NCBI GenBank assembly: GCA_052327205.1
Contig: CM126215.1
Span: 86,676,001-86,740,000, forward strand
DNA: 64,000 nucleotides
DNA from: Somniosus microcephalus
Taxonomy: Eukaryota
Direction: 5' to 3'
The notes beneath the pieces are model-generated. The model saw nothing but the letters and a program-made list of their open reading frames with translations, was not told the DNA's origin and did not search any database. This document shows positions 1-64,000 of this stretch, piece by piece; positions within the stretch are counted from its first letter, which is position 1, and each line of letters starts with the position of its first letter. A program made the position numbers and the translations under genes.

Positions 1-705
1 GGCCTGGGGATTTATCCACTTTTTGGCCTGCTAAAACCGCTAGTACCTCCTCCCTCTCGATGCTAATATGTTCAAGTATGTCACAGTCCCCTTGCCCGAT
101 TTCTATGTCTACATCGTCTTTCTCCATAGTGAACACAGATGCAAAAAATTCATTTAAAACCCCGCCTACATCATCTGGCTCTACACACAGATTGCCACTT
201 TGGTCCCTAATGGGCCCTACCCTTTCCCTGGTTATCCTCTTGCCCTTAATATACTTATAAAACATCTTAGGGTTTTCCTTTATTTTGCTCGCCAGTGTTA
301 TTTCATGGCCCCTCCTCGCCCTCCTAATTTCTTTTTTAAGTATGCCCCTGCACTTTTTATACTCCTCTAGGGCTTCCTCCGTCTTTAGTAACTGCCAAAA
401 GCCCCCCTTTTTTCCCTAATGCATTTTTGTATATCCCTTGTCATCCAAGGTTCCCTTTGCTTGTTGGTCCCACCCTTGACCTTTACAGGAACATGTTGGC
501 GTTGTACTCTATTTCCCTTCTGAAAGTCTCCCACTGCTTTGATGTGGATTTTCCTATAAGTAGCTGCTCCCAGTCCACTTTGGCCAGATCCTGCCTTATC
601 ATATTAAAATCGGCCTTCCCCCAATTTAGAACACTTATTTCCGGGCCGTCTTTGTCTTTTTACATGACCACCTTAAATCTCACCAAATTATGGTCACTGT
701 CGCCT
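1..705 (-). mobile_element. CR1-clade LINE fragment (ORF2 middle region), continues beyond the window start
   Basis: Reverse strand reads PKMFYKYIKGKRITRERVGPIRDQSGNLCVE, nearly identical to the + strand CR1 at about 9.1 kb (FYKYIKSKRITKERVGPIRDHGGNLCVE). Confidence 0.85.
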
Positions 706-729
706 TATCACTGCAATTTGTTTTATCTC

Positions 730-1025
730 ATGGCAGCATTAGTTGGAAAAATTGAAAAGTATCGTATGGGGTCTAGCTGGAGTGAGTTTGTAGAAAGTCC
801 ATTTTTATTTTGAGGCAAACAACAGATGTTGAAAAGAGAGCAGTTTTGGTTACCTGCAACAGATACATTAATTAAGAATTTGATTGTTCCTGCCCAGCCT
901 AAAGACAAAACATATGGGGAGTTGGTCCAAGAGTCCAAACAGCATCTGAGCCCGAAGCCACTCGTTATTGCGGAATGGTTCCACTTTAACCGGAGGAAGC
1001 AAAGTGATGATGAAAATGTTTCTCA
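730..1025 (+). mobile_element. Ty3/Gypsy LTR-retrotransposon gag N-terminal fragment, frameshifted
   Basis: MAALVGKIEKY..SWSEFVE, then LIKNLIVPAQPKDKTYGELVQESKQHLSPKPLVIAEWFHFNRRKQSDDENVSQ; matches the typical Gypsy gag pattern P.KP.DK.Y.EL...L..H..PKP.VIAERF.F..R.Q..GE.V. Confidence 0.75.
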
Positions 1026-2140
1026 GCTTGGGCGAGCGGCACAGCTGCTCCGCCGACTTTGCACCCGTTTCAGGCAGAAGTCTAAAATTACCCCAAAGGC
1101 CTCTTTACAAGCCATTCTGTGAGTGAGTGTGTGAATTTGTATCAAATTAAGGGCACTCTCAAGGAACTGGGGCTGCTGAAATTCATTTCATTCTTTACAG
1201 CCAGCAGAGGAATTACACTTTCACATCACTGTGGCACTGAATCCAAATCCAGCCACAGAGGTAAAAAGATGGTGTGCTATCCCTCTGTACCACCCAGTTC
1301 TCTCCAAGACTCTTAGCTGAATTTATTATGGCCTTTTTTTCCACCGAGACTGAATTTATGTAAAGCCCTGCATTCAACTGTTCAGTTTATGATACACAAC
1401 CACATTTTGTAATTCTTTGTCATAGCAAAAATCATGCTCTGTATTTCCTTCCTGCAGGAAAATGCAGAGCTAAATCATTTTGAAAGGTAGCTGAAATTTT
1501 TCCAGAAAGAGAAATATAATTCTAGAAAAGAATAAAGAAATACAAATTCAAAGAGCCAGTCAATGAAGCACACCAGGGGGATAAGGGGGAGAATTGCTCT
1601 GCTTGCTGTGTGCAGCCACGTCATAAATGTATTCAAAATGTACCGGCCATGTCACAACACACAACGAGCAGAGCACATACCTTCCCACTGTGCTCTTCCC
1701 CGACAAGGGTGATGGGAGTGTCGTGTTCTTATATCTGCTCTTGCAGCCGCTGGCTCCTTCAGTTCAGCATTTGTTACATGCTTTGGTTGGATTGCTGTTA
1801 AAATGCAGAGATGAAGCACAGTGCTCTCTCTCCATCAAACTCATTTTCAAAGTGTAAATTTCCCAATCACATCACAATGTAACCTTACTGCAAGCATGGA
1901 TTATATAATTGTTAAAAAATATTGTTATCTTTCTCAAGGGATGCACAAATCTATAGGTAATTTAAAAGCAGAAATTTTGCAAATATATACAAAAATAACC
2001 CTGCCACATTTATACAAACCCGAGCAAGACAAAGTCTGGTTTCTGAAAACCTGCCTGCTGAAGGCCATTAACTTTAGAGTCCATTTATTCTGTCTATCGA
2101 TGATTGGAATTCTGCCACCCAGAAGAGAGCCTGTATACAA

Positions 2141-2281
2141 TAGCAAAATACTGCGGATGCTGGAAATCCGAAATAACAGAAAACGCTGGAAAAAACTCAG
2201 CAGGCCTGGCAGCATCCGTGGAGAGAGAAACAGAGTTAACGTTTCAGTTTCTGAAACATTAACTCTGTTTCTCTCTCCACT
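2141..2281 (-). mobile_element. Short Penelope-like element terminus with fold-back end
   Basis: Shares the AAATACTGCGGATGCTGGAAAT..CTCAGCAGG..GAGAGAGAAACAGAGTTAACGTTTCAG block with copies at 6.5, 46, 49, 50.7 and 55 kb; flanked by a 16-bp imperfect direct repeat gagagcctgtWtaYaa (2125-2140, 2282-2297). Confidence 0.75.
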
Positions 2282-2734
2282 GAGAGCCTGTTTATAACCA
2301 TGAACAGGAATCCCATCATGGTCATTAAATTTTAGAAGTTTTGAAAACACGTGTTGGAGTGTTCACCCTCACTAAAGACTTGCATCAACTCCAGGTAAGT
2401 TTAAAAAAACTCAAGAGATCCAAGTGATCTGCTGAAAACTTTTTAAGTCAAGGTTGATACCACATTGGTGTTTTAAGTCGGGTGAGACTGCCTCTCCAGG
2501 AGTCCCACAGTCTTTGCTCACTTTGCAGTAAAGCATATCCTTAGATTTATTTAACTTTCTCACCTGGGTTACTTGAGTCTCAATTATGTTTTAACAAAAT
2601 CAATGGAGTAACATGACACTGAGGATAATATTTAGATGATGAACATGGTTGACCTGAACCTATGAGATAATAGATTTTATTACATTTGGGACGATTTAGT
2701 GTGAGAGTAATAAGAACGTCTATCATTTTTACAG

Positions 2735-2824
2735 CGCCTGCGGAAGAAAGAGCAAGACGAATATTCAGGCCTCAATTTTAACAAAAGGAACCAGGACACA
2801 GAGGCAGGAATTGGAGCGAAACGG
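2735..2824 (+). CDS. CD247: CD3 zeta internal exon (second half of ITAM1): RLRKKEQDEYSGLNFNKRNQDTEAGIGAKR
   Basis: tttttacAG acceptor, GTattt donor, 90 bp, phase 0/0; YSGL motif; corresponds to the human exon [27 protein letters not shown]. Upstream exons were not found in the window. Confidence 0.85.
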
Positions 2825-3624
2825 GTATTTTGTTTTAACCTCTCTTTTGTAAAACAATAAATGATTCCAAAGAAAGGCACACAAAATAGAAATTTAACAG
2901 GAACATTAACAGCAATATTGTTAAATGTTAGGATAACAATTTCTGGGATACTTAAGAGTTATCTATAATTGTTATTTACACAAGACTATAACGAATACTC
3001 ATTAGGAGACAGAAGAGGGTTAAGTGTTCCATGTTCAATTTCTATATATAAATTGTCTAAACATTCTACAATACATTTTAGGGATCTTTGCACAGTTACA
3101 GCAAGTTATGTCAGCAACTTGATGTGTTGCAAAAATTGAATTTCAAAAATAACTCCAGTGTATCATTTCTATGAACTTGCATAACATTACTGTACAATAT
3201 TTATTTCCATATTCATGACGCATGTCGTCCTGTTCTGAAAATGTTGCAAAGCACAAAAAAAGCCTCTGCCAAGAGCAAATTACATGAAAAATCATGTGGA
3301 TTCAATAAGGAATTAATAGTATAATAATCACATTGCCTCCCAGTTAAATATTCAGTTACTGGAGCACTTGGGTGCCAGCAAGGAATAGAATATAGATCTG
3401 ATGTATGTATTTGCAGACTAGGCCTTCCCAGGTTTTAAGCTGTATTGTGAAACAAATCCTTCAAGGAGAGGTTAGAGATGATTATTGGTTCCTTCACAAG
3501 ATTCCAGCAATGGAAGCAGTAATTATCACTGTAAACCCTCTTGAAGGGAAAGATCTGGTTCTTGGAGTTCTTAGATCTCCCTTTGGTCCATTAAGATCCT
3601 GTAACAAACTAGAATTGCTGGCCT

Positions 3625-4745
3625 AGATGGGAGCCAAATGCAACAAGGATTGGGGGCAAGGTACTGACTTGGATAGAGAACTGGTTGGCAGACAGGAAAC
3701 AAAGAGTTGGAATAAATGGGTCTTTTTCCGAGTGGCAGGCAGTGACTAGTGGGGTACCGCAGGGATCGGTGCTAAGACCCCAGTTATTCATAATACATAT
3801 TAATGATCTAGACGAGGGAACTAGATGTAATATCTCCAAGTTTGCAGACGACATAAAGCTGGGTGGGCATGTGTGCTGTGAGGAGGATGCCGAGAAACTC
3901 CAGTATGATTTGGACAGGTTGGGTGATTGGGCAGAAGTATGGCAGATGCAATATAACGTGGATAAATGCGAGGTTATCTATTTTGGGAGGCAAAAACAGG
4001 AAGGCAGATTATTATCTGAACGGCAATAGATTGGGAGAAGGGGAAGTGCAACGAGACCTGGGTGTCCTTGTGCACCAGTCGCTGAAGGTAAGCATGCAGG
4101 TGTAGCAGGCGGTTAAGGCGGCAAATGGTATGTTGGCCTTCGTAGCGAGAGGGTTCGAGTACAGGAACAAGGATGTCTTGCTGCAGTTGTACAGGGCCTT
4201 GGTGAGACCACACTGAGTATTGTGTGCAGTTTTGGTCACCTTATCTGAGGAAGGTTGTTCTTGCCATGGAGGGAGTGCAGCGAAGATTCGCCAGGCTGAT
4301 ACCTGGGATGGCAGGAATGACATACGAGGAGAGATTGGGTCGATTGGGCTTATACTTGCTGGAGTTTAGAAGAATGAAACTTATAAAATTCTAACAGGAC
4401 TAGACAGACTAGATGCAGAAAGGATGTTCCCGATGGCCGGGGAGTTCAGAACCAGGGGTCACAGTCTAAGGATAAGGGTTAAGCCATTTAGGACAGAGAT
4501 GAGGAGGAATTTCTTCACCGAGAGAGTGGTGAACCTGTGGAATTCTCTACCACAGAAGCAAGTGGAGGCCAATTCATTAAATATATTCAAAAAGGAGTTG
4601 GATATATTTCTTAAGGCTAAAGGGATCAAGGGATATGGGCAGAAGGCAGGGACAGGGTACTGAATTTGGATGATCAGCCATGATCTCATTGAATGGTGGA
4701 GCAGGCTCAAGGGGTCGAATGGCCTACTCCCATCTTCTATGTAAC
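3625..4745 (+). mobile_element. CR1 LINE, 5'-truncated (RT C-terminus plus 3'UTR)
   Basis: VTSGVPQGSVL, INDLD, SKFADD RT motifs; RTRGHSLRI..FRTEMRRNFFT; 3' end gaatggcctactcc..ttctatgt. Confidence 0.93.
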
Positions 4746-4934
4746 ACACTGACCACTAATGCCTCCAAAAAAGAAGAGCTTTTGAGGGCCAGTGCAATGG
4801 GATTTAAAAAAAATATTATTCCACAGCAACAAAGGTTCCACCATCCAGAAAACCTCTGTTGAAGATTTACAATGGAAATGGTTCATTCACTGGCAGTTCT
4901 TATTTGTACACAGAAATTGAACTGCTTTCAAAGA

Positions 4935-5145
4935 AAGCATTGGCTCTTTGCTGGCATATTCGGTACCATCTGCTATTTTGCCTAAGTAGCCAATATTTAT
5001 CTGCGAGCTCAGAGTGGCTTTAGACAGGTTATTCCACCACGCGGGATATCGCAGTTAAGCCTGACATCACCCAATTTTCAAAGATGTCTACTTTCAATGA
5101 GGGGCACTGGAAAGCGAGTGGGGGCAGAAATCCCGGCCAAAATTC
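4935..5145 (-). repeat. Old SINE-like fragment (same family as 45100-45430, opposite strand)
   Basis: Degenerate reverse-complement similarity to the 45.1-45.4 kb element, judged by eye. Confidence 0.4.
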
Positions 5146-5214
5146 AGAGGGAAATAGATTAGTGAGTGAGTGGACAAACAGCTGCTATCACACTGACAGT
5201 TCTCAATAAAAAAG

Positions 5215-5570
5215 ATCAAGATAGGGTTGGAGGCCAGAGGGAGGGATCCAGGTGGATCAGGGAGGCTGAAGACAGGAGAAAGGGGAAGCCTCCAGAGGTC
5301 TGAAGGTAAAGGCAGCAGAAGAGTTCAGCATCGTATCGAGCAGGCATTCGTTGAGGTGGGGGTGCAGGTGGATGAAACGGAGGATGGATCATTTGGATCA
5401 AAGATAGTGAAAACTGGGCAAGGGGTGAGATTAGAAAGAGAGATGAGGTTGGAAGCAAGTGAAGAGGGCAATAGATCAGGATATAGGCTATCATGCAAGA
5501 GTTGTTGAAGCTCACAATTCTTGCTACCTGAAAGGAAGAAAGAGATTTTTGTTCAGTGCCAGAGGAGATG
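5215..5570 (-). mobile_element. L2-like LINE fragment
   Basis: Purine-rich + strand typical of antisense L2 ORF2, similar in character to the 47-51 kb element. Confidence 0.45.
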
Positions 5571-6475
5571 AAGGGTGATATAGAAAACCTCCAGGTTTCA
5601 AAGATATATGTGAAAACCAATTTTAAAACATTAGTACAGATGGTTAATGGGAGCAGTTAAGTCACAGAGTTTCACACTGTTAGCCATCCTTTCATCTTCA
5701 GCTCTTTCCATTGGTAAATTCTTGATTGTTCGTAGTGTTGAACCAGAGTAGAAAATTTATAAAGAAGACATTCTACACAAAGTAGTACTAAGTGGTGCAT
5801 GGCCAATCCCCATCTAACCACAAACCACAGGGGAGTGAGTGCATGTCACACACATCTGGGGGCCTGCAACATGTTTCTTTACTAACAATAGGTCTGAATA
5901 TCTTTTGTACTGCCTTGTATCATTAAATCAGTGTACATATGCTGTCTATAAAGAGACAGCATAAACAGTGCTAAGTGTTGATTTTTCTTTACAAAAAAAG
6001 AAAATCAATGTGTGGATTATGTAGTCCCAATGTTACAAAATGGTCCAATTTTAAATGCAGCAGCCCTAATGTATCTGTTAATTTATTAATCCAAAGCAGT
6101 GCTTACTATAATGTTTCAAGCGGAAGGGAAGGGTAGAAGAAGCACATTCTTTACCGATCACCTTGATCAGAACTGAATATAATCTCAAGGTGTACAAAAT
6201 TATAAATAAAGCTGAGGACAACTAGGTAAACAGTAAGCACCAGATTTTCTTTGATTAATGATGACTGATGAGAAATACTGAACACTTGATTTGCAGCCTC
6301 GAAGGGGCCAACTTTGACTTTTGGGTGCTTGACCGATGGAGCATGCCGGCCAGCCGCACTTGTGGCAGAGGCGACCGCGACTTTGAGGCCCTGGCCTCAT
6401 TTACGTCAAGCCGGTGACCTGCGGGAGCCAAACTGGCTTGCAGCTCGCTGTATTAAGGCTAGCCAGGCAGCCCCA

Positions 6476-6878
6476 CATAACAGAAAATGCTGGAAAAACT
6501 CAGCAGGCCAGGCAACATCCGTGGAGAGAGAAATAGAGTCAACGTTTTGGGTCGAAACCCTTCTTCAGAACTGAGAGAAAAGGCAGGAAATGAAACAAAA
6601 GGCAGTTTGGGGGCTGGGAAATGGAGGAGGGGATGAAAGAAGAGACATTAAGAGATATTCAGGGTGAGACAAGATAGTAATAGGATAGGTAAAGAAACAA
6701 GACAATGGCTCGAAATGAAGTGTGAAACACGCTGGCAGAGTGAAAGACAGCTGCCATGTGGGAGAGAGAAAAAAAAGGGGAAATGTCACAAACCAAAAAA
6801 GTGTGGATAAAAAATATAATAGGGGCCGAGGTTACGATCTGAAGTTGTTGAACTCAATATCAAGTCCGGAAGGCTGCA
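6476..6878 (-). mobile_element. Penelope-like element 3' end (GIY-YIG C-terminus plus terminal repeat with hammerhead motif)
   Basis: Reverse strand at 6832-6879 reads LQPSGLDIEFNNFRS*, the typical C-terminus of vertebrate Penelope ORFs; 11-bp TSD aggcagcccca at 6465-6475 and 6879-6889. Confidence 0.8.
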
Positions 6879-7257
6879 AGGCAGCCCCAGCCAGCAGCAA
6901 AATAAGTGCAGGGATTGGTCACTATTGCAGAGGGTAGGGTCATAGGGCAGCACAAAATTAATTTCAAACTTACCCTTTGCTGGGCACCTCTGGCTCTATC
7001 ACCTGTGGTGCACGCTACGACCAGTTCCAATCAAAAATAACAAATCGGAATGCTAGAACCCCGATATGCATATTTAAAGGGGCCAGCTGCCTGAAACAGG
7101 CAAGTGCTGAAGTTCTCCAAATGGTAGCCAGGGAGTTGGCAGCCTGAGAGATAATTTGATCACTTGGAGCTATGTAAATTTAATTTGCTGGATGCAAACC
7201 ATTAACTTCATAAAACAGTGTTGTTAAATATATAACATCCATTTTTTTCCCTATCAG

Positions 7258-7299
7258 AACCAAAGGAGAGATGATGCTGCTCATAGCGACACCTATTCC
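7258..7299 (+). CDS. CD247: CD3 zeta exon (first half of ITAM2): NQRRDDAAHSDTYS
   Basis: ttttttccctatcAG acceptor, GTAAGT donor, 42 bp, phase 0/0; equivalent of human QRRKNPQEGLYN. Confidence 0.9.
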
Positions 7300-7719
7300 G
7301 TAAGTACAGCGTATGATTTAGAAAATGATCATGCATGCTGCAGAATCTTTATTATCCAAACAGCTCTTTCGTCATTGCTCCCCCCCCCACCCAGTTGAAC
7401 ATTAATAATAGTGCATGTTTTAAAACTTGTATTTACCTGGCACAAAGTGCATTACAGTTCAATCATCTGCCACGGAATTTGATTGACTTGTAATTACCAG
7501 GTTCCGCTGAACTGTGAATAATGAGAGAAGCAGCAGCAGAATCCACTAACTGGAGAGGTTTTAAAACCTGATCCCAAGCAATGGTAGATATGTTCAGGAT
7601 TTGACCAATGGCTGCATAGTTTGGTTCTGCTGTAAAAACCATTCACCGTCACATAGCCTCCTGCAGGTGAGTGCAAGTTGTGGAACTTGTCTCCAATATT
7701 ATTCCAATAATTACAGGGA

Positions 7720-8345
7720 GTCGTAGCAGCTGGGAAACCCAGAACTGCAACACGTTGGTCCTGGCAAATTTATATATTTATTTTTTCTCCGTTTCCCGGC
7801 TGGCAGCCAGCCAGATTGAGAGGGTGGCTGGCTCGCGGGCGGGAAGGCATGGGCTGGAAGGCCGCAGCTGGGGAGTGAAGAGGAAGGAGGGATCGATCGA
7901 TTGCGAGTGGGTGCAGGTTGGTTTGAAGAGATGGGGGGGGGGGCGGGCAGTTGAAGAGATCGCGGGTCGTGGGCGAAATCATGGGTCGGGAGGCCGATCA
8001 CAGTGAGGGAAGCAGGTTAGCTTGAGGGAAAGCACACCTGCTCCTCCTGACCCTTAAGCAGCACTGGAAAAGCACTTACCTGATGGATCCGGTTGTTTTC
8101 ACTTCCCTTCAGCTGCCGGGTTTCCCGAGCCCTGGGAAACCCAGCCCACAGCCGTTATATGTTAAAAAGTCTGTTAAAATTTGAGGCACGCAGCCTTATT
8201 AGCATATTTAAATGATTGAACTGTCTTTCACGAGCAGGTTAGTTGCCCGCCTTCAAGCCTCCTCCATTGAAGCTGGCAGTGGGCACGTTCGAGACAGGTT
8301 TCAGATTTTTCAAATTTTAACCTACTCCCCCACCCCTACTCAAAG
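7720..8345. mobile_element. GC-rich non-autonomous DNA transposon (MITE-like), same family as 57908-58570
   Basis: Blocks cagccagccagatKgagagg and gggtttcccgag..gggaaa are shared with the 58 kb copy. Confidence 0.6.
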
Positions 8346-8669
8346 AAGCCTAATCTGGCATTAACCCTAATCGCACCAGTATCAACATGATAAGGAATGC
8401 AGAGGTATCAGCTTTTAAGTCCATCAACTATGGGCTCAGTCCAGCAAGTGTCATGGATTAATAGAGCATGTACCGATGATTGTCTACACAGTGATTTTTG
8501 ATCATATTTGAGGGAGATGCTGAGCAGAAAGGATGAAATTCTGCAGAACCAGCTTGTGCTTCTTTTGCACATCTCTTAATGGTTGTTTATAGAACAGCAT
8601 TGACTGCTAAATTCATTTGCAAGTGAACTGCATTTTAACTCAAAAGGTCAAAAATAATTTTGTTTGCAG

Positions 8670-8726
8670 AAACTGAATCCCAAGAACAGAAGTGAGCCGT
8701 ACGGCGAACTGAAACCAACTCAGCAG
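8670..8726 (+). CDS. CD247: CD3 zeta exon (second half of ITAM2): KLNPKNRSEPYGELKPTQQ
   Basis: tgtttgcAG acceptor, GTATGT donor, 57 bp (19 codons, like human ELQKDKMAEAYSEIGMKGE); spliced ITAM = YSKL-x8-YGEL. Confidence 0.92.
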
Positions 8727-8859
8727 GTATGTTGAGCATGGACTGCTCCATCAACGGATTACTGTAACTTCCTGGAGAGAACCGTATCCAATTATAAATT
8801 ACAACTTTTCACTTGTATATTCAGTATATAAAGGATATGTCCAGTACCATGTCTGACGG

Positions 8860-10882
8860 CTCAGTGCAAGTATGTTCCCTTAAAGGAAAAGGGTGGGACT
8901 AACAAATCCAGAGCTCCCTGGATATCAAGGGGCATACAAGGTAGGATAAAGAAAAAAAGGGAGGCTTATGAGTTACCGAGTGCTCAATACCATAGAAAAC
9001 CTAGAGTATAGAAAGTGCAGGGTTGAAATTAAAAAGGAAATTAGGAAAGCAAAGAGCATGAAAAAATATTGGCAGGTAAAATCAAGGAAAACCCATATGT
9101 TTTATAAATACATTAAGAGCAAGAGGATAACTAAAGAACGAGTAGGGCCTATTAGAGACCATGGAGGTAATCTGTGTGTGGAGGCAGAAGACGTGGGCAT
9201 GGTTCTTAAATGAATACTTTATGACTGTGTTCACAAGAGACACGATGCAGGCATTGCAATCAGGGGGGAGGAGTGTGAAATATTAGATGAAATAAACAGT
9301 GAAAAAGTATTAAGGGGTTTAGCATCTTTGAAAGTGGATAAATCCCCAGGTCCGGATGAAATGTATCCCAGACTGTTAAGAGAAGAGGAAATAGCAGAGG
9401 CTCTGACCATCATTTTCCAATCCTCTCTGGCTACAGGTGTGGAGCCAGAGGACTGTTAATGTGGTATCGTTGTTTAAAAAGGGAGAAAGGGATAGACTGA
9501 GTAATTACAGGCCAGTCAGCCTAACCTCGGTGGTGGGAAAATTATTGGAATAAATTCTGAGGGACAGGATAAATCTTCATTTAGAAAGACACAGATTAAT
9601 CAAGGACAGTCAGCATGGATTTGTTAAGGGGAGGTCGTGTCTGACTAACCTGATCGAATTTTTTGTGGCGGTAACAAGGAGGGTCGATGAGGGTTGTGCA
9701 TTTGATGTAGTGTATATGGATTTTAACAAGGCTTTTGATAAGGTCCCACATGGCAGACTGGTCACAAAAGTAAAAGCCCATGGGATACAAGGCAAAGTAG
9801 CAAGTTGGATCCAAAATTGGCTCAGAAGTAGGAAGGGTTGTGGTCGATGGGTGTTTTTGTGACTGGAAGGCTGTTTCCAGTGGGGTTCTGCAGGGCTCAG
9901 TACAAGGTCCCTTGCTTTTTGTGATATATATCAATGATTTAGATTTGAATGTAGGGGTATAATTAAGAAGTTTGCAGATGATACAAAAATTGGCCGTGCG
10001 GTGGATATTGAAGAAGCTGCAGACTGCAGGAAGATATCAATGGACTGATCAGGTGGGCAGAACAGTGGCAAATGGAATTCAATCCAGACAAGTGCGAGGT
10101 AATGCATTTGGGGAGGGCGAACAAGGCAAGGGAATACACAATAAATGGTAGGACACTGAGAAGTGCAGAGGAACAGAGGGACCTTGGAGTGCATGTCCAC
10201 AGATCCCTGAAGGTAGCAGGACAGGTAGATAAGGTGGTTAAAAAGGCATACGGGATACTTGCCTTTATTAGCCGAGGCATAGAATATAAGAGCAGGGAGG
10301 TTATGCTTGAACTGTGTAAAACACTAGTTAGGCCTGAGCTGGAATACTGCATACAGTTCTGGTCACCACATTACAGGAAAGGTGTGATTGTGCTAGAAAG
10401 GGTACAGAGGAGATTTACGAGGATGTTGCCTGGACTGGAGAATTTTAGCTATGAGAAAATATTGGAGAGGCTGGGGTTGTTTTCTTTGGAACAGAGGAGG
10501 CTGAGAGGAGACCTAATTGAGGTGTATAAAATTATGAGGGGCCTAGATAGAGAGGAACTATTTCCCTTAGCAGAAGGGTCAATAACCAGGGGGCATAGAT
10601 TTAAAGTAATTGGTCGGAAGTTTAGAGGGGATTGGAGGAGAAATGTTTTCACCTGGAGGGTGGTGGGGGTCTGTAACTCACTGCCTAAAAGGGTGGTAGA
10701 GGCAAAGAACATCACATTTAAGAAGTACTTGGATATGCACTTGAAGTGCCATAACCTACAAGGCTATGGACCAAGTGCTGGAAAGTGGGATTAGGGTGGA
10801 TAGCTCTTTGTCGGTCGGCCGGCACGGACAAGATGGGCCGAATGGCCTCCTTCTGTGCTGTAAATTTCTATGATTCTATGAT
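8860..10882 (+). mobile_element. CR1 LINE, 5'-truncated, degenerate ORF2 with RT and 3' tail
   Basis: [34 protein letters not shown] motifs; 240-aa C-terminal ORF at 10072-10794; (TTCTATGA)n tail at about 10865-10882. Confidence 0.95.
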
Positions 10883-11450
10883 GCTGTATGTCTCACCATC
10901 AATGCCTTTGTGTATATGTGTTATAAACTGAGTAAGTTGTATACCCATCAAAGCAGAAGGGCTGAGTTTGGAGAGAACAAATTATTGTTTTGGTGGCAAA
11001 GAGGAGTTTTAATTTGTCTAGCCTATCACACCAACTGGATAAATATTGCACATCTGAATGATCTACATCTCCAGTACAAATGGTATACAGATCATTGTCT
11101 CCAGTGCAGATGGTGTAGTTTTCATATGATGTGCACGTATACCACTGTCAATGTTTATGCTGTCTGTAAAGATACCCCAAGTAGAAACATCCTGGAATTA
11201 CGTTGTGGGATACTATTACAATAAACACTTAAGGGTAGATTTTCCAAGGACCTTGCCTGTGCCGAGCTCACCTCAGTCTGATTTGCTGATGCATGTTCAT
11301 GACATGCAAGGTGCCACATATGAGCAAGGACTTGGGAAACCCATCTTTAAATGTGTTCACGTGAAATTTAGCATAGACAGTAAGCTATGCACCTGATAAA
11401 CACGTGTTTTAGGAATAAGCCAACTTGTATTTTTTTTTCCCACCCAACAG

Positions 11451-11486
11451 AAACGAAGAGGCAAGGGAGGGAATGACATTTACCAG
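11451..11486 (+). CDS. CD247: CD3 zeta exon (first half of ITAM3): KRRGKGGNDIYQ
   Basis: Poly-T tract with caacAG acceptor, GTAGGA donor, 36 bp; human equivalent RRRGKGHDGLYQ. Confidence 0.95.
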
Positions 11487-11554
11487 GTAGGAAAGAAATG
11501 ATTAGAATTGCTGTCTTCTGAAAAAGACGTACGAGTGATATGCAAGCCAGTATG

Positions 11555-12065
11555 TCGGCCTCCCGTCTTCCACCCGACAAACTTGAGCTCATCCAAAACT
11601 CTGCTGCCCGTATCATAACTCATACCAAATCCGGTTTGCCCATCACCTCTGCTTGCTGACCTACGTTGGCTCCCGGCAACATCTCAATTTTAAAATTTTC
11701 ATCACTGTTTTCAAGTCCCTCCATGGCCTTGTCCCTCCCTATCTCTGTAACCTCCTCCAACCCTAAGAAATCTCTGCGCTCTTCCAATTCTGGCTTCTTG
11801 CGCATCCCCGATTTTAATTGATCCACCTTTTTGCAGCCGTGCCTTCAGCTGCCTAGGTCCTAAGCTCTGGAATTCCCTGCATAAACCGCTCCACCTCGCT
11901 TTCCTCCTTTACGACACTCCTTAAAACCTCCCTCTTTGAACAAGCTTTTGGCCATCTGTCCCAATGTCTTCTTATATGGCTCAATGTCAAATTTTGTTTA
12001 ATAATGCTCCTGTGAAGCGCCTTGAGACGTTTTACTATGTTAAAGGCAGTATATAAATTGTTGTA
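11555..12065 (+). mobile_element. L2-clade LINE 3' end
   Basis: ctcatccaaaactctgctgccc..ttttaaaattttcatc..ctctggaattccct..gtgaagcgccttgagacg tail; same family as the - strand copy starting at 46745. Confidence 0.85.
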
Positions 12066-12445
12066 GGTAGCATATACACAAAACCTGGTAAAAATGGACA
12101 CATTCTTATGTGATTGGTTGCCTAGGAAACCTATTCCACTGGGATTCAAACCTGAAAACTTTTAATCCCTCCCTATCTCCCACCTATATTACGGAGGATT
12201 AAAAATACAAACACCTTAAACAAAGTAAATTTCCGTGATCCCGTGCTCATGGTGGAGTGACATGGCCACAGGGATTGCACGGGGGAAAATCAGGGCTATA
12301 GTGTCTCTGACCCGTATTCTCTGCAAGCATGGGTTTCCTTAAGGGCATCATGGAATTATCACTGTAGAGAAAAATGTATTTAGAAGAAAGTATTTCCCTT
12401 TGATACACACAATTACCTAACAATTTTGGTGGAATTATTTTGCAG

Positions 12446-12529
12446 GGACTGAGTGCGGCTACACAAGACACATACGACCAACTGCAAATGCAGCCATTAC
12501 CAGCTGTGCCTCCACCCCCTCGTCGCTGA
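12446..12529 (+). CDS. CD247: CD3 zeta terminal coding exon: GLSAATQDTYDQLQMQPLPAVPPPPRR*
   Basis: ttttgcAG acceptor; human [21 protein letters not shown]; ITAM3 = YQGL-x7-YDQL; TGA at 12527-12529. Confidence 0.96.
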   Translation, partial: GLSAATQDTYDQLQMQPLPAVPPPPRR

Positions 12530-13673
12530 GATTCTGAGATTGATATTGCAATACCAAGACAACAGTGGAAAACCTTTAGGATTAACTCAATTCCACCAGT
12601 ATAAAAGTTAATGCTAATCTGGAAATTGTTCCCAACAGTGTTATTTAATTGCAAAATCCAATCTTTTCTTAAATTTGCATTATCTAAAAAAAAATCACTG
12701 TAAAATAAGTATTCTATAGTATCTGTGCCAACACCGGCAAGCTTATCCACCTCTGTAGATCATATTGTATTGGTTGGGACTTTTCAAGTAATAAGAGAAA
12801 AGTAGGCTGAGCCTACACGAATGTTTGAAACAATTACATTTTTTGTTGCATTTTTGCATAGGACATAATGAAATGCTGTGCTATACTGGAGCTGAAAATA
12901 TTTAAAGGTAACAAATATACCCAAATGGAAATATGCATTTAGAAAGATAAAGATAAATAGCTTCGAACAGTGCAAAATGGAAAGAGACAGCATCGAAGCA
13001 GAATTAGGGTTTTCAATCCAATTATGAAAACCAGTTGAAATCCAATCTGAACAGGCATTTTTGGATTATTTGAGAATTAAAACAGCAATTATACAGATAA
13101 GGAACTATGTACATACTACTATATAAATGCAAAGTAACAAGATCTTTTTAGTTGTAAACATTTTTCTAACCAGCAATTGAATTAATTTACTTCAGTGGGG
13201 TATTGTATGAGTTGCAGTGATATTGTCTGAAAATAGGATTTTAGAAAGTGTTGTGCAAGATAGGATGATGTTACCATGCAGATGGTCTCGCTTTTCTTGG
13301 TTGCAACAGAAAGTAAACTACTTGGGTTGAGGGGCAAAACAAAATTTATCAAAAGTCCTATATACCTCAGCATAGCTAGATACAAAATGGGTCACCATTA
13401 CATGGTGCTAAGCAGAACAGTGACTTCAGCATTGCTCGGTTTTCAACTGTATAGGCATTCATTTGGGGCTAAAAGAACTGTGGCAATAAGTTTATAGCCA
13501 GGATAAAATCTTCTGAGTTCATTTTAATTCCCTCCACTGTTCAACATTTAGGCTTTGAATTTGGCTTGCAAAGTAACTTTTTTTATATATCCATTTTTTT
13601 AAGGAATATGTATTTATTTAAAATTAGATGATAAATTATCAGGAATATTCAAACATGCAGAAAAAGGATATGG

Positions 13674-13699
13674 AATAAAACCTAGTTCAATGAAATAAA
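13674..13699 (+). terminator. Candidate CD247 polyadenylation signals (two AATAAA)
   Basis: AATAAA at 13674-13679 and 13694-13699, about 1.15 kb after the stop and just before the next repeat; an ATTAAA also occurs at 13076-13081. Confidence 0.45.
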
Positions 13700-13869
13700 G
13701 CCTTTGTAATCACCCAAGAGCTTTTCAGGCTTGTGTGCCTTTGTATCGTATCAGTACTTTCTGCCACTCAAGGGATCTTTGGCCAAATTTTGTAGTTGCT
13801 GCCTATGCATTCAATAGCCACTGCATAAATACAGGAAATGCAATGGCTACTTAGCTCATGTGTGATAGT

Positions 13870-14100
13870 CACTTTTTAACGCAGCGAGTTATGATGATCT
13901 GAAATGCACTACCTGAAAGGGTGGTGGACGCAGATTCAATAGTAACTTTCAAAAGGTAACTGGATATATACCTGAAAAGAAAAAATTTGCAGGGCTATGG
14001 GGAAAGAGCAGGGAAGTGGGACTAATTGGATAGTCTTTCAGAGAGCTGCCACAGGCACGATGGGCCGAATGGCCCCCTTCTGTGCTGTAAGATTCTGTTT
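13870..14100 (+). mobile_element. CR1 3'-end fragment
   Basis: gcagattcaatagtaactttcaaaagg..gcagggctatggggaaagagcaggg..gggccgaatggcccccttctgtgctgta; same family as 29120-29375. Confidence 0.85.
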
Positions 14101-17100
14101 CTGGGGGACATTTTTAAAGATAGTATATCAGCAAGTCAGAAGTAACTGACTCAACTACAGCTACTACTAATTACCTTAATGCCCTGTATTAGGCATTTTT
14201 TGTTTTGCATTCTGAAAATAAGGTCCTGGTTGCTTTATAAAGCAGCTTCCTTTGTTTACTACTAATAATTGCAGCAATCAGACTAAATCCATCATAATCT
14301 GAGCACAACATTTTGAATACTCTGTAAAAAGATATTTGTAAAGATATACATCCATGAACAAACCAATGAACTATTCATAATTACATTTATGCATAGACAG
14401 ATCCAGGAAAGTGGTGAGATTAGTTGTTTCTTTTAAATGAATGGACAACTTGAACGCCTACAAAAGGTGAAATTAACAGCCAATTTTCATTCTCAAGAAA
14501 TGAAACGCCCTGTCTAATTGTTACAATTTGAAGCAGCACTCCAGGGTGCGATTTGTTAACTTATTTTGAATCTGGGCCTAACTGATTTAGAAAGATGATT
14601 CTATTTCTTGCTTAATTTTCTTTTGCTGTTGCTTAAAGAAATTTGTAGTCATTGTTCATTTTACACATTTTTATGTATTTAATGTTATGTTTTCTATAAT
14701 GCCTGTCAACTTTTCTGTATTAAAAGATGCTAGTTATCAAGATTGATTTGAATATTAATAATCCTTTGATTCTTTAGTCCCAAGGACAGTGCGTCATTCG
14801 GAGAATTTATTTTTCAGTGAAGCCCAACAGTCTTTCCAATTAATTGACATAATTACATCAAAATAGATGAAAGTTTGAGAACTGTTAAGAGTGACGATGG
14901 TAAATTGACCATGAGCCAAGAATGTATTATTCTAAGAATGTGCATTATAAACCAACACATTTACACTGAATAGCACAAATTCTGTAATAGGCAAGATTTA
15001 AACAATATAATCTTGATGGCGTTGAAGTGGCGGGTTTCTGGCCTGGCTCTTCATCTCCTGTAAGAATGAGAAGGGAAACAGTCCATTAGTTGGTATAAGT
15101 AATCACTCCTTGTAACGCAGCCAGCAAAAGCCAACCAGTTAGTTTGTTATGACAAGGTGTACTGAGCGTCCTATAACAGCATAAAATGTAAAACAGGAAA
15201 CAAGATGAGCACCAGGCCTTCGTAGCCTTATAAACAGAGATACAATAATAAAGAAAAGCCTTATAATAGGAGTGGCACATACATCTTATTCATCATGGGA
15301 AGAGTGTGGTGGCATCAATACTTGTCATCACCTAGCACTAGTCCAGCCAACACAAATTGCCCATGGCTGTCTTCTGCAATTGTCAATCTAAAGAAAAAAT
15401 CTTTAAATGATGGGAAAAGGATAGTCGGGATTCCAATAATTTTGCAATATGAAATATGCATCACGAGAATTCATTGCAGTGAAATTTTAAAATAATTTAC
15501 TGCAGTGAGTTAAAGATGGAATAGTAGAACAGCTATAAGCACAATCATTCTTTGGAACATAAGGACTGATTCTGTAATCTCAAGAGAATGCAGCCATTTA
15601 ATCCTGTTCAGTAACAGAGGGAAGAAATGACCTTAGGATTGTTGTGCATGTGACATACTTACCCAACTGGAGAGAGTTCAGCAGATTTGGTGGGGTCAGT
15701 TAATTTTAATAATTTACATATGCTCCCTATGCAGTTTGAGCCTTGCAGAGGGACCATAATAAAGGGAGTTTGCTGAACATGATGGGCTGCTGCTCAAACG
15801 TAAAGACAAATGGCCTCATATAGGGAGACAATATTTTTGGAGCCTATTTTAAGGCTCAAAAATATTCACAACAGTTTTTAGCATTTGCAAATGCTACCGG
15901 GGGGCAGTGGAAGGAAGAACAGATGTGAGTGGTTCAAAGACAGCATGAGGTATGAAACAGAGTAAATAGCAGAATTGGTGCTGGCCCCAACCAGTTTGAT
16001 GGCAGGTTAAATTGATATTCTACTTAATGAACTGGGTGCAAGAAAGCTTGCCGATGGGGTCCCCCCCCAGGGCACTTTCTCCAACGGATATCAGTGCACA
16101 TCTAGCAGAAGGTGGCAACCAGACTGAACGCTGTCCAAAGTTACTACAGAACTCGGAAATAGATGCAGAAGAAGTTGACACACTTTAAATAATCTGGCAC
16201 AGTAATAAGACTAATTAATAGTAGCACGCACCAGGTATATAGCACATGCTACTAAGTGTAGCTGTCAACCTGTTGTGCATTTACTGCTTGCCCTGCCAAG
16301 CCTTCAGACAATGGGACAAGTTTTTCATTGTATTGCATACATACCCATATCTCAGCAGGCTACACAGTCAAGATGCTGTGTACAATTGGTATCCTTGCCA
16401 CATTCACATCTTCCTAGGGCTTCTGGTTCGAAAGGGCAGCCACCAGTGACCCCTGCACTTTTGAGAAATACATCAATATGGCAATATTGGGCACATGTTA
16501 TGGTATTCAGTGTGAATGGAGATAATAATTTACCATGCCGACCAATACAAAAAGTCACCTACTTGATGCACGCAATACCTGATACTGTAGCACAAATTGG
16601 GACTGGGCCATAAATATAACAATTGAGGTCAGGTGCGGAGAAAGAGGTTGCTGATGGATTGTTGTACATGGTGCTGCTTAGGTGCTATTTCAACTATAAT
16701 TTAAAATTAAATACAACAGACTGGAGACACAAGGTATGTGTTTTTCTTAGATGATTAACACACATTGTTTAAGATTAACCATCAAAAAAGGTCAAGTACT
16801 CAATGGTTGTATACTTCAAAAGAATGGACTGCAAAGGTAAGCAGAAAATAACTAAGTTTCCCATCAGCATTTTAAGTCAGAATTTTAATGAACCAAGACG
16901 CCATTACAAAAATGAATACAAAATGATTAGATAAAATGACCACATTACAATACAAAAAAATCTAGCTGCAATGGAATTCTTTCATGGCAGTTATTGAAGA
17001 CGGCTTTATCTGCAATGACTCACTATACAATGGAAATTATTTTGAAAAGGAAAGTTAAAAACCAAAGAGTACCTTAATGCAGACAGAAGCAATATTGTTA

Positions 17101-19726
17101 AATTTGCATTTCTAATACAACTGAGCAGTTCTCAATTATCAAGAATACTTATCACTGTGTATCTGGTTTCATAATAAATTAGAAAAAATAGGCTTTAGTT
17201 TGAATAGATATTTTTAAATTAAAGGGGTGGGGAATAAATTAACACCTTAAAGTTCAAATATTTATCCAATGTACAGCAGACCAGACTAGTAGCCATTTAA
17301 CATGACCCTAAAACCAGGCAGCATCATGTAAAATCAGAGATATGTGCAATCATCTAAGTCAAACTTTTTTTTAAATCTTAAATTCAAGGGATGCTGTTTT
17401 CACATCTTGATTGGAAAGCATTGAAAAATTGTGCTCAGTTATAGTTGTCATCTGCTAATTTAGATGAGTTTGTTTTTCTGGCTCTTGTGTTGAAACTCCC
17501 GATACAAGTTGTTAGTTCCAGTTCAAGCTTCTACCTATATAATTGGCTGATGATTTATCTACTAATGCAAATTTCATGAACCAGTTTTCTGAATGAAGCA
17601 TGCTACAGCATTCCATGTTAGGGAGGCAGGATCATTCTCAACCTGCAGAGGTTTAGTTCATTGACTAGAGAAAAACACAGCTGGTAATTTGAAAATTAGT
17701 AAGTTGAAAAAGTAGATAAAATCTGTAAAAGCTTGGTTATTGATTCCTAGTTAGAATTTGGCAATTTTTTACTTCTGTAGATATAAAACCAATATTTTGC
17801 CCTTTTGAAGTATATAAATCTTTCACCACCTTCAACTCCCTACCTAAATTAGTCATCCAACTAACTGTAGGGTTATCATAAACAAGTTAGCTATATTTTT
17901 GTTCCCATCCAACAGAGTACTGAATTTTAAATTAAATTCTACAACCACATAGCTATTTTGTTGATGATATGATCATCTGTAACAGACTACTAAATTTTAA
18001 GTGTTGGAAGTAACTTCCTACTTCTGACACCTTAAAAGACAATCAATTGCTTCAAAGTTAACACTGATCCCAAATACTGATGTTGATTCAGCAACTATTC
18101 AAAATGTTGAGCCCCCCTAAAGAATAAGCAATTTCCCAGAAATTCCCGACTAAATTTGTCAAAAATATTTTTCCACAAAGATATTTTCCCAACGTGATCA
18201 GTAGTATACTAAAGGCCCCTTAATCATTGAGGTTCAATTCAGTGGTTCCAGTTAAATTTATACAAATGTGTTAAAGGATTGAATACACAATTAAAAAAGA
18301 CACACAACTGAAATGATCTGCAAATGTGTAGCTACGTCATTCATGAATGAAATACTGAGAAAAACTAACACTAAACGGGGCAGAATATTTAGTACCAGGA
18401 ATAAGCAAAAACACCAAATGAAATCAAATAACTAAATTTGTCAAAGTGTAAAATTTAATATCCTGACAGTTTAGTTCTTACAGTTTCCCAAAGGTTAATC
18501 TTTGCACTTCTAATTGAGTTCATCATGAGCCAGAAATGATACTGTACATTGTAAGTTCATATGGTTATACCAGTACACAGCAATATACAAATCAATGCTT
18601 AACAATAATGCCTTACTGTTGCAATGTGTCAGTATACAATTACAATGAAGTGTGCATTCACACCAGTTTATTGTTGGAAATACTTTACACACAACATAAT
18701 GTCGCATTCCTGCTTCTAACCTCAAAGGCTAGAGCCATTTTAAACTTTCCATTACCACTCTTCAAAAAGATCATGCCATCTATTGTATTAAAAAAATTCA
18801 CAGTAAAATGTTGCACAACTGAATACGAGTTAAACTGAAACTGCTGCATTAGTAATAGAAGACATACCATCCTGTGATGTAAAAATTCTGAATCCCAGTG
18901 AGGATCAGGGTTAAAAAACTGTATGGACCTTGATGGCTGCAACTTGTTGATATAAATGGGGTAAAATAGTTACTTAAAATTTTTCATCATTTTGCTTCTT
19001 TCATATTCACACTATTTTTACTGCTCCTGCCAAACTTTTTTCTTAGTCATTTTAAATGAAATGGTCAATTGACCAAGTCAAAATATTGAATGGTCACGAT
19101 AGCTAATATACAGTTTAACTTAGATTAGGCAATACTGCCCTTCTTCCAGCTATACCTTGGTGATTAATTGTTTATTTATAAGGTTGCTACTAGCCAACTG
19201 ACATTGATGTTCATTTATAGGCACTGTAGTACAAATAAATGGCAAAGGCATTTTTTTCATATTTACGTACACTAGATTTATGGATGGAGAATTTTAAACT
19301 TTATTACCTAATCGCATCTTGGAAATACTTTTGCTTGTAAACTAGTTAAACTTGCTAGTGTTGTACCCTAAACCCTTTAAACAAGTTGTGTTAGTTCTGC
19401 AAATTACTAATTAGTGGTCCATTTTAACATTGTGTACCATGTCAGCATTATTCTGTTGGGTTTATTTTCAAATCACTGGTAATAGGCAAACTTTTCTTGG
19501 GAACTGTAATTATTTTTCACCAATAAAAACCACTTCTCTTCAAGATCAGTTTACAAATACAATGAAGACCTCTCAACTAGATGGGGAAATATTCAGATCA
19601 GTGGTTTGGGGCAATCATAAAAAGTAGCCCGGTAATAAATCAAACTATTCAGGGGCCAAGCATTTTGAGATCATGCCAATTGACAATGGGGCAGACTGCT
19701 CCAATCTGTAGTTGATGAAAGGACAA

Positions 19727-19798
19727 GGGAGGTCCTGATCATCAGAACACGGGAGATCCTGATCATCAGAACACGGGAGATCCTGGTCATCAGAACAC
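19727..19798. repeat. Tandem repeat, 3 x 24 bp (gggagatcctgatcatcagaacac)
   Basis: Three adjacent copies, each with 0-1 substitutions. Confidence 0.9.
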
Positions 19799-22009
19799 AA
19801 CATTTTCTGGGCAATTAGAATGGTTGCCTAAACACAGCGTGTCAACACAGGGTCAAATTATGTATCCAATAATATGGTGAAACTGGAATAATTTATAAAG
19901 GCCTATCTGTCAAACAACTGTTTTGAATCAAACTGGAAATCTTGAGCAGCCACTTTGTATGAATATCTCACATAACATTAAATAAGGAACAAGATTTAGA
20001 ATTATAAACTATTACTTAAATAGCTATGTAAAACCTCACTTGCACATCGATTTGGTAAATGGAATAACTGGATCTCTTTACAAACCCAACAGCAAAAACG
20101 CTAGAAATTTTTTAGTTTAATAGATAGGTTAATTCCTCTTATTTCATACCTTGTCATTCTACTTCTGTAATAAACTCTCCAATTCAGTATAATGTTTTAT
20201 CAAGAACTGCTTATTTTCCATAAAGAGTAAAAGGGTAGTAAAGGGGTCTTCATTAAGCAGCCTGCAAATTACAAGCAGCATACAAGGTTGTTTAATGTGG
20301 CCAGCACCTTCGAGGTGGCTCTATGTCAACATTTTCACACATTTAGGAGAATCCTTAAAAGTTTGGTACATTTGTTTTCATGGAGAGCAATGCTACTACT
20401 TAATGCGGAGCAATGCTGTTACAAATTAGTTGCAATCTCTCTTGCAGTTCATCAAGGCTAGACGTTTTCAGTCACAGATCAAGGTTTTGATCTTTTTGGA
20501 AAAGCTTCAAGCCATGCATCCAGAAGAACATCACAGGTAGTTGTCTTTATTACCGAGTTCTGAATTTGTGTTAGACTGATTCAAAAATATACAGACCACA
20601 TTCAGTGCAATTGTTCTGTAATTAAACAGGTTTATAACTAGTATTGCTCAATTACCAATTGATAAATCTGGGAAACTGGACAGCAAGAATGTAATCGTCC
20701 ACAAGAACACTGATTTTTTGCAGTATCCTGCATCATCTCCCTTTCATTAAATATTGATGTTTTTACAAAATCTATTTTTTTAAACCTAGTCAAATTGCTG
20801 AAAAAAGGCTATCTTGATGAAAGTGACAAAGAGTCTGGCAAACAGATTTTTTACCACAATTGTTTATGCAAATTATAGTCATAAGGTTGAGTGTCTATTG
20901 GATCTCTTTGAAGGCAGCATTCTAAAATATCACCAATTTCAACTGCCTTAATAGCAACAGCTTTTGTTTATGGTTACTGTTGAAATTTTGTGTGTTTATT
21001 TTAGGAGAATTGCATCTTGCCCCAGAGCAACAAGCCCTTCAGGATACCATTTTGGAAGTTTCCCTTCAGCGTTTGAGTTGCTGCCAACTGAATTTCAGTG
21101 TAGGGCTTTTTGAAACAGGGCTGTTATCCCAGTCCTACCAAGAAGTAATAACAAGTAGTACAAAATGTGAAAGCAGAACTAGCAGCTTATGCAAAGAAAA
21201 CAAACCGAGGCATCTTTAAGGACTAATTACAGTAAACCTAAAGTTGACTTGAATCCTCAACACTAAGATGCTGTCATTACACATTAGCTACTGTTTTTTG
21301 CGACATTTGCACTGGTAAAGGTCCGACATTTGTAACCATCTATCAGAAGTTTACATTAAAAATTGTCAGCGTATATGTGAACACACTCAACTATGGTACT
21401 GCATTAAGGTGCACTGGATACAGGGACGTCCGCAGGTTACCTGTGCTGCAGTCTTATTGTACAAGAAATACACCATGCACGAGGGGGTAGCTCAATGCAG
21501 TTGAAAACCTTACAGTTACACTCGCTGAGTTGCTGCACATCTTCATTCAGACATACTGAGTTAATAAATCATGACATTTACTCATTGGCAACAGTATCCC
21601 TTTTTTCTTGGTCATCTACAGAATTCATACACAGAATACAGTAAAAGACCACCAAAAATCATATCTACATATCATTTTAGGCCAGCAAAAGCTGTCTTTT
21701 GCTTTAGTTCCCATAATTCCTGATTTAAACAAGTTCAAATGTGATCAGATGCAACCAATTAGGTTCATTCCTTAGGAATGTTTACATTCGTGATGTGGTC
21801 ACGTGGAAATACTGAACAACAGATTTATTTGGACTCTTCATTCTGCCAGCTACCCACTGAACAACCTGCATGAAAGTTAACAGTTTAGCTTCTTCTTTAA
21901 AGGAGGCTCACTGGCAGTCCAGGACCAGAGGGCGAGAAGGAAGGAAGGAAGGAATACCCTGAACCAAAATGAGTAATGCAAGATGCTGAAAAAGGCAAAA
22001 AACATCGCC

Positions 22010-25000
22010 CATTTTCTAGAATTTTATATTTAATATATGTCAACAGTAGGCACCTATAACCACATTGTATATTGGTCTGGTTGGAAATTTTGGGATTCAT
22101 GCATTCCTATTTGAATTATTTTGTTGTGAATAAGCTGGATATATATTTTTTTAATTGATTTAATTTTCAATGCCATTATGTAGATATACTTTTTTTTATA
22201 TATAAGAAAGGAATACTGCCTATTGAAAAACTTTTTTTTAAAAAAACCTTCCAATAAATAACACATCTAAAGAATATAAGCCTGCGGACGTCCAAAATTG
22301 GATAATATGTACACTTTTAAAACTATGAACAACTAGGCAGTGAAAAACAGTTATGTTCTCACACACAAAGACACACCCAAAACATACAAAAATACTATAT
22401 CTTAAACTACCAAGTAAGACGATTTAATTTTTTATCTCATGCCATGACTTAAGAGCAATACACTGAAACGAACAAGGATTTGACAACAAAAAAAACCTTT
22501 TATCCCAGAAATATACCAAAATATACATCTAAGCTTTGGAATTACTGAGGTTAGACTAATGCCTGCTGGGTAATTGCATTTAATACACAATTCTAAGGTT
22601 GCAAAGAAGAAACAAATCTTTGGTATCTGCATTAGGCGAATGTTAACATTTGTATTTTGCTTTGGGATAGAGCTTGTATGATCCTACAACCCCCATTTAG
22701 TACTCAAAAAAATTTTCACTGAACACAAAAAATCCATCTTTCTCCACACAAAAAAGTACTGAGTCTCTATCTAGCACAAGGTTGAGGAATACAATGCATA
22801 GTTGCACAGTGGTATTATGAAAAGGAGATGAAACCTTTGTAAGCAAGCTACATCTTTTTTAGTCTTCATTTTTCTTTCACAAAATGAAACGGCAGCGTCC
22901 AGCCTGTTACAGTCAGTTCTGAAGAGCACCTCAGTGTGTATTAATCCAGATCACCCAGCCCAAAGGGATAAATGCCCCTCAGAAGAGCCAATCCTACCAC
23001 AGGAGTCTCCAGTCTTTTAACCAATCAAATAACACATGGCGCTCCACTTTTAGCAGTCCCTCTACTGCTTCGGTAGACAGAATGAAGCAGATTTCTTTTA
23101 CTTTATATCACTGTAAGCAATTCACACTTTTGGAATAAGATTAGTGTAGGACTGAAGACATTTAAAAAAAAATTTAGTTCATACAATCATTAATAAGTCT
23201 TTGGTTTTATCAGCACAATGTAAAGTTGCTGGCATGTAACAAAAGCACTAAGCATGACAGGAAAGACCATCACTAACATTTACATTCAGAAAGTGAGTGC
23301 TATTCTCAGGGTATTTTTAATGATGGACACAACACCCTTACCTGATCTGATACAAGATTGTCAAAATTGAACAGCCATTTGTTATTCAACCAATATTTGG
23401 CTACTAGCACTACTGTGCAATCGTCTGTTTGGACTTGGGTATAGCTGAGGGATAGAGCCAAGGAAAAGAATTACTGCACAGTGACAACTGTACACGACAA
23501 GGTATGAAGATGTATTGTAGTTTCCAGTGGACAAAAATGCACCGTGTCAGGGATTAGGCTTGTGGTATACAAGCACATAAACTGCCATTTTTGTGTTTAA
23601 GTGTGTGGCCTTAAGAGATTGACAATGAAGCTCCCAATATACGTGAACGCATCAATAATTGTCAATAATTTGGGCTGAATGTTCAAGAATGTATTTATCC
23701 ATCTGATTTACATACGTAATAGTAAAAATTCAGCAAGTTAAATCAGCCTACATTTTCACTCAGCTAGGTTTAATAGCCTGTCTTGACGACCAGATACAAA
23801 AGAGTTTCGGTCGCCGAATACTGGGTTTACATCTAGCGGGATACTCGTGTCTCGTGGGAGTGAAGTGGTGACCCGCCAGCATATCTAGCCAGTTCTCCCA
23901 GTAGAAAGTTGTGAGTCAGGCCAACAACTTGCCTGGGTTATGTCATGGGAGCAGCCAAGAACACGATCTATTGGATATAAAGCAGGGGAAGCAATGGGTT
24001 GCCTCATGTGCCGTTAAGCACGGGTGAGAAGAAGGTGGTGGTTCAACAGTTTGGCTAAAATTTCAGTGGGGGGGGGGGGGGGGAGAGGTGTGGAGGGCAT
24101 TAATGGCCAAGTAAGATAAACACAATGAAGAAGTTAAGGAATTGCAATATGCCCAATGTTTACTTAAACTTTAGTTGTCAATTCTGACTGCTGTTATTCT
24201 CCTGCCGTGCTAGTGCTGATGCATGCCAGATTTTCTTTTAAAAAGTATACAGTCAGTGGCAGGTTCAGCCACTCTGAGGGGGGGAGATTAAAGCGAGTTA
24301 CTCAATCATGAGTTAGAAATGAGGTATACAACAGCTCCTGTACCTAGGACAAATGGTGAAACCACCATTTAAGCAATTGAGGAAGAAAATGAAATAATCA
24401 TACCAGGCGAGTAGACAAGTGTAACTTACAGGCATTTCCATTTAAAATTTGTAAGATGCTCAAGTAAATAGGTCACCAGACAAGGTATATTCCCCCCCCA
24501 CCCCCGCCTCGTAATTCCAGTAGCAAAAACAATCATATAAAGTCTTGCTGCACTGATGACTCCACTGAATATGATGTAATTTCAAAACCCACCATTGCAC
24601 AGGACATAACAATCCCTAGGGTAGTTAGTGCAGTCACAGATACTTGCAAGTCCCTAAACTTCTATTTGGGATATTAATAGCTGCTGATCAGACAGTATGA
24701 TCATTTTTAAAGGTATCCCAATGTATCGATAATCAAAATATGGAGGAATACCAATTCGCTGAGTGTATCAGATTTCTTTCCTCAGGTAATTAATCTCTAC
24801 TACACCTAAATTACTACTCTATCACAATTAGAATGGTTTATAATTAAGCCCACAATAAAACAAAACCTACTCATTAACTAGTAATTTCTGCTGCAGATCA
24901 AGACTGTGACAATATCCCAAATGCACCAGAACTTACACAAAAGTAACTAACTGTATGATTGTCCTATGGTAGATGTGATGCTTTTACAACTTATATGGAG

Positions 25001-28000
25001 GCTTTTATATCAGGTATTTGAATAAGGTTGCTATAAAGATCACACAAAGTTAACTATATAAACCTGTCTGGTATTCATAGCAATCATGGGAATAAATCTG
25101 ACATAGAATTTCATTTTCTTCCTCAGAATTCCTTCATTTATTAATTTATACTATACAACCTGATCCACACTTTTGTTCCAAGTGCTCTTCTTGTATAACT
25201 GAAATGGATGCATCAAGACTTTCTTTTTTATATCATTCTCCAAGACTATGTAGTTCTTTACAAAACTAGCCACTAAAATGAGAATCAATTCTACCTTCAT
25301 AACCCACTAGGGCTCGTCTGTTAGTAAAATTTTCATTTTTTGTCTACATGAATCTCAAGGTAACCAACCTTCTGTACTTTCAGTATCCACCAAATTGGTT
25401 TTCCTGCCTTTCCTTATCAATTCAAAGCGAGGACTTTAATACCATTAATGAAGCTGTGTGTATCTACCAATTAAAAGCTAACAAATTTATTTTGCTTTCT
25501 TTGAGACTTTCTAGGTGAAAACAGGAGGGGAAGAAGAGTAACAACAGGTTTAAAGGCACCACTTCTGACTGCATTCACCACAGAATCAGGTGTATAACTC
25601 TCGCCTATATATAAATCACTAGTTTATATGCGTATTATTATGCATATCAACAGTTGAAAAGTTGATTAATTATAAACTGCTACCCTATATAATTGAGGGG
25701 AGGGCTTAAATATAGGCATGAAATAGTGACATGGATCAGATCTTACTGCACAAGGAAACACAGAAAATGAGTAACTGGTTAACCCACAGTAATAGGAAAA
25801 CTGTAATTACAGAATTATTGTAGCGTTTCAGGCCTCAAGAGTCAAGCATTTTTAAACCACAATTTCACCATGCTTCTCTGTACTTATAGTTTATAAGTAA
25901 ATACAGGGGCATATCAAAGAAAGCATAATAAAGCTAAAATAGTCAGACATCACTTGCTTCCTTATATCCGAGTCGGCTGCAACGCTTTCATTGGGCACTT
26001 CGTACGAATACAGTATCGAGAGCCAGGCAACATTTTTAATACTGCACCAGGGATGAGCAAAAGTTTTGGAACATTTCAAATTTCTTTTTGAAAGGGGGTG
26101 GGGGGTGAAAGCCAGAAAAAGGAAAATTGCTGTACAGATTGTCTGGGAGCTATAGCAGGTGAATACTGAACTCCCAAAGGGGTAATTTCTGAATCCTTAT
26201 CTCAAAGTGATATTCAAACACACAAATGTCACAAGCAGAAAATATCACTAATGCACAGATTCAGTTAGGTGGAAGGGATAAAAAGTATGCTTTTACAAAA
26301 TTAAAAATTAATTTGTAGTAATAATGAATGGCTAAATAAATAGAAAACAGGTGAAGCATTTGGGAAACACAGGAATACTGAAATAATCATCCAGACACCA
26401 TGTGATCTTTTCTTGCAACTACAGAATGTAAACCAGCAGCAATGGTAGTTTTTGATTTAATTCCCCCCAAAAAAATAATTTGACCCAGCACTCGGATGCC
26501 AACAGTAACCAGACTACCAGAGCAGAGTGCTCGTCAGCAGTGTAAAACACTGGCAAGACTAATCCAGCCCAACAAAAAAAGTTTGTATCCCTCAATCCCC
26601 AAATTAAGGATGAATAAAAGGGAGAATAAAAAGAGAGATTAACTAAATATAGGAAAAATAGTAACGCTTTACTTGAAAGTGGAAATATTTTTACTGGTGA
26701 AAAAACTAGAGGACAAAAAGCTGCCTGTTGACAATAAACATTCCCAGACAGGGTTTGTGAACTCCAAACTTTTTGTTCATCCCCATATTACAGAATGTTA
26801 TGGCTAAGCGATTTGATAAGTATTACTTTAACATGGACAGGCTAAAATCATGGCAAAGATAACTGGCTATTTTAGGAAACAAAACTCATTCAGTTACCTT
26901 GTTTGGTGGGGCAAGTTAAATTACCAAATATCTTGACACAGCAATTTTAGTCTGGAGTATTGTAATACCCAACCTTGGTACCACCTTAAATTTCTAATAC
27001 AAATGCACATAGACTAGCATCAATACTAGACTATTGCTCTATGTAATGGCACTAGAATGGCATTAGATATACAAGGCTCACAAGTGTAGTTCTTCAGCGA
27101 CACCACTGCAACCCTCTCTTAGAATTTTAATTGCCCACAGTAATGTCCAGTTTTGCAATAACTTTGGATATTATTGATATTAAACCTACACTAAGGAAAA
27201 TATGCCAAACAGGCAGGCAAACCTTGGTAGCCATCTATTTTTGGAGGGTAGCACTTTAGCTGAATTCGTGATAATATTTAAGGGTGTGCAATATAATGCA
27301 TTTATTAATATTGTTTTCAGGCTGCTAAAATGTAAACTACAATACTTAAAATATAAATAGTTATATAAAATTTAAATAGTATTTTTTTAAAAAGCAAACC
27401 AGATTCAAAAGTCAGCCATTTCAAAATGTAATCAATTAGACATTTTTCACAGCTAGATGAGTTATATTGCATGAAACTTAAAAGGAAACTGACAAAGGCA
27501 GGAAAATACACAATTGACAATAGTTAATTTAACACATAAATCATGTAGCTAAAAACATATAATGATAGTAATCATAGCCCAAAATGTACATACAAGAGGT
27601 TAGATGGACAAAGTTGCCACCTAAGTCACTTGATAATAGTCAGTTATATGGACTTTCTCCAACTCATCCTCATGACACATAAAGAACATTATTGCACACC
27701 CCTAATATTTGCTAGAACTTTATCTTAGAAAAGTCAAATCATGCCACTGATGATTCCATAGCAACCTTTGAATCCAAATATCAGATTTAAAATTACTCCT
27801 GATCCATCTGTATGACACAATCTAGTTTGATACCTTGAAATTACTACCAAATTGCTGCAAATTCTCATTCCACCAACTGGATGCACAAATGAGAGCTAGG
27901 ATAGTCAAAGTGTTAAGCATCTGTTACTCTAAAGCACAAACCAAATGCCCGGAGACAACTGTAGCCACTTATCAACACAACTGTTCTTTGATCAGTCAAG

Positions 28001-31000
28001 CAGGTGCAAGGAGCAGGATATATTTTTGGTCTAGACTGAATTGTTTAGCATTGCTATCATCAACAATAACAATAATAATACAAAGTTAAAAACTTACTCA
28101 ACTATTAGTGTGACAGATACTACATTCAATTTACAACACAGATAAAACATGTTCACTTTTTCCTTTTTTTTTTAGAAAACACGTTTTCTATAGTGGAACC
28201 CTCTCCCAGCCCCTGACATTGTTGAACTAACCCCTTTCTAACAAAAGCCCAGTGGAAAATGAACGGTATGGTACTGCTTAAAAATGTAGAATACAAACTT
28301 TAACTAGTTTAAAAACAGTGAGATGAGGCATGCTAAAACTTAGGCCACATATTAATTGAGTTGCAAAAGAAGGCGTTTGCTTTGGCAAATAGAATCACAA
28401 AGTAATTGATTTCTTTCTTTAGTTATCAAGATCACCTTTTAAAGAGAAACTAAATCCAAAAACATTTTTTTTTTAAAAAGTACAGCCTATCACCCAAAAA
28501 TCAATATCTACATTCTAAATCTACAATCATATCCACCAGGAATAGTTTTTGCGTTTGCAAAGCAAGCCTGTAATTGCTAAGCGATGCTGAGGTATTTCTT
28601 TTTTCATGGAAAGATTGCAATGATGGAAAACTTTGCTCATGTTTTACTTATAGGGTGCGAGATGTCTCATTTCCCAATGAAAATGTTTGCACAAATAGCT
28701 TAAAGCCATCTTTTTTTTTTAATTTAAAGAAGTTAAGGTCATAATATAGTGGGTAATATTAGTAAAGTGTTATAATGGGATTTCCCCCACCCCCCAATTT
28801 AGTTCACCTAAAATGGGGCAAATGCATCATTATGTGATTTTATTTCTTGGTCTCCCTATTACTTACACAGGAACCACTCCATGCCATACAGCTTTCAGAA
28901 AGGACGATGACGAGGTGTAAGCTCATGACAGCTCCATAAACCTCTAAAGAAAGCACAATTGTAATGGGGCAAGTAGAATATCAGTTTCCTCCTTTCAGCC
29001 CAAAAATGGAGTACCCTGAAATGGTGCTTACCCTATCCTACCATGATAATCATATCAATGACAATCAGCAACTTATTACTCCAGCAGCAGGACTACACAC
29101 CATGTAAATACATTACTGCTGCTAGAGGACACAGATTGAAGATAACTGACGAAAGAAGCAGAGGAGAGATGAAGAGAATTTTTTTACACAGCGATTTACG
29201 ATCTGGAATGCAATGCCTGAAAAGGTGGTGGAAACAGATTCAATAGTAACTTTTAGAAGGGAATTTGATATATATGGAAAAATTTGCAGGGCTATGGGGA
29301 AATAACAGGGTAGTGGGACCAACTGGACAGCTCTTTCAAAGAGCCGGCACAGGCACGATGGGCCAAATAGAATCTTACAGCACAGAAAGAGGCTATGAAT
29401 TCCATGGAGAATTGTAGAAGGACAATTTCTACATTTTGTGCTCGGTAGACAACCTGATCAATCAACTGATTTTTATAATAAAACAAGTTATGTCTGTAGC
29501 AAGGGACGGATCTTATTCAAAGCTTTAATCAACTGGTTCAATAGTGCTGTCATATTTGAAGAAGCAAGATATTGCCACAAGTAGTGAATTGAATCCTCAA
29601 CAAAGAGTTGCGCTGTCAGTTTTACAATCAATTTAAATTTGATGTTTTGTTTCGGGGGGGGGGGGGGGGGGGGAGAAGAGAGGAGAAAAATGGAGATTAT
29701 ACACTGTACAGATAGATATTATAAATCTGTATCAATTAAGTTCTCATTTTGATTATTAAGAGTTAATGAACCATGAAATAAACTGTAACTACAATATAGG
29801 TGCCTGCAGGGTTATACATTCTCCACTTCAATGAAGTCAATTTTTAAAAACTGGATAAGGTATATCTCCTGGAGGACCACTATAACAGCTTTGACCTGGT
29901 TGATGGTGCCTGTCCTGATTGCTTGTGGCAAATTCTGTACTAAAAACTTTAACTCCGTCTCTGACACACATTGGTCATATACCCAAGTAAGAGTATATAC
30001 ATAGGGAGCAAAACATAAAATAAAAGTGTGCACTTCAGTTGTCAAACAATGCAAAAATGCTGATTTCATTCTAAAGATACGTCAGAACAAGGGCACATCA
30101 ATATTAAACTAAAATAAATGTTGGGAGTCTTTTAGAAAATGATTAGCGATTAGCTGATCAAGCTGTTAAAAATGTGATCGTGCTCTTGTATTAGAACTGG
30201 GCAAAAAATGTTCACCATGGAAGTAGGACTCAATCTAATGCTTAAACTGAGATGAGGTATACCCATGTATGCTTAATGTACATCTAAATTATTTGGCTTA
30301 ATCCAGTGTACATATACACACACCTTAAAATTTAGTTTTCAAGTCAAGCCTTTGAAGGCCAAAGTCAAAAGCTTGTTACTTAAAGGTTAGGAACAGCATA
30401 GACATGCATTACAAATATGCTAAATGTATGCACATATTGCATTAAATTTTTTGCAATTAAAATTCTGAGATTCAAGCATTTATGCAACATATAAAGCATG
30501 ACCAGAAATAAAATCATATAGTCCAGGGATATGGGAAAATAGATCAGATAAATATGAAGAGTCACATTTAGCCTGGTTTATTTTAGAAACCAACTTTTTT
30601 ATGCATAGTCAATGAAAATATACATATTGCGCCAACAGAGGGCCAAGTTTTAGACTGAAGTCAAGAACTGTATTAAAACTGCCTATAGGCTTTACAACCC
30701 ACAACAGTCTGAGGAGGAGGAATATTTGAGCCCATGTCTCAAAAGGCAACAACATTTGAATTTGGTAATGCTATTGAAATGCCTCCATTAGAACATTTTG
30801 CTACCTTGTTAAGGGATTTTACATATTTAGATTTGAAATTTAATCCTCTAACATTCAAAACTTTTTTAAAAAGATCTAAAAAAGCTTTTGCTGCAAAAAA
30901 ATTGTATGATGACTTAAAATACTAAGATTAAGCCAACATTTTGGAAATTTCTTTAAAACATAAGAGATTAGGAGAGTTTAGAAACATGGGTAAAGTATTC

Positions 31001-34000
31001 TTCATGGAGAAAATTGATGGTTAATTATCAGTAAGTGCACTTCCAGATTTCAACATTTCAAAAATGAATTTATGATTTAACGTCAATATTATCCCATCTT
31101 AATTAGCAACTTCCACTTTACAAGCTTTACATTAAACTGAAAAAAGTCAAATTCTATTCATGTGGATTGATTTTAAGCCATGGAAAGATGGCAAAATGGG
31201 ACAATAGCACAAATGGTAATTTTAATCAATTAAGAGCATGAATTGTAATCACAACAGCTCTGAATTACTTTCTGCTCCCAATTAAAATTACTCATTTTAA
31301 CTGTTAAACTCTATATTCCCTATATACCATTCAATTTCAAAAACTTGCTAACAACCCATCCTATAGACACACCTCAATGTCACATAAGCCATCAGTCTGG
31401 AATGTTGGTGCAAATGGTACTGCTCAGCTCCAACTTGTACAAGAGCAAACATAATCCCGAATGAAAATCATCGTTTTGATTGCTTCATCCTCAAACTACC
31501 ACATTCCACAAATTAAGCAGGATTCTCTTTGCAACAGATAGCAAAATATTAACCCATTAAGGAGTACAAAATTAGAGTTTTCTCCACCTTATTTCCAGTT
31601 GTCTTATTCAGAGACACAACGAAGATTTAAAACTAGCCCAGTTAGGTTCAAAACTTAAATACAAACGGAGGTCTGAGGTCAGCTGCAAAGTGTGATTGAA
31701 AAAATGTGTATGGAGAATTTCCTCAACTTTTGTTTCACTACCTCTGGCAACAACTAGCATTCAATTTTGTTTTGCACTTAAAACCAAAATAGCGATCTTA
31801 GATACACTTCTAAGTTTATTTTTCTTCTTGCTGCTTTTTAGAGTATTTGCTATTTATGGAGCAAATTACTTAAGTGGAAAAATCAGGTGCAACAAAGGTT
31901 TCTCAGAAACTGTAAAGCCTTCAGTCCTCCAAAGGGTTAACGATAAACTAATGAACCAGTTCTGTCCTTCAATTCAAATCTACTTAACATAAACAACATA
32001 CAATGAAAGCTGTCCCCAAAATACACTGGGCTGACTTCAGTTGTACCAACATGGGCTGAATATTGAAATTCACCTGGTCAATTTATTTTCTATATGTCAT
32101 ATACACCATTCCCTAAATGAACAGCTAGTTGGGCAATCTGTCTTGAGCCATACTACCTGGCAGGTCTGAAATGTGCGAGTAAGCACTGGTCAACTCTAGG
32201 AAAGCACCTCACCATTATTCGAACACCCAGCTAGCATTAGGTACTCATGGGGAAATCTTTCCACTGCATGGCACATTGAATTTGTGAAGCAACACAATTT
32301 AGCATTAAGCTCAGATTCAATTTATTACTGAAACTGATGTGACTGTAGACAGCTGGTCTTTAGATAGCTTTCATTGCATAGTTTGTACTTTTGATACACC
32401 ATTAATTCTTTCCATGCACAAGATACTATGCACCTTCTTGTATTTTGGGTGTCATTACAACATAGTGCAATGAGAGACAACTGTAATGAGGGAAGGTGTT
32501 TCATGAATCTGACTTGGGTGGGTGATGGAATCACAGAAAGATTTGGAGAAATTATAAATCTGCTCCAGGAGGGCTAAAGGATTTCAGTTTACAGTTGTAC
32601 ATGGGGTCCAAACATTTCCCACTGGTCCAAAGCCCAGAATCTACTATTAGGACAGTAACAATATTCCTTTAAAATTTGATTGACTATCCAGTGAAAATAG
32701 TACAAGAGTACATCAACTAGAAGGATCCAAGTACTGCAGCAATACAATCCTGAAAACACCAGTACAATTTGTCACAGGATCTATTCTGTACATTTAGACA
32801 CTCTTAGGACTTGTATACCTTGAAATAATGTTTTCAACCTCCGTAATATCACGAACACCAGTCTACATTTAGCCATCCAGTAAATTTGAATTGCCCAATG
32901 AAAACTGGTTGCACCAGACTCTTGACAAAATGGTTACTACTCTGCAACAATGTAAAGTCCATGTTTGAAGATTCCTTTACCTGAAAAACGACATTAAAAA
33001 GTAGAAAATAGTAACTGTTTACCTTTTATGAACAGTAGCAACTAAATTACTGATGCCTATTAACTGCACTCATGCAAACAATGTCATTGGTACAGCAGCT
33101 AGGTAAAACTGACTTTGGTTCAAGCTTTAATAGCTGTCCATATTTGGTAGGCAGCCATATTCATTGTTTGCAGTATGGTAGTGTAACCCTACCAATACTG
33201 CAATTTTTATGTCTTGAAAAGGAGATAAATATTGTTACTAACAGGGTTAAAAATGGTGGCTGTCATTTTTTTTTAAAGATTAAGAAACTGGTTTAGCTGC
33301 ATCCAGTTATTGTTACCAGCACAAAAACAGCACTAACCACGTAAATTCCAATGACAAAATTAGTTGAAGTACCTAATTGGTTTAAGTAAATGTACACACT
33401 ATCTCAGTGCAGCATTATGGGTGAACAACATAGTCAGCAACAGAGCACAGGGATGTCCAGATGAACACTCACTTGATTCAAGCATATTATTTATTGAAGA
33501 ATCAGTTATATGTTTATCAGGAAAAATTATGTGCTTCTAGACTGAAGAAAATTATACCCCACATTCATTTCCAGTGGGCAACTCGGCACAAAGTCCATAT
33601 GTAACGGGTAACCAAATGTGCTGTTGTTCATTAACCAATTGGACACAATGGGCAGCGTGGCCACAGTAATCATCTAGCTTGCAATGCAATCCCTGCCCCT
33701 CACTTCCACAAGCACACTGACAGAAAATGACAGGCACCATTTTTACTCCATGTGAACTGCAATGCTCTACTCCAGTCCTTTTAATTTTTGGTTTTAATAC
33801 GCTTACAGCAATGGTTCAAGCCATACTGTGCATACTGTAAGCCTCTTGTCTCACAACAACCCTATTTTCCATTAGATAAACAAACTCCAAACTGAGCCAA
33901 CATTAAATATGTTACCAAGCTCTACAGGAAACATACATTATCTAGTTTCTATAAATAAATCCGTTTCTGGAAACTAGGTAATGACTTTTCCCCATTGGAG

Positions 34001-34872
34001 ACCACTTTTCATGGTTAGCTTGGTTTGGATTGTAGTTTGCTCATCTCTACCATATTCCATGATGGTTCCAACTGGCTCCAGTATCTGAGCAAAGACAAAA
34101 GCTTCACAAGATACCCATGATCCACTGACTATAACGTCTCCTCCATTTCCAGTTGTTCAGCCAAGTGGATCAATATCTCTGATGGTATGACATTTGCTAA
34201 CATACCCAACCATTACATTTAGGTAGGACAGACATACTAAGCCATTTTAAAACCACCAGTTTGTGAACTTTTGTCTCAATGCATCTATCTTTGAATCTTT
34301 CCTACAAAAATAACCAACAGTAAACCACTTTATACAAATGGTGCATAAATCTACAGTGTACCCGACAAGAAACAACCTTTAAAGAAAGGAAACCATTTCA
34401 AGAGACATTAGCAAGAAGAAAAAAATAAAAACCCAATGTAATCTTAACGGTATACACAAGGAAAAAAAAGATGCACAAGCATCCCAAGTACAGGCCTGCC
34501 TAAACTGTACCAGTTAAAGAAACCCATGCTATTTATACATGATATAAACACCTTTATGAAACAAAAAGGCCTGTACAACAGACCTAATTAAAATAAACAC
34601 ACAATTAAAAAGAACTAATAAAATAGATACTAAGAGGAGACAGAACCCTTGCCTATGCATTGTTAATGACTCCTATATTGTTACGACCGTCTGAAACGAT
34701 AAATATTCACGTGTTTCCTTTTTGGTAAAAGTCTTTTTTTTGTCATTTGTGACACAATCCTGAAAAACAAGCACGTTAAAAAAATTAGGCAAACATCAGT
34801 TTTGCTTTTGCTGGAAGCAGCCACCTACACATCCCATTACTGGATTAAATGATCCACTCTAGGGATTACGTC
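22010..34872 (-). other. POU2F1: Probable long (about 13 kb) POU2F1 3'UTR
   Basis: AT-rich, almost TE-free sequence downstream of the stop; candidate ATTAAA (- strand, 22029-22034) followed by a U-rich downstream element; mammalian POU2F1 also has a 3'UTR over 10 kb. The end point is inferred. Confidence 0.55.
29120..29375 (+). mobile_element. CR1 3'-end fragment inside the putative POU2F1 3'UTR
   Basis: RGHRLKIT remnant plus a 3'UTR matching 13870-14100. Confidence 0.85.
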
Positions 34873-35171
34873 TCATTGGGCCTTGGTGGTGTTGGTGGCC
34901 CCGCCTGCTGAGGTCACAGTGAACGAAGAGTTCTGGCTGGAATCAGCTGACATAGAGGCCATCTGGAGACTGGCGGCATGTCCAGTTGCCCCGGCAGCGG
35001 ATATCAGGCTTACGGCTGGGTTGCTGGTGAGTAAGGAGAGGTTTTGTGGGTTCAAAAAAAGAGGGGCTGTAACGATGTTTGGAGTACCCCCTGGGTTCGC
35101 TGCATTGGCAAACAATAGATTTCCACTGGCATCAAGGGAGGTTATAGGAAGTGTTCCACCAGATGCAAGCG
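34873..35171 (-). CDS. POU2F1: POU2F1 (Oct-1) terminal coding exon: (A)[51 protein letters not shown]...TTKAQ*
   Basis: ttctcAG acceptor, phase 1; matches human [49 protein letters not shown]...SKAQ; TGA at 34875-34873. Confidence 0.97.
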
Positions 35172-36359
35172 CTGAGAATTAGAGAGAAAAGAACCCAGAT
35201 TAGAACAAAAAATTGCCTCGCAGAGTTATTAATATCATTTGTATATCGAAAAGGGAAATAGAATGGAAAATAGTACAGGTACTCCTAGTGCTTAGCAGAC
35301 ATACACATCAAGAATATTGCTAAAATTGTATAAGCAACATAAAAATGCATTATTAGATTGTTGTATGTGTTATGCGAATGTGATGAAATGAACATAAAAC
35401 TTTACGAATTTTAAGTTCTATTCATCCAAATTTTTCCAACTTCATCGAGCACAAAGAAAAAAGAGTAAATTCCAGAATCATAAAATACTGGTACTATCAA
35501 TGCAATTTTAGTATATGTCAGTTAATTTTATGCTTAAAAGGAGATATTCACTCAGGTACATATTAATTTCTCATATTCAAAGTTGGTTTAATTGACTGTT
35601 TAATGTGGGGCTATCACTTTTATGTGCAATTCTTGACCAGTACCAATCCATTACTGAAACAGTTACAAGTACTTTAATGAAAGCAATATAGGTTTTAAAA
35701 AATCCATTTGTGGTAACAAGTGCTGCAAGCTTCTGCTTAAAAAAAAGTAACTCTGTACCTACGCTGTGCGATAACACGTTCTACGCGTGTACCAATTTCT
35801 TTTGTCTGCTATTTTAGCCGAGGCTTAACCCAGGTTAAAATAGCAGGCAAAGGAATTTCATATGAACATGTTTAACTTTTGTACGCTCTTATTGTTTACA
35901 GTTTGATGTGCCTCATGCTGCTTAATTTTACAAATCAATACATGTTACTTTAATGTTCTGGTATCCTGAATCTCCTTCCAACAGATGATTTGTTTATATC
36001 CAATGTTTCTATATGAGAACTGCAGATGTTTACAGCATAATCTTTGTTTTATATATAAAAAAAGACAACTAAAGCCTTATTTGACATGGCAAACCCCAAA
36101 AAGATCTTTTTCTAACAGAGAAGAGCCTCTTACACGGACAAACAAGAGAAGATCATTAGACTACTCATGAATGATTTTCTTTTAAGGGCAATGCCTCAAG
36201 TAATTCTTCCTATGGGAAGATGGCTTACATGCTTGTGTGTGTGGAGGCTAAAGAAAAGCTGAACATACAATTTCAGGTGGTGTGGTTCAATAGAATGTTC
36301 AAACACTATTATGCAGCATCATAGGTTGGCAGGTTACAAAATGCACATCACAATACAAC

Positions 36360-37136
36360 AGGTAGGAGAATTGCTCCCTGAACACCCTGGGCAGATATGG
36401 CCTCCTGCTGAGAGCCCTTCTCCCACTCCTCCCTCTTCCAGCATCTTGTCCTGCTCTGCGTGCCCTATGCTCATTCTCCAAGTCACGTTGTATTCCAATG
36501 GGAAATCCTACTAGGGCAGCCTTGATCTCAGGAAAAAAGTCCTTCACCACCTGCCACACGACTCCCTGTAGACTGTTGAAACTTCAAACAACTATGGAAA
36601 GCACCAAACACTTGTAGAATTGTAGCAACAGCCAGAAGAAATCAACCAGAAACTAACCTGTAAGCAATGTTCCCTCTAAATTTAAGGGGCTGCGTGGGTC
36701 ACTCAAAATACCACGCATGCGCGGTTTTTGTATTGAAATGCCAGCAAGCTGGCTGTGCGGGTTCCCTGGAGCACTGCGCAGCTTACAGGGAACATTGCCT
36801 GTAGGTGGTTGATGATCCCTTTAAATACCACTGGTGGGGGGGTCCTTCCTGCTGCTAAATGTATGTTCAGTTGTGCGTGGTTAAGAGTTAGCTGGAGCAC
36901 TGAGCTCCAAAATGGCTGCGCTGGCGTGGCGTTAAATCAGCGTGCAACGTCATGATCTGCCTGCTCTGCACACTTCTGGTGGACTTTCACTGTGCACGTG
37001 CCAATACCCTCACCAATATGGCTTCTGGCGCAATTCACCCCACAAGTGTGCGTGTGCACTGCAGATGCCATTTCGGACCATTAAGGGAACTCGTAGCACC
37101 CAAATATTGGGTACTACGGATCCAAATTTTGCGTCC
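36360..37136 (-). mobile_element. PIF/Harbinger transposon remnant (left end plus transposase N-terminus)
   Basis: Reverse ORF contains RRALSRRPYLPRVFREQFSYL, resembling the N-terminus of HARBI1-like transposases; GC-rich terminal region. Confidence 0.55.
36665..36797. mobile_element. hAT-type MITE (133 bp) nested in the Harbinger remnant
   Basis: Terminal inverted repeats caatgttccctctaa / ttacagggaacattg; 8-bp TSD cctgtaag (36657-36664) / cctgtagg (36798-36805). Confidence 0.85.
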
Positions 37137-37252
37137 ATTGAGTATGTCATTCTTCAACTTGAAAAGCACTGATTTTACAATAGGGTAGCCCACATTCTAC
37201 AAAAAGATATTCTAGTCTGATACAGGGTATGGCGGATACCCAGGTTACTGAC

Positions 37253-37341
37253 CTTGAATAGTTGCCAGTGTGCTATTACTCATTAATGCTGGACCGAGAG
37301 CACCACCAAGACTCCCTGGATTCAGACTTAGTAAGGCACCT
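37253..37341 (-). CDS. POU2F1: POU2F1 penultimate exon: [29 protein letters not shown]
   Basis: tttttacAG acceptor, GTCAGT donor, 89 bp, phase 2/1; human [29 protein letters not shown]. Confidence 0.97.
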
Positions 37342-38647
37342 CTGTAAAAATGAAAAACAAGTTGATTTTGTGTTTACTTAGAGCATATATTTGACTAATA
37401 ACCAAGATAAAACTTGAGACTTTCAATATTTATTTATTTTAAAAGGCGCAGTGTGCCTTAAATAAACTTCTAAAACTTTATTGATTTAATGGACATTTAA
37501 AAGCTTTAAAAATTAGTAAGAAAGCTGCTACTTTTTGAACTGTGTTGTAATAATCCATACAGGTGTTAATTATTTTTAATTAAGTTACTTGGCCACCATT
37601 CTTGGCATATAAATTAATTTCTTCTCACTTCACAGAAAAAGTAAAATGGCTAGTGAAGCTCACATTCAGAGGATGCTTGGGGCCTATTGCTGTAGCTCAC
37701 TGGTGAAAACAGAAGCATCTCCCTTCTCTGACTGCAATGGGGGTAAAATCTGAGGACAACCTTAATGTCTAGAGCCATGCAAACCAGACCTAAGTTTTTA
37801 GTCAACGGCTTGTAGTTAATGCTGTAGAATCTGATCACTGCCCATAAACATTAACAGCATGATCTTGCTTCGGATTAAGTATTGGTGGAGGCTTCTTTAG
37901 TGGAAGATCAATTTCTAATACAAACACCTGTACCCGAGGTCCTGCTGCTATTTCATTGCAAGAAAGAAAGAACAAACTCATATTGCCTCAGGACATCCCA
38001 AAGCATTTCATAGCCTTTTGTAGTACTTTTGAAGTTGGGTCACTATTGTAATGTAGGGAGTTGGTAAAGATCTAAGGCATCAGTTGGATGAGGTTTGCAA
38101 GTTGCAGAAGATGGAGATGCTTTTTTCCCCAAATTGAATTCAGAACAAAGTGAAAGGACTGATTCTGGGACTTCGAGTTCTAAATTATGCAGAGGGACTA
38201 ATAAAACTTATTTTTGGAGAGATGACAAAGAGGAGCATGATCCAAGTTTTTAAAATGCTGAAAAGCATGGATAGTTAAAGTTGGTCAAATATGGTTTTAA
38301 CCCTAAAACTTAAACTTGCCACTCCAAATCTTAAAAAATTTGCCAATTTGGAGAGACATCAGATTCAATTTTACACACCCCTTCCTGCTGTAGTCGTAGT
38401 GCCACACACTACGCTAGATTCTTCCTTCTCCTCTCCAAATCATACAAGATAAATATATAGAACCAAAATAAAACCAGAGGAAAAAGATTTTGCTGAAATT
38501 CTTGTAATACTTGAAAAAAAATTACCTGGTAAATAAAACATTCATCCTCAAGAAATTTAAAAACACAAAACAAAAAAAAACTCAGAGGATAGACATTAGC
38601 ATCATACTTAGCTGGGCACAGAACTAAATAATCCTCAGATGAGAGAA

Positions 38648-38778
38648 AGGGGGAAAAATTGAGTTGCGCGCTAGCTTCGCCGAGTTTAGTGCCCCTGTGG
38701 CCAAAATTGAATGGTAGCGCCCCAAGAGGGAAGAGGAGCGCTACTGGAGGCGCAAAGCAACCAAATTTCCGCCCCCCC
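38648..38778. mobile_element. Short GC-rich MITE-like element
   Basis: CpG-rich 130 bp island with imperfect inverted ends (gggggaaaaattg ... caaatttccgccc). Confidence 0.5.
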
Positions 38779-40579
38779 AGTATAGAATTGCAGATATGTG
38801 CAATGGATTCCTATCAAAAGCAGTTAACACCATATCGACTTAAAAAAACATCGATGAATATTCAATTCAGAATGGGATCAAAGGCTAGAATACATCTAGA
38901 TATAGATGATCAAATACTGAGTCTACAGATTGCGTGCTGCTGCACCATGGAGATATCATTTGTGGAATTACAGCAATTAGGTTTGAATAGTATATATTGT
39001 AATGTTAGAATGATGCTCCAAAGTTATCTTTATGGGCAGGGGAAATTTCAGACTTTATCTTGGATGTTTTACTTGTGTTTTTTTATTTATTGTTTTTTCA
39101 TGGCAGTGCATATTGTACACAGTAGAGTGGATTATTCAATTGGTTATGCCCGATGAACGAGCAAAGATCTGTTGAGTTAGATTAAAATTAAGGCTCAATT
39201 CTATTATATGGACATCAATGCAATTCCCCAACATTTACACACCTGCATCTGTAGCCAGACACACACATACCTGGCAATCATTAGGTAGCCAAATGCAGAG
39301 ATGTGCCATCTGTTGCAGGATATATGTAGTGAACATGCACTGTTAGGAAGGCACTACCAATGATGGTATCACTCAAATACACCCTAAAATACTCATCCTC
39401 TGCCTCCTTCCAGGCATCTTGCAATGACGTCCAATGCAGAGGATGTCCAGGCGTAGCAAACAGGGCCACCATCCACAATTAGTACACCTCTACTGCATCA
39501 AAGGGAGGGCTCGAGTGCTTTGCTGCTCTAACCCTCCACCAGACTCTCCTTACTTCCAAAGTCTTCGCCCCAGCTCAAAAGATCCTTTTTTGGGGGAATA
39601 TTCTTTGCCCAGTCAATTCTGTAACTGACCTGGAAATGGAAAAGTACCTTTCTACTGAACTAGACCTTGACATACAGTGTGCAGTGAGGAACTGAATTTT
39701 GACATTGTACTCAGAACATCCTTCCAGAGAACGAATCCACTGCATTGAGCCTGTGCATCGTGTTTTGAGCAGGCTTCCACATTTTAAAGTGCCTCATTTG
39801 CATCAATCACTGGGAAGTACTTGTGGCGGGATGCAACTTGGCCAGTGACCGAGGCAGGGTTGACCACAGTTTCTCTGATTATTTTTATTTTTACTCAAAA
39901 GAACAGTGGTAAATGGAATATTGCAAAGAAACCATAAATAAAATGAGAAACTTGGTTAAAAAGGTGAAGGATATTCTCAAGTACTGAAACTATAGGAGAA
40001 ATCTGCAACCACATTGGAAAAAAAGACAACGGGCTAAGAAATGACAAATGCAAGCTTTTTGTGGCGTGGGAAATAACAGACATTTGCTGTTGATAGCACA
40101 AGAAAAAGAATGAGACCCGATTATATACACGAGTGTGTACAGCTTCTTGCTCCCTGCCCCTGAAATTTTTTTTGACATAGGTTGTGTCTCCTTCTCCACC
40201 TCATTCCAAATCCAACTAGTACTCCTGATGTTCCCTGCAAATCTGTGATTATGCCTTTCAAAGTGGAGAATGTCAGTTGACTGTCCACGGTCAAACTTCT
40301 TGACAGGACAGTGCCCTAGGTGATTATCCCCCAAGTAGGATGATGCAAACCACCAATTTGTACATGGAGGCTATTTGTAATATAAATATAACACCTTATT
40401 TATCAAAATGTTGAGTTTTTTTCCTCAAATAAAATTATGAGTAATTCAATTCCCAGCAATGTGCAGGATGAAAACTTTATTCAATGGCTTACTATGGAAT
40501 ATTACATATTAAAAATACACATATTCACAGATAAATTAAAGATGTAATTCATCAGTGATGGAATGCAGTGAAGACTTAC

Positions 40580-40958
40580 CCAGCTGCAAACTGAGGGGCT
40601 GACATGAGGCCAGGATTGGCTAGTCCTGCAGCAGCAGCCATGGCAGCTAGGCCTGGATTGGTGGCATGCCCAGCACTAGTGGGTACCTGTGCAGCTGCTG
40701 CTTGTAGCGCAGTGGCCGCCGTCTGCAGTCCAGACGCTGACACCATGATTTGGCTTGTGCACAGAGGGTTTACTAAGCCAGTTGAGGTTGTCTGTGTGGT
40801 ATTTGTATCACTGCTGCTGGACGACTCAGTCACTGAAATGGATGCTGATGGTGAAGGGGTCAGAGACGGCGAAGTGACTGTCGACGTGGAAACTGCAGAT
40901 GATAGGCCGGTGATTACAGATGCCACGTTTGTAGGAGCTGTCCCTGATGCAGTTGTAC
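40580..40958 (-). CDS. POU2F1: POU2F1 Ser/Thr/Ala-rich exon: (G)[17 protein letters not shown]...[12 protein letters not shown]...[12 protein letters not shown]...[10 protein letters not shown]...QFAAG
   Basis: cccAG acceptor, GTAAGT donor, 379 bp, phase 1/2; matches human [42 protein letters not shown]. Confidence 0.96.
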
Positions 40959-41198
40959 CTGGGAGGAATAATGAGAGATATGAATTTTGCTTCCTATTTT
41001 ACGTTTCATCAAAATACTTCTAAAATGATTCACAGAATAAAATATAGGCATGAGGAAATGAACACTCTCCTTTTGAGGATAATCGTGGAATATTGTTGAT
41101 TATTGTGTTCAATTTTACACTAATTTTGGTGCAGAACACAATTAAAGAAACACATATCTGAATGCTACAGGGATCAAATTGACAATTATGAACACAAA

Positions 41199-41895
41199 GG
41201 GCTAAAAATTCAGTTTGGGGCGCCAAGCTCGCCTGGGCGCCGGAATTACCGCTGCGTGCGGAGCCACTTGCGCCATCCGGATATTCAGTTTCTGTGCCCC
41301 AAATGGAAGCGGGCCGCTAAACGAGGCTTCCCGCGCCCCGCTTGGGGCGCTGAAACTGAATATCGGCGCGCTAAGGGCCGCAGTGCCACACGCTGCGGCA
41401 TGGCACGCTGCGGTACTGCAGGCCTTCCTCCCACTGTTAAGGGGGAGGTGCCTGCAACAGCGCGATCCCCGCTCGCGAGTGCCGGCAAATGAGCCCGGCA
41501 CCAAGGAGAAGTGCCGGGCTCTCGGGAAACAGCCGGCAATGCCGGGGGGGGGGGGGGGGGGTGTAGGAGGCCGGGGACGGAGGTGCGGGCAGGCAGGCGC
41601 CGAAAAAGCGGCCGGCCGCACCTCCACCTTAACTAGCGCCACAGGTAGGCCCCTGTGTACCGGTCGCTATTTGCAGCCGGCACGGAGGAGGCAGGCGCGA
41701 CCAAATATGGCCATCGGGGCGATAGCGGGGCGCTGCGCACACCGATGAAGTCATCGGTGGCGGCGCAGCGCTACAGGCTAACGCCGCCATTAGCGCCCCG
41801 CTAAATATCGCGATAGGTGTGGCCAGTGGCGCTAAAGCCACTGAGTGCCCTCTTTGGGCGCAAACTGGTGGCGCAGGCCACTGAATTTCTAGGCC
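41199..41895. mobile_element. Young CpG-rich MITE (probably PIF/Harbinger-derived)
   Basis: Terminal inverted repeats gggctaaaaattcagt / actgaatttctaggcc; very high GC and CpG; the overlapping ORFs are compositional artefacts. Confidence 0.75.
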
Positions 41896-42039
41896 AAAGT
41901 TGCGACTAAGTTTCCATGGATAAGGAAACAACTGCGCCCTTCTTTCTCTGAATGACAAGAGTATAATGTCTAATTTTCCACGCTTCAGCATAACAGAAGT
42001 TATTGATCATAATTCCATATTTTGTAAATTCTTGATTTT

Positions 42040-42675
42040 AGCGGAACCAAGCACTGGGATTCATTTCTAGAGGGACAGAAGTTAGGTTAATCGTGTATCG
42101 AACCTAGGTTAGACCACACTTGGGAGTACTGTGCACAGTTCTGGTCTCCATATTATAATAAAAAGGATATAAAAGGCAACTGGAGGAGGTGCAAAAAAGA
42201 TTCACAAGGATGATACCAGAACTGAGAGGATATACGAATCAGCAAAGGCTGTACAGGATGGGGTTCTTTTCTCTAGAAAAGAGAAGGCTGAGGGGTGATG
42301 TGATAAGAGGTCTTTAAGTTTATGAAAGAGTTAGATAGGGTAGATGTAGAGAAGATGTTTCCACTTGTGGGGGTGACCAAAACTAGGGGCCATAAATATA
42401 AGATAGTCACTAATAAATCCGATAGGGAATTCTGGAGAAACTTCCTTTACCCAAAGAGTGGTAAGAATATGGAATGCGCTACCACAAAGAGCAGTTGAGG
42501 CAAATAGCACAGATGTATTTAAGTGGAAGCTAGATAAGCACATGAAGGAGAAAGGAATAGAAGGGTATGCTGATAGGGTTAGATAAAGTAGGGGGAGAGG
42601 AGGGTCGTGTGGAGCATAATCGCCGGCATAGACCAGTTGGGCCGAATGGCCTGTTTCTTTGCTGTACTCAATGTA
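42040..42675 (+). mobile_element. CR1 LINE 3' fragment (different subfamily)
   Basis: LVRPHL..YCAQFWSP, LFSLEKRRLRGD and TRGHKYKI remnants; 3' end ttgggccgaatggcctgtttct. Confidence 0.88.
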
Positions 42676-42977
42676 ACTATCAGAGGAGATCCTGAGTGTT
42701 AAAAATGCTAATCTACCTAGTGTCCCACATTTGTCGAACCTCCAAATAAAAAATAAATATATCAAAGTGGTGCTAACTGCAGTCAGGTGATGAAAGTTCT
42801 CATCACTCTTAGCTGTTCGGTTCTGGCACCAAAGTTTAGTGAAAGCAGGCAAATGGCTCCAGCCAGCTGCCTCATGATAATCAAGGGAAGAACCTTCCAC
42901 AAACTGAGCTAAGATACGGCTAGAATAGCTCCCAGATAGCTTAATTGGTTAGGCATCGACTAACTGAGACACACAGA

Positions 42978-45095
42978 CATAAGAAATAGGAGCAGGAGCA
43001 GGCCATTCGGCCCCTCGAGCCTGCTCCGCCATTCAATGAGATCATGGCTGATCTTCTGCCTCAACTTAATTCACCGCCCTATCGCCATATCCCTTGATGC
43101 CCTTACTAGTCAGAAATCTATTGACTTCTGTTTTGAATATACCCAATGACTGAGCCTCCACAGCCCTCTGGGGTACAGAATTCCAAAGATTCACCACCCT
43201 CTGTGTGAAGAAATTTCTTCTCATCTCAGTCCTGAATGGCCTACCCTTTATCCTGAGGCTGTGGCCCCTGGTTCTAGATTCCCCAGCCAAGGGAAACATT
43301 CTCCCAGCATTGACCCTATCAAGCCCTGTAATAATTTTGTATGTTTCAATCAGATCCCCTCTCATTCTTCTGAATTAAAGAGAATACAGGCCTAGTTTAC
43401 TCAATCTCTTCTCATACGACAGTCCCGCCACCCCAGGAATCAATCTCGTGAACCTTTGTTGCACTCCCTCTATGGCAAGTATATCCTTCCTTAGGTAAGG
43501 AGACCAAAATTGTACACAGTACCCCAGGTGTGGTCTCACCAAGGCCCTATATAATTGGAGTTAGACTTCTTTACTCCTGTACTCAAATCCTCTTGTAATA
43601 CCATTGCCATTGCAATTACCAACATACCATTTACCTTCCTAATGGCTTGCTGCACCTGCACATTCACTTTCAGTGACTCATGTACAAGGACACCCAGGTC
43701 CCTTTGAGAATCTGCATTCCCCAATCTTTCACCATTTAGGAAATACTCTGCCTTTCTGTTTTTTCTACCAAAGTGGATAACTTCACATTTTCCATCTGCC
43801 ATATTCTCGCCTACTCACTGAGCCTGTCGAGATCCCCTTGAAGTCTCTTCACATCCTCTTCGCAATTGACACTGCCACCTAGCTTTGTATCATCAGCAAA
43901 TTTGGAAATGTTACATTTAGTCCTCTCATCCAAATCATTGATATAGATTGTGAATAGCTGGGGCCCAAGCACTGATCCTTGCGGTACCCTACTAGTCACA
44001 GCCTGCCATCCTGAAAAAGACCTGTTTATCCCTACTCTTTGTTTTCTGTCTGTTAACCAATTCTCAATCCATGCTAGTATATTTCCCCCAATTCCATGTG
44101 CCCTAATTTTGTTCACCAACCTCTTGTGTGGGACCTTATCGAAGGCCTTCTGAAAATCCAGATACACCACATCTACCAGTTCCCCTTTGTCTACTTCACT
44201 AGTTACATCCTCAAAGAACTCCAATAGGTTTGTCAAACAGGATTTCCCTTTCATAAATCCATGTTGACTCTGCCCAATCTTGCTATTAGTTTCTAAGTGC
44301 CTGGTTATTGCATCCTTTACAATAGATTCCAGCATTTTCCCAACTACTGATGTGAGGCTAACAGGTCTGTAGTTCCCCATTTTCTCTCTCCCTCCTTTCT
44401 TAAACAGCGGGGTTACATTTGCTATCCTCCAATCTGCAGGAACTGTTCCAGAATCTATAGAATTTTGGAAGATGACAACCAATGTGTCCACTATTCCAAT
44501 GGCCACCTCTTTCAAAACCCTAGGATGTAGGTCATCCGGTCCTTGGAATTTATCGACTTTTAGTCCCATTAATTTTGCTAGTACTGTACTGTTTTTTTTA
44601 CTAATAGTAATTTGTTTAAGTTCCTCATTCTCGCCACACCCTTGGTTTTCTCGTATTTTTGGGAGATTTTGTGTCTTCCTCCGTGAAGACAGAAACAAAG
44701 TATTTATTTAATTTCTCTGCCAGTTCCTCATTCCCCATTATAAATTCTCCCGTCTCTGACTGTAAAGGACCTACATTTACCTTCGCCAGTCTTTTCCTTT
44801 TCACATACCTATAGAAGCTTTTACAATCCGTTTTTATATTTTTCGCTAGTTTGTGCTCATATTCCATTTTCCCTTTCTTTATCAATTTCTTGGTCCCCCT
44901 TTGCTGATTTCTAAAAAGATCCCAATCCTCAGGCTGACTGCTTTTTCTGGCAACTTTATAAGCTTCCTCCTTTGACTTAATACTAGCTTTAATTTCTTTT
45001 GTTAGCCATAGTTGGATCACTTATCCTTTTGGATTTTTATGCCCTAGAGGAATATATGTTTGTTGCAAATTATGCATTATTTCCTTGAATGTTAG
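42978..45095 (-). mobile_element. CR1 LINE, 5'-truncated, with a 295-aa RT ORF remnant (43811-44698)
   Basis: [48 protein letters not shown] and FADDTK motifs; 3' tail at about 42978. Confidence 0.96.
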
Positions 45096-45099
45096 CCAT

Positions 45100-45430
45100 T
45101 GTATGTCCTGCCCAGACAAGGAAAGTTCCAGATTTGATTCCTGGATTGTGCCAAATTAACTGATTTCATTTTAGACAGTGATAGGCCACAACTATCTCAA
45201 TGCTCCAGTGTTAGGGAGAAATCACCCAGGGTTCCCACTTTTGACTGCACTCCAGCAACCCCTGGAAACGCACATATGCAGACCATGGGTGATTTGAGCT
45301 GTCATACTACTCATTGTTGAACAGCCTGCTTACAGTTGTTGTCTAGGCTCACATGAAGAATGGCTGCTTGTTTGAGATCCTGGAAGGCCCCGAGCAGCTG
45401 TGGAACCATACCGCAGTGAAGAGTCAATTT
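45100..45430 (+). repeat. Old SINE-like element
   Basis: Degenerate sequence (ccagggttccc..ccagcaacccctggaaa..gtctaggctcacatgaagaatggc) also present inverted at about 5.0 kb. Confidence 0.45.
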
Positions 45431-45789
45431 CTTGAGGTGCCTGTTTTATATGGGCAGTAACATGATTGGGTGTAAAAGTGGAAATGATAGAAAATTGGAT
45501 GTATAATGTCAGCACATCATTACCATCTCAGTTCCAACAGCAATATCCAAATATGGGCATGTAGTTTCCCTGGCTGATACAATCGACATCGTAAAATGAG
45601 GGGGAAGCTGAAGTAGACCAGATTCTCAGTGGCTGGGCTTCCTCCCATTTAGCACTGGTACAACAGGCAGCTGGGAGAAAATGGAGGCTCAGGATTTTCA
45701 TTCCTGTTCCTACCAAAGCCATAAAAATCCAATATGCGTTCTCAGAAAACTTTTAAAAACCATTATCACACTGTAGCAAACTGAAGCTG

Positions 45790-46230
45790 CAATCCTTCCT
45801 CAAACTCTACGTTCCTCGAACTCTGGCCTCTTGTACATTCCCCACTCTTTGCCCCACCACTGGTGACTGTGCCTTAAGTTGTCTAGGCCCTACCCCCAGC
45901 AATTCTCTCGCTAAACCTCTCCCGCTTCTTTTAAGACCCTCCTTAAAACCCACATCTGACAAAGCTTTTAGTCAACCCTCCTAATATCTGATGAAAGGTC
46001 ATCGACCTGAAACGTTAACTCTGTTTCTCTCTTCACAGATGCTGCCTGACCTGCTGAATATCTCCAGCATTTTCTGTTTTTATTTCAGATTTCCAGCATC
46101 TGCAGTATTTTCTTTTTATCTCCTAATATCTCCTTTGGCTCAGTGCTAATTTGTGTCTGATTACACTGCTGTGAAAGACCGTGGGACCTTTTTTTTTACA
46201 TTAAAGGCGCTATGTAAATTCAAGTTGTTT
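45790..46230 (+). mobile_element. L2 3'-end fragment interrupted by a Penelope-derived insertion
   Basis: Similar to 11780-12065; split at 45989/46120. Confidence 0.75.
45988..46119 (+). mobile_element. Short Penelope-derived insertion starting at a hammerhead core
   Basis: CTGATGA-A-AGGTC-atc-GACCT-GAAAC-GTT; 12-bp TSD ctcctaatatct at 45978-45989 and 46120-46131. Confidence 0.8.
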
Positions 46231-48319
46231 CAACACACTGAAGAGGTGGTCCTTTAAACGCAGTGAATAGAACACTTCCTCTTGGTGTTATAGACCATTA
46301 AAAGTAGCTTTCTTTGACACTAATAATACACAACCACCACCTTCTGGAACTTCCGTTGTTCTTAGCCAACCCTCTCAAGAGCCATTATTCATTAGGTTTG
46401 TCCACGTAATAGCCACTGCCTTCATGTGAAGCAGTGAGATATTTCAATGGGATAAGGCACTACACAAGTCCAAGTTTTGTGTGATCTTGTTGATCAGAAG
46501 CGTCATCAGAAGATTATTTGTTTAAAACAAATAATACGGATCGCATTGGGGCTTGAATAAACAGTGCATCATTATGCTCTCTATGAAGTGCTGAGCCAAA
46601 AGAACCAATAAATCCATCAAATTTACATCTGCATAACATCAAAGCAGCGCATTGATGACAGAGTACACTGCTTGATTATACTATACTGGTCCATACCCTC
46701 ACCCCTCTGATGAAAAACATATTCACTGAAATCATTCAAGGTCTACAACAACAACTTCCTGTATTTATATAGCACCTTCAACGTAGTAAAACATCCCAAG
46801 GCGCTTCATAGGAATGTTATCAAACAAAATTTGACACCAAGCCACATAAGGATATATTAGGGCAGAAAAGAGGTAGGTTTTAAGGAGCGTCTTAAAGAGG
46901 AAAAAGAGGTAGAGAGGCGGAGAGATTTAAGGAGGGAATCCCAGAGAGGTAGAGGGGTTTAGGGAGGGAATTCCAGAGTGGCGGAGAGGTTTAGGGAAGG
47001 AATTCCAGAGATTAGGACATTGGTAGCTGAAGGTACGGCTGCCAATGGTGGAGCGATTAAAATCGGGGATGCGCAAGAGGCCAGAATTGGAGGAGTGCAG
47101 ATGCTATCGCAGAGGGTTTGTAGGGCTGGAGGAGATTAGAGAGATAGGGAGGGGAGAGGCCATAGAGGGATTTGAAAACAAGGATGAGAATTTTAAAATC
47201 GTGGTGTTGCTTAACCAGGAGCCAATGTAGGTCGGCGAACACAGGGGTGGTGGGCAAACAGGACTTGGTGCGAGTTAGGACACGGGCAGCAGAGTTTTGG
47301 ATGACCTGAAGTTTACGAAGGGTCGAAAGTGGGAGGCTAGCCAGAAGTGTGTTGAAACAGTCAAGTCTAGAGGTAATAAAGGCATGGATGAGGGTTTCAG
47401 CAGCAGATGAGCTGAGGCAAGGGTGGAGTCGGGCAATGTTACGGAGGTGGAAATAGGCGGTCTTAGTGATGACGTGGATGTGTGATCAGAAGCTCAACTC
47501 GGGATCAAATATGACCCCAAGTCTGGTTCAGCCTCAAGACAGTTGCCGGGGAGAGGGTTGGAGTCGGTGGCTAGGGAACGGAGTTTGTGGCAGGGACCGA
47601 AGACAATGGCTTCAGTCTTCCCACTATTTAGTTGGAGGAAATTTCTGCTCATTCAGTCTGACAATTTAGAGACAGTTGCGGGGTCGAGAGAGGTGCAGGT
47701 GAAGTATTGCTGGGTGTCGTCAGCGTACATGTGGAAACTGACACTGTTTTCGGATGTCGCCGCCGAGGGGCAGCATGTAGATGAGAAATAGGAGGAGACC
47801 AAGGATAGATACTTGGGGGACATCACAGGTAACGGTGTGAGAGTGAGAAGAGAAGCTATTGCAGATGAATCTCTGGCTACGACTGGATAGCTAAGAATGG
47901 AACTAGGCGAGTACAGTCCCATCCAGCTAGACAATGGAGAAGAGGCGTTGAGGAGAATGGTGTCGTTAACCGTGTCAAAGGCTGCAGACAGATCGAGAAG
48001 GGATAGTTTACCTTTATCATAGTCACATAGGATGTCATTTGTGACTTTGATAAAAGCAGTTTCAGTACTGTGGTGGGGGCGGAAACCTGATTGGAGGGAT
48101 TCAAACATGGAGTTCCAGGAAAGATGGGCATGGATTTGGGAGGCGACAGCACGTTCAGGGACTTGAGAGGAAAAAGAGAGGTTGGAGATGGGGCGGTAGT
48201 TTGCAAGGGGTCAAGGTTTGTTTTTTTTGAGAAGAGGGGTGATGATGGCAGATTTGAAGGGGAGGAGAGAGAACCATTAACAATATCAGCTAACATGGGA
48301 GGGAGGGAAGGAAAGAAAG

Positions 48320-48757
48320 ACCTCATGACGTCCCAATGCGCTTTAGTCAATGAAGTATTTTTTGAAGTGCAGTCACTGTTGTAATGTAGGAAACACGGCA
48401 GCCAATTTGCGCACAGCTAGCTCCCACAAACAACAATGTAATAATGACATGAAAATCTGGGTTTTTTTTTTTTAGTGATGTTGATTGAGGGATAAATATT
48501 GGCCATGACACCAGGGAAAACTGCCCTACTCTTCTTCGAAATAGTGCCATGGGATCTTTTACATCCACCTGAGAGAGCAGACGGGGGCCTCGGTTTACTG
48601 TCTCATCCGAAAGACGGCACCTCTGACAGTGCAGCGCTCCTTCAGTACTGCACTGGAGTGTTAGCCTGGATTTTTGTGCTCAAGTCTCTGGTGCGAGAAC
48701 CCACAACCTTCTGACTCAGAGGCAAGAGTGCTATCCACTGAGCCACAGCTGACACAC
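48320..48757 (-). mobile_element. tRNA-derived Deu-domain SINE (SacSINE1-like)
   Basis: Reverse strand: tggctcagtgg A-box and ggttc B-box-like head; Deu-domain-like taaaagatcccatggcact..ggccaatatttatccctcaa..caaattggctgccgtgtttcctacattacaacagtgact. Confidence 0.85.
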
Positions 48758-48899
48758 CGGTGGGCATGGGGAAGGGAGGTAAGCGGCTGAGGCAGCTGAA
48801 CAGATGGTTTAAATCTTAGTGACAAAGAAGTCCATGAGCTTCTAAACAGTGTTAAAGTCGGGAATTTGGAGAGAGTGGGAATTCGGAGCACTGGAAAAA

Positions 48900-48935
48900 A
48901 GTTCTGATGAAAGGTCATCAACCTGAAACGTTAAC
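48900..48935 (+). ncRNA. Minimal type-I hammerhead ribozyme motif (Penelope-type), most complete copy
   Basis: AGTT-CTGATGA-A-AGGT(catca)ACCT-GAAAC-GTT-AACT: stem I AGTT/AACT, intact core, palindromic ACGT in place of stem III. Activity untested. Confidence 0.65.
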
Positions 48936-48990
48936 TCTGTTTCTCTCTCCACAGATGCTGCCTAACCTGCTGAGTATTTCTAGCATTTTC

Positions 48991-49945
48991 AGCAATGTAT
49001 CCAAGTTTGCTGACGATACAAAGCTAGGTGGGAAAGTAAGCTGTGAGGAGGACACAAAGTGCCTGCAAAGGGATATAGACAGATTAAGTGAGTGGGCAAG
49101 AAGGTGGCAGATGCAGTATAATGTGGGGAAATGTGAGGTTATTCACTTTGGTAGGAAGAATAGAAAATCAGAATATTTTTTAACTGGTGCAAAACTATTA
49201 AATGTTGGTGTTCAGAGATTTGGGTGTCCTCATGCAAGAAACACAGAATGCTAGCATGCAGGTACAGCAAACAATAAGACAGACAAATGGCAAGTTGGCC
49301 TTTATTGCAAGGGGGTTGGAGTATAAGAGTAAGGAAGTCTTGCTACAATTGTACAGGGCCTTGGTGAGACCACACCTGGAGTGCTGGGCAGTTTTAGTCT
49401 CCTTATCAAAGGAAGGATAGACTTGCCTCGGAGGTGGTGCAGCGAAGGTTCACTGGATTGATTCCTGGGATGAGAGGGCTGTCTGATGTTGAGAGATTGT
49501 GTAGAATGGCCCTATACTCTCTGGAGTTTAGAAGAGAGACTCTATTCTAATGAGAGGTAATCTCATTGACACTTACAAGATTCTGAAGGGGATTGACAGG
49601 GTAGACGCTGAGAGGTTGTTTCCCCTGGCTGGAGTGTCTACAACTAGGGGGCATAGTCTCAGGATAAGGGGACAGGCCATTTAAGACCGAGATGAGGAGG
49701 AATTTCTTCACTCAGAGGGCTGTGAATCTTTGGAATTCTCTGCCCCAGAGGGCTGTAATTTCTGAGTCTCTGAGTATATTCAAGGCTGAGATAGATGGAT
49801 TTTTGGACTCTAGGGGAACCAAGGGATATGGAGATCGTGCAGGAAAGTGGAGTTGAGGTCGATAATCAGCCATGATCTTATTGAATGGCAGAGCAGGCTC
49901 GAGGAGCCGTATGGCCTACTCCTGCTCCTATTTCATATGTTCTCA
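48991..49945 (+). mobile_element. CR1 LINE 3' fragment nested in the L2
   Basis: [40 protein letters not shown]; 3' end atggcctactcctgctcctatttc. Confidence 0.93.
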
Positions 49946-50663
49946 TGAGTGCCTCGTTGGGCCCATCGGAGGATGCCAAGAGAGGCACAGAGGGAAGCTG
50001 GAGGCTTATCTACGAGGGAGTCAAGCATGGGAAAGCAGGAAGGTGGAGCAGTGATGAAGGGTTGGGGTAGGGATTTGGGAGGGCAGAGTACCCGAGGGGG
50101 GAGAAATGAAAGGAAGCATGATGACAGAAGAGAGGGGCCTAGGAGGGGTAAAGAGAAATTAAGTTAAAAAAATTAAAATTGGAAATAGTAGTGATGGGCT
50201 CGGGTCTGGAGCAGCAGCCAAAACATGCACACGAACGGACACAGAGAAAACTCAAGTTACACAGGCCTGGTTATGTAGCAATTATTAGGATACATATATC
50301 CTGGTAGTAAACGGGAAACAGAGGGGAAACAATAGGAGGGAGTCCAGAGTTGAAGTCAGAGGTCCCGTGGTGGGATAAAGTTGACGTAATTAGGGTGGAG
50401 TTGGCATGGAGCCTCGACGAACTGTTGACCAACTTCGGAGACAAGTGTGGCGGGCAAGTGAAGTCCAGAAGCTGTTTGAAGGGTAGAGTATCGGAGGATG
50501 CACTGACAGCGATATTTCCATGGGAATGAAGATCCAGGTGGTGTGCAAAATCATCGCGAGGCAGGAAAAAGAGTGGCGAAGTTGAAGGTCACCATAAGAT
50601 CCAGAAGCGGCAGAGAAATGCACTTCAGCCCAGGAGCGTGAAACTCTAGCCAGGAACCAGACT

Positions 50664-50766
50664 TTTCTGACGAAAGGTCATCGACCTGAAACGTTAACTC
50701 TGTTTCTCTCTCTCTCCACAGATGCTGCCTGACCTGCTGAGTATTTCTAACATTTTCTGTTTTTAC
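50664..50766 (+). mobile_element. Short Penelope-derived insertion with hammerhead core
   Basis: CTGACGA-A-AGGTC-atc-GACCT-GAAAC-GTT-AACT; 8-bp TSD accagact at 50656-50663 and 50767-50774. Confidence 0.8.
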
Positions 50767-53700
50767 ACCAGACTGTAGCTGAAAAACCAGTAGGCCAGTC
50801 ATAGGCTCAGCAGGTAACAGCAATGGTGGGGAAGGGCTGTAAGCTGATAAAAGCTACTTTAAAATTGAAGCATCTGAGCAGCAGATCAGAGACACAGCAG
50901 CTGAGTCTTACGGTGTAATCCAGTGCAGAAGTGTAGTCTTGATGTCCAGAGAAGTCCAGGAATTTGGAAGCCAAAATTAAGAAAAAATCCAATGGTCACT
51001 GAGGAAAGCAAAGAGCAGGCATGGTCGGGAGATGGGTAGTGGCAGTTTAAACTAGCAGCTAGCTTGTCGTTGGGGCTAAAATGTGCCCACTATTATAGCC
51101 GGGGAAACTTAAACAGTGGAAGAGAGGAGATTGGCGGAGAAAGGGCAAAGGATGGCCCAGGATAGAAGTGCACAGTAAGGAGCTCCCTAGAGAACCGACA
51201 GCCCAGGAGTCATCTTGAATCCAACTAAACTGCTCAAAACTGAAGGTTATTGATGTACCAGTATTGCACGGGGATGAAAACACCCTCTGCAAGCAAGGAA
51301 GCGGATACTAATGTTAGCCATAGCGACGGAAGCTGTAGATAACTAGGAAAGAAAGTGTAGGTTATAACTACCAGTGTAGAGTGAAGGCTCCTTGATCTAC
51401 AGCAACTTCTCAGGACAGATTCTGCATAGGCAACCAAGTTGTGAAATCTTATACTGCATTGCGTAAAAAATCCCACAAAGATGACTGCTGCATGTAGGCT
51501 GATGATATTTGAATCATGGACTACACATATGCTGGATTCCACCTGAATTTTTAAATTTTTTGTGGATCTATCCTATGGAACCGAAATAACAGAAGACATA
51601 TGCTTCATTGGAGCCTGCTTCTAGACTGGACATGTTGAGTATAATTAGAATTTTTCCCAATAGAACATTAATCCAAACTACTCCAGCAGTCTTATTACTT
51701 GCTGGATGGCCGCCTTAATTGACCTACTAGTAAGTATTTCATCAACCAGCTATCCAAGTATCACCACACTTGCAGACTACTATCACAAAGAGAAATATGA
51801 CAACCAAACTAGGTGGTGAAATCAGGCTAAACTTGACCATTCTGTACTGATGCAACTATCAATTTTGAATCTCAGACACATCCTGCAAGATCCCATCCGT
51901 CCTGTATAGAAATGTGTCTTTTTGATTGAACACAGAAACCAGCTCCCTGGTGTGAAAAATCTACACTAGAGTTCCCACCTTGAACTTGTCTTTCAGCATG
52001 GAAGACATCAAGGTTTAAAGCTCTGGATTGCTCAGAACTCCCCCTCCCCCCCAATGTATTTGGGTACTGCAAAGTAACTGGGATAAAAGTTGAGTTTTCC
52101 AGGCCAAAAGAACCTTTTCCATAGCACAGCAGAAGCAATTTCTGCACCTTGCAGTTTAGAAGATTCCTCAAACTATGCTGAGAAAATCACTCCCCTGAAT
52201 TTCACAGAAGACCATGTAAAGTGCTACCTCATTGGGCGGTCACCTTACCCATGTATCCAAAAGTAGTAGCTGCCATTCCCTGGAAAATGTAATTTTCTTG
52301 TAGAAGTCTCTTCTACCATAGAGAAATGCAAAGAATTGGAATCACTGGATTAACTGGGTAGAAACCTTCTATAGTTTTTACACTTTATTAGCCACCCTTG
52401 TGATACTTTGTCCCTAAGGCAAACCTACTTAGGTAAAGTAGCTTTCCTCTGGGTGCTATGCTTATTCAGCTGGACACTTAGGGGTTAAAGCAAGGAATGA
52501 TTATAAGCTTTGCCAATGCTTTTACTGAAGCTATCCATTCTGGCATCCACATTTCACCTAACAATCCTGTAAAAGTAGTGGCATTAGTTTTTTCTGCCAT
52601 AAATGGCAACGGATAATTGCCCATGGCAAACTTTCTAGCCCTCATGACCAGGACAGCATGCTGCAATATTTGTCTCAGTAGATTCCTAATTATGAGAAGA
52701 ATGTGTGCAGCAGCTGAGTCGATCTGGTTAATTTGCCCAGTGCCTTGCAGCTTTCCATATGCACTGGAGGACTACCCTGTCAGAAAGGTTACCCACTAGC
52801 ATCTTTTTTGTTGTTAGAAATGATGCATTTTCCACACACAAGGAGTAGGCACAGTGATTCACATCATCTGGGGAGGAATGACATTTTCTGATATGCTGAC
52901 ATCACCTGTATGTCTCTATTCTTTCTGTAAAGCATGCATTTTTAGCTAATTGGCTTTGAGCCAGCTTTTTCAATGAAAAGTTCATAGGCCTCAAACAGCT
53001 CGTTAAAAACTTAGCACATTCCACATGGAACTCCAGAGCTCTAAGCTCACTGGAACCTACAATGATGAGGTTGTAATTAAAAGGATGAACTGACAATCTT
53101 CTCTTCAAGATAGCAACGAGAGACTACCTTTTGTAGTAAATTAGAGTGAAGTCTAAGGTACTGTTAATCAGTATGCCATCACATTAGGTTAATCAGAACC
53201 TGAAATTTGGTAACCAAAGCCACCAATAAGGCTCACATAAAATGTGATCTATTAAACATCTCTTGAGCCTATAGCTTGAGAATCACACATAGATTCAGAG
53301 AAGGACCAGTGGGACTCAGACAGGCTTAAATTTCCACACAGCCTTTACAAAAAGTGAGACAAGAATGTGATCCCCAAGGGAGCTAAATGGAAAGGGGTTA
53401 AGGAATACCACAGCCAATATAATATGAAACCTGTTTTAGTTTTAGGGATACCAAGTAAAGAAGGTCTTACAAAATAATTGAGATGTTGCAAGACAACAGA
53501 TGAAGCTGTTCAGTAGAACATCCTAATCATGGAGAGTTTCTCAGAAACATAGTGTATCTGCTACTGCAGAGAGGAGCCCATGGCCCAAGAATCATTGGCG
53601 TTGAAAAGCCAAGCTGTCAAATAGAAACTCAGCAGGGTCCGAATGAAGGTTCTGATCAGAGAGTTGATAAAGGAGGGCCCTGCTATAATATAATAAGGTT

Positions 53701-53864
53701 GGACAAGCATTGCTCAATTCTAGGATATTGGACAACTATGACTTCTGATGCTGAGTGGGCTACCAAGAATTTTTGAATCATCTGAGGAATTTATGAGAGA
53801 ATGAGGAAATTCATACAACAGGTATACAGAAACATTCACTGCCAGAAAAGGGATGCTTTTTTAA

Positions 53865-54875
53865 AGTTATTCGTTCACAGGATGTGGGCGTTGATGGCAA
53901 GGCAACATTTATTGCCCATCCTTAATTGCCCTGGAGAAGGTGGTGGTGAGCCGACTTCTTGAATCGCTGCAGTCCCTGTGGTGAAGGTACTCCCACAGTG
54001 CTGTTAGGGAGGGAGTTCCAGCGACAATGAAGGAACAGCAATATATTGCCAAGTCAGGATGGTGTGTGACTTGGAGGGGAACTTGCATGTGGTGGTGTTC
54101 CCATGCGCCTGCTGCCCTTGGCCTTCTAGATGGTAGAGGTCACAGGTTTGGGAGGTGCTGTCGAAGGCGGCTTGGCGAGTTGCTGCAGTGCATCTTGTAG
54201 ATGGTACGCACTGCAGCCACGGTGTGTTGTTGATGGAGGGAGTGAATGTTTAAGGTGGTGGATGGGGTTCCAATCATGCAGGCTGTTTTGTCCTGGATGG
54301 TGTTGAGCTTCTTGAGTGTTGTTGGAGCTGCACTCATCCAGGCAAGTGGGGAGTATTCCATCATACTCCTGACTTGTGCCTTGTAGATGGTGGAAAGGCT
54401 TTGAGACACTCGCTGCAGAATACCCAACCTCTGACCTGCTCTTGTAGCCATAGTATTTATGTGGCTGGTCTAGTAAATGGTGACCCCCAGGATGTTGATG
54501 GTGGGGGATTCGGCGATGGTAATGCCGTTGAATGTCATGGGGCGGTAGTTAGACTCTCTCTTGTTGGAGATGGTCATTGCCTGTCGCTTGTGTGGTGCGA
54601 ATGTTACTTGCAACTTATCACTCCAAGCCTAAATGTCGTCCAGGTCTTTCAGCAGGCGGGCATGGACCACTTCATTATCTGAGGGGTTGCGAGTGAACTG
54701 AACACTGCAATCATCAGCGAACATCCCCACTTCTGACCCTATGATGGAGAGGTCATTGATGAAGCAGTTGAAGATTGTTGGGCCTAGGACACTGCCCTGA
54801 GGAATTTCTGCAGCAATGTCCTGGGGCTGAGGTGATTGGTCTCCAACAACCACAACCATCTTCCTTTGTGCTAGT
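53865..54875 (-). mobile_element. CR1/L2-group LINE 3' fragment (distinct family)
   Basis: [25 protein letters not shown]; IYKAQVRSMMEYSPLAW..LNTIQDK. Confidence 0.88.
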
Positions 54876-55580
54876 ACAAAAGCAAAATACTGCGGATACT
54901 GGAAATCAAAACAGAAAATGCTGGAAATACTCAGCAGGTCAGAGAGAAACAGAGTTAACGTTTCAGGTCGATGACCCTTCGTTGGAACTGGAAAAAGTTA
55001 GGGATGTAACAGCTTTTTAAAGCAAGTGTAGGGGCAAGGAAAGGGAGGAGGGGAGGAAAGAACAAAAGGGAAGGTGTAATAGGATAGAAGGCAGGAGAGA
55101 TTAAAAGACAAAAGGGATGATGGTGCAAGACAAAAGGAGATAGTAATAGGACAAGTTAAGAAACAAAAGATGACTCTAGATGAGGTGTAAAGGGCAATGG
55201 CAGAATCATCAACAGCTGCCATGTGAGAAAAAAAGAAAAAAAAAACCAAGGCAGCTGTTGATGATTCTGCCATTGCCCTTTACACCTCATCTAGAGTCAT
55301 CTTTTGTTTCTTAACTTGTCCCATTACCTCTCCTTTTGCCTTGCACCATCATCCCTTTTGTCTTTTAATCTCTCCTGCCTTCCATCCTATCACAGACCTT
55401 CCCTTCTGTTCTTTCCTCCCCTCCTCCCTTTCCTTGCCCCTACACTTGCTTAAAAAGCTGTTACATCCCCAACTTTTTCCAGTTCTGACAAAGGATCATC
55501 GACCTGAAACGTTAACTCTGTTTCTCTCTCTGCATATGCTGCCTGACCTGCTGAGTATTTCCAACATTTTCTGTTTTTAT
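54876..55580. mobile_element. Penelope-like element termini arranged as a long inverted repeat
   Basis: Arms at about 54908-55220 and 55250-55578 are reverse complements with a 29-nt spacer; each arm has a degenerate hammerhead core. Confidence 0.9.
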
Positions 55581-55981
55581 TCCTTTGTATGACTCCAGCC
55601 TCTCAATTATTGCCCTCGAACAGAAGGAGAATTGCTGATGTCCAATGACATATGAAACATGTCCAATGATAGATAGGTAATCCTGAAATGTTCAGCGAAT
55701 ATCACAAATGGATGAACCACCCAGAGAAGTTGGACTATAACCTAACCATGTTGGCCATGACACTACTCACCAAGCACCTTGCACGGAAGTCAATGCTGAT
55801 GGATCTGCTAGTTTCAAAAGAACAGTATTCTAACACACTGTGCCACTTGGTATCAAGAAGGCAAAGATCTTCATTCCCTCTGTCTCAAATGGATTTAAAA
55901 TCAAAGATAATTATATAATGTTGAGCAAACTGCACCACATAATCCCTGTATACAGTTGTTTAATTAGCAGCAACTTCTTAC

Positions 55982-56090
55982 CCGAAATGCTGAAGCTGGT
56001 CACACCAGCACTGGATACAGGCATCTGCATTGCATTTACAGCCAGAGTAGTCGGTGTACTACTTGTCACGAGGTTACTAGTGCTGGCCAC
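55982..56090 (-). CDS. POU2F1: POU2F1 exon: VASTSNLVTSSTPTTLAVNAMQMPVSSAGVTSFSIS(G)
   Basis: ttttaatAG acceptor, GTAAGA donor, 109 bp, phase 0/1 fits both neighbours; human [36 protein letters not shown]. Confidence 0.93.
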
Positions 56091-57907
56091 CTATTAAAAA
56101 AACATGTAATCCAGTCATTCAGCACCATTTTATAATATTAACCTGTAAGGCAGAAACAAACATCAAATTCTAAATTATTAATAATTTATGAATAATCAGG
56201 CAAATCTTTTAAAACAATTTAATTGCCAAACTACAATTTTTTTTGATAGGAGATGATGAGTTGATTATACTGGGGCAATCCTGAATTTCACAATACTACA
56301 GTAATATGTAGGTCAGTTAAGGAGTGCAACAAAAACTAAACATTTTTGTCTATGGTGTATTACTTCATTACTGTGCCTTGGATGATCCACAGAATACCAA
56401 GGGTTAATAATAAGTGCTGATGGAAACACCCCCACACCAGTCCAACCCTTTTTCTCCCCTCCGATGACTTCATAGGAGCCAGAAGTAGGCAGGGCCAAGC
56501 TGCGCGCACACCAGAATTGAAGCAACCGTAAGCTGGCCCATTCCGAATGTCATGCTCACAAGAGGTTGAGAGCCTCCTCGATACTAGGAGCCTCGTTCAG
56601 GCAGTCAGCTGGCACCCAAGGGGATACTATTGAAAAAATGCACTAGAATAGGTAGTAAAGAACACACATCTACTAGGAAGGGGAAGCACTGTGGTAAGTA
56701 GGCACTAGGTACGGAAACATTACATTTTAGGAAATAAATATGACACTGTAGTTGCTGCATTTATTAAGTTTCATTTGTGAGGCAGGAATAAGAAATATTT
56801 AGAGAAGAGGAACTATGTAGCTGGTAGATAAGTAGGATGGGTTTGCAAATGGCATTGATTCTTATTTATTGCAGGCGATGGGGCAAATAGTGTTTGCTGA
56901 GAGTTAATATATTCATGAGAAAGTATTGTGAATTAAAGCCAGAGCCCCCTGGAAACATCATGAGGCAAACTCATTCAAGCTGATGGTGATGATCACTGGC
57001 AGTTCTGTACCAACCCTGGCGTGTGTGGCTACAGGGCTTCCTACATAAGGTTGTAGAGCTCTCCAACTACATTCCTGCCTAGGAAGGCACTGCTCTACTG
57101 TTGGGTCCAGAAAAGTACTGCCTGTGGAGCCAATAAGATTCTTCAGGTAGGTGCTCTCCTCCAATGATGATGTCTCACTTCTCTGGCATCCAGGAGTGCT
57201 TCCTATTTATCCTCCTCTTCCTCCACATAAGCATGTACAAGGGTAGGGCAAATAGGACCCCCGGTCTGTTAAAGGGGAACGTGACCTCTAGCAACTCTCC
57301 AGCAAGCCAAAAAAAAGCTAGCCAAACTGCACCCCTAGTATAGCAGTAAACATCAGATTGTTTTTCCAAACAGATGGCCTAAAAAGGATTATTTCACTTG
57401 TTTACAACATGCAGCTGATCTCTTGAAATTTCTCAGCATTATGGCGCTCACCACCCCATTTATATGGGGGAAGCCAACACTAGACTTACAACAGTAGAAA
57501 TAAAAGGAAAGCTAGCTACAGATCAATGTGAGATTATTTGACTCCTTTTAAAATAAAATTTAAATACTAAAGCTTCAGAGGTACATTGAAGTGGCTCTTG
57601 CCAGGCCCACGACAGGAAATAATGCCAGCAGCACAATTGGTGCGGAGACCCAACATAACTAGCCTTAGCTCGTTCTTCCTGCTTTGCTCCCCGAGAAAAG
57701 GTACATTTGGGAGGCAAAGCAGAGGAAAACAAGTCCCTAAAGTCCATAGTATACAGAATTAAATTAAATTAGTGAACAATTAGACATGGGCTAATTAGGC
57801 ATAGTGAGCATGGATTTAAAAACAGATCACGCTTAACTAATTTAATTGAAATTTTGAGGAAATGACAGTGTATCGATAAAAACACCACTGTGCTATAAAA
57901 GTCTATG

Positions 57908-58570
57908 GCAGAATTTTAATCTGGAGGCCGGTAGGGGAGCAGGGGAAACAAGAAAGCGGTCGGGAAACCCAGGAGAACGGGTTTCCCTGCAGGCCCAGCC
58001 GAATTTAACGGCAATGCCTGATTTACATTTCAAAGCTCTGTTTCCCGCCCGCAGCCAGCCAGATGGAGAGGCTGTCCGGCTGTCGGGTGGGCAGGCCTGC
58101 GGCACTAGGCTGCAGAGAGGGAGTGAGCGAGGAAGGGATCGAGGCTGGAAAGTTAATCGGGGGCCGGAGAGGGGAGGTCGGAGGTGGGGGGAGATTGGAG
58201 GCCTTGTGGAGAGTTCGGAATGGGTCGATCCAATCGCTGGGGGTGGGTGAGGCAGGGACGCTTGGTCCAGTAGGTAAGTGGAACGGCACTTACATCCTGG
58301 ATCTAGCAGTCCTCGCCTCCCTTTAAGCTGTTGGGTTCCCCGAGGCCAGGGAAATCCACTTGCCCCCAGTTAAATTTGAAATGGTGGGTGCCAGCCTCAT
58401 TATAATATTTAAATAGGCAACCCGCCTCCTGGGAGCAGGTTGGCTGCCCGCCCTCCGCCTTGTCTCCATTAATACTGGAAGTGGGTGGGTTGGGGTCGGG
58501 ATTAGTTTTTTTTTTAAACTCTAACCTCCCACTCGACCCCAACCCACCTATTTTTGGAGTTAAAACCCCC
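57908..58570. mobile_element. GC-rich MITE-like element (family of 7720-8345)
   Basis: Shared internal blocks; imperfect terminal inverted repeats (..ttttaa.. / ..ttaaaa..). Confidence 0.6.
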
Positions 58571-60113
58571 CCCCCATGACTCTATAAATGTGTAGAAAAA
58601 TGCTCAGAATAGGCAACATTTATATTTGAAACCTAGGAGAAACTCAAGGTTGCAAATCAAAACACCCCCTAGAGAATTTCAATATCGTTAAGATGAGAAT
58701 AAATCTGTTTACATCCCCATTGCAACTTAGAATGCACAGCCTTCGTTCAGCTGGAAGGGCTAGAGCAATTTGGGCATTACTCTAGGGCAATCAACGAACG
58801 GACAAGCTGATTTTAACCTCAACACAAAGCAATCGATAACTAGACGTTAATAAGATATAGAAATTAGGACTTCATCTGATTTCCTTACAAAGTAATGACA
58901 GCACGTGAACTTTCCTTTTAACCTGAACACCTTAGCTATAGAGGCGCCATTTAGTTCAGTCCCTGCAAGAAACTAACTGCTTGAACTTTGACGGATTTAG
59001 TCCCTTACAGATAAAAGCACAGTACTCTGCATGCATTGCGGCTTCGCCATCTATTTCTGATCTGTGAAAAGCAAGAAACAAAAATAGGAAAAAGATTCTA
59101 CCCTCGCCCAAGTAAACCAAACTAATTTTATCCACAAAAATCTGCAGATAAGGAGGGCAAAACTCATTTAGTTGTACCTGCAAAGAACTTTGGGAAGGCT
59201 TCCATTACCCTCAAATGGCAAGTTTAGGTTTTAGTTTGATCTTCCCAACAGTCATGTCACAAAGACTAAATAGGATTGGGTAAAAATAAAACCTTGCATC
59301 TCATCTGAAAATTGCAACGTTAAATATCCATTCCTCTGAGGGAGAGTGGATCCGAGAACCACAGTTGGACACCATGAGGAATACTTGACAGATCCCAAGA
59401 ATAAATATGTAAAAAGGTAAATCTACTTCACACGTGTATATTTACTTAACATCCATCACCATTCAGTAACCCAGGAAGTAAAGCACTCACCATGATCAAA
59501 AAAGACTTGCGCACTCTGCTTTCTGTCTTACCATTTTTCAACAAATACACAAAAGTACACATGCATATATTATAAAGTATTGAAATCGCACGCCCAATAA
59601 TGCTGTCTGCATTAACTCTATTTACTAATCGGAAATGCAATTATCCACATCTGGATTCCCAATTAGCCAAATGCAGCTGGTGGCCAACATACTGGACAAC
59701 ACTGACCTAAAGCCATCTTTGGCACCAAACTATCTAAACAGAACTCTATCCACAATCTGTCCGCATTAAAGTATTTTGTATAATCTATGTGAATAGCTCA
59801 AATCTCTGTATGCAAGTCTGGTTCTGTATCTTATACATTGTTTTGGTCCCCTACATGCATCAAACTAAACTAGATTACACCATATCAGCTGGAATGAGTA
59901 TCTCCATTTACTGAACAAGTATCTCTATTTACAAAGTTTGTGTTATTGCGACAAAATTCAATTTTCTGCACATCACAGTGTATTTGTACAAATGACTTAC
60001 AGCTAAGCTGCAGAAAACACTTTTGCCAATTAGGTTTTGTGAACAGGAGTATAAATAAAATTGGTACTTCACTTAGAATTTATTTACATTAGATTGTACA
60101 TATGTTCTCCTAC

Positions 60114-60293
60114 CATGGAGGTGGGGTTATGAAAAATTGTTTTGGTAGAAGTAGTAGTGCCGCTGTTACTGCTGGGTGGATTAATCCGCTTCTCTTTCTG
60201 GCGTCTGTTACAGAACCAGACTCGGATCACCTCCTTCTCCATCTGCAGCTGATCGGCAATCATCATGATCTCCTCCGAGGTAGGCTTTTGGTT
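60114..60293 (-). CDS. POU2F1: POU2F1 homeodomain exon: [42 protein letters not shown]...PTSM
   Basis: Diagnostic POU class [13 protein letters not shown]; ttgcAG acceptor, GTAGGA donor, 180 bp, phase 0/0. Confidence 0.98.
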
Positions 60294-60750
60294 CTGCAAG
60301 AATGAAACAATTTTCTTTTTTTTTTTTTACAGAAGTTGAATAAAGGTCTCTTTACCATATCTAGCACATAAAGACGGTCAACATTTGATTGTGACTATGT
60401 TTTTACAATTATTATAACAAACAAAATATATTAATAGATATCCTATGGCATTGTTCATTCATATATTCTCACCTTGAGCACAGTTGTTATGTTTAGCTGC
60501 TAATGTGGCTTGTCCCTTTACGACCACTACTCCAGCACTCTGTGCAAATCCAAGTCATTGTAGCTGCTTGTAAATTGTTCATGTCAATAAGAAGTAAGCA
60601 AAAAGGGTTCTAAATTTCAGGTTCCAGCTCAATGCCCGTCTGTATTTGCTTATTTTTTAAATATTAAAAAAGGATTATTTCACATCTGTAACAAAGTGTG
60701 ATGTCTGGTGTGTGATGTATCTGCACTAAATTTAAAAAATATAAATTTAT

Positions 60751-61652
60751 AACATGACAAAACAGATTATATACTATCAGGCCATATAGAAATAAAAATG
60801 TCAGGAGGAATGCAAGAACCAAATAATACAATTTATTGGATTACTGCTGATCTATGGAGAAATCTTAGGGAGATCGCCGTAACTTTCAGTTCCTCTTTTT
60901 CCTTTCTCCCACTCTCAGGGGCACAAACATTGACCTTGCTATATACCTGATTCCACAGAAGTATACTTGAGGTCTTAATCCAATTATTACTGATTTACAG
61001 TCTGCCTAAACTCATGTATAGGCATACCTCCGTTGGGTTGTGCACACTTCCTACATCCTTTTTAAGATGAGTAGAGGGGGTCTTAAATATTTTAGTATAT
61101 TAATTTCTGAAAGATCAGAAAATGCTGATATGCTTTCTATGTTTCAGGTGGAAGATGCCTTGCTTAGGCTTAGCCATTGTGCATTACGTTGGAATTTAAT
61201 TTTTACATTGTCCTTGCCGCCTGAAAAAAACTTCAGAATTCTGTGTAATCAGATAGAAAATATTAATGCAGCAGTCATTAGCTTTTTCATGCAATCTGTA
61301 CTAACTTTGTGTAAAGTTTTGCACCACTGTGCCAGTGATATGAGAAAGGAGACTGATCATTAAGTAACTTAAGGGATAAGTTACTTTGTGGAAATCATCC
61401 TACATAAATGGATTTAAAATTTCATTATGAAGAGTGTACAGAGGAAATTTTCCCCATGGTGCTGAAGCCTAAATGCCTGTTGACTTCAATATTTTCCCCC
61501 CGGTGATCTCCCCAAGATTTCTCCATAGATCAGCGGTAAACCAATAAAATGCATTATTTATTTGGTTCATGCATTCCTCCTTGTAACAGTATTGTTTAAT
61601 TGCATTTTTATTTCTATATGGCCTGATGGCATATAGTCTGTTTTGTCATGTT
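60751..61652. repeat. Intronic inverted repeat, arms 60751-60879 and 61501-61652
   Basis: For example, catgacaaaacagattat..tcaggccatatagaaataaaaatg..tgatctatggagaaatcttagggagatcgccg has its reverse complement at 61.5-61.65 kb. Confidence 0.85.
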
Positions 61653-63161
61653 TACTAAAATGGCATGGTACCTAAAGACCAGCTCTATTCTAGTCAGAAG
61701 ATGACCTAACAATGCATCTTTGGACAAATGGGTTAGCTGCTGGGTAGGGTTTGGACCATCAGTGGTTGCATTATCTTGTAAGTAACAGAAATCCTTCAGA
61801 CATGCGTGCTGCTGAGAGCCATCATTTCTGGACAAGGAAAGATTTTGGCAGAAGACTGGGTGGATAGTAATTTGACATGTTCAAATCGAGGCCCAAGCAT
61901 GAATTCCATTATTTACTGCCATTATCTATTGTTTGAACTTGAATAAGCTCACTTAAATCAGGGTTGGAGAGAAAATGAAAGCTTGTGTGTTCAATGTGCT
62001 TAAGGCCATTAGGCATGAGTGCAGGTGCTAAGAGCATACAGCTGGGCATCATAACAGCCAACACCTTAAAAACTGTAGGCACAATTCCCTGACTGTCTTT
62101 TGATCCTTACAGGTGATTGGAATTTCTCAGACCTGGAAATGTGGTACAAATCCGTATGCAAGAGTCTTCTATGTGGTATCAGCCTTGTGTACCCAATACA
62201 CACTTGAAGGACCCCAAAGTCTTGACTCTGGTCAACCCGCACCCAAGTTCTCTGGGCTTAGGTAAGTAGAGTATGCTCCTACAGGGAGAGCATCCATGCT
62301 GCATCAGGTGAACAGAAATTCTACTTGTATGAATTTTTCAGTACAGTAGTTTGGTTTTGTAAACTCTAACAAGTGTGGCTTTGGGTTTCTGTGCATACCA
62401 GACACCTTATTGAAAAGAGAGTATTTAATCAACATAACAAACAACAGAACAAGTAAATGTTAATGAATAAATAAATGCCATTAACTCTGCTCTCATCGGT
62501 ATTCACACATCATTGGTACTGCCTTTTTTTGGGTGAATTTTTGTGTCCATGAAGATGAGTGAGGTCAGTTCCATGGAACAGAAACCTCCAGTTTTCTTAG
62601 TTTTGTAAATATTTGCAAAATTAGGTCATCTGTTATCTCCAATAAGGAAGCCTGAAGAAAGCGAATAAAGGAAATGACATTACTTCTTCCCACAACAGGA
62701 GAGGAGGTATATGCCAATGACTCAAAGCTACAAGGAGATGGAGCTGTTCTTATAGCCTGGTTCATATTGAGTTACTCATATTGGTCATAAAAATGCCTGG
62801 ATGCTGACTGCTATTGGCTGTGTTTCACTGGTTCACAAAGGTGAGCCCAATAGTCCATTTTTCTCTATATCAAGATTAGTAAAATAAGCAAGGAGTGGCA
62901 TATTAAAAAAGGGCATAACCATAACATTAATCATGGATCAATAATGGGATTACGCAAGATTGCACACATCATCCTGACTTTAAACCAGGCGACCTTGCTG
63001 TCAAATTAGGGAAGCAGTCTTATTTATATACCAACTTGAAGTTAAGATGACAGACACCTGCATCGTGGTCAACACAAGTCAAATTAGCCCCAAATCAGGA
63101 ATTAACTATATCACAAAATGTTGGTTCTGCACCACTATGCATCTCATTGCTGGTGACTGAC

Positions 63162-63307
63162 CTCCAGGAAACTCTTTTCTAAGGCCACTCGAACATTGGT
63201 CTCTATGCTGGTGCGTTTCTTTCTCCTGCGGCTCAGCCCTTCGATTCCCAGACCTGGAGAAGCCAGGGAGCTGGGATTTGACAGTGCAGAGTCTACTGAC
63301 AAATTTT
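63162..63307 (-). CDS. POU2F1: POU2F1 linker/homeodomain N-terminal exon: (E)[48 protein letters not shown]
   Basis: aaacAG acceptor, GTCAGT donor, 146 bp, phase 1/0; human [47 protein letters not shown]. Earlier exons lie beyond the window end. Confidence 0.97.
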
Positions 63308-64000
63308 CTGTTTAAAGCAAAAACAAAATTGAAAAAAAAATTAAGAATAATAATTTCAACTTACTGGATCAATTTATTAAAACTTCTGATGTGTAATACT
63401 GCAGGAAATCTAATGCTTAAATTATTTAGATTTACAGAATTCATCATAGACTTCAGTCCTAGACTGATCAAACCACCAATACAGAGTTATGCTCAAATTA
63501 TGCTGGAACCCTCAAATACTTCAAGATTGCTACAGCATCCTTACAAGACAACAAAAAAACGCTAGTCGGTCTTGGCCTAATGCACGAACACCCACTTTGG
63601 GCAGGATTGGCAACTGGGGCTGCATCATGACTTCTTGCTTTGGGTCAAGTTAATATCATGAACTGACTGTGGGGAATAGTGTATGTAACCAGATAGCCCA
63701 TCATTTTGTGGTACAGTGCATTGAAACAATATGTTACACTTACAATTCTGGAGTCACAGCAACACAATTTTTTTTTGATAATAAATTTGATAGCGATTTT
63801 AAATGTCATCTATGTTGAAAAGAGACTATTGCAGTTATTAGCTTTAGTTACAGACAAAGCCACCCAAACGTGGGCACTACAGCAGTAGTCCCTATGGGGC
63901 GAAGAAAATAAACTTGTTACCTCTTACAGTAACTTCTGTTTAGCTAGAGATTTTTCCTACACAAACATGTTGTTAACCTATAATTGCAGTACTTTTCTTG

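What the first reader, a model, noticed from the sequence alone, without database searches (positions are those of the whole stretch)
22861..23138. Apparent homologue of the mammalian CD3-eta alternative exon, antisense within the Oct-1 3'UTR
Seen: the + strand frame 22923-23135 is open and reads RAPQCVLIQITQPKGINAPQKSQSYHRSLQSFNQSNNTWRSTFSSP; it is preceded by an in-frame TGA (22920-22922), a pyrimidine tract and two in-frame AGs (22861-22862, 22894-22895). Established (recalled, needs checking): in mammals the CD247 exon ending GLYQ can splice to a distal eta exon that overlaps the POU2F1 3'UTR on the opposite strand, and the mouse eta tail contains RPKGESTQQSSQS, which aligns without gaps to QPKGINAPQKSQS (PKG....Q.SQS). 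Inference: the eta exon was exapted from a POU2F1 3'UTR element that predates the shark/bony vertebrate split. Splicing here from donor 11486 would give ...NDIYQ-RPACYSQF* (or a slightly longer variant), a zeta chain lacking a complete ITAM3, as eta does.
Basis: partly seen in the sequence, partly recalled or inferred. Interest (0 to 1): 0.85.

Follow-up and report, generated by a model that had tools for sequence, protein, structure and literature searches.

The report
Possible silent CD3-eta precursor in shark

Summary
The layout is real. CD247 (+, stop 12529) and POU2F1 (-, stop 34873) face each other across 22.3 kb of repeat-poor DNA. The frame, TGA, AGs and the 13-residue match (7 identities) are as described, and the rodent peptide is confirmed in a rat database protein.

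The peptide match alone is chance-level: tblastn E 2.5, and about 2 such matches are expected in the interval. The eta peptide is not conserved even among mammals: bat reads it in a shifted frame, and one rat model stops there. A nucleotide profile derived from rat, hamster and bat tails ranks 22954-23012 first on the + strand in 20 of 20 combined-profile settings. Significance is borderline (Markov null 0-13%), and a minus-strand control site scores higher in 9 of 18 settings.

Both proposed acceptors meet the TGA at 22920 before the eta-like stretch, and 0 of 36 cartilaginous-fish cluster members carry another tail. No RNA reads and no other vertebrate DNA were examined.

Best reading (0.55): an old POU2F1 3'UTR block, silent as an exon in sharks, later co-opted in mammals.

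The parts
11451..11486 (+). CD247 penultimate exon (KRRGKGGNDIYQ); phase-0 donor GT at 11487-11488
   Evidence: tblastn with shark zeta P0047
12446..12529 (+). CD247 normal last coding exon (GLSAATQDTYDQLQMQPLPAVPPPPRR, stop), completes ITAM3
   Evidence: same tail type in all cartilaginous-fish zeta proteins held
13674..13699 (+). Two AATAAA hexamers, likely the CD247 poly(A) signal (inferred)
22423..22428 (-). ATTAAA with the richest downstream U/GU element of the 45 minus-strand hexamers in 12.5-35 kb; predicted distal POU2F1 poly(A) signal (inferred, not shown by RNA)
22861..22862 (+).
   Evidence: crude acceptor score -1.9, 246 of 1426 AGs in the interval score higher
22894..22895 (+).
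   Evidence: score -9.1, 941 of 1426 AGs score higher
22923..23138 (+). 71-codon stop-free frame, no early ATG; no relatives found, of a common length
22933..22949 (+).
   Evidence: scores -4.0 and -1.9
22954..23012 (+). About 60-nt core resembling the mammalian eta-exon DNA, one 1-nt gap; single copy in the genome
22423..34872 (-). Inferred long POU2F1 3'UTR (about 12.4 kb if it ends at the 22423 signal; could run further, to about 16.9-18.5 kb)
   Evidence: repeat-poor, minus-strand U-rich word excess in 24 of 28 bins from 21001 to 35000
34873..35171 (-). POU2F1 last coding exon with stop at 34873-34875
   Evidence: Pfam POU2F1_C E 1e-34; acceptor at 35172

Best explanation
The stretch is likely a non-coding block near the far end of the long POU2F1 (Oct-1) 3'UTR on the minus strand, and its 60-nt core is probably, though not provably, descended from the same DNA that placental mammals later spliced into CD247 as the eta exon. 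In the shark, CD247 would end normally at its own last exon and poly(A) signal near 13.7 kb. The block would be kept because of its role in the Oct-1 mRNA (3'-end formation, or protein or microRNA binding; which one is untested), not because of any peptide. The eta-like peptide seen on the + strand is then only the shadow of shared nucleotides read in one frame. In mammals, a cryptic acceptor on the opposite strand would have been recruited. Any splice from the ...YQ donor removes the distal half of ITAM3 whatever frame follows, which would explain why rat and bat read this DNA in different frames. Shown: gene layout, stops, frame shifts among mammalian database proteins. Inferred: UTR extent, homology, silence in shark, order of events.
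For: Tail-to-tail CD247/POU2F1, the arrangement named in the titles of Lerner 1993 and Ohno 1994 for mouse (titles seen in reference lists only). Repeat cover 1.9% at 21801-34870 and 2.8% at 13721-21800, against 11-85% in 35 of 35 control 10-kb pieces. Minus-strand U-rich word excess in 24 of 28 bins from 21001 up, 7 of 17 below; the best minus poly(A)-like site is about 530 nt beyond the core. Bat tail P0233 matches rat tail P0152 at nucleotide level in a shifted frame (score 33.2, 0 of 200 shuffles), and rat P0150 stops at the PKG position. Combined profiles rank the core first on + in 12.5-34.9 kb in 20 of 20 settings. Markov null over the whole interval: 14 and 5 of 150; 7, 3, 13, 1, 0, 0 of 100; 1 of 150 for a fixed 2-kb slot. 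In the best setting all 6 background hits lie in DNA of GC 0.47 or more, the site 0.435. Silence in shark: in-frame TGA after both proposed AGs; 0 of 36 members of 10 fully listed cartilaginous-fish clusters have another tail.
Against: Peptide match is at chance level. A minus-strand site in the same interval, where homology is not expected (25511-25579 or near 16032), outscores the core in 9 of 18 settings. Real shark background gives 6-60 equal or better peaks per 700 kb, 9-49 and 26-281, i.e. 0.2 to several expected per 22 kb. Partial profiles did not always rank the site first (first in 2, tied in 1, lower in 3 of 6 rodent-only settings). Single tails: rat P0152 rank 1 in 3 of 3, hamster ranks 4, 5, 18, rat P0150 rank 27 or unranked; the bat-only peak near the site is in another register, so it is no independent support. 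Repeat depletion covers the whole interval and does not fix the UTR end; strand skew also arises in any transcribed DNA. That the mammalian exon lies near the UTR end is recalled, from no call.
Confidence: 0.55

Rival explanations
1. The stretch is ordinary POU2F1 3'UTR (or read-through) DNA, and the likeness to the eta exon is a chance match found because 22 kb offers about one such look-alike.
For: tblastn E 2.5; about 1.9 matches of 7 in 13 expected; minus-strand control scores higher in 9 of 18 settings; a bat-only chance alignment falls 60 nt away in another register.
Confidence: 0.33
2. Sharks make an eta-like CD247 isoform: donor 11486 is sometimes spliced to an acceptor here (22862, 22895, 22934 or 22949), giving a zeta chain without a complete ITAM3.
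For: All four AGs are phase 0 with the donor. 22862 and 22949 score within the range of true acceptors here (-3.7 to 7.1, five tested). 22934 and 22949 would translate the eta-like peptide.
Against: The transcript would have to bypass a normal last exon and AATAAA signals and run 10 kb further. Hundreds of AGs score as well. 0 of 40 cartilaginous-fish zeta proteins held have another tail, while rat and bat clusters do list eta-type members. The 71-aa frame has 0 hits among 1.84 billion representatives. Database absence is weak evidence for a rare isoform.
Confidence: 0.06
3. The stretch lies outside both transcripts and is conserved, if at all, as a DNA element (enhancer or insulator between the two genes).
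For: The whole interval is repeat-poor, also beyond the predicted UTR end; no RNA structure signal on the minus strand (z 0.39); no Rfam match.
Against: Minus-strand U-rich skew runs continuously from the POU2F1 stop to about 21 kb; mouse work reports that removing the eta exon alters the Oct-1 transcript (title only).
Confidence: 0.06

Closest known systems
[quoted passage not shown]
   Same: Tail-to-tail CD247/POU2F1; a ...YQ donor before the last exon; a stretch on the CD247 strand, antisense to POU2F1, with weak likeness to eta-exon DNA; any splice would drop the distal half of ITAM3.
   Different: No splice shown in shark; the proposed acceptors stop before the eta-like stretch; it lies 10.3 kb beyond the zeta stop; likeness covers about 60 nt and is borderline.
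TRalpha2 / Rev-erb-alpha antisense overlap (PMC3047299, abstract read)
   Same: A placental-specific alternative last exon lying antisense in the neighbour gene, whose DNA counterpart exists in an outgroup (marsupials) without being spliced: the pattern proposed here.
   Different: There the overlap includes coding sequence and silence was shown by RNA and minigenes; here it is UTR, the outgroup is far more distant, and neither homology nor silence is shown.
Alternatively spliced FcR-gamma with exon 5' (PMC13668506, passages read)
   Same: A zeta-family chain loses an intact ITAM through an alternative last exon.
   Different: Different gene; expression shown in human cells; no antisense overlap with POU2F1.

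Membership tests
CD3-eta alternative last exon | Lies beyond the zeta last exon on the CD247 strand, antisense to the POU2F1 3' region | tested here: met
   UTR membership itself inferred
CD3-eta alternative last exon | DNA homology to the mammalian eta exon | tested here: inconclusive
   Only protein-derived profiles could be used: top + site in 20 of 20 combined settings, but Markov null 0-13% and minus control higher in 9 of 18
CD3-eta alternative last exon | Acceptor that puts the eta-like tail in frame with the ...YQ donor | tested here: not met
   Both proposed AGs meet TGA 22920-22922 first; only weak AGs at 22934 and 22949 would do it
CD3-eta alternative last exon | Junction from the penultimate exon is present in T-cell RNA | not tested
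   No RNA reads were examined
CD3-eta alternative last exon | An isoform protein with a replaced tail is on record for the lineage | tested here: not met
   0 of 36 members of 10 fully listed cartilaginous-fish clusters; the 4 eta-type tails among 311 proteins held are rat (2), hamster, bat
Long POU2F1 3'UTR | Minus-strand UTR-like composition, few repeats and a distal poly(A) signal | tested here: met
Long POU2F1 3'UTR | Continuous minus-strand RNA from the stop codon through the stretch to a poly(A) site | not tested
   No RNA reads were examined

The most novel reading that the evidence does not exclude
The eta exon's core is a POU2F1 3'UTR element older than the shark/bony-vertebrate split, and sharks already splice CD247 into it (most fittingly at 22935 or 22950, in frame with the eta-like tail), so an ITAM3-less zeta variant is as old as the T-cell receptor itself or arose twice on the same antisense element.
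Probability: 0.05. Interest if true: 0.72.

Novelty: new member of a known kind. Interest (0 to 1): 0.33.

Why it matters
If the homology holds, it dates the raw material of the CD3-eta exon to before the split of sharks and bony vertebrates. It would also give a simple reason why eta DNA is alike among mammals while its protein tail is not: the constraint comes from the Oct-1 mRNA on the other strand. That makes eta a clear case of an exon born from an old antisense UTR block, like TRalpha2, and points to a small Oct-1 UTR element whose function can be tested. Without homology the finding reduces to conserved gene order. None of 10 paper searches listed a report of this element in sharks, but the primary eta papers were not in the library.

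Tried and rejected
Protein-level homology as proof: rejected, E 2.5 and chance-level counts. The 71-aa frame as a gene: no Pfam family, 0 hits in 1.84 billion representatives, common length. Search for more eta tails: 1 hit among 2 candidates, hamster P0226; the Atlas gave no usable hit. Vertebrate DNA in metagenome contigs: 595 pattern matches, none confirmed; 95 matches to a two-anchor motif, 80 fetched and examined, none similar beyond the anchors (best E 0.17). Bat-only peak near the site: rejected as support, wrong register. End-to-end hamster alignment with low gap costs: rejected, 238 equal background peaks per 700 kb. RNA structure (z 0.39) and Rfam (0 matches in 12.5-35 kb): nothing. 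Sequencing-run search with the CD247 last exon and UTR: 18 runs listed, no RNA holder listed; two raw RNA runs were added by species label; this is no evidence on expression. Paralogous copies: one match in the genome, itself. A first exon scan by pattern found nothing and was replaced by tblastn. Acceptor scores for true acceptors were one base off and were redone; the bat register used was a single offset and was redone by mammal-only alignment. Five primary eta papers were not held (7 look-ups), so their figures and supplements, which may show eta DNA of several species, were not seen.

Full report
Setting. The window lies in a 6.45-Gb genome. Its CD247 transmembrane exon, 16 kb upstream of the window (PF11628, E 2.8e-13), has cartilaginous-fish zeta chains as best hits. 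tblastn with shark zeta P0047 maps exons at about 2732-2824, 8670-8726, 11451-11486 and 12446-12529 on the + strand. The last POU2F1 coding exon is on the minus strand, 35171 to the stop at 34873 (Pfam POU2F1_C, E 1e-34). The two genes face each other across 22.3 kb. The same arrangement is named for mouse in the titles of Lerner 1993 and Ohno 1994, which I saw only in reference lists.

Observation. None of this exceeds chance by itself. Stop-free frames of 71 codons or more occur 29 times in the interval. tblastn gives E 2.5 with 8 better hits in the window. Matches of 7 in 13 to any part of the tail occur 59 times in 700 kb of other shark DNA (35 pieces of 10 kb, both strands), although this is the only one in the interval. 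The frame has no Pfam family and no hit among 1.84 billion representatives.

What mammalian proteins show. Among 311 zeta-family proteins held, 4 have an eta-type tail: rat P0150 and P0152, hamster P0226, bat P0233. The listing favoured normal tails (best 120 of 397 shown; clusters listed up to 15 members). The tails differ as proteins. P0150 ends with ...PPQR exactly where P0152 reads PKG, two frames of the same DNA. The bat tail matches the rat tail as degenerate DNA in a shifted frame (33.2 bits, 0 of 200 shuffles), with several frame changes. P0152 and P0226 look like projected gene models (inference from their frame changes). So the eta peptide is not what is conserved; any deep likeness has to be in the DNA.

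Nucleotide-level test. No DNA of another vertebrate was available, and two metagenome scans gave only chance matches. I therefore turned the four tails into degenerate nucleotide profiles, aligned mammal to mammal only, and scanned the shark DNA. Profiles with rat+hamster+bat or rat+bat put 22954-23012 first on the + strand of the interval in 20 of 20 settings, with a single 1-nt gap. A local Markov null reached the score in 14 and 5 of 150 and in 7, 3, 13, 1, 0 and 0 of 100 runs; for a fixed 2-kb slot in 1 of 150. Against: a minus-strand site scored higher in 9 of 18 settings. Real background gave 6-60, 9-49 and 26-281 equal peaks per 700 kb, though in the best setting all 6 were in GC-richer DNA than the site. 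Rodent-only profiles ranked the site first in 2, tied in 1 and lower in 3 of 6 settings. The hamster and P0150 tails alone did not pick it, and the bat-only peak nearby is in another register. The result is suggestive, not significant.

Is it UTR? The interval is almost free of repeats: 1.9% at 21801-34870 and 2.8% at 13721-21800, against 11-85% in all 35 control pieces and 31-39% in the flanking introns. U-rich words favour the minus strand in 24 of 28 bins from 21001 to 35000 and in 7 of 17 below. Of 45 minus-strand poly(A) hexamers, the one at 22423-22428 has the richest downstream U/GU element. This predicts a POU2F1 3'UTR of about 12.4 kb whose end lies about 530 nt beyond the core. It is an inference: weaker candidates at 22034, 18459 and 16889 exist, and no reads were examined. 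There is no structure signal (z 0.39) or Rfam match.

Is it an exon in shark? On a crude consensus score (recalled frequencies), true acceptors range from -3.7 to 7.1; the candidates score -1.9, -9.1, -4.0 and -1.9, with 246 to 941 of 1426 AGs scoring higher. All 36 members of 10 fully listed cartilaginous-fish clusters, and 40 of 40 such proteins held, end in the normal exon, whereas rat and bat clusters do list eta-type members. A rare unannotated junction is not excluded.

Mechanism. Most likely (0.55) the core is an old block in the distal Oct-1 3'UTR, kept for its role in that mRNA, silent as a CD247 exon in shark and recruited in placental mammals by a cryptic antisense acceptor. Loss of the distal half of ITAM3 follows from the donor position, so the tail's frame is free to drift. 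The closest worked case is TRalpha2/Rev-erb-alpha, where marsupials keep the DNA but do not splice it (PMC3047299, abstract). Rivals: chance likeness in ordinary UTR (0.33), a real shark isoform (0.06), a DNA element outside both transcripts (0.06).

Literature and earlier notes. Ten searches listed no paper on this element in sharks. I read passages of PMC13668506, PMC11876696, PMC8416054, PMC2196153, PMC2199888, PMC2191483, PMC2191308, PMC2195880 and PMC2132864 (mostly reference entries) and the abstract of PMC3047299; the primary eta papers were not held. That eta DNA is better conserved than its protein among mammals is also recalled from 1990s work, not read here. The scan's notes hold nothing on CD247 or POU2F1, only a parallel case at MRAP/URB1.

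Verdict. Real anatomy, borderline homology, no sign of an isoform. New member of a known kind; interest 0.33.

Noticed in passing
window 12530-34872: The whole 22.3-kb interval between the two stops is almost repeat-free (about 2%) in a repeat-rich genome, including 8 kb (13.7-21.8 kb) beyond both predicted UTR ends; a longer UTR or regulatory DNA may explain it.
   Followed up: partly
window 12446-12529: Cartilaginous-fish zeta chains end in a longer proline-rich tail (PLPAVPPPPRR type) than the LPPR end of most tetrapods; possibly an SH3-binding site (inference).
   Followed up: no
L018 (G000:C40:10607082-10607165, -): Second TCR_zetazeta match in the genome, probably the FcR-gamma gene (label recalled, not tested).
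   Followed up: no
protein P0277 (turtle) and P0289 (duck): Non-mammalian zeta models with another end after ...YQ: two residues (HN) in the turtle, an apparent read-through of the donor in the duck. The turtle exon's position is unknown and worth checking against the eta site.
   Followed up: no
   Followed up: partly
window 13871-14096 and 29124-29368: Two copies of one short interspersed repeat, the only repeats found in the interval; one lies inside the inferred POU2F1 UTR.
   Followed up: no
window 19723-19798: Tandem repeat, 24-nt unit, 3.2 copies.
   Followed up: no
window 40595-41023 and 60093-60305 (-): Further POU2F1 exons by translation (Ser/Thr/Ala-rich exon; homeodomain end), and LINE reverse-transcriptase fragments at about 3.6-4.7, 9.2-10.8 and 43-45 kb (labels from recalled motifs).
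   Followed up: no
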